From positions 1-32,193 of the IMG/VR virus record IMGVR_UViG_3300016476_001277: a DNA stretch of 32,193 bases; one strand, given 5' to 3'. The notes beneath the pieces are model-generated. The model had not been told where the DNA came from. It saw only the letters and a program-made list of their open reading frames with translations, and searched no databases. Both the position numbers and the translations under genes were made by a program. This document shows, one piece after another, positions 1 through 32,193 of this stretch. Source of the DNA: a virus (Duplodnaviria > Caudoviricetes). Each line of letters opens with the position of its first letter. Position 1 is the stretch's first letter.

Positions 1-1
1 T

Positions 2-184
2 ATGAAATATTTTAAAGTATTCGTATTGTGGTTAGCATTTATTGTATTAATCACAAGCTTCGGCGAGTATGTTATTAGTAGAGAAGTTAACGGGTTCATT
101 CAGCTATTATGTTTTGTCGGCGTGATTGGACTTGGTATTTTTATAGTAGACAAAACAATAAACTTAATTTCAAAATCAAAATGA
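2..184 (+). CDS. small two-TM membrane protein, coupled to the SPFH gene
   Basis: 60-aa ORF with two hydrophobic stretches; its stop overlaps the SPFH ATG (ATGA at 181-184). Confidence 0.6.
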   Translation: MKYFKVFVLWLAFIVLITSFGEYVISREVNGFIQLLCFVGVIGLGIFIVDKTINLISKSK

Positions 185-1128
185 TTAGTATCACAATTTT
201 TGCAGTATTTTTAGTAGTTGCAATTTTTATTGCAGTCTCTACACGAGACAAAATGTCGACAGTCAGTAAAGACCGTTGGGGCGACGATCGTCGAACTTTT
301 AACATTGGATGGGCACTCAAGCCAATCTCAGTATTTATTTTAGGTGTAGTTATTGCATCAGTTCAGCCATTTTCAATTGAGAAAATTGATGCGGGACATA
401 AAGGATTGAAAATTAATTTAGTTGGAGCACAACGAGGCGTTTCTAGTTACCAATATAAAACCGGTTGGGTATTATACAACACATGGACTGAACAAGTACT
501 TGAATTTCCGACATATCAGCAACATATTGAATATGAAGATCAAGGTGTTATCTTAAAAGGTGGATTCTCCGCGACAATTAAACCAACATTTAACTATTCT
601 TTACGAGATGATGCAATTGGTGATATGTTCGTAAATTTACGATTACCAATTAATGAAGTTGAAAAAGGCTGGTTAAAGAATGCTATTATCGGTGCAGTTA
701 ATGACGTAGCAAATACATGGGAAGTCGACTCTATCTTTAATCATCGACAAGCATTTGAATCTGCTATCGTATTAGAATGTAATAATCGTCTATCTAAATG
801 GTTTAATGTATCACAGCTTCGTACCAATATTACACCACCAGAAGCATTACAAGAATCAATTATTGCTAAGACAAAAGCTATTCAACAAGCAGAAGCATCC
901 GAACAACAAGCTATCGCAGCAATTGCTGAAGGAAAGCGCAAAGTAGCAGTAGCAAGGGCTGACTCAGCTGAGACGGTAATTAATGCAAATGCAGCAGCAT
1001 TAGCAATTAAGATTAAGCAAGACCGTTTGAGTCCATTGTATATTGAATATCTTAAAGCACAAGCTTGGGATGGTAAGCTTCCAACCACAGTAGCTGGTAG
1101 TTCCGGTACCTTTTTGAATATTAAATAA
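181..1128 (+). CDS. SPFH/band-7/prohibitin family membrane protein
   Basis: Two N-terminal TM segments, IDAGHKGLKINL..G, a coiled-coil A/E/Q-rich region and a C-terminal WDGKLP motif typical of phage SPFH proteins. Start moved from 109 to ATG 181, which overlaps the upstream stop. Confidence 0.9.
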   Translation: MISITIFAVFLVVAIFIAVSTRDKMSTVSKDRWGDDRRTFNIGWALKPISVFILGVVIASVQPFSIEKIDAGHKGLKINLVGAQRGVSSYQYKTGWVLYNTWTEQVLEFPTYQQHIEYEDQGVILKGGFSATIKPTFNYSLRDDAIGDMFVNLRLPINEVEKGWLKNAIIGAVNDVANTWEVDSIFNHRQAFESAIVLECNNRLSKWFNVSQLRTNITPPEALQESIIAKTKAIQQAEASEQQAIAAIAEGKRKVAVARADSAETVINANAAALAIKIKQDRLSPLYIEYLKAQAWDGKLPTTVAGSSGTFLNIK

Positions 1129-1143
1129 GCAAAATATATCATT

Positions 1144-1175
1144 AAAAGTGCTAGCAGAAATGTTAGCACTTTTTT
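1144..1175 (+). terminator. intrinsic terminator
   Basis: AAAAGTGCTAGCA-GAAA-TGTTAGCACTTTTTT: 13-bp stem (one G-U pair), GNRA loop and U-tract just after the SPFH stop. Confidence 0.85.
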
Positions 1176-1183
1176 ACTGTTCG

Positions 1184-1215
1184 GTTGTTTCCTAACATAA
1201 TTTTTCATATATTAT
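1184..1215 (+). promoter_or_regulatory. class A promoter (TTG-N20-TATATT)
   Basis: TTG at 1185-1187, 20-nt spacer, TATATTAT at 1208; the same spacing recurs at several other intergenic sites. Confidence 0.6.
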
Positions 1216-1218
1216 AGT

Positions 1219-1245
1219 ATGAAAAACGGAAACTATATTGTTTGA
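1219..1245 (+). pseudogene. orphaned original 5' end (MKNGNYIV*) of the PD-(D/E)XK nuclease gene
   Basis: ATG directly after a class A promoter encodes MKNGNYI, which parallels MQKQNNYI at the start of the nuclease on the far side of the HNH gene. Confidence 0.5.
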
Positions 1246-1257
1246 AATTAATTAACT

Positions 1258-1265
1258 ATATTTAT
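1258..1265 (+). promoter_or_regulatory. class B (putative late) motif ATATTTAT upstream of the HNH gene
   Basis: ATATTTAT followed by an A-rich leader, GGAG and ATG 1283. Confidence 0.5.
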
Positions 1266-1282
1266 TTAAAAATGGAGTTAAT

Positions 1283-1984
1283 ATGAATTATCAAAAAATA
1301 CATGATGAAATTATTTTTCGTGCAAAAAATAGAATTTTAACTGGTTATAAAGAACGGCATCATATTATACCTCGTTGTATTGGCGGAACTGACGAGCATG
1401 ACAATTTAGTTGATTTAACAGCGCGCGAACATTTTATTATACATAAGTTATTATGTGAAATATATCCAGATACTGATAAATTAATTTATGCAGTTTGGAT
1501 GATGAGTAATATTAGATATGATAATCGAACATACCGTATTGGTAGTAGAGAGTATGATCGCATACGTAAATTATTTAAAGATAAATTAAGTATTAAAATG
1601 GCTGGTGATAATAATCCATTTTACGGCAAAGAACATACGACTGAAGCTAAACAGAAAATGAGTATTGCACAAAAAAATAGAAAACCTATTTCTGAGGAAA
1701 CTCGAAAAAAAATGAGTATTGCACAAAAAAATAGAAAACGACTTCCGTTTACGGATGAAGCTAAACAAAAAATGAGTCTAGCTAAACAAGGATATGTTAT
1801 GTCAGAAGAAACTAAACAAAAATTACGTATCATATCAACAGGAAGGAAACTTTCTAATGAAACTCGAGAAAAAATGAAAAAGCCTAAAAAAATTATACAA
1901 TGTCCACATTGTTTAAAACATGGAGGCGAACCGCAAATGTATCAATGGCATTTTAATAACTGTAAACATGCAAAAACAAAATAA
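1283..1984 (+). CDS. HNH homing endonuclease with NUMOD3 DNA-binding repeats
   Basis: N-terminal ERHHIIPRCIGGTDEHDNLVDLTAREHFIIHKLL (HNH); GDNNPFYGKEHTTEAKQKMS and repeated SEETR/KxKMS (NUMOD3); C-terminal CPHC...WHFNNC zinc-finger-like end. Confidence 0.92.
   Translation: MNYQKIHDEIIFRAKNRILTGYKERHHIIPRCIGGTDEHDNLVDLTAREHFIIHKLLCEIYPDTDKLIYAVWMMSNIRYDNRTYRIGSREYDRIRKLFKDKLSIKMAGDNNPFYGKEHTTEAKQKMSIAQKNRKPISEETRKKMSIAQKNRKRLPFTDEAKQKMSLAKQGYVMSEETKQKLRIISTGRKLSNETREKMKKPKKIIQCPHCLKHGGEPQMYQWHFNNCKHAKTK
1655..1739 (+). repeat. 31-bp perfect direct repeat, 54-bp period, inside the NUMOD3 array
   Basis: AAAATGAGTATTGCACAAAAAAATAGAAAAC at 1655-1685 and 1709-1739 (KMSIAQKNRK twice). Confidence 0.9.
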
Positions 1985-2930
1985 TTACATAAATCCTATC
2001 TATAAGTTATCATTACGAGACGCAGATAGTGTACCACGTAGAATATCTTATTCACAATGGTCAATGTTTGAACGATGTCCATTATCTTGGAAGTTATCAT
2101 ACATTGATGGATTAGCACCATTTCAAGCATCAATCGATACTTGTTTTGGGACAGCATTTCACGAAACAATGCAATACTTCATCGAAGTTATGTATACAGA
2201 TTCAGTTAAACGAGCTGAGTCATTAGATCTTCGAGGCATCTTAACTAATAAATTGCGTGAAGAATATCAGAAAAATGTTACAGAAACAGGCCAGCATTTT
2301 TCAAATCCATTACAGTTAGCAGAATATCTCGAAGATGGTGTAGCAATTTTAGAGTGGTTCAAGAAACGACGTAAGCAATACTTTTCTACTAAGGATTATG
2401 AATTGATTGGTATTGAAGTAGAATTATGTACTCCAGCATCTCCATATAATCCGTCTGTTTATCTTTATGGGTTTATAGATTTAGTAATTCGACATATTCC
2501 GACAAATACAATTTATGTATATGATATTAAGACGAGTCGTAGCGGCTGGAATAAACATCAAAAGTCAGATCCAACAAAAGCAGCTCAATTGGTAATCTAT
2601 AAAAATAAATTCTCAGAACAATTTGGAATACCAAAAGAAAATATTGTAGTTGAATTTTTTATTGTGAAACGCAAAATGATTGAAGAGTCAATGTTTCCTC
2701 AAAAGAGAGTACAGTTATTTAGACCTAGCTCCGGTACGGTTACTCAGAAAAAGGTGCAACGACAAATTGATTCTTTTGTTGAACATTGCTTCGATGCGGA
2801 AGGAAATAAATTAGCTGATCAACATTATATGGCTATATCTGGTAAGGGTGATAAAAATTGCAAATATTGTCCATTTAAAACGGATTATGTAAATTGTCCA
2901 AAAGAAAATAGGATTCGTGAAGAAAAATAA
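1968..2930 (+). CDS. PD-(D/E)XK nuclease (Cas4/AddB/RecB-like exonuclease, probable Fe-S staple)
   Basis: SYSQ...CP, FGTAFHE, E...GFIDLV...DIKTS, QLxxY and C-terminal CKYCPF....C. Likely start is ATG 1968 (MQKQNNYINP), overlapping the HNH 3' end. Confidence 0.88.
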   Translation: MQKQNNYINPIYKLSLRDADSVPRRISYSQWSMFERCPLSWKLSYIDGLAPFQASIDTCFGTAFHETMQYFIEVMYTDSVKRAESLDLRGILTNKLREEYQKNVTETGQHFSNPLQLAEYLEDGVAILEWFKKRRKQYFSTKDYELIGIEVELCTPASPYNPSVYLYGFIDLVIRHIPTNTIYVYDIKTSRSGWNKHQKSDPTKAAQLVIYKNKFSEQFGIPKENIVVEFFIVKRKMIEESMFPQKRVQLFRPSSGTVTQKKVQRQIDSFVEHCFDAEGNKLADQHYMAISGKGDKNCKYCPFKTDYVNCPKENRIREEK

Positions 2931-2938
2931 TTATATTA
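2909..2938 (+). promoter_or_regulatory. class A promoter variant (TAG-N20-TATATT)
   Basis: TAGGA at 2909-2913, same 20-nt spacer, TATATTA at 2932, just before ATG 2943. Confidence 0.4.
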
Positions 2939-2942
2939 GAAT

Positions 2943-3161
2943 ATGATTCAGTATACACATAAACATACTTACATTTATGAGTTCGAATTGCAAAGACATA
3001 AGTCTCATAGTGTTGGTTGGCAAACGTGTGAATATACATTATTAACCAACATTACAGATCCTAATTGTAAACAGAATCGACAACTATTAGAATCAATGTT
3101 AAGATTAGTATATGGACATATGCCCAAAGGTGTTAAATTTTCATATGAAAAGGTAAAATGA
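2943..3161 (+). CDS. hypothetical protein
   Basis: 72-aa ORF filling the gap; stop overlaps the next start (ATGA). Confidence 0.65.
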   Translation: MIQYTHKHTYIYEFELQRHKSHSVGWQTCEYTLLTNITDPNCKQNRQLLESMLRLVYGHMPKGVKFSYEKVK

Positions 3162-3562
3162 TAAAAGTAGCAGTTATCGGAAATACAGGTTGGCAAAACA
3201 AACGAAAAGTTCAGCAAACGTTGCAAGAACTAAAACGCAAATTTTCAGATGAATTAGTAATCATTGGCGCCGGCGGCGTTGAAGGAGCTAATAGCATGGT
3301 TCGAAAGTATGCATTGGAATTTGGTATTGAATATAAAGAATTTAATCCATCATTTTCTGGATATAACTTGTATTCAGCAATGCCTGAATCATATTATGGA
3401 AAAACATATCATTTTTCACAATTACATCATCGAATGAAACTAATTGCAGAACATTGTGATTATATGATGATTATGACAAATGAAACAGCGCTAGATCCTG
3501 TGTTAAAAACAGCATATACAAATGTAAAAAAACAAAATAAACCGGTAGTTATACTAGGTTGA
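3158..3562 (+). CDS. SLOG-superfamily protein (YspA/DUF2493-like)
   Basis: KVAVIG, IIGAGGVEGANSMVRKYA, IAEHCDYM and terminal KQNKPVVI match the SLOG Rossmannoid pattern. Confidence 0.7.
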   Translation: MIKVAVIGNTGWQNKRKVQQTLQELKRKFSDELVIIGAGGVEGANSMVRKYALEFGIEYKEFNPSFSGYNLYSAMPESYYGKTYHFSQLHHRMKLIAEHCDYMMIMTNETALDPVLKTAYTNVKKQNKPVVILG

Positions 3563-3620
3563 TATTTATATAATGTAAAAGAGTTATAAACATAAGTTAT
3601 AAAGAAAAAAAAGGTTATAA
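3562..3620 (+). promoter_or_regulatory. class B motif ATATTTAT plus three GTTATAAA copies in the leader
   Basis: ATATTTAT at 3562-3569; GTTATAAA at 3583, 3596 and 3614. Confidence 0.55.
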
Positions 3621-5111
3621 ATGGAGTTACCAGCACTAAAGAAAATAGATCCAAACAAGCCAACTAAAAAGAAAATTTTATTGTTATCAGATGATTTCCG
3701 ACTGCCGTCAGGAATTGGGACAATAAGCAAAGAAATTATATTTAACACAGTTAAAGATTTCGATTGGGTTCAGTTAGGCGCAGCATTACAACATCCAGAT
3801 GCAGGAAAGGCATTTGACTTATCTAAAGAAATTGCACAAGAAACAGGTGTTGAAGATGCATCAGTCAAATTGATACCGTGGACCGGTTATGGTGACAGAA
3901 ATATCTTGTTTGCAATCATAAATCAAGAACAGCCAGATGCAATTTTGCATTTTACAGATCCTAGATATTGGACTTGGTTATATGCATTAGAACACGAAAT
4001 TAAAACAACATTCAATATTCCTATTACATATTATTCGATTTGGGATGATTTACCATATCCAATGTGGAACGCGCCTTTTTATGGGTCATGTGATATGATT
4101 ATGGGAATTAGTAAGCAATCTGATAATATTCACAGAGAAGTGCTTAAACAGAACGGATTTGGAGTTGTAGATTATGATGCCGGAGACTCTGTACCACAAG
4201 ATATTAAATGGAATCAAGTAATTACAGGTTTTGTGCCACACGGATTGAATCATAACGTATTCAAACCACTTACTTCATCTGATGAAACATATATTGCAAT
4301 GAAAAAGCGAATCAAACAAGACAATGGCGTTGATTTCGTAGTATTTTGGAATAATCGAAATATCAGAAGAAAACAACCAGGAGATGTTATATTAGCATTT
4401 AAAACATTTGTTGATTCATTGCCAGAAACACAACAATCTAAAGTAGCATTAGTTATGCATACACAAGCAGTTGATGAAAATGGAACGGATCTTCGAGCAG
4501 TTGCAAAGACATTGGCGCCATTGTGTAAAATACTTTTCTCAGAACAAAAGGTATCCGGACAAGAATTAAATGCTATGTATAATGTAGCAGATGTAGTAAT
4601 CAATATTGGATCAAATGAAGGTTGGGGACTTAGTTCAACTGAAGCAATTTTATCGGGAACTCCAATCATCAACAATGTTACCGGAGGATTGCAAGATCAG
4701 TGCGGATTTGAAGACGAAAATGGAGAGTGGATTAGATTCAATGGCGAGTTTTCAACTAATCATACCGGAAAGTTTAAAAAACATGGACTATGGGCTAAAC
4801 CGGTATTTCCAAGCAATAGATCATTACAAGGATCACCCGCAACGCCGTATATATTTGATGATCGAGTAAAATATGAAGATGTTGCGGAAGCAATAGCATA
4901 TTGGTACAATATGGTTGAGGAAAACAGAGCAGCATGCGGATTTGAGGGACGTCAATGGGCACTTAAAAATGGATTAACTGCAAAACAGATGGGTAGTAAA
5001 ATGATTGAAATGTTCAACTACTTATTCAGTGTTCACAAAGAACGTCGTCCAATGTATACAATTAACAAAGTAGAATCTCCTAAATACAAACAAACAGGGA
5101 TAGTAGCATAA
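3621..5111 (+). CDS. glycosyltransferase, GT-B fold (GT4-like)
   Basis: KILLLSDD..PSG, VPHG, NRNIRRKQPG and MYNVADV....SNEGWGLSSTEA...GTPII (E-x7-E motif). Confidence 0.92.
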   Translation: MELPALKKIDPNKPTKKKILLLSDDFRLPSGIGTISKEIIFNTVKDFDWVQLGAALQHPDAGKAFDLSKEIAQETGVEDASVKLIPWTGYGDRNILFAIINQEQPDAILHFTDPRYWTWLYALEHEIKTTFNIPITYYSIWDDLPYPMWNAPFYGSCDMIMGISKQSDNIHREVLKQNGFGVVDYDAGDSVPQDIKWNQVITGFVPHGLNHNVFKPLTSSDETYIAMKKRIKQDNGVDFVVFWNNRNIRRKQPGDVILAFKTFVDSLPETQQSKVALVMHTQAVDENGTDLRAVAKTLAPLCKILFSEQKVSGQELNAMYNVADVVINIGSNEGWGLSSTEAILSGTPIINNVTGGLQDQCGFEDENGEWIRFNGEFSTNHTGKFKKHGLWAKPVFPSNRSLQGSPATPYIFDDRVKYEDVAEAIAYWYNMVEENRAACGFEGRQWALKNGLTAKQMGSKMIEMFNYLFSVHKERRPMYTINKVESPKYKQTGIVA

Positions 5112-6376
5112 TGAGAAAAGTAGTTATAGCGTCGCCAGTTGCGACACAAAGTGGTTATGGTCATCACGCTCGTGAAATTATAACAAATATTATTGAACAA
5201 CGCAAATCAGAATGGGATGTAAAATTAGTTTCATTGCCATGGGGTCATACACCGATGACATATCCAATTTCTACCGATTTGCAACTTAGAATAATTCCAT
5301 TACCATTAACAGAACAACCAGATATATGGATACAGATTTCAGTTCCAAATGAATTGCACCCGGTAGGTAAATACAATATTGGAGTTACTGCAGGTACCGA
5401 AGGAGATGTATGCCCGGTCGAATGGATCGATAAAATTAATGCAATGCAATTAATAATCGTACCAAGTGAGTTTACCAAATCGGTTTTCGAAAACACAGCA
5501 AAAAATTCAAATAAAATTATTACAACAAAAATCGAAGTTGTACCAGAATACTTTGATGAAACTGTATATAACAATAAAACGGTAGTAGATAAAGTTGCAG
5601 GACTTGATCAAATTCCCGAGTCATTTGCATTTTTATCGGTAGGACATTGGCTTCAAGGACAATTAGGTGAAGATCGTAAAAATTTAAGCGGATTAGTACA
5701 CTGTTTTTATACAACATATAAAGATAAAAAAACAGCGCCTGCATTGATTTTAAAAACGTCTGGTGCAACCTATTCAATTGTTGATAGAATGGAGATTGAA
5801 TCAAAAATCAATCAGATTGCTGAATTATTTGCAGGACACAGATTGCCAAATGTATATGTAGTTCACGGAGAATTAACTGATACCGAAATGAATGCATTAT
5901 ACAATCACCCTAAAGTTAAGGCAATGATATCATTTACTAAAGCTGAAGGGTTTGGACGTCCGCTATTAGAATTTTCAACAACTGGCAAACCTATAATTGC
6001 ACCTCATTATTCAGGTCAAGCTGATTTCCTTAAAAAGGATTTTATTTGCGCAATTCCAGGAGCATTAACAGCTATACACCCTTCAGCTCAAAATCCATTC
6101 CTAATTGCTGAAGCAAAATGGTTTACCCCAGATTACGGATATGCTAGCAAAATGATGTTGGAAGTACAAAAGAATTATGATAAGTGGTTAACATTGGCAA
6201 AACGACAAAGATATTTTGCTAATTCTACATTTTCAAAGAGTAGCGTATCAGATATCTATAAGAACGTGTTATGCATTGTAGATGAAGCGGTAGCAAAGAT
6301 ACCAAAACCAGTAGAACTTAAGTTACCGAAGCTTAATAATTTAAATTTAACTCCATCACAAACGGTTGGAGAATAA
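5111..6376 (+). CDS. glycosyltransferase, GT-B fold (GT4-like)
   Basis: TQSGYG, DRKN and KAEGFGRPLLEFSTTGKPIIA (E-x7-E). Confidence 0.92.
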   Translation: MRKVVIASPVATQSGYGHHAREIITNIIEQRKSEWDVKLVSLPWGHTPMTYPISTDLQLRIIPLPLTEQPDIWIQISVPNELHPVGKYNIGVTAGTEGDVCPVEWIDKINAMQLIIVPSEFTKSVFENTAKNSNKIITTKIEVVPEYFDETVYNNKTVVDKVAGLDQIPESFAFLSVGHWLQGQLGEDRKNLSGLVHCFYTTYKDKKTAPALILKTSGATYSIVDRMEIESKINQIAELFAGHRLPNVYVVHGELTDTEMNALYNHPKVKAMISFTKAEGFGRPLLEFSTTGKPIIAPHYSGQADFLKKDFICAIPGALTAIHPSAQNPFLIAEAKWFTPDYGYASKMMLEVQKNYDKWLTLAKRQRYFANSTFSKSSVSDIYKNVLCIVDEAVAKIPKPVELKLPKLNNLNLTPSQTVGE

Positions 6377-6396
6377 TCAATAATACCTTATAATTA
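6365..6396 (+). promoter_or_regulatory. class A promoter (TTG-N20-TATAATTA)
   Basis: GGTTGGA with TTG at 6366-6368, 20-nt spacer, TATAATTA at 6389. Confidence 0.5.
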
Positions 6397-6399
6397 ATT

Positions 6400-7047
6400 A
6401 TGAAAATAAGTTATGCAGTAACAGTTTGCAATGAATTTATAGAGATTCAACGGCTGTTAACGTTTTTATTAGAGCATAAACGTCCCCAAGATGAAATTGT
6501 AATTCAAATGGATCTATCTTTAGATGATCTTAATAGTATGCCCGAAGATAAAAGATTAGTTTGGCAGTATATCATGAAACATAATGAACATGGCCATTGT
6601 CATGTTATATTTAATCCATTAAGAGGTAATTTCGCAGCGTTTAAAAACCATTTAACCGAACAATGTACAGGTGATTATATTTTTCAAATCGATGCCGATG
6701 AATACCCATCAGAGGATTTAATCCAATCACTACCTGAAATTCTAGAACTTAATCCTGAAATGGATATTTTCTTAGTACCACGAGTAAACACAGTTGAGGG
6801 TTTAACACCTGAACATATTCAAAAATGGGGTTGGAGAGTAAACGAAGAAGGTTGGGTTAATTGGCCTGATTTTCAATGGCGTATTTGGAGAAATGTTACT
6901 GAAATTAAATGGGTAAATAAAGTACATGAGCGGCTGGATGGGTTCAAAACATATACTATTCTACCAGATGTAGAATATTTTGCTTTATATCATCCAAAAA
7001 CAATAGAAAAACAAGAAAAACAAAACGAATATTATAATACACTTTAA
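6400..7047 (+). CDS. glycosyltransferase family 2
   Basis: KISYAVTVCNE, NFAAFKN, GDYIFQIDADE (DxD), WPDFQWRI and KVHE. Confidence 0.9.
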   Translation: MKISYAVTVCNEFIEIQRLLTFLLEHKRPQDEIVIQMDLSLDDLNSMPEDKRLVWQYIMKHNEHGHCHVIFNPLRGNFAAFKNHLTEQCTGDYIFQIDADEYPSEDLIQSLPEILELNPEMDIFLVPRVNTVEGLTPEHIQKWGWRVNEEGWVNWPDFQWRIWRNVTEIKWVNKVHERLDGFKTYTILPDVEYFALYHPKTIEKQEKQNEYYNTL

Positions 7048-7056
7048 AGGAAAAAT

Positions 7057-7917
7057 ATGATCACGATCGAAAAAAACAAATTGTATTTAGTAACTGGAGG
7101 CTCTGGATTTTTAGGTCATCCGCTTGTTAAATATATTTTAGAACAAGGAGGAAATGTACGAGTAATTTCACGAGATGAGGGCAAGTTAATAGATCTTAAA
7201 GAAAAATACGCGTCTGTCGACATCTATACTGGAGATATATCAGATTCATTCGAAGTTCGTCAAGCAATGACGGGAGTAACTGGCGTATTTCATTTAGCAG
7301 CTTCAAAACACGTAGGGTTAGCTGAAAAATTTGTTAGAGAAAATATCAAAACTAATGTTATCGGTTCACTGAATATTTTAGAGCATTCATTAAATCACGA
7401 AACGCTACAATTTGTATTATGTGTATCTACAGATAAAGCAGCACAAGTTGCTGGAGTTTATGGAGCAACTAAATTTTTAATGGAACGTGCAATTAAACAA
7501 TATGAAGAAATAAACCCATCTGTTAAATACCGTACGGTTCGATATGGAAATGTTTTATACTCAACTGGATCTGTATTATGCAAATGGAAAGATTTGATAT
7601 CACAAGGAAGTTCGGTAATTGTTACAGACCCAGCAGCAACGAGATTCTTTTGGAGTGTAGATGATGCAATACAGTTAATTATTGATTGTATGAATAATTC
7701 AGTTGATAGTACTCCATATTGTCCTATTATGAAATCAATGCGAATTGATGATTTATTGCAAGCAATGATACAAAAATATGCAAATGGTCAACATATAGAT
7801 GTAAAAGTAATAGGATTGCAACCGGGTGAAAATATGCATGAAAAAGTTTTAGAGGAAGGACCATATTCTAATGAAGTAGAACATTTCACAATCGATGAGA
7901 TACTTCCGATGATTTAA
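7057..7917 (+). CDS. UDP-GlcNAc 4,6-dehydratase-type SDR (Polysacc_synt_2; FnlA/PseB/CapD-like)
   Basis: TGGSGFLG, SRDE, HLAASKHV, STDKA, YGATK, RYGNV..STGSV, TRF and GLQPGENMHE. Confidence 0.9.
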   Translation: MITIEKNKLYLVTGGSGFLGHPLVKYILEQGGNVRVISRDEGKLIDLKEKYASVDIYTGDISDSFEVRQAMTGVTGVFHLAASKHVGLAEKFVRENIKTNVIGSLNILEHSLNHETLQFVLCVSTDKAAQVAGVYGATKFLMERAIKQYEEINPSVKYRTVRYGNVLYSTGSVLCKWKDLISQGSSVIVTDPAATRFFWSVDDAIQLIIDCMNNSVDSTPYCPIMKSMRIDDLLQAMIQKYANGQHIDVKVIGLQPGENMHEKVLEEGPYSNEVEHFTIDEILPMI

Positions 7918-7920
7918 TTT

Positions 7921-8493
7921 ATGTATTTTACTGATTTTATACGGACTGAAATAGTAGAGTTTTTACAAGAAGAATATCCAATTTATTTTTATTGGGACAG
8001 ACATATTATTCCAGACCATCCATATATCGTATACCAAACAGAAGATTTAGAATTACCTGATAAACTAAATTCAGAATATTTGCGATTACTAAATAACGCA
8101 GTAAAGGTATATGATTATTCAGAACTAAATTATCAGTATCCTAGCGAGTTCAAACCATATCTTCCTAAGTTAGATTCAGCTAGATCTAACAAACCAAAGG
8201 AAATAGATATTTTGCTTTACGGACTAATGACTCCTAGACGCCAAACGATTATCAATTCATTAGGTTTAAATGTTACATATATTCAAAACTTAACATATGA
8301 AGAAATGAAAACTTTAATACCTAAGTCAAATTGGGTATTATCAGTTGGGTCTGCGTCAAACATACATAATGACTTATTACGTGTTACTCCTATATTAAAC
8401 TTAGGAGGCAATGTAATGTTAGAAACCACACAAGAAACGTGGTACGATAATTTTTTAAGAGAACATTTTATAGACAGAATCTATTTTATATGA
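7921..8493 (+). CDS. putative glycosyltransferase-like protein
   Basis: YQTE, VYDYSELN and KEIDILLYGLMTPRR resemble short viral GT-B-like proteins; lies inside the glycan cluster. Confidence 0.5.
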   Translation: MYFTDFIRTEIVEFLQEEYPIYFYWDRHIIPDHPYIVYQTEDLELPDKLNSEYLRLLNNAVKVYDYSELNYQYPSEFKPYLPKLDSARSNKPKEIDILLYGLMTPRRQTIINSLGLNVTYIQNLTYEEMKTLIPKSNWVLSVGSASNIHNDLLRVTPILNLGGNVMLETTQETWYDNFLREHFIDRIYFI

Positions 8494-9194
8494 AAATTTT
8501 AGTTCTAGGGCATACAGGAATGTTAGGCAATGCAGTATATGCATATCTTAATCAATTTCACGAAGTAGTAACAACATCATACCGATGGCTTTCGGATGAA
8601 TTTGAAAACTACATAAAAAACTTTGATGGCGATTACATAATCAATTGTATTGGAGCAATTCCACAAAAAACAGATAACTTTTCTATCAATACGTTGTTAC
8701 CAATATTCTTAGACATAAATGCAAAATGTAATATTATTCATCCATCAACTGATTGTGAGATAGATAACAATAGTTATGGATTATCAAAAAGATATGCAAC
8801 AGAATGGCTATTAAAATATAGCAAACGTACCTATATTTTTCAGACATCTATAATAGGCATCGAATTGAATTCAGCTGATAGTTTATTATGTTGGTTTTTA
8901 ACACAAAACAAAGTACAAGGATATCGAGATGCATTGTGGAATGGAATAACAACATTAGAGTGGGCAAAGCAATGCGATAACTTAATTAATGGGAATATCA
9001 AAGAAAAATTCACTGTATTCTGTACAGACTGTATTTCTAAATACGATTTGCTAAACTATATTAAATTAGTATTTAATCATGATATAGAGATAGAATCTGT
9101 ATTTGGCGTCGGTAAAGATAAGTGTTTGCTTGGTACCGAATTAAATAATATTAAACAACAATTAATTGAACTTAAGGAGTTTTATGGAAGATAA
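8490..9194 (+). CDS. RmlD-like NDP-4-keto-6-deoxysugar reductase
   Basis: KILVLGHTGMLG, IINCIG, HPSTDC and YGLSK (YxxxK). Confidence 0.85.
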   Translation: MKILVLGHTGMLGNAVYAYLNQFHEVVTTSYRWLSDEFENYIKNFDGDYIINCIGAIPQKTDNFSINTLLPIFLDINAKCNIIHPSTDCEIDNNSYGLSKRYATEWLLKYSKRTYIFQTSIIGIELNSADSLLCWFLTQNKVQGYRDALWNGITTLEWAKQCDNLINGNIKEKFTVFCTDCISKYDLLNYIKLVFNHDIEIESVFGVGKDKCLLGTELNNIKQQLIELKEFYGR

Positions 9195-9837
9195 AGTTAC
9201 AGTTGTTATTGGGTCGTGCGATGCATATCAATCATTATGGAAAAATTTTGATATACTGTTTAACAGATACTGGAAACTAAAAACTACGAACATTTTCGTA
9301 GGCGAAACGATCCCGTTGCCCTATGACAACTATACCAATGTGTTGCCCGGCGCCGGACTGCCGTGGGGTTCTAGAATGTTAACTGCATTGAACATGGTAA
9401 CTACACCATATGTTTGTTTTTTATTGGAAGATTATTATTTTACGGAAATAATTACAGATACATTTATTCAAGAGCACATTGATATACTAGAACAGTATAA
9501 TGCACATAAAATTATGTTTGATAAACTATATCCGCCAGATGTATATAGTTTAACATCGTTAACATCGGATCTATATTTATTCAACAATCATAGTATGTAT
9601 TTGAATTCAGTCCAACCAGCAATATGGAAAACAGATTATATTAAAACGGTATTACATGAATCATATAGCCCATGGCAATTTGAATTAGACGGAAATGCAT
9701 TTACGCAGAAACTTAGCCCAGTAATACTTTTGAAAGCTCGCGAAAAATCAGTATATTTTAATTATGCTAGGGTCGGAGGACGAGTATCCGACGGATGGCA
9801 AGAAATTTTTTTAAAAGAAGGATTAACAAATGAATAA
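9184..9837 (+). CDS. putative glycosyltransferase (GT-A-like)
   Basis: VVIGSCDAY..LW, W..R, YVCFLLEDYY, QPAIW and SPWQFE. ATG 9184 preferred to the non-ATG start at 9166. Confidence 0.65.
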   Translation: MEDKVTVVIGSCDAYQSLWKNFDILFNRYWKLKTTNIFVGETIPLPYDNYTNVLPGAGLPWGSRMLTALNMVTTPYVCFLLEDYYFTEIITDTFIQEHIDILEQYNAHKIMFDKLYPPDVYSLTSLTSDLYLFNNHSMYLNSVQPAIWKTDYIKTVLHESYSPWQFELDGNAFTQKLSPVILLKAREKSVYFNYARVGGRVSDGWQEIFLKEGLTNE

Positions 9838-10417
9838 CCCACACATTGGTCAAATTCGTTATCACGAAATCATCAATTTTTTCACTCAAAAATTCAATTA
9901 CACTACGTATTTAGAATTAGGGGTTCGAGATGCTAATAACACTTTCAATCATGTTATATGTAACAGTAAAGAAGGCGTTGATTGCAACCCAGCAAGTAAC
10001 CCAACCCATTGTATGTATACAGACGAGTTTTTCGAAACTGTAGGTAAAGATAAAACATGGGACATTATTTTCATTGACGCATCGCACGAAAAAAATCAAG
10101 TTTTGCGCGATTTTGAAAATGCAATATCTAGATTAAATGAAAACGGGACTATAATTATGGATGATATTAATCCAACTGAACCATTTTTATTAAGCCCTAC
10201 ATTTTGTGACAATGCATGGGAAGCATTCGCCGAATTAGGTAAACGTTCTGATTTGCAAATGCATGCAGTAACTCCTTCATTTTTTGGTTTCGTACGAAGA
10301 GGACAACAAGTTCCACATAAATTAAAAGTGCAACCGACATTTGAATTTTTAGATCAACATCGAGAAGAAATCGTTCGACCTATAACATGGGATGAGTTAC
10401 TAATTATGTTCCAATAA
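9830..10417 (+). CDS. class I SAM-dependent methyltransferase (Methyltransf_24-like)
   Basis: YLELGV, TDEFF, DIIFIDASHE and LNENGTIIMDD. Confidence 0.85.
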   Translation: MNNPHIGQIRYHEIINFFTQKFNYTTYLELGVRDANNTFNHVICNSKEGVDCNPASNPTHCMYTDEFFETVGKDKTWDIIFIDASHEKNQVLRDFENAISRLNENGTIIMDDINPTEPFLLSPTFCDNAWEAFAELGKRSDLQMHAVTPSFFGFVRRGQQVPHKLKVQPTFEFLDQHREEIVRPITWDELLIMFQ

Positions 10418-10418
10418 T

Positions 10419-11309
10419 ATGAAAATTGCAGTTTTTGATACTATACATCATCCCACTCCAATTTTAAAGGAATGGGCAGTTGGATTTACGGATTTAGGGC
10501 ATGACGTCGATTTTTATGCAATTCAGCATCATACAATCTTATCTTGTATGAACATTGCGTATGATCTTATTGTATATGTTGGCGATATGAATCTAAATCA
10601 ATTTGAACAAATTAAACAAAATAATCCATCTGTTAAGATAGTATGTGCTGCAGATAGTTTACAGCCACATTTCGCTCATTTTAATGGTTTAGTTGATTTC
10701 TTTATAACTACGCAGCATTCATGCAAAACACTAACTGACAGTTTTACTAATGCAGGATTAAAGTTATATAATATTCCATTAGCTGGAAACAATCATTTAT
10801 TTTATCCGACTAACGTCTCACCTGAATATGACATATGTTTTATTGGCACGTTAGCGCATGGATATCGTGAAGAAGACAAATATTTATATCCATTTGTTGA
10901 AAAATATAAATTTTTCTTAGCTGGAATGACATATAAACATCACGGTATACCGTTCCTGAGTTATGATCAAGCAAATTCAGTTCGTAATAGATCTAAAATC
11001 AATATTAACTTTCATTATGATTATCAACGATTTAATGAAGGTAATCCTGCAGATAGGATCGATTTAAATCAAAGTGTGTATAATATTGCATTGTCAGGGG
11101 GATTCCAGATCTGCGACCACCCATTAGTATCAGATATATTTGATAATAGTATCATTGTAGCTCCATCACAAGAATGGCCAGAATTAATTGAGTATTATTT
11201 AAATAATCACGAAGAACGAATATCTTTAGCTAAAAAATCGTACGAAATTGCTCTAGAAAAACACACATGGAAAACCAGAATGGATGAATTTTTAAAATTA
11301 TTACAATAA
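10419..11309 (+). CDS. CgeB-like glycosyltransferase (GT-B)
   Basis: YDICFIG, SKININFH, IALSGGFQICD, IEYYLNNHEER and HTWKTR. Confidence 0.8.
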   Translation: MKIAVFDTIHHPTPILKEWAVGFTDLGHDVDFYAIQHHTILSCMNIAYDLIVYVGDMNLNQFEQIKQNNPSVKIVCAADSLQPHFAHFNGLVDFFITTQHSCKTLTDSFTNAGLKLYNIPLAGNNHLFYPTNVSPEYDICFIGTLAHGYREEDKYLYPFVEKYKFFLAGMTYKHHGIPFLSYDQANSVRNRSKININFHYDYQRFNEGNPADRIDLNQSVYNIALSGGFQICDHPLVSDIFDNSIIVAPSQEWPELIEYYLNNHEERISLAKKSYEIALEKHTWKTRMDEFLKLLQ

Positions 11310-11312
11310 ATT

Positions 11313-11936
11313 ATGAAACGATTAATAATAGCCCCGCATATTGATGACGAAGTATTAGGGTGCTTCAGTTCTATAGATTCAAATACCTTTATTTTGTATT
11401 GTGGTATGGATGAAAGTAAGATAAAATTTGATTGGGTAAAACAAAGACCTGATTCAGATACTCGACTGAACGAACTACGAGCTGTACAAGAAGAAATGTT
11501 ATTTTCATATGAAATATTAAATAATGAAGTTAACAATTATGTTATTCAAAATTTAATACCAGAATTTGAAAGAGTTATTAATCAAGTACGTCCAGATGAA
11601 TTATATATTCCAGTTCCGTCATACAATCAAGATCACCGAGTTGTATATGAAGCAGCATTAACGGCATTACGTCCTCATGATGTTAATTTCTTTGTAAAAC
11701 GAGTATTAGTATACGAACAAATACAAGATCTTTGGAATCATAATTATCATTCATTTAATCCTACATTTTTCAGAACATTGGATATAGATAAAAAAATTAA
11801 AATGTATAACTTGATGCAAAGCCAAGTAAGAGCTTTTAGAAATAACAACATGTTACAAACTTTAGCTGAATTACGAGGTATACAAGCAAATATTAAATAC
11901 GCTGAAGCGTTTGAGGTATTACGATGGATAGAATAA
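11313..11936 (+). CDS. PIG-L/LmbE-family N-deacetylase
   Basis: IIAPHIDDEVLG, RLNE, NQDH, KK...Y..SQ and AEAF. Confidence 0.88.
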   Translation: MKRLIIAPHIDDEVLGCFSSIDSNTFILYCGMDESKIKFDWVKQRPDSDTRLNELRAVQEEMLFSYEILNNEVNNYVIQNLIPEFERVINQVRPDELYIPVPSYNQDHRVVYEAALTALRPHDVNFFVKRVLVYEQIQDLWNHNYHSFNPTFFRTLDIDKKIKMYNLMQSQVRAFRNNNMLQTLAELRGIQANIKYAEAFEVLRWIE

Positions 11937-12607
11937 ACATATTATACTGCTCTTACAGAGATTGGGCTAATGACATATTATCTTATACTAAACATTTCTT
12001 AACGGAAGAATATAAGAATTTAAATGTTGATATAGTTCGTGTTTCATCAACTGACGAATTACTGCAAAAAAATCTATATGAATATGATTTATTATTTTTC
12101 ATTGGTTGGAGTGAATTGATTCCTGATTATATAGTTTCGAATAATTATTGTATATGTTTACATCCTTCTCCATTACCAAAGTATCGTGGAGGCAGTCCAA
12201 TACAAAATCAGATTATTAACGGAGATTATGACAGCGCTGTTAGTTTTTTTATAATGGACTCAGGAATTGACACTGGGGATATATTATATCAAACACCAAT
12301 TAAATTGGAAGGCGACTTATCAAATATCTTTGCAAAAATAATCAATATTTCATATCCAATTATATGTGCTATAATTAATGATTATGCGGTTAATAAAACA
12401 TTAAAGGGCATTCCTCAAAATCATGATAATGCAACTAGTTTAAAACGAAGAACTAAAAAAATGAGTGAAATTCAAATCACAGATTTTAGTCAATATACAG
12501 CAACTCAGTTATATGATAAAATTAGATCACTACAAGATCCATATCCAAATGCATTTATTCGATGTAAAGATGATACTATTTTATACATAACAAAGGCAAA
12601 ACTATGA
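11924..12607 (+). CDS. N10-formyl-THF-dependent formyltransferase (Fmt-like; probably a sugar N-formyltransferase)
   Basis: LHPSPLPKYRGGSPIQNQI, DSGIDTGDI and DPYPNAF; lacks the tRNA-binding C-terminal domain of a full Fmt. Confidence 0.85.
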   Translation: MDRINILYCSYRDWANDILSYTKHFLTEEYKNLNVDIVRVSSTDELLQKNLYEYDLLFFIGWSELIPDYIVSNNYCICLHPSPLPKYRGGSPIQNQIINGDYDSAVSFFIMDSGIDTGDILYQTPIKLEGDLSNIFAKIINISYPIICAIINDYAVNKTLKGIPQNHDNATSLKRRTKKMSEIQITDFSQYTATQLYDKIRSLQDPYPNAFIRCKDDTILYITKAKL

Positions 12608-13185
12608 ATATAACATCTTATATCATTAACTTAAAACATCGTACCGATCGATATGATCATATGGTAAATGAAATGAAAAAGTTTCCCGTTAATTATGAAT
12701 TTATCGAGGGTATTATTGATGAAACAAAAACATGTTTCCAATCACAAAAGAAATGTATTCGTTTAGCAAAAGAAAACAAATTGCCATATGTTTTAGTACT
12801 AGAAGATGATGCTATATTTACAGATAATATTATTGAAGTGTTTGAAACTACATTTTCAGAGTTACAGGCATTAGATTGGGATATGTTTTTTCTCGGAGCA
12901 AATTTACAAAAAGCATCAATTCGCGTATCTCCGAATATTTTAAAACTTAGCGGGGCATATGCAGCACATGCATATATGGTTCATGAAAGATTTTATGATA
13001 CTATTTTAAATTTACCACATATATGCGAAATGGATGTACATTATCACGATTTGATGTCTAGACACAACGTTTATATGTCAGATCCAATGGTTGCATATCA
13101 ACTACCATCACATTCAGATTTGCAAGATGGCTTTCGAGATTATAATCAAGCAATGTATAACAATTATTTAAGATTTAAACCATGA
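12604..13185 (+). CDS. glycosyltransferase family 25
   Basis: YIINLKHRTDR, LVLEDDA, WDMFFLG and AHAY. Confidence 0.85.
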   Translation: MNITSYIINLKHRTDRYDHMVNEMKKFPVNYEFIEGIIDETKTCFQSQKKCIRLAKENKLPYVLVLEDDAIFTDNIIEVFETTFSELQALDWDMFFLGANLQKASIRVSPNILKLSGAYAAHAYMVHERFYDTILNLPHICEMDVHYHDLMSRHNVYMSDPMVAYQLPSHSDLQDGFRDYNQAMYNNYLRFKP

Positions 13186-14042
13186 AGATATTATTAGGTT
13201 GTTTGAATGCAAATGGACTAGGTGGTAGCGAATTATATCATTATGAATTATCACGTGCATTAGATGAATTAGGCCACGATGTTACGTTATTTACTCTGCG
13301 CCAGATTGATTGGACAGATGAAACCCGGCTTCGTATACAACATATACGACAATTAGATTTAACAAATTTGGATATCACTGAAAAATACGATATAATAGTA
13401 GCAAGTCAGCCACAAGTTAATTTATTCGTGTTAGAACAGTTTAAAGATACGCCAATTGTTAGTATTATACATTCAGAAATCCGATCTGAAGATCCAATAT
13501 TAGATTCTCGTATTACTCATTACATTGCAATTAGACAGCCAATTGCAGATATGCTTATCAACGAATATAATATTCCACGTGAGAAAGTATCATTGATTTA
13601 TAATCCAATCGATCGTTCAAGATTTAATTCAGATGATGCTGCGAAATTAGAACGACATTCTGGAATCTTTGTCGGCGAAGTATTAGATTCTATTAGATTT
13701 AAGCCAGTGCAACATTTAGTGCAACAGTGTATTGAAAATGATTGGGACTTGTATTTAATGAGTGAAAGTCGTTATGATTTTAATCATCCGAATATTAAGT
13801 ATCTAGATAAACGCTGGGATACAGAAAATGTAGTACAAATGATGCACTTTACAGCAGGAATATTATTAGGAAGAACGACATTAGAGGGTTGGTGCTGCGA
13901 TGTTCCTGGATATATGTATATCATTGATATCAATGGAAATATTTTAGATATTCAGATGGAAATTCCTAACAACATCAAAACATTATGTGACAGTAGCTAC
14001 GTTGCAGAACAACATATAAACTTATATCAAACGATCATATGA
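13182..14042 (+). CDS. glycosyltransferase, GT4-like
   Basis: KILL...GLGGSELY..EL...L...GHDV, IYNPID and LGRTTLEG...DVP. Confidence 0.82.
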   Translation: MKILLGCLNANGLGGSELYHYELSRALDELGHDVTLFTLRQIDWTDETRLRIQHIRQLDLTNLDITEKYDIIVASQPQVNLFVLEQFKDTPIVSIIHSEIRSEDPILDSRITHYIAIRQPIADMLINEYNIPREKVSLIYNPIDRSRFNSDDAAKLERHSGIFVGEVLDSIRFKPVQHLVQQCIENDWDLYLMSESRYDFNHPNIKYLDKRWDTENVVQMMHFTAGILLGRTTLEGWCCDVPGYMYIIDINGNILDIQMEIPNNIKTLCDSSYVAEQHINLYQTII

Positions 14043-15172
14043 ATATATCATTACTAGTAGGATTAAAAAACAATTTAGACTACAACAAACATTTTTATGA
14101 AACAACAAGGCAACTTTACCCAGATGTAGAGTTATGTTTTGTTAGTTACGGATCAACAGACGGCACTCACGATTGGTTAAATTCATTAGTAGATAACAAT
14201 CTCAGTTACATTTATTCAACAGAATCCAAAACATTTTCTGATACATTTAATGCAGCTGCAGAACTTGCAACCAAAGATTATGTAGCATATCTACACAATG
14301 ACATTGTTCTAGCTCCGGGATTTTTAGAAAATTTAGAAAAACATGTAGGACCTAACAATGTAGTATCATATACCACAATAGAGCCACCTATATTCGCCGG
14401 ACATGAACGCCCTGGAAAAATAATACATGATCTAGGTACGGAACTAGAGACGTTTGATAAAGATGCTTTATACGCATTTGTAGAATCTAAACAACAATAC
14501 TATGCTGATAAAACTGAGCCTGGTATTACATTTTTTATGTGTATGCCTCGTGTTAAACTATTAGAGATAGGCGGACTTGATAATTTATTCAACCCAATGT
14601 TTTGCGAAGATGATGATTTAATTCGCCGTTGGAAGATGTTAGGAATGAATTGTTTTACAGCACTAGATGCAATTTGTTATCACTTTGTTAGCAAGACATC
14701 TAGATTCTCAGAAGAATATCAAACTAGAACTCAGCAAATTGAATTAGCTTCTAATAGAAACTATATTAGAAAATGGGGTACTAAATCAAATGCACCTAAA
14801 TATAATATTGGAATTCAAATTAAGAATTGTAATATTAAGATGCTAGAATTATTTGAACCTTATTGTGATCGAATATACATTGATGATGATATGCAAGTAC
14901 TAACAACACATTACATTGATTCAGAACAATCTAAAACCAAGTTCGACCTAACAAAACGTATAATGACAACCGGATATAATAATCCATATGATTATGATGA
15001 TATTGTAGTAGAAGTTGATGCAAAACGAATAACACAACAAGATGCTGCACATATATTCCTACTGCCGGAGATTATTCAGAATTCCGGAGAAATTGGGTCA
15101 TTTGAACTAGGAAATCTAAAAATTAATATACAGCATTTAGAAACATATGAAAAAAATCTGATTAATCTGTAG
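14039..15172 (+). CDS. glycosyltransferase family 2 with C-terminal extension
   Basis: GSTDGT, YLHNDIV, IGGLD..F.PMFCEDDD and YHFVSKTSR. Confidence 0.88.
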   Translation: MNISLLVGLKNNLDYNKHFYETTRQLYPDVELCFVSYGSTDGTHDWLNSLVDNNLSYIYSTESKTFSDTFNAAAELATKDYVAYLHNDIVLAPGFLENLEKHVGPNNVVSYTTIEPPIFAGHERPGKIIHDLGTELETFDKDALYAFVESKQQYYADKTEPGITFFMCMPRVKLLEIGGLDNLFNPMFCEDDDLIRRWKMLGMNCFTALDAICYHFVSKTSRFSEEYQTRTQQIELASNRNYIRKWGTKSNAPKYNIGIQIKNCNIKMLELFEPYCDRIYIDDDMQVLTTHYIDSEQSKTKFDLTKRIMTTGYNNPYDYDDIVVEVDAKRITQQDAAHIFLLPEIIQNSGEIGSFELGNLKINIQHLETYEKNLINL

Positions 15173-15178
15173 TACGGC

Positions 15179-15231
15179 ATATTTATAATAAAGTTATCAA
15201 TTTACATCTAGTTATCGTATTTGGAGTTATT
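15179..15231 (+). promoter_or_regulatory. class B motif ATATTTAT plus three AGTTAT copies in the leader
   Basis: ATATTTAT at 15179-15186; AGTTAT at 15192, 15210 and 15225. Confidence 0.55.
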
Positions 15232-15420
15232 ATGCGTATGAAAAGAAATTATTATAACCCTACTCCAAAACGATGGAGAAAATTAGGTGACGCTTTATTA
15301 GGAGTTAGTACTACAATAACCGGATTTGCTATCTACGAAGAAGCAAAATGGGTAGCAATTGTAGCATTAATTGCTGGAGTTGTTGGTAAATTTTTGACAA
15401 ACTTTTTCGGAGAAGATTAA
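15232..15420 (+). CDS. small two-TM holin-like protein
   Basis: Basic N-terminus with PTPKRWRKLGD, then two hydrophobic helices; directly precedes the amidase. Confidence 0.55.
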   Translation: MRMKRNYYNPTPKRWRKLGDALLGVSTTITGFAIYEEAKWVAIVALIAGVVGKFLTNFFGED

Positions 15421-15422
15421 AT

Positions 15423-16100
15423 ATGTTATTAGACCTATCAAAAATTAAACAAGTACCCCTTAAAGAATCCGAGTATTTTAAAGAGGCTACTACAAAAAAG
15501 CAAATTGTATTACATCATACTGCAGGTAACTCATCTGGAGTCAGTACTATACAAAATTGGAACACAGATAATCGAGGACGAATTGCTACTTGCGTGACAA
15601 TCTCAGGCAAAGGCCAATCAAAGAATACATATGATGGAGAAATTTGTCAAGCATTTTCATCGGCAAATTGGGCTTACCATTTAGGTATCAAGCCAGAAGT
15701 ATTCAAATCCAAAGGCGTTGCTTATCAGAATCTGGATAAAATATCTATTGGTATCGAAATTTGTAGTTGGGGACCGTTAGAAAAAGTTGGAAGTAAATAC
15801 TTCAATTATGTTGATAGAGAAGTACCAGCTGATCAAGTTACGGTTTTAGATACTCCATACAAAGGATACAAATTTTATCATGCATACACTGATGCTCAAA
15901 TTGAATCAGTTCGACAATTATTGGTATATTGGAAACAAACCTACGGAATCGACTTAACATATCGAGAATCAGAAATGTGGCAAGTTTCAACCCAAGCATT
16001 GCAAGGTAAATCTGGAGTATACACTCACAATTCATATCGTAAAGATAAAACAGACATTCATCCGTGCCCTAGAATGATAAACATGTTAAAATCACTTTAA
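15423..16100 (+). CDS. N-acetylmuramoyl-L-alanine amidase (Amidase_2), putative endolysin
   Basis: IVLHHTAG, AYHLG, SIGIEI, YTDAQIES and THNSYRKDKTD (candidate Zn ligands H/H/D). Confidence 0.88.
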   Translation: MLLDLSKIKQVPLKESEYFKEATTKKQIVLHHTAGNSSGVSTIQNWNTDNRGRIATCVTISGKGQSKNTYDGEICQAFSSANWAYHLGIKPEVFKSKGVAYQNLDKISIGIEICSWGPLEKVGSKYFNYVDREVPADQVTVLDTPYKGYKFYHAYTDAQIESVRQLLVYWKQTYGIDLTYRESEMWQVSTQALQGKSGVYTHNSYRKDKTDIHPCPRMINMLKSL

Positions 16101-16116
16101 AATTGGATTAATACTG

Positions 16117-16533
16117 ATGAAAACATTAACGGCCATATATTTTTCGGTAGCAACTATGATATCATTTATATTCACATATTTCTTCGATCTAACGATGAAT
16201 AACTATGAACAATATTTGGCATTAACTGCAGTTGTTTTATTAGACGGATTTTTTGGAATTATTGCTGGTATTAAGCGAGAAGGATTCCAGACGCGTAAAG
16301 CAATTAAAGTACTTTATACATTAGTAGTATGGATAATGTTTTTAACGGTATTACTTTCAGTTGAAAAAGGATTCCCTGGAACTAGTTGGTTAAGTGAAAC
16401 TATATTGCTCCCATTCTTAGTATTCCAAATCATCAGTGCTTTAAAAAATGCGTCGATGTCCGGATTTATCAAAACGGCATTACTAAATGATATACTAGAT
16501 CGTATAGACAATCATAAAGGTGAACGTTCATAA
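16117..16533 (+). CDS. phage holin-family membrane protein (toxin secretion/phage lysis holin-like)
   Basis: Several TM helices, LDGFFGIIAG and I.SALKNAS..G resemble the Phage_holin_4_1 pattern; adjacent to the amidase. Confidence 0.7.
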   Translation: MKTLTAIYFSVATMISFIFTYFFDLTMNNYEQYLALTAVVLLDGFFGIIAGIKREGFQTRKAIKVLYTLVVWIMFLTVLLSVEKGFPGTSWLSETILLPFLVFQIISALKNASMSGFIKTALLNDILDRIDNHKGERS

Positions 16534-16564
16534 TTGGATAATGTAGATATTTTTCATATATTTA
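16534..16564 (+). promoter_or_regulatory. class A promoter (TTG-N20-TATATTTA)
   Basis: TTG at 16534-16536, 20-nt spacer, TATATTTA at 16557. Confidence 0.6.
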
Positions 16565-16570
16565 CAGTAT

Positions 16571-16921
16571 ATGAATTATAAATACGTTTTATTATCCTTT
16601 CTTCTATTTCTTTTCGGACAAATATTAGTATGGGTTCAAGTAAACGGCCCTTTAATTTGGGACTGGGCTAAAACTTGGAGATGGGGACTAATGCTATTAG
16701 GAGTTCCTATAACGTGGTTATTCATGCAAGCCACAAGCTATGTAGTGCAAGGTTTCGGAGGCCTTTTCTGGCCAGGCAGATTTATTTCATTTGTTGCTGG
16801 CATATTCATATTTACGTTGATGACATATATTTTTAGGGATGAAGCGATCAATGCAAAAACTGCAATATCTTTAGTACTAGCATTTATGTTAATTTTAGTC
16901 CAACTCTTTTGGAAATCATGA
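16571..16921 (+). CDS. four-TM small membrane protein (SMR/DMT-like size and topology)
   Basis: 116 aa with four hydrophobic helices. Confidence 0.6.
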   Translation: MNYKYVLLSFLLFLFGQILVWVQVNGPLIWDWAKTWRWGLMLLGVPITWLFMQATSYVVQGFGGLFWPGRFISFVAGIFIFTLMTYIFRDEAINAKTAISLVLAFMLILVQLFWKS

Positions 16922-16928
16922 TATTTAT
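16921..16928 (+). promoter_or_regulatory. class B motif ATATTTAT
   Basis: Overlaps the upstream stop and is followed by an A-rich leader to ATG 16947. Confidence 0.5.
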
Positions 16929-16946
16929 TTAAAAAAGAAGAATAAA

Positions 16947-18881
16947 ATGAATTCATCTAAACTATTAACAAAAATACTGCGTGAAGAAATTAAGCCATTA
17001 GTTGCGACGCCGGTATTTATACAACATAGATTTGAACAGAGCTTAGAATTAGCACAGCGAAATCTAAATGAAGCAAAAACAGAAGCTATCCTAAGAAAAC
17101 CTAGATTGGTTGAGTATTATACTGCTAGTAACATTACAGATCCTAATTTTCGTCCGAAAAAACCTTGGACAGATGTTAAAGCGGAAACTACACTAAAACG
17201 ATTGGGAGCTAAACCATATAGATTAGGAATCAATCCGCACGGATATGAATTAGATACGCCAAATGATCGACTTTGGTTTTATTCGGATGGAGAAGTATAT
17301 AGTACCAATCAAAATCGAGAATTAGGATATGAAGTAGCACCTGGAGGAGCTGAAATTGAAATATGGAATGCACCCGGAGCAAAATCAACTAAAAGTGGAT
17401 TTAAAGTAGGTGTCATTAAAAATGTAAATGGAAAGCCTGTATTTACTTCATCAGACGAAAATTTAGAACGATCAGGAAAAGCTACCGAAACTCCAGAAGA
17501 ATCTTCATCAGGATGGGATACATTTCAAACTATATTAGATTGGGCAGGACTTGTTCCCGTAATTGGTGATGCATTAGATGTAATTAATGCTGTAATATAT
17601 TTTATTCGCGGTAAATGGTTTGATGGATTACTTTCGATGATCGCAGTAATTCCATTAGTTGGATCTGGAATTAAACTCAGCATTAAAGCTATCTATAAAG
17701 GCGCTAAGATAGAAAAATTAGTTGGATTATTAGCAACTTCGCTTAAAACAAAAAATACTGAAAAACTTTGGAGAGAATTAATGACCTCCGGAGCAATAAC
17801 AAAAGAACAACTAAAAGACTTAGGACCAGGTCTTGAAAATTTAGCAGAAGTTCTAAAATCATCATATTCGGGAATTAGAAAAATACCATTTATTGATTCT
17901 AATTGGATAATTAAACAATTGGATGAATTTGCTGAGTGGATGAAAAGTAGTGGAAAAACAATTGACGATTTAGCCGATGCATCTAAACGTGCAGGAGCAA
18001 AACAATTATATAAAGCTGCAGATGATATTAGCAGCAACGTTGGCTTCTTGCGTAGATTTGGAAATAGCATTACTGGAAACGTATTACCTAAATTGAAACG
18101 TGCTCCTTTCTGGCCAGCTAAAAAGATACAAAAAATTGCATTAGGATTAGAAACTCGATTTGCAAGAGAGATGGCAGCTGATCCAACTAAATTAACATCA
18201 TTGATTAAGTTAACTCCTAATCAAAATGCTCTAATTAAAAATCTAAGATCAGACCTAGTAACTAGAACGGCAGGATTACCAAAAGCAACTCAAGCTGAAT
18301 TCCGTAAAAGACTACAAGGCTCAGGTCTAATGATAGGTAATACGGGTAAAATAAACTTAAACACCGCAAGTGATTGGAGTAAGTTTTTAGAAATAACTGA
18401 ATTATATCCAGGAACTCGCGGATTATATGATTCGGCTGCTCAACAAATAATCAAACATGCAAAAGACAATGATTCTATAATGTGGAATCTTTTTAAAACT
18501 GATAGATTGAACAATATAAAAACTATATTAAGTAAAGATATGATTCCAGAAGGATCTAACTTATTCAAAGAATTAGATTTTTCATTTAGAAAAAATGCAG
18601 ATATTATTTGGAATGAACTTCAAGATGTAGGCGAATCATTAGGAATAAAAAGCCAAGACGATGTTAATGGGGTTGTATGGCCAGCAGTAACATATGCTGT
18701 TGCAGAATATTTGCCAGGAGTATATGATGCTGGTAAAACGGTACAAGGTTGGGTAAAAGCAGCAACAGGTTCTCCTGCAGGACAAGCTGCTTGGAATACT
18801 GCAAAAAAAGCAGTTGGAATTGATTCTCAATCAGAATTAGCATATGATCCAGAAGCTGAAAAAGGCGGGGACTACAAATAA
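16947..18881 (+). CDS. large putative virion protein with a pre-toxin-TG-like hydrophobic module
   Basis: N-terminal KLLTKILREE leader; LDWAGLVPVIGDALDVINAVIYFIRG...IPLVG at about 17514-17667; long helical C-terminal region. Confidence 0.6.
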   Translation: MNSSKLLTKILREEIKPLVATPVFIQHRFEQSLELAQRNLNEAKTEAILRKPRLVEYYTASNITDPNFRPKKPWTDVKAETTLKRLGAKPYRLGINPHGYELDTPNDRLWFYSDGEVYSTNQNRELGYEVAPGGAEIEIWNAPGAKSTKSGFKVGVIKNVNGKPVFTSSDENLERSGKATETPEESSSGWDTFQTILDWAGLVPVIGDALDVINAVIYFIRGKWFDGLLSMIAVIPLVGSGIKLSIKAIYKGAKIEKLVGLLATSLKTKNTEKLWRELMTSGAITKEQLKDLGPGLENLAEVLKSSYSGIRKIPFIDSNWIIKQLDEFAEWMKSSGKTIDDLADASKRAGAKQLYKAADDISSNVGFLRRFGNSITGNVLPKLKRAPFWPAKKIQKIALGLETRFAREMAADPTKLTSLIKLTPNQNALIKNLRSDLVTRTAGLPKATQAEFRKRLQGSGLMIGNTGKINLNTASDWSKFLEITELYPGTRGLYDSAAQQIIKHAKDNDSIMWNLFKTDRLNNIKTILSKDMIPEGSNLFKELDFSFRKNADIIWNELQDVGESLGIKSQDDVNGVVWPAVTYAVAEYLPGVYDAGKTVQGWVKAATGSPAGQAAWNTAKKAVGIDSQSELAYDPEAEKGGDYK

Positions 18882-18882
18882 C

Positions 18883-20244
18883 ATGTTACTAGAATATAAA
18901 ACACATAGCAGACTGAATCCGAAACTTTGGGATGGTGATCAACTTTATCCCAAACTTCGTGTAGGCCTAACAAAGATTGCTATGGAATTCTATAAATTTC
19001 TAGATGTTGATGTTGAAATAAAGGACATAATTTTAATTGGAAGCAATGCAAACTATAATTGGACAAGATTCAGTGATATAGATTTACATGTTGTTATCAA
19101 TTACTTGGAAGTTGGCGACAATTTGCATATTATTAAAAATTATATGCACGCCAAAAAAAGTATTTGGAATGTGAATTATCCTTTAAAATTCAAAGGAATG
19201 AGTATAGAATTATACGCACAAGATTCTAATGAAGATCTTCATTCAACAGTTGGAGTATATTCTATACTGCATGGTAATTGGATACGAAAACCGAAGTCTG
19301 ATACAGTATCGATTGATGACGCTATGATACGACAAAAAGCAGAATCGTTTGAGTTTGAGATTGATTCACTTACAGAGTCAGATCCACACGCAGAACACAA
19401 AATAAAAAATATTAAAGACAGGTTAAAACACTTACGTAGTAGCGGTTTAGAAGCCGAAGGAGAATATTCTATAGAAAACATGGCTTACAAATATCTACGT
19501 AATAAAGGTTATTTAGAACGTTTAAACAGATTGGAACAAAAAATATCTAGAGGTCGTCTTGCTATAGAACATGTTGTAAAAGAACAAAAACTAGGCAATA
19601 TGAAGGATCAAGCACAAGCTAAAATATCAAGATTGGTATCGGCAGCAAAAACAGAATCAGCTGAATCAAAAAAAGCTCTACAAATGTTGATTCAACATGT
19701 TAATGGAAATAAATTAACAGATGAAGAATGGAAATGGGTTCGTGAACAACTTAAGGATATTTTAAAACTTTTAGGATTAACTACATTAGCAATTGCTCCG
19801 GGAGGAAGTATTGTTGCGTTATTATTAAAAGCAATAAAGGCAGATAAATACATTTTACCGTCTGCATTTAAAACACCTGAGCATGAAAAAGAAGTTACAG
19901 AATCATTGATCTTACATGTAACTAATAAAAAACCGTTAGACACTGCCGGCTGGAATAATATAATGCAAAAAACAAACGCAGTTACTGATCCTAGGGGACA
20001 ATGGGATCATCCAGGTCGATGCACTATGATTCCAACAGAAGATGGGCGAATAACAATGCAAAATGTTGCACATGAGGTATTTGGTATCGATGAAACAGGA
20101 CATGCACAATTAATGTTACCCGAACAAGAATATCAATTCTCAGGTACGCAAGTGTTTGAAATACCAAAGACTGCACAATATCAAACAATGGTAATGCAAT
20201 TGCAAAATTCAATTAATAATGGAGGAATTGATGCAAAATGGTAG
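18883..20244 (+). CDS. Pol-beta-superfamily nucleotidyltransferase fused to a LETM1-like segment and a C-terminal beta-rich phage domain
   Basis: IILIGSNANYNWTRFSDIDLHVV (GS...DxD) plus ELY; LTDEEWKWVREQLKD...PGGS...LPSAF; GQWDHPG...ITM...VFEIP. ATG 18883, just after the upstream stop, is preferred. Confidence 0.75.
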   Translation: MLLEYKTHSRLNPKLWDGDQLYPKLRVGLTKIAMEFYKFLDVDVEIKDIILIGSNANYNWTRFSDIDLHVVINYLEVGDNLHIIKNYMHAKKSIWNVNYPLKFKGMSIELYAQDSNEDLHSTVGVYSILHGNWIRKPKSDTVSIDDAMIRQKAESFEFEIDSLTESDPHAEHKIKNIKDRLKHLRSSGLEAEGEYSIENMAYKYLRNKGYLERLNRLEQKISRGRLAIEHVVKEQKLGNMKDQAQAKISRLVSAAKTESAESKKALQMLIQHVNGNKLTDEEWKWVREQLKDILKLLGLTTLAIAPGGSIVALLLKAIKADKYILPSAFKTPEHEKEVTESLILHVTNKKPLDTAGWNNIMQKTNAVTDPRGQWDHPGRCTMIPTEDGRITMQNVAHEVFGIDETGHAQLMLPEQEYQFSGTQVFEIPKTAQYQTMVMQLQNSINNGGIDAKW

Positions 20245-20419
20245 TAGAGGCCTAGGCGACGATATTAAGAAATTAACCTCCGCAACTGGACTAGATCAAC
20301 TTGCAAAACGAATTGCACAGATCTTAGATGAAGATTGCGGCTGTGATGACCGACAAGCATGGTTAAACGAAAAAACAAAAGATTGGCCGATGTATAAAAA
20401 AAGAAACAAGGATAAATAA
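20231..20419 (+). CDS. small conserved phage protein (GLGD...DCGC..R..WLN)
   Basis: Motif recognised from small phage proteins; GGAGG at 20221 precedes ATG 20231. Confidence 0.65.
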   Translation: MQNGSRGLGDDIKKLTSATGLDQLAKRIAQILDEDCGCDDRQAWLNEKTKDWPMYKKRNKDK

Positions 20420-21054
20420 TGGCATTGATAAATAAGACGGGTATCACAAATGGAGGTACTATTCAAGCAGAACATATAACTAGAGCAATTGATGCTTTAA
20501 GTGGAGTAAGTACAGATAGCGTTATCGCATCAGGATCATTTACTGGAGCATTAACAGGTACAGCGTCATTTGCAACCTCAGCATCTAGGGCAGTATCTAG
20601 TTCATTTGCGACTACTGCATCATTTGCATTGAATGCAGTTGGAGCAGGGTCTGAATACATGACATTACGATTATCTTCAGGACCTATTACGGGTGTAACA
20701 AGCGGATCTGCAATATATATTGGAACTAATACAACTTCATCTAACATTGCACGAGTTGGCGTAAGTACTCCATATGCGTGTACAATCGTAAGCGCAAGTG
20801 TTTATTTAAATTCGCCAATAACAACTAACTGCGTACTTCTAGATGGAAATCTTTGGTTAGATGTAACTAATAGCCCCGGTAGTGTTGTAACATTTAAAAA
20901 TCTAGATCCAAAGACAGTATACGTCGATTCTGAATCTAAACCAGTTAACAATTCAGCAGGAGCTGGACGATGGATCAACGTCAGCTACACACCCAACGCA
21001 ACAGCAACCGGCCGATTTGAATTAACGGCTGATATTTTAATCAAAAAATCATAA
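20419..21054 (+). CDS. putative structural/fibre-like protein
   Basis: S/T/A/G-rich; SGSFTGALTGTASFATSASRAVSSSFATTASFA repeats followed by a beta-rich C-terminal domain. Confidence 0.55.
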   Translation: MALINKTGITNGGTIQAEHITRAIDALSGVSTDSVIASGSFTGALTGTASFATSASRAVSSSFATTASFALNAVGAGSEYMTLRLSSGPITGVTSGSAIYIGTNTTSSNIARVGVSTPYACTIVSASVYLNSPITTNCVLLDGNLWLDVTNSPGSVVTFKNLDPKTVYVDSESKPVNNSAGAGRWINVSYTPNATATGRFELTADILIKKS

Positions 21055-21058
21055 ACAA

Positions 21059-21066
21059 ATATTTAT
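21059..21066 (+). promoter_or_regulatory. class B motif ATATTTAT
   Basis: Just after the 21054 stop, then AAAAGGA and ATG 21081. Confidence 0.55.
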
Positions 21067-21080
21067 ATAAAAGGAACAAT

Positions 21081-21248
21081 ATGAAACTTACAAAAGAACA
21101 AATTTTAGGAATTATTCGTCATGCATTAACTTTCGTAGGAGGTATCTTCGTAATGCGAGGTGTGATTGATGAAACTATGGTAACAGAAGTGGTTGGTGGA
21201 GTTATGACTCTTACTGGCGCTATTTGGTCAATTGTAGCTAAGGCATAA
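21081..21248 (+). CDS. 55-aa two-TM holin-like protein (not in the ORF track)
   Basis: MKLTKEQILGIIRHALTFVGGIFVMRGVIDETMVTEVVGGVMTLTGAIWSIVAKA; the RHxLT..GG...G...WS pattern; fills the gap exactly. Confidence 0.8.
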   Translation: MKLTKEQILGIIRHALTFVGGIFVMRGVIDETMVTEVVGGVMTLTGAIWSIVAKA

Positions 21249-21249
21249 C

Positions 21250-21720
21250 ATGAAACGACTTGACGAATGTGGTTGTAATTCTGAGACGGATCACAGCAAT
21301 ACTTCTAACTACATGTTTTTTGAAAATTTAAAAACTATTAAAAAGGCAGTAGAAGCAATGTTGCAATTAGATCCATCTGAGGTAGATCGTATGTTATCAA
21401 ACGGCCATGCATGGGCAGTAGACCATATTGCAACATCTAAAGATGATATGGAAGAAGTTAGTGGGTTTCTAACAAACTCAATAAACTCTAATTCTAATCA
21501 AATGCCTAATGATATTGCATATAATTCGCAACAACCACAATTCGTTCCTGTTAACTTTAAAAATCATTTGCGCAATGTAATGTCTGAAAAAATTCAGAAA
21601 GTTGAAGGAGGATGGGCAGTATATCCTAGTAAAGGTGGAAAACGTTTAGGAACACACCCGACTAAAAAAGCAGCACTTAAACAACTAGCAGCAATTGAAA
21701 TTTCAAAACAGCGAAACTGA
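21250..21720 (+). CDS. hypothetical modular phage protein
   Basis: NYMFFENL...GHAWAVDHIATSKDD domain plus a basic C-terminal mini-domain (GGKRLGTHPTKKAALKQLAAIE). Confidence 0.75.
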   Translation: MKRLDECGCNSETDHSNTSNYMFFENLKTIKKAVEAMLQLDPSEVDRMLSNGHAWAVDHIATSKDDMEEVSGFLTNSINSNSNQMPNDIAYNSQQPQFVPVNFKNHLRNVMSEKIQKVEGGWAVYPSKGGKRLGTHPTKKAALKQLAAIEISKQRN

Positions 21721-22139
21721 TGCAAAAGCTAAAACACATATTAATTGAAGCACAAACTAAATGTCCGGTGGCAACACAAGATATTCATGTTAACTTAGAA
21801 AACCGTCAACATGCAATAGACGAATATTATTATGGCCCTGCTAATCCAGATCGGCCGGGAACGTATTGGAAAGATGCAGCAAAACGATGGAAAATTGACG
21901 AAGACACTGCAAAAACAATGAAATGTGAAAATTGCGCAGCATTCGACGTTTCTGATAAGATGTGGGCTTGCATGGAAAAGGGTATTAAAGGCGATGAAAA
22001 AAATATTGATGCAATGGCCACTATTGAAAAAGCAGATTTAGGCTATTGTAATTTTTTACATTTCAAATGCGCCGGTTCTAGGTCTTGTACTGCTTGGGTT
22101 ACTGGAGGCGCATTAGATGACAAGGATTTAACCAAATGA
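21720..22139 (+). CDS. Cys-rich putative metal/Fe-S-binding phage protein
   Basis: CPVATQD, CENCAAF, GYC....FKC...SCTAW; leader MQKLKHILIE. Confidence 0.7.
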   Translation: MQKLKHILIEAQTKCPVATQDIHVNLENRQHAIDEYYYGPANPDRPGTYWKDAAKRWKIDEDTAKTMKCENCAAFDVSDKMWACMEKGIKGDEKNIDAMATIEKADLGYCNFLHFKCAGSRSCTAWVTGGALDDKDLTK

Positions 22140-22531
22140 TGCGATTGAAGAATATATTAAATGAAAGCAATGTGCCGGATCCAATATTGGTTGCGAAGCC
22201 GTTCTTTAAAGAGTTTTCAAAACAAATGAAAACTACTGCTAAATTTTCATATTTAGGTTTAAAAAATAAAGAATATATTTTTACTGCCCCAATAGAAGAT
22301 TTAGGAACATTAAAGCTAATATTTTCTAGAGCTGAGTTTGTTGCAAAGGTTTGTGATTCATATGCATATTTTGGTATTGTTTATTTACTTAATGGATTGG
22401 AACAATTCGATGCAACGGTTTGTTTGATAACAAAAAAGAAAAATTCATTTAGTACTAAATTGTTTGATGATGCTGACTCAGATTTTAACAATTCAAAAAC
22501 CAATTTTTCAAACATAATAAAAAAGTTATAA
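22136..22531 (+). CDS. hypothetical protein with MRLKNILNE leader
   Basis: Overlapping start and stop with both neighbours. Confidence 0.7.
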   Translation: MMRLKNILNESNVPDPILVAKPFFKEFSKQMKTTAKFSYLGLKNKEYIFTAPIEDLGTLKLIFSRAEFVAKVCDSYAYFGIVYLLNGLEQFDATVCLITKKKNSFSTKLFDDADSDFNNSKTNFSNIIKKL

Positions 22532-23199
22532 TGTACGATTTAAAATTTGAATTAATACGACCTACATATCAAGACATTCAAATTTCAAAACCATTACCAG
22601 AAAACATAGCAGAACATGTATTGTTAAATTATACGTGTCACGTAGATCATGAAGGTTTTGATTTAAATGAAATTGAACAGGCATACTATAAGCATAATGG
22701 AGTTTCGTTAGAACATGATACTACATGGTATAAAGATGGCGAAGCTTCACGAGGTGCTCACGCAATAATACTCCCGTGGTTTACCCAAACAGAACAATCT
22801 TCTTTAATTCTTGATCATAGTCAATTTGTATTCAGACACCCAATTGTCGGGGAAGCTGCTGAACAAATTAAACATTATTCAAAACAACGTCCAGAACTAT
22901 TGCGTATATTAAGTACGGAATTCAAATGTGGCTTAGATTTATGTATTGATTACATAACTGAAGATAGAGTTTATCCGGTGGTTCATATAGAATGGGATTA
23001 TTTATATGTTAACGAAATGTTTCCAGATATTGATTATGTAGAACATGTTTTGCAAAACGTTGATTGGAATCATATCATTCCTACCGTAATGCGTTTTAAC
23101 TATATGGCTAAAAATAATTTAGATGCATTTCAACAAGCAGATTTTAGATCTATGCTACTTTTTGGCCGAAAATCTTATAAGCTAATACCAACATTGTAA
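22531..23199 (+). CDS. hypothetical protein
   Basis: 222-aa ORF coupled to the upstream stop (TAATG). Confidence 0.75.
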   Translation: MYDLKFELIRPTYQDIQISKPLPENIAEHVLLNYTCHVDHEGFDLNEIEQAYYKHNGVSLEHDTTWYKDGEASRGAHAIILPWFTQTEQSSLILDHSQFVFRHPIVGEAAEQIKHYSKQRPELLRILSTEFKCGLDLCIDYITEDRVYPVVHIEWDYLYVNEMFPDIDYVEHVLQNVDWNHIIPTVMRFNYMAKNNLDAFQQADFRSMLLFGRKSYKLIPTL

Positions 23200-23203
23200 T
23201 ACT

Positions 23204-23234
23204 TTGGATAATTAATCATTTTTATATATTATAA
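23204..23234 (+). promoter_or_regulatory. class A promoter
   Basis: TTGGA at 23204, TATATTATAA about 18-20 nt downstream, then AGTATG. Confidence 0.5.
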
Positions 23235-23237
23235 AGT

Positions 23238-23435
23238 ATGAATGAAAATTTTATTGATAAGTTGTTGATATCATCAATCAATCATATGAAGACTAATTCC
23301 TGGGAATGGCCAGAACATTGGGACACTGATCGTAAATTACGATTCTTATCTCAATGTCTCAAGTATGCTGAAGATAATGAGTTTTACGAACAATGTGCAA
23401 TTATTAGAGATGTCCAAAAAACAATTGAAAAGTAA
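23238..23435 (+). CDS. small protein with a C-terminal UVR (UvrB/C)-like motif
   Basis: AEDNEFYEQCAIIRD resembles A...EEYEEAARIRD. Confidence 0.6.
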   Translation: MNENFIDKLLISSINHMKTNSWEWPEHWDTDRKLRFLSQCLKYAEDNEFYEQCAIIRDVQKTIEK

Positions 23436-23676
23436 ACGAGGTCAGTGGCAAGTAATATTGCATAACGATGATCACAATACATTTGACCATGTTGTAGAGT
23501 GTTTGATACAAATTTGTAATCATAGTTATATACAGTCAGTTCAATGCGCACATATTGTTCATAATTGTTTACAATGTTCAATATTTGTAGATTATTACGA
23601 TGAATGTGAATTAGTATATAATGAACTACTAGAACAAGGTTTAATGGTTAGTATATCAAAAGCTAATAAAATATGA
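23410..23676 (+). CDS. clpS: ATP-dependent Clp protease adaptor ClpS
   Basis: VILHNDDHNTFDHVVECL...H...Q..QCAHIVH...C; ATG 23410. Confidence 0.85.
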   Translation: MSKKQLKSKRGQWQVILHNDDHNTFDHVVECLIQICNHSYIQSVQCAHIVHNCLQCSIFVDYYDECELVYNELLEQGLMVSISKANKI

Positions 23677-23846
23677 ATTGGTTACGAAAATTCCGAATAG
23701 CATTATTACATGCAGCATATCACAGGAATATGAAAAAAGCTGTCAAGGCACGAGAAGAACAAAATATCTTACAGTTCAAAAAGTATGTGTATAAAGCAGA
23801 AGATGCTTGGCGCAAATTAGTTATTTTAACAGAAAAATCAAAATAA
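23673..23846 (+). CDS. 57-aa basic hypothetical protein (not in the ORF track)
   Basis: MNWLRKFRIALLHAAYHRNMKKAVKAREEQNILQFKKYVYKAEDAWRKLVILTEKSK; ATGA overlap with clpS; fills the gap. Confidence 0.7.
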   Translation: MNWLRKFRIALLHAAYHRNMKKAVKAREEQNILQFKKYVYKAEDAWRKLVILTEKSK

Positions 23847-23849
23847 GTT

Positions 23850-24236
23850 ATGGGAAGAAAATCCGCACACACCGGCGAATCGCCAAAAGATCGATCAATA
23901 AACTTGATGGATAAGTTTATTACGAAAAATTCAAATCGTGAAAAAAATCAACCACGTTTACCAGCAAGAAGAAAAGATCCTAGCATTCCGATCGACTTGT
24001 GGCCACTGAAAGATCAACTTGAATATTGGGCTAGCCGTACGGATGCCGATAAATTCAATGATTTATATTCATCATATTCTACTTGGTATGACGAAGTTAA
24101 ATCTAGGAGCGGTATATATCCAGCTACATTCTTAGATTTCACTTCGAAGTTAAAACCAGAAATGCATGCGATGTGGGAGAATAAAGTATTTCCTAAACAT
24201 GCAATTCAAGAACTAAGAAAAAAAGGTGTTTATTAA
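23850..24236 (+). CDS. hypothetical protein
   Basis: 128-aa ORF tightly packed between neighbours. Confidence 0.7.
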   Translation: MGRKSAHTGESPKDRSINLMDKFITKNSNREKNQPRLPARRKDPSIPIDLWPLKDQLEYWASRTDADKFNDLYSSYSTWYDEVKSRSGIYPATFLDFTSKLKPEMHAMWENKVFPKHAIQELRKKGVY

Positions 24237-24238
24237 AA

Positions 24239-24790
24239 ATGAGTCAGCAGTATAAATACGTATATGGTAAAGGCCGTACGGCATTTGATTTACCTGAATC
24301 AGATATTCGATATGCGATGTCTAACACGAAGTCAAATGCAGAAGCTGCTAGGTTTTTAAAGATTTCATTTACTACGTATAAAAAATACGCTAAAATGTAT
24401 ATTGATTCCAGTACTGGCAAAACCTTGTATGATCTTCATACTAATCAAGCCGGTATTGGAATTAATAAAGATGTAGCTCGAGCAACGAGCGGACAATATA
24501 GTATCGATAGAATTTTGCAAGGAGAATTTCCTAACTACCCAACATGGAAAATTCGAAATAGAATCTTAGCATTAGGCATACTTGCAGAAAAATGTAATTC
24601 TTGTGGATACGAAGAACGCAGGGTAACTGACGACACAGTGCCATTACTTTTAGACCATATTGATGGAGATGAATCTAACCATTGCATCGAAAACTTACAA
24701 TTGCTTTGTTTGAATTGTTACTACCAACAAACAGGCAATCCATTTAACAAAGACAAAGAAACGTTTTGGAACTATAATTTACTTGATTGA
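24239..24790 (+). CDS. HTH + HNH-like zinc-finger protein
   Basis: SNAEAARFLKISFTTYKKY (HTH); CNSCG...LDHIDGDESNHCIENLQLLCLNC (HNH, final His replaced by Tyr). Confidence 0.8.
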   Translation: MSQQYKYVYGKGRTAFDLPESDIRYAMSNTKSNAEAARFLKISFTTYKKYAKMYIDSSTGKTLYDLHTNQAGIGINKDVARATSGQYSIDRILQGEFPNYPTWKIRNRILALGILAEKCNSCGYEERRVTDDTVPLLLDHIDGDESNHCIENLQLLCLNCYYQQTGNPFNKDKETFWNYNLLD

Positions 24791-24797
24791 TATTTAT
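24790..24797 (+). promoter_or_regulatory. class B motif ATATTTAT
   Basis: Overlaps the upstream TGA and ends 4 nt before ATG 24802. Confidence 0.5.
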
Positions 24798-24801
24798 TAA
24801 T

Positions 24802-25551
24802 ATGATATCAATGAAGAAACTTGTTGTAGAAGGTCGATATGATGCATTAGTTACTAAGCTATCGCAAACGTTGCTATCTGTTGTAAAAGATAGCTATTCA
24901 GCAGTATCAAACCCAAACGGCGAGTTTTCAGGCCAGAAGATATACTTCAAACAAAATGAATCTGTTCCTAATATCGACGATGATTCTGAATTTCAACACA
25001 TATATTTTGAAGAGGTAGAAAATTCTACAATTCCATTAGATTTTTACTTGCAATTTAAAGTTCAGTGGATCGAAGGCTATAATGATTATAGTTATGGTGG
25101 AGATGCATACAATGATACGAAACGTACTTCAGATGATATGCCATTAATTGAAATACGAATTCAACTTGACCCGGCAGACTATCCTAAAATTTTAAGCACA
25201 GTTGCAATGGATTTGAGAGATACCTTGCGCCACGAAATAGAACATACAACGCAATCTGGGTGGAACACGATAGATTCAAAGTATCTACCATCCGATCAGG
25301 CACAGCGCAAAAAAATATCCGCTGGTACCGTCAAGCCGTCTGAGTATTTTCTACTTAAAAAAGAAATACCTGCAATGATACAAGGTTTGTATCTCAAAGC
25401 TAAAAAGAAACGAGTGCCATTCAAAAGTGAAGTAGACCAGTATTTAGATATTTGGATACGAAACGGCAGTATGTCTGCTGAAGACAAGCAACGAATAATT
25501 AATACTTGGAAAACATATTTACCTAAACTAGGAATACGACAGGAGTTGTAA
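24802..25551 (+). CDS. putative zincin-like metalloprotein (HExxH)
   Basis: DTLRHEIEH..Q with downstream YFLLKKEIPA (candidate third ligand E); leader MISMKKLVVE. Confidence 0.65.
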   Translation: MISMKKLVVEGRYDALVTKLSQTLLSVVKDSYSAVSNPNGEFSGQKIYFKQNESVPNIDDDSEFQHIYFEEVENSTIPLDFYLQFKVQWIEGYNDYSYGGDAYNDTKRTSDDMPLIEIRIQLDPADYPKILSTVAMDLRDTLRHEIEHTTQSGWNTIDSKYLPSDQAQRKKISAGTVKPSEYFLLKKEIPAMIQGLYLKAKKKRVPFKSEVDQYLDIWIRNGSMSAEDKQRIINTWKTYLPKLGIRQEL

Positions 25552-25991
25552 TGAAAATGTATATTGATGAGTCAGCACCATGTTGGTCTGGCTATGAAAT
25601 GATTGGAATGAAAAATAAAGCAGGACGCAAAGTTCCTAACTGTGTTCCAATACAGGAAGCCGACGGGTATTGCCCTTCTTGCTTGATTGAATATATTAAA
25701 CGATCTGTAAATGAAAATGAATTCATTAACATTGTAGAGCCAGGACTTAATGAAGCAGAATATCGTGGACGAAAAGTTAAGCTCGGCAAACCAATGCAAG
25801 GCGATGTTAAGAAATTCAAAGTTTACGTTAAGAATGACAAAGGCAACGTTGTAAAGGTCAACTTCGGAGACCCTAATATGAGGATACGTAAAAGCAATCC
25901 AGCACGTAGACGTTCATTTAGAGCTAGACACCGTTGTGAAACTCCTGGGCCGAGATGGAAAGCTAGATATTGGTCTTGTCGTAAGTGGTAA
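25551..25991 (+). CDS. modular basic phage protein (CW.GY..VPNCVP module + AEY.GRKV..RARH.C..ARYWSC.W module)
   Basis: Both modules are recognisable phage mini-domains, separated by x-x-E motifs. Confidence 0.75.
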   Translation: MKMYIDESAPCWSGYEMIGMKNKAGRKVPNCVPIQEADGYCPSCLIEYIKRSVNENEFINIVEPGLNEAEYRGRKVKLGKPMQGDVKKFKVYVKNDKGNVVKVNFGDPNMRIRKSNPARRRSFRARHRCETPGPRWKARYWSCRKW

Positions 25992-25992
25992 T

Positions 25993-26023
25993 TTGGAAAT
26001 TTAAATTGTTTTTACTAATATAG
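25993..26023 (+). promoter_or_regulatory. class A promoter (TTG-N20-TAATATAG)
   Basis: TTG at 25993-25995, TA at 26016, then AGTATG. Confidence 0.45.
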
Positions 26024-26026
26024 AGT

Positions 26027-26209
26027 ATGGAAATGGCGGATCGGATTGAAGAAATTATGATGGAAGCGTATGCTTATGGTATACATGAAGAAGTATTTAA
26101 TGCAGTCGGACAAATGAAACGAGAGCAAAAGTATAATTTGGCTGATGCATATGAAATTGCATTTCAACAAACAATGTCAAGATATGAACAACCAGACTCT
26201 GAAAATTAA
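26027..26209 (+). CDS. hypothetical protein
   Basis: 60-aa acidic ORF directly after a class A promoter. Confidence 0.65.
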   Translation: MEMADRIEEIMMEAYAYGIHEEVFNAVGQMKREQKYNLADAYEIAFQQTMSRYEQPDSEN

Positions 26210-26336
26210 TTTAGGTGCATCACGAGAATCACAAAAGCAACAAGGCTTCTTTGATGGTCGATTCGTTGCGAGGACTGAACAATCTAAAAAAACATATACT
26301 CGTAAAAACAAACATAAAAATAAATCATATGAATAA
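26184..26336 (+). CDS. 50-aa basic peptide, ArfA/BrfA-like
   Basis: MNNQTLKINLGASRESQKQQGFFDGRFVARTEQSKKTYTRKNKHKNKSYE; DxxFxxRxExxKK..YxRKxKH pattern. Confidence 0.55.
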   Translation: MNNQTLKINLGASRESQKQQGFFDGRFVARTEQSKKTYTRKNKHKNKSYE

Positions 26337-27414
26337 ACTACTAGTAGTATTCTTGTTTTTAGCAGGGTTTGCTAAAACACAAACTGTTGTACAATTCGAT
26401 CGGATGGAAACGTGGTCTCCAGCATACGCAACATCAGGATGGTGGATTCCAGCAGCAACCGCAACTTGGGCATCTAACACATCAGTGTCACCATCAACAA
26501 GCGCTGTTATATATGGATTAGGAAGTGGTACCTCAACAATTGAGCAAGATTGGTATTCATTGCCTAACGTTACTGGACTAAATACATCGCATCCATATCA
26601 ATTGAAATTTCGATTAGCATCACATACATTTACAGCTCCTGCAGCAGCAACAAGGGGAGTAGATGCTGCTGATATAGTTGAAGTACAAGTATCAACAAAC
26701 GGCGGCATATCATACGTACAAGAGTTAAGAATAACTGGTAACTCTAATGCCCAATGGCCATTTACCGCATCTGGTACAATTATACATAATGCAAACGGTA
26801 TTTGGACTAATTCTGCCGCTCCAGCTGGAGATGTTTATCAAGCACCTGCAGGAGTAACGACAACGGGCCCTACTACAATTACACTTAATTTGCCAACCGG
26901 AATTTCGCAGGTAGCAATTGATATCCTTTGTAGAATCAATTCAGCCGGAGAAGAATGGTGGATTGATGATATTGAATTGATCGAGATATTTCCGCTGCCG
27001 GTGGAGTTAATGTCATTCGAAGGATTTTCTACAGAGAATGGCAATGTGATAACATGGGTAACTGCGACTGAACATAATTCAGATTATTATTTAATTGAAC
27101 GTACTACAACCGGTGAGTTCAATGAGAATTCAGTAATCGGTCAGAAACCAGCTATGGGTAATACTACTCAGCAATCATCATATTCATTTGTCGATAATCA
27201 GTTTGATAATGCTATTAATTATTATCAGCTTGTACAAGTAGATATAGATGGACAATATAAAATATACGGCCCGATATCTATCAACAATTTAATTAAACCT
27301 CGCAACGTTGTTAAGATCATCAACATGTTAGGACAAGAATGCGACCCTAACTCAGATCATGGCGTATTCATTGAAATTTATGATGATGGTACCATGGAAA
27401 AAGTTTATCGATAG
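26329..27414 (+). CDS. secreted beta-sandwich protein with Bacteroidota PLPVEL/Ig-like and CTD-like domains
   Basis: Signal peptide MNKLLVVFLFLAGFAKT|Q; PLPVELMSF...W.TATEHNSDYY.IER...YY.LVQVDIDG; terminal KIINMLGQE...YDDGTMEK. ATG 26329 preferred. Confidence 0.75.
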   Translation: MNKLLVVFLFLAGFAKTQTVVQFDRMETWSPAYATSGWWIPAATATWASNTSVSPSTSAVIYGLGSGTSTIEQDWYSLPNVTGLNTSHPYQLKFRLASHTFTAPAAATRGVDAADIVEVQVSTNGGISYVQELRITGNSNAQWPFTASGTIIHNANGIWTNSAAPAGDVYQAPAGVTTTGPTTITLNLPTGISQVAIDILCRINSAGEEWWIDDIELIEIFPLPVELMSFEGFSTENGNVITWVTATEHNSDYYLIERTTTGEFNENSVIGQKPAMGNTTQQSSYSFVDNQFDNAINYYQLVQVDIDGQYKIYGPISINNLIKPRNVVKIINMLGQECDPNSDHGVFIEIYDDGTMEKVYR

Positions 27415-27415
27415 G

Positions 27416-27447
27416 TTGGATATACGTAAATAATTCATTATATTTAT
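27416..27447 (+). promoter_or_regulatory. class A promoter (TTG-N20-TATATTTA)
   Basis: GGTTGGA with TTG at 27416-27418 and TATATTTA at 27439. Confidence 0.65.
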
Positions 27448-27464
27448 AGTATAAAAAATGAGTT

Positions 27465-28592
27465 ATGAAGAAAATTTTTGGAACAGTTACAGATTATCGA
27501 GTATTTGAGGTAGGAACGAATCGCGACATTACACATCTATTTCGCGATATCATGATTAAAAATGCTGTAGAAAACGGCAAGGCATTAGCATTCGATGAGG
27601 AATCGCAACGCGCAAGACAAGTAGAATTGAGTGAAATCCCAACCGAACGAAATATAGAACAGCCAAAAATGGAACCTGTAGAGATGGATGCTGCAATGAA
27701 ACTTATTTCCAAAGCAGCTGACATCAAACCAGCTGACTTAGAAATGTCAGATATCAAATGGAAGTATCTAGTACGCTCAGCCGTTCGAGGAAAAAATATC
27801 ATGATGGTTGGTCCGGCAGGTTGTGGTAAAACACAAGCAGCAAAAGCATTGCCAGAAGCTACCAATAGACCTTTCTTTTATTTTAACTTAGGTGCTACGC
27901 AAGATCCACGCGCTACCCTTATTGGTAATACGCATTTCAAGGCCGGCGAGACTACCTTTGATGAGTCTGCTTTCGTAAAAGCAATTCAAACAGAGAATGC
28001 TGTAATCTTAATGGATGAGTTGTCTCGTGCGCACCCGGAAGCATGGAACATTTTAATGACTGTTTTAGATGAGGGACAACGTTATTTGAGACTAGATGAG
28101 GATATGGATTCTCCGACAATAAAAGTTGCACCAGGAGTATCATTTATTGCAACAGCAAACATTGGTACCGAATATACATCGACTCGAGTATTAGACCGAG
28201 CATTGATGGATCGTTTTGAAATCATTGAAGTTGATATCTTGACTTTAGAACGAGAAGAAGCATTATTGACTAAACGTTATGGCACAAAGGTGTCTGCAGA
28301 ATTAATTCATGCAGTTGCTGATATTGCAGACTCTACTAGAAAAGAATGGAGGTCAGAAGCCGGCAAACTTACCACTATGATTTCCACTCGTATGACAGTT
28401 CGAGTATGTGAATTGTTAGCAGATGGATTTACCCTTTCAGAAGCCGCAGAGGTAGCAATTCTTCCATTCTTTGATGCATCAGGAGGTACGGATGCAGAAA
28501 GAACCTTTGTAAAGCAAATTATTCAGAAACATATGGCAACCGCCGAACAAGATATTTTCAATACCGGAAAAGACGAATCGATTCCGTTTTAA
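27465..28592 (+). CDS. MoxR/CbbQ/CobS-like AAA+ ATPase
   Basis: GPAGCGKT (Walker A), ILMDELSRA (Walker B), FIATAN, LDRALMDRF and ISTR. Confidence 0.92.
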   Translation: MKKIFGTVTDYRVFEVGTNRDITHLFRDIMIKNAVENGKALAFDEESQRARQVELSEIPTERNIEQPKMEPVEMDAAMKLISKAADIKPADLEMSDIKWKYLVRSAVRGKNIMMVGPAGCGKTQAAKALPEATNRPFFYFNLGATQDPRATLIGNTHFKAGETTFDESAFVKAIQTENAVILMDELSRAHPEAWNILMTVLDEGQRYLRLDEDMDSPTIKVAPGVSFIATANIGTEYTSTRVLDRALMDRFEIIEVDILTLEREEALLTKRYGTKVSAELIHAVADIADSTRKEWRSEAGKLTTMISTRMTVRVCELLADGFTLSEAAEVAILPFFDASGGTDAERTFVKQIIQKHMATAEQDIFNTGKDESIPF

Positions 28593-28609
28593 GATCTTTT
28601 TCATAGCTC

Positions 28610-28676
28610 AAAAAATGGAGTGAGCCAGTTAACCTGATAGGCATACTGGTTAGTGTGAAACAGCTCCATTTTTTTT
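28610..28676 (+). terminator. extended multi-stem terminator-like RNA structure
   Basis: AAAAAATGGAG (28610-28620) pairs with CTCCATTTTTT (28664-28674); inner stems AGCCAGT/ACTGGTT and CCT/AGG; U-tract to 28676. Confidence 0.6.
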
Positions 28677-28686
28677 AAATTTTCGG

Positions 28687-28717
28687 TTGGATCATACTGT
28701 AAATTTTCTTATATTTA
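28687..28717 (+). promoter_or_regulatory. class A promoter (TTG-N20-TATATTTA)
   Basis: CGGTTGGA with TTG at 28687-28689 and TATATTTA at 28710. Confidence 0.65.
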
Positions 28718-28737
28718 AAGTATAAAAATAATGAGAT

Positions 28738-30864
28738 ATGAAAAAAGATTTTGGATTTAGAGGATATAGTTCACGCCAAGCATCTAGCTTTTGGTTGAGC
28801 GATGATTTTGATACCTCATTTCGTGTAGGCAGCAAGCATGATTATACTAAATTAGCTGCAACCCAACGAGCTATTGCAAACTTTGTTAATATTGTAACGG
28901 GCAAGCAAATACCAGTAGTATTTCAAAGCAACGATTCTAGTTATACAGACGGAGATCGAGTTGTTATCGGAACAAAGCTAGAAGATAAAAACTTTGATTC
29001 TGCAGTTGGATTAGCATTGCACGAAGGCTCGCATATTGCATTCACTGATTTTTCATTGTTTAAAGGTGCAACTCGCCTGAGTAATTCTCCATTTGCAAAT
29101 TATATTCGTATGCAAGGGTTAGATCCGGATCTCACAATGACAGAACAAGATTTTTCTATCATTAAAGATTTATTGAATTGGATTGAAGACCGCCGCATTG
29201 ATTATAAAATTTATACAAATGCTCCAGGATACCGTATGTATTATGAAGCAATGTATGACAAATACTTCAATGACAAGATCATCGATAAGGCATTAGTGCG
29301 TGGCGAAAAATGTAATGAAGATTTAGATTGTTATTTATTTCATATCATTAATTTTACGAATCCAAATAGGCAGTTAGATGCTTTATCGCAACTTAGAAAT
29401 ATCTGGAATCTTATTGACTTAAGAAATATCAATCGTCTTAAAACAACTACAGATGCACTGAATGTAGCGTGTCAAGTTTTTAAAATATTGAAGTCAACTG
29501 TTGTAGCTCCAACACCTAATAAGTCAAAGGCTACAACAACTTCAAAAGGCAATGGTACGGGCACTAGCACAGCAAGTAAACCAAGTAAACCCGAATCAGA
29601 CGAATCAGACGAAAATAATGAAACAGACTCTGATTTAGACGATGTAGATAATGTAGGATTTGATGATTCAGATGAAAGCGACTCGCCAGACTTTGATGAC
29701 TTAGACGATGCCACCGGCGAATCTAGTAACACGCAGCAATCTTCATTATCTCAAAAAGAATTAGATAAATTGGAGAAAGCAATTAATGCTCAGCGAGACT
29801 TTTTGCAAGACAATATTAAAAAGCAAGGGCGTCTTACAAAAGCTGATGCAAGTATAGTTGATGCAATTAAAGAATCGGGTACCGAAACTAGAACCGTATA
29901 TACCGATGATGCAGGAACAATGAATCCAATAACTGCGGTAGTTATCAAGAAAATTACTCCTGCAATTATTCAAAGTATACCTAGTTTATTTTGTAGTTAT
30001 TCTGATGACTTTGTTACCGGAGTTCGTTCACTCGAAAATGCCGACCAATCATACGCTGGCCGTGCAATTTTAAAAATAGATAATGCTGTGAACCAAGGCA
30101 TCATTTTAGGTAAAAAGCTAGGAAGCAAATTGCAACTTAGAAATGCAGACAAGAGTTTAAAGACGACACGTTTGACAACCGGTAAGATTGATCGAAGATT
30201 AATATCTCAACTAGGATATCAAAATGTGAATGTATTCCATCGCATCGTAACTGATCGTTATAAGAATTACTTTATTCATATTTCCATTGATGCATCGGGA
30301 TCAATGGCTGGGAAGAAATTTGAAAATGCAATCATGTCAGCAGTAGCAATTGCACAAGCAGCTTCAATGACTACCGGTATACGAGTTCAGATATCTTTAC
30401 GAGGGACTGAATCAATTGGTGGCAATCAAGAAAAGGTTGTAACATTGTATGCATATGATTCAGCTGTTGATAAGATGAGTAAAATTAAAACATATTTCAA
30501 ATACCTTAGCACATTTGGATGCACTCCAGAAGGATTAGCATTTAAAAGTATCGAGCAAGATATCAAAAAGGATGCTAAAGGTGATGAATGTATCTTTATT
30601 AATTACTCAGATGGAGAACCAACAAGTGTAACTGGAGTAAGTCCTCATTATAATGGTGTTCGTTTTACGAAAAAAGTTATTAACGGATTCCGAGAGTTAA
30701 ACATGACGATAATTAGTTATTTCATTGTTGAAGGATATGCATATGATTCTACTAGAGATAAATTTAAAACTATGTATGGACCGGATGCAGCATTTATCAA
30801 TCCGCTCAATATGTCAGAAGTAGCTAAATCGATGAATTCAAAATTCTTGGAAATTGCTAAGTAA
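28738..30864 (+). CDS. CobT-like vWA protein with an N-terminal HExxH domain (partner of the AAA+ ATPase)
   Basis: LHEGSH, NWIEDRRID, long acidic D/E/S linker, GKIDRR, IDASGSM (MIDAS), TPEG and SDGEP. Confidence 0.85.
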   Translation: MKKDFGFRGYSSRQASSFWLSDDFDTSFRVGSKHDYTKLAATQRAIANFVNIVTGKQIPVVFQSNDSSYTDGDRVVIGTKLEDKNFDSAVGLALHEGSHIAFTDFSLFKGATRLSNSPFANYIRMQGLDPDLTMTEQDFSIIKDLLNWIEDRRIDYKIYTNAPGYRMYYEAMYDKYFNDKIIDKALVRGEKCNEDLDCYLFHIINFTNPNRQLDALSQLRNIWNLIDLRNINRLKTTTDALNVACQVFKILKSTVVAPTPNKSKATTTSKGNGTGTSTASKPSKPESDESDENNETDSDLDDVDNVGFDDSDESDSPDFDDLDDATGESSNTQQSSLSQKELDKLEKAINAQRDFLQDNIKKQGRLTKADASIVDAIKESGTETRTVYTDDAGTMNPITAVVIKKITPAIIQSIPSLFCSYSDDFVTGVRSLENADQSYAGRAILKIDNAVNQGIILGKKLGSKLQLRNADKSLKTTRLTTGKIDRRLISQLGYQNVNVFHRIVTDRYKNYFIHISIDASGSMAGKKFENAIMSAVAIAQAASMTTGIRVQISLRGTESIGGNQEKVVTLYAYDSAVDKMSKIKTYFKYLSTFGCTPEGLAFKSIEQDIKKDAKGDECIFINYSDGEPTSVTGVSPHYNGVRFTKKVINGFRELNMTIISYFIVEGYAYDSTRDKFKTMYGPDAAFINPLNMSEVAKSMNSKFLEIAK

Positions 30865-30892
30865 ATATTTATATTAAATTAAAAGTTATAAA
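30865..30892 (+). promoter_or_regulatory. class B motif ATATTTAT plus AGTTATAAA
   Basis: ATATTTAT at 30865-30872 directly after the stop; AGTTATAAA at 30884. Confidence 0.55.
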
Positions 30893-30899
30893 GGAATAA

Positions 30900-32193
<1,294 letters not shown>

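Follow-up and report, generated by a model that had tools for sequence, protein, structure and literature searches.

A phage protein joining a Pol-beta nucleotidyltransferase, a LETM1-related segment and a third module at candidate prohead-protease sites

How should a single phage gene be read when it joins a nucleotidyltransferase (NTase), a segment resembling LETM1 and a third phage domain: as one enzyme, or as several proteins made in one chain? The gene (P0001) occupies positions 18883..20244 on the plus strand of the window, the 32,193-nt viral stretch analysed here, in which almost all genes lie on that strand. As defined by its open reading frame and by homologue searches, it encodes 453 amino acids; the start at 18883 is favoured over an upstream ATG at 18844, since homologues mostly begin with M-x-x-E there. 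The original prediction, whose reading frame, motifs and positions were all recovered, had offered an injected or membrane- or ribosome-localised enzyme, or else a polyprotein of separate effectors. Its NTase fold and LETM1 likeness stand, its polyprotein option is the best supported, and ribosome targeting through the middle segment is not supported. We consider that the gene probably encodes a head-packaged polyprotein that a T4-type head protease cuts into three cargo proteins, here called A, B and C, for delivery with the DNA.

The search for relatives returned 664 proteins of similar length, of which the best 120 were taken up, so that the architecture count covers 121 proteins (the query, its database copy and 119 others). 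With A+B+C in 90 of them, A+C in 30 and A+B in one, the fusion is real and conserved. At 20 of 23 viral loci the homologue spans the query from its first to approximately its last residue, two of these lacking B. An assembly chimera at the junctions, a worry raised with the original prediction, is ruled out by the 90 three-module proteins and the 20 loci; chimera and chance resemblance together keep a negligible probability, with this three-part gene recurring in 88 further database proteins and on numerous independent contigs of viruses. The proposed check for separate genes or shuffled orders shows that all three modules are found alone or with other partners. A SET domain replaces module C in two relatives (P0122 and P0123), and an extra module of about 200 amino acids is inserted at junction 1 in another (P0082). 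This insert (residues ~250–430, between A and B) is without a Pfam match and carries a G-F-S-A-G-G motif, which we take to resemble the nucleophile elbow of alpha/beta hydrolases. The A–C fusion is almost constant in this clade, and a search for longer C-bearing proteins gave matches dominated by close relatives.

The full-length model, with low-confidence linkers, has a pTM of 0.40 as against 0.74 for A alone, which favours separate modules; the low full-length value could also stem from its alignment, which is shallow and comprises 28 similar sequences. Searched by sequence against the PDB, the whole protein and its parts A (close alignment), B and C brought nothing of use, and weak Pfam matches to a tape measure protein and to YihI were dismissed as helical noise. 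In searches of the open literature, no listed paper treats this protein or LETM1-like modules of phages.

Module A (residues 5–234; 18895..19584, plus strand) comprises a Pol-beta-superfamily NTase and a C-terminal helical bundle, assigned from PHROG 36119, profiles and the model. The NTase signature G53-S54 ... D65-x-D67 maps to 19039..19089 and the third acid, E109, to 19207–19209, both on the plus strand and both placed from alignments. In an alignment chosen without regard to the motif, G53, S54, D65, D67 and E109 are invariant (28/28). Across 56 diverse members, G53, D65, D67 and E109 are invariant together with R185, K203 and R206 of the helical part (56/56); since most rows of this set were gathered with a pattern fixing G53–H69, its unbiased residues are those outside that span. 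PHROG 36119, a family of unknown function, covers residues 3–220 (E 3e-48), and PF01909 matches 55 of the 56 members weakly, at E ≤ 0.1. The generic NTase profiles PF01909, PF18765 and PF22600 scored below or near cut-off. Modelled alone, A has a pLDDT of 90 and strands at residues 48–52, 66–72 and 106–114. The Pol-beta reading is borne out by the motif and the predicted palm fold, that is by the profiles, this model and the weak NTase rows of a Foldseek search.

In that search against the PDB, A gave no match at E ≤ 0.001, the listed rows having E values of at least 1.2e-3. The list is headed by aminoglycoside and lincosamide adenylyltransferases, CdnC/CdnD, MNT antitoxins and CutA, at TM-scores of at most 0.31. 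All of the 36 listed rows except GrpB (2nrk) and Pla1 (7q72) are titled NTases or their complexes, and these two presumably have the NTase fold as well. The best profile match of A is the AMPylase domain of DrrA (E 0.017), and the MntA profile reached the protein at E 0.066. No named subfamily (CD-NTase, MenT/AbiEii, CCA/TUTase, RlaP, ANT or MNT) was matched above cut-off or, by Foldseek, over the whole domain; ESM Atlas clusters retrieved with A are viral and unnamed or generic NTases, and nothing more. The GS, DxD and third acid are shared with ANT(9)/AadA/ANT(4')/LinB, MNT, DrrA, CdnC/D, CCA-adding enzymes and TUTase, whereas comparison with those NTases and their helical C-terminal domain gives TM-scores of at most 0.31 over the domain and identities of 9–18%. 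Signatures of A's own are the ANYNW motif and a C-terminal R-x-x-GL...GE-x-S-x-EN...K-x-LR. Judged by sequence and model, A is a Pol-beta NTase with an intact catalytic triad that lies outside every characterised subfamily compared. The sections of two articles that treat RlaP, CCA-adding enzymes, HIGH NTases and head-packaged ADP-ribosyltransferases (ARTs) do not describe A's family (PMC7824862, PMC9503650).

In GenBank, 45 records of phages of Synechococcus, Caulobacter, Maribacter and Prevotella contain a homologue of A, each alignment spanning 80% or more of the domain; the exact NTase motif is present in about 540 stored viral stretches. In S-CRM01, Molly, Cr30, S-CREM2 and DSL-LC03, A is a separate gene of about 235–265 amino acids. 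Its nearest, weak neighbours adenylylate hydroxyl groups and A is equally small, so we lean slightly towards a protein hydroxyl, as for MNT and DrrA, as its tentative target. An RNA 3′ end is nearly as probable a substrate, a small molecule or signalling nucleotide little less so, and anything else improbable.

Module B (19585..19902, plus strand; core 19609–19872) is a LETM1-related, optional and mobile segment delimited by profiles and by an indel. The LETM1 resemblance of the original prediction is upheld by matches to NCBIfam NF040639 ('LETM1-related biofilm-associated protein') and to Pfam PF07766. The window's B matches NF040639 at profile positions 306–391 of 396 (E 7.3e-8), with a score of 32 bits, far below the whole-protein equivalog cut-off of 250 bits. 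We aligned 61 B modules, namely the window's and 60 short proteins from the 150 matches listed: 57 match NF040639 at E ≤ 0.01 and 28 match PF07766 at E ≤ 0.1, the window's own B giving no PF07766 match. One member (P0131) matches PF07766 at positions 1–58 of 229 only; we assume that these first 58 positions are its membrane-side segment. Searched against the PDB, the B profile matched no solved LETM1 or Mdm38 chain. UniProt A0A6J5N8A7, 67% identical, is already named 'LETM1-like'.

The core of B is 88 amino acids long, and B ends about 10 residues past its LPS-x-F motif. Residues 293–315 (19759..19827, plus strand) form a hydrophobic stretch broken by A-P-G-G (mean Kyte–Doolittle 1.94), a candidate membrane helix or hairpin that may insert. 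From this stretch, the end of the PF07766 match at position 58 and the lack of a solved soluble-domain match, we conclude at the level of sequence that B is the membrane-side piece of LETM1 without the ribosome-binding soluble domain. B thus shares homology with some 86 C-terminal positions of NF040639 and with the beginning of PF07766, but differs from the LETM1 family in having no ribosome-binding domain, EF-hand or coiled-coil tail, in scoring far below the family cut-offs and in being mobile among phage proteins. In LETM1 the single membrane helix precedes the soluble domain, and the crystallised ribosome-binding fragment of Mdm38 comprises residues 160–408 (PMC6358941). That B might act as a LETM1/Mdm38-type ribosome-binding domain and hold the enzyme at ribosomes, as had been suggested, follows from its homology to the family; we now regard it as very unlikely, given an 88-residue module set against that fragment, a match confined to positions 1–58 of 229 and no match to a solved Mdm38 soluble domain.

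Nor is B a dedicated anchor of this NTase, since it is missing from 30 of the 121 proteins, wholly absent from two of three near-complete related genomes and joined to many unrelated partners. In those 30 it is excised cleanly between V-V-N-E-type and E-V-T-E motifs. Across 1.84 billion representatives, a profile search identified 257 that carry B at 50% clustering; many are stand-alone genes of 90–150 amino acids and others are chains of up to 4358. Among 57 proteins picked mainly by length for a partner scan, the neighbours of B in long chains are GNAT, InPase (inorganic pyrophosphatase), HIGH NTase, PolyA_pol, lysozyme, ankyrin and DUF domains, and other B-bearing proteins also show ART-like and weak metallopeptidase matches. 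In a FastTree of the NTase domains, with low support within the clade, A is found with B in two separate NTase lineages; the tree suggests that B was gained or lost repeatedly. Searched against GenBank phages, B gave no match, so there is no cultured test case for it. A broad alignment of the module contains no conserved stretch.

The third module of the original prediction is present at residues 341–453 (module C; 19903..20244, plus strand). It is small, confidently modelled and of no named family, with a GQW-x-HPG ... VFEIP core at 19996–20166. The window's copy has no Pfam, NCBIfam or PHROG match and no usable match in the ESM Atlas, and of 12 aligned copies, two give a marginal match to phrog_36695, 'virion structural protein' (E 0.044). 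Distant copies (P0376–P0388; loci L138, 5971–7458, and L148, 7986–10673) lie at the start of other proteins, with x-x-G-G motifs repeated after them. C thus appears to travel also in phages with a different junction code, x-x-G-G without Glu motifs.

The x-x-E motifs that had been noticed at the junctions are there, and they are conserved. The four-residue leader M-L-L-E (18883..18894) is a candidate gp21-type site, LLE4, present in 116 of 116 aligned homologues. Junction 1, V-K-E234 (19576..19584), is a candidate prohead-protease site kept in 91 of 114 homologues and missing in 23, and lies in a region with pLDDT below 50 (residues 224–256). Junction 2, V-T-E340 (19894..19902), likewise a candidate site, is kept in 108 of 118 and sits at the edge of the B indel; all three are on the plus strand. 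The protein has eight [ILV]-x-E motifs in total. Against cleavage at the junctions, the motif is short, and V-F-E426, within a strand of C, is as well conserved as they are (117/118); the remaining four are kept in at most 54 of 119.

T4 gp21 cleaves after the Glu of L/I-x-E (PMC9026906; also PMC12991175). Both internal sites here begin with Val, in contrast to the Ile or Leu of the T4 rule, and the leader has four residues rather than the 10 of the T4 capsid-targeting sequence. The homologues in S-CREM2, S-CRM01, Cr30 and Molly have longer leaders, as do stand-alone genes for B and C. Leaders of similar type also open neighbouring genes of the window (21720, 22136 and 16947).

The motif also accompanies the modules outside this gene. 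In cases long enough to test, [ILV]xE lies within 22 residues of B on its N-terminal side in 62/76 and on its C-terminal side in 49/60, compared with 344 of 1288 other windows (27%) and 106 of 449 windows inside B; since the proteins are related to one another, neither these nor the following counts represent independent events. When the linker windows were shuffled, the mean was 38 before and 28 after B, and the observed counts were reached in 0 of 1000 shuffles. Among 13 distant NTases that carry a C-terminal partner, 12 have the motif at the end of the domain (mean of 5.3 in shuffles; reached in 0 of 2000), and on the N-terminal side it occurs in 11 of 16, a weaker enrichment that 26 of 2000 shuffles reach.

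Scanned by family profiles, the 32-kb record has neither a gp21-type protease nor a gp23-type capsid gene, so the protease is inferred from relatives. PF03420 and PF07068, the gp21-type protease and gp23-type capsid families, are each present in four of five related records and in all three that are at least 90% complete. The relatives with these head genes are 160–170 kb long, and the capsid protein and protease of one bear such motifs near their ends.

Packaging gains indirect support from a homologue. ORF156 of S-CREM2, a stand-alone version of A (79/216 identical, 37%), is among the 52 proteins detected in CsCl-purified virions in the virion table of PMC10665884, where its values are 6 and 15.2, taken here as peptides and percent coverage; the support thus concerns a 37%-identical cyanophage protein, and contaminants may accompany purified virions. 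The same table also lists the neighbours of ORF156, namely ORF154, 155 and 160 (PMC10665884). ORF154–160 (locus L149, 2570–7197) form an unannotated cluster with T4-like leaders, four of whose members are listed there, and offer a system in culture for studying this class of cargo. The injected enzyme of the original prediction accordingly gains, by analogy, a homologue of A in a virion proteome, while ejection of the present protein is something we infer.

These detections bear on the view that the protein is a late intracellular one that is never packaged, for example an NTase for RNA-end repair or anti-defence, with Glu motifs left as relics of fused leader-bearing genes. Stand-alone homologues of A do often sit among replication genes in cyanophages and Cr30, jumbo phages encode predicted RNA-end-repair NTases (RlaP, CCA-adding; PMC7824862), and the gene here adjoins lysis genes. 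The presence of ORF156 and its three neighbours in the S-CREM2 virion table (PMC10665884) argues the other way, as do the retention of the junction motif across 55–85% identity and, as a weak link, a C-like region that opens gp040 of phi4:1, a virion structural protein detected by mass spectrometry. On balance we find it improbable that the protein stays out of the virion.

Packaging could also take place with the chain uncut, or cut at the leader only, B tethering the NTase and C to the host membrane as one multidomain enzyme. The hydrophobic stretch of B is of membrane grade, and the near-constant A–C fusion and the pairing of A with B in two NTase lineages could reflect a functional partnership; some polyvalent proteins, moreover, are packaged unprocessed (PMC5512222). 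Against this, B is dispensable, the motif flanks it whatever the partner, and in the short linkers conservation falls precisely on the Glu; C, moreover, occurs as a gene by itself at the same locus, with a leader of its own and without an in-frame NTase (L133). An uncut, tethered enzyme is therefore unlikely in our judgement. Among the options of the original prediction, a polyprotein of separate effectors is the best supported, by the shuffling of its modules and the enrichment of the junction motifs. The polyprotein would be made late and enter the prohead core, where gp21 would cut after E4, E234 and E340 to give products 5–234, 235–340 and 341–453. All three would leave the head with the DNA and enter the host. 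There A may, as a low-confidence prediction, attach a nucleoside monophosphate to some target of the host soon after infection begins, and B is predicted from its hydropathy to insert into the host inner membrane by itself.

The closest parallels are the T4 internal proteins IPI–III and Alt, which share [IL]-x-E sites at the leader and the gp21/gp23-type head seen in the relatives (PMC9026906). Alt is an enzyme cargo delivered with the DNA, as proposed here for a protein whose homologue occurs in virions (PMC9026906). In T4, as described there, the protease trims propeptides from single proteins, whereas here the sites lie between unrelated folded modules. Family scans found no sequence likeness to the T4 internal proteins or to Alt. 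Polyvalent proteins, which are predicted to be delivered on invasion and processed, likewise unite mutually unrelated domains, enzymatic or unknown, in a single chain, and their architectures are shuffled (PMC5512222). They differ in the embedded metallopeptidase, for which processing in trans by the prohead protease would substitute here, and a family scan found none of their hub domains (zincin peptidase, ArdC-N, MuF, LPDs) in P0001. The Pol-beta NTase in the account of PMC5512222 is the minimal four-strand domain of firmicute conjugative elements, which differs from A, and the main text of that article does not mention LETM1.

Other genes of the window may belong to the same cargo. Small genes at 21250–22531 and 24787–25991 have short leaders ending in [ILV]-x-E, and some match unnamed PHROGs; they are probably further head cargo. 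Directly upstream, 16947–18881 encodes a 644-residue protein whose first 60 residues hold several [IL]-x-E motifs; Pfam, PHROG and NCBIfam searches gave it no match. A hydrophobic stretch near its residues 190–245 presumably resembles the pre-toxin motifs of polymorphic toxins. Its homologues range from 611 to 837 amino acids and are absent from some relatives. Receiver-domain-like and flanking genes lie between the holin and the NTase gene in two related loci, read from their first residues only (L008, 456–3068; L010, 2786–5602).

Elsewhere, about 14 genes at 3621–15172 encode GT1/GT4-like, GT2 and GT25 glycosyltransferases, epimerases, a formyltransferase, a PIG-L deacetylase and a methyltransferase, a gene content that varies among relatives. 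Further downstream are a ClpS homologue (23365–23676), a 399-residue protein with a signal-peptide-like start and a weak phrog_3741 match (26215–27414), a MoxR/CbbQ-type AAA ATPase beside a vWA (CobT-like) protein (27465–30864) and GroEL (30906–32192). The C-terminal region of the 399-residue protein is of a type associated with secreted Bacteroidota proteins and may hint at the host.

To the proteins jointed by protease motifs this gene adds a member and a testable enzyme, not a new principle. The more distinctive results are a widespread, uncharacterised NTase family with a virion-detected cultured member and the placement of B as the membrane-side piece of LETM1. The head-packaged modifying enzymes known so far are mostly ADP-ribosyltransferases of the Alt type. 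A's family is widespread and without a close solved structure, and its substrate is open to direct testing, since virions of a cultured phage have already been reported to contain a member. We think it unlikely, though of consequence, that large T4-type phages inject, out of such polyproteins, a structurally distinct Pol-beta enzyme that within the first minutes nucleotidylates some target of the host, while a free, minimal LETM1 hairpin inserts into the host membrane and changes ion flux. If true, the enzyme would found a class of its own among injected modifying enzymes and the hairpin would be the LETM1 family's smallest functional unit; at 90 residues, a free hairpin would also give a compact way into the disputed transport role of LETM1.
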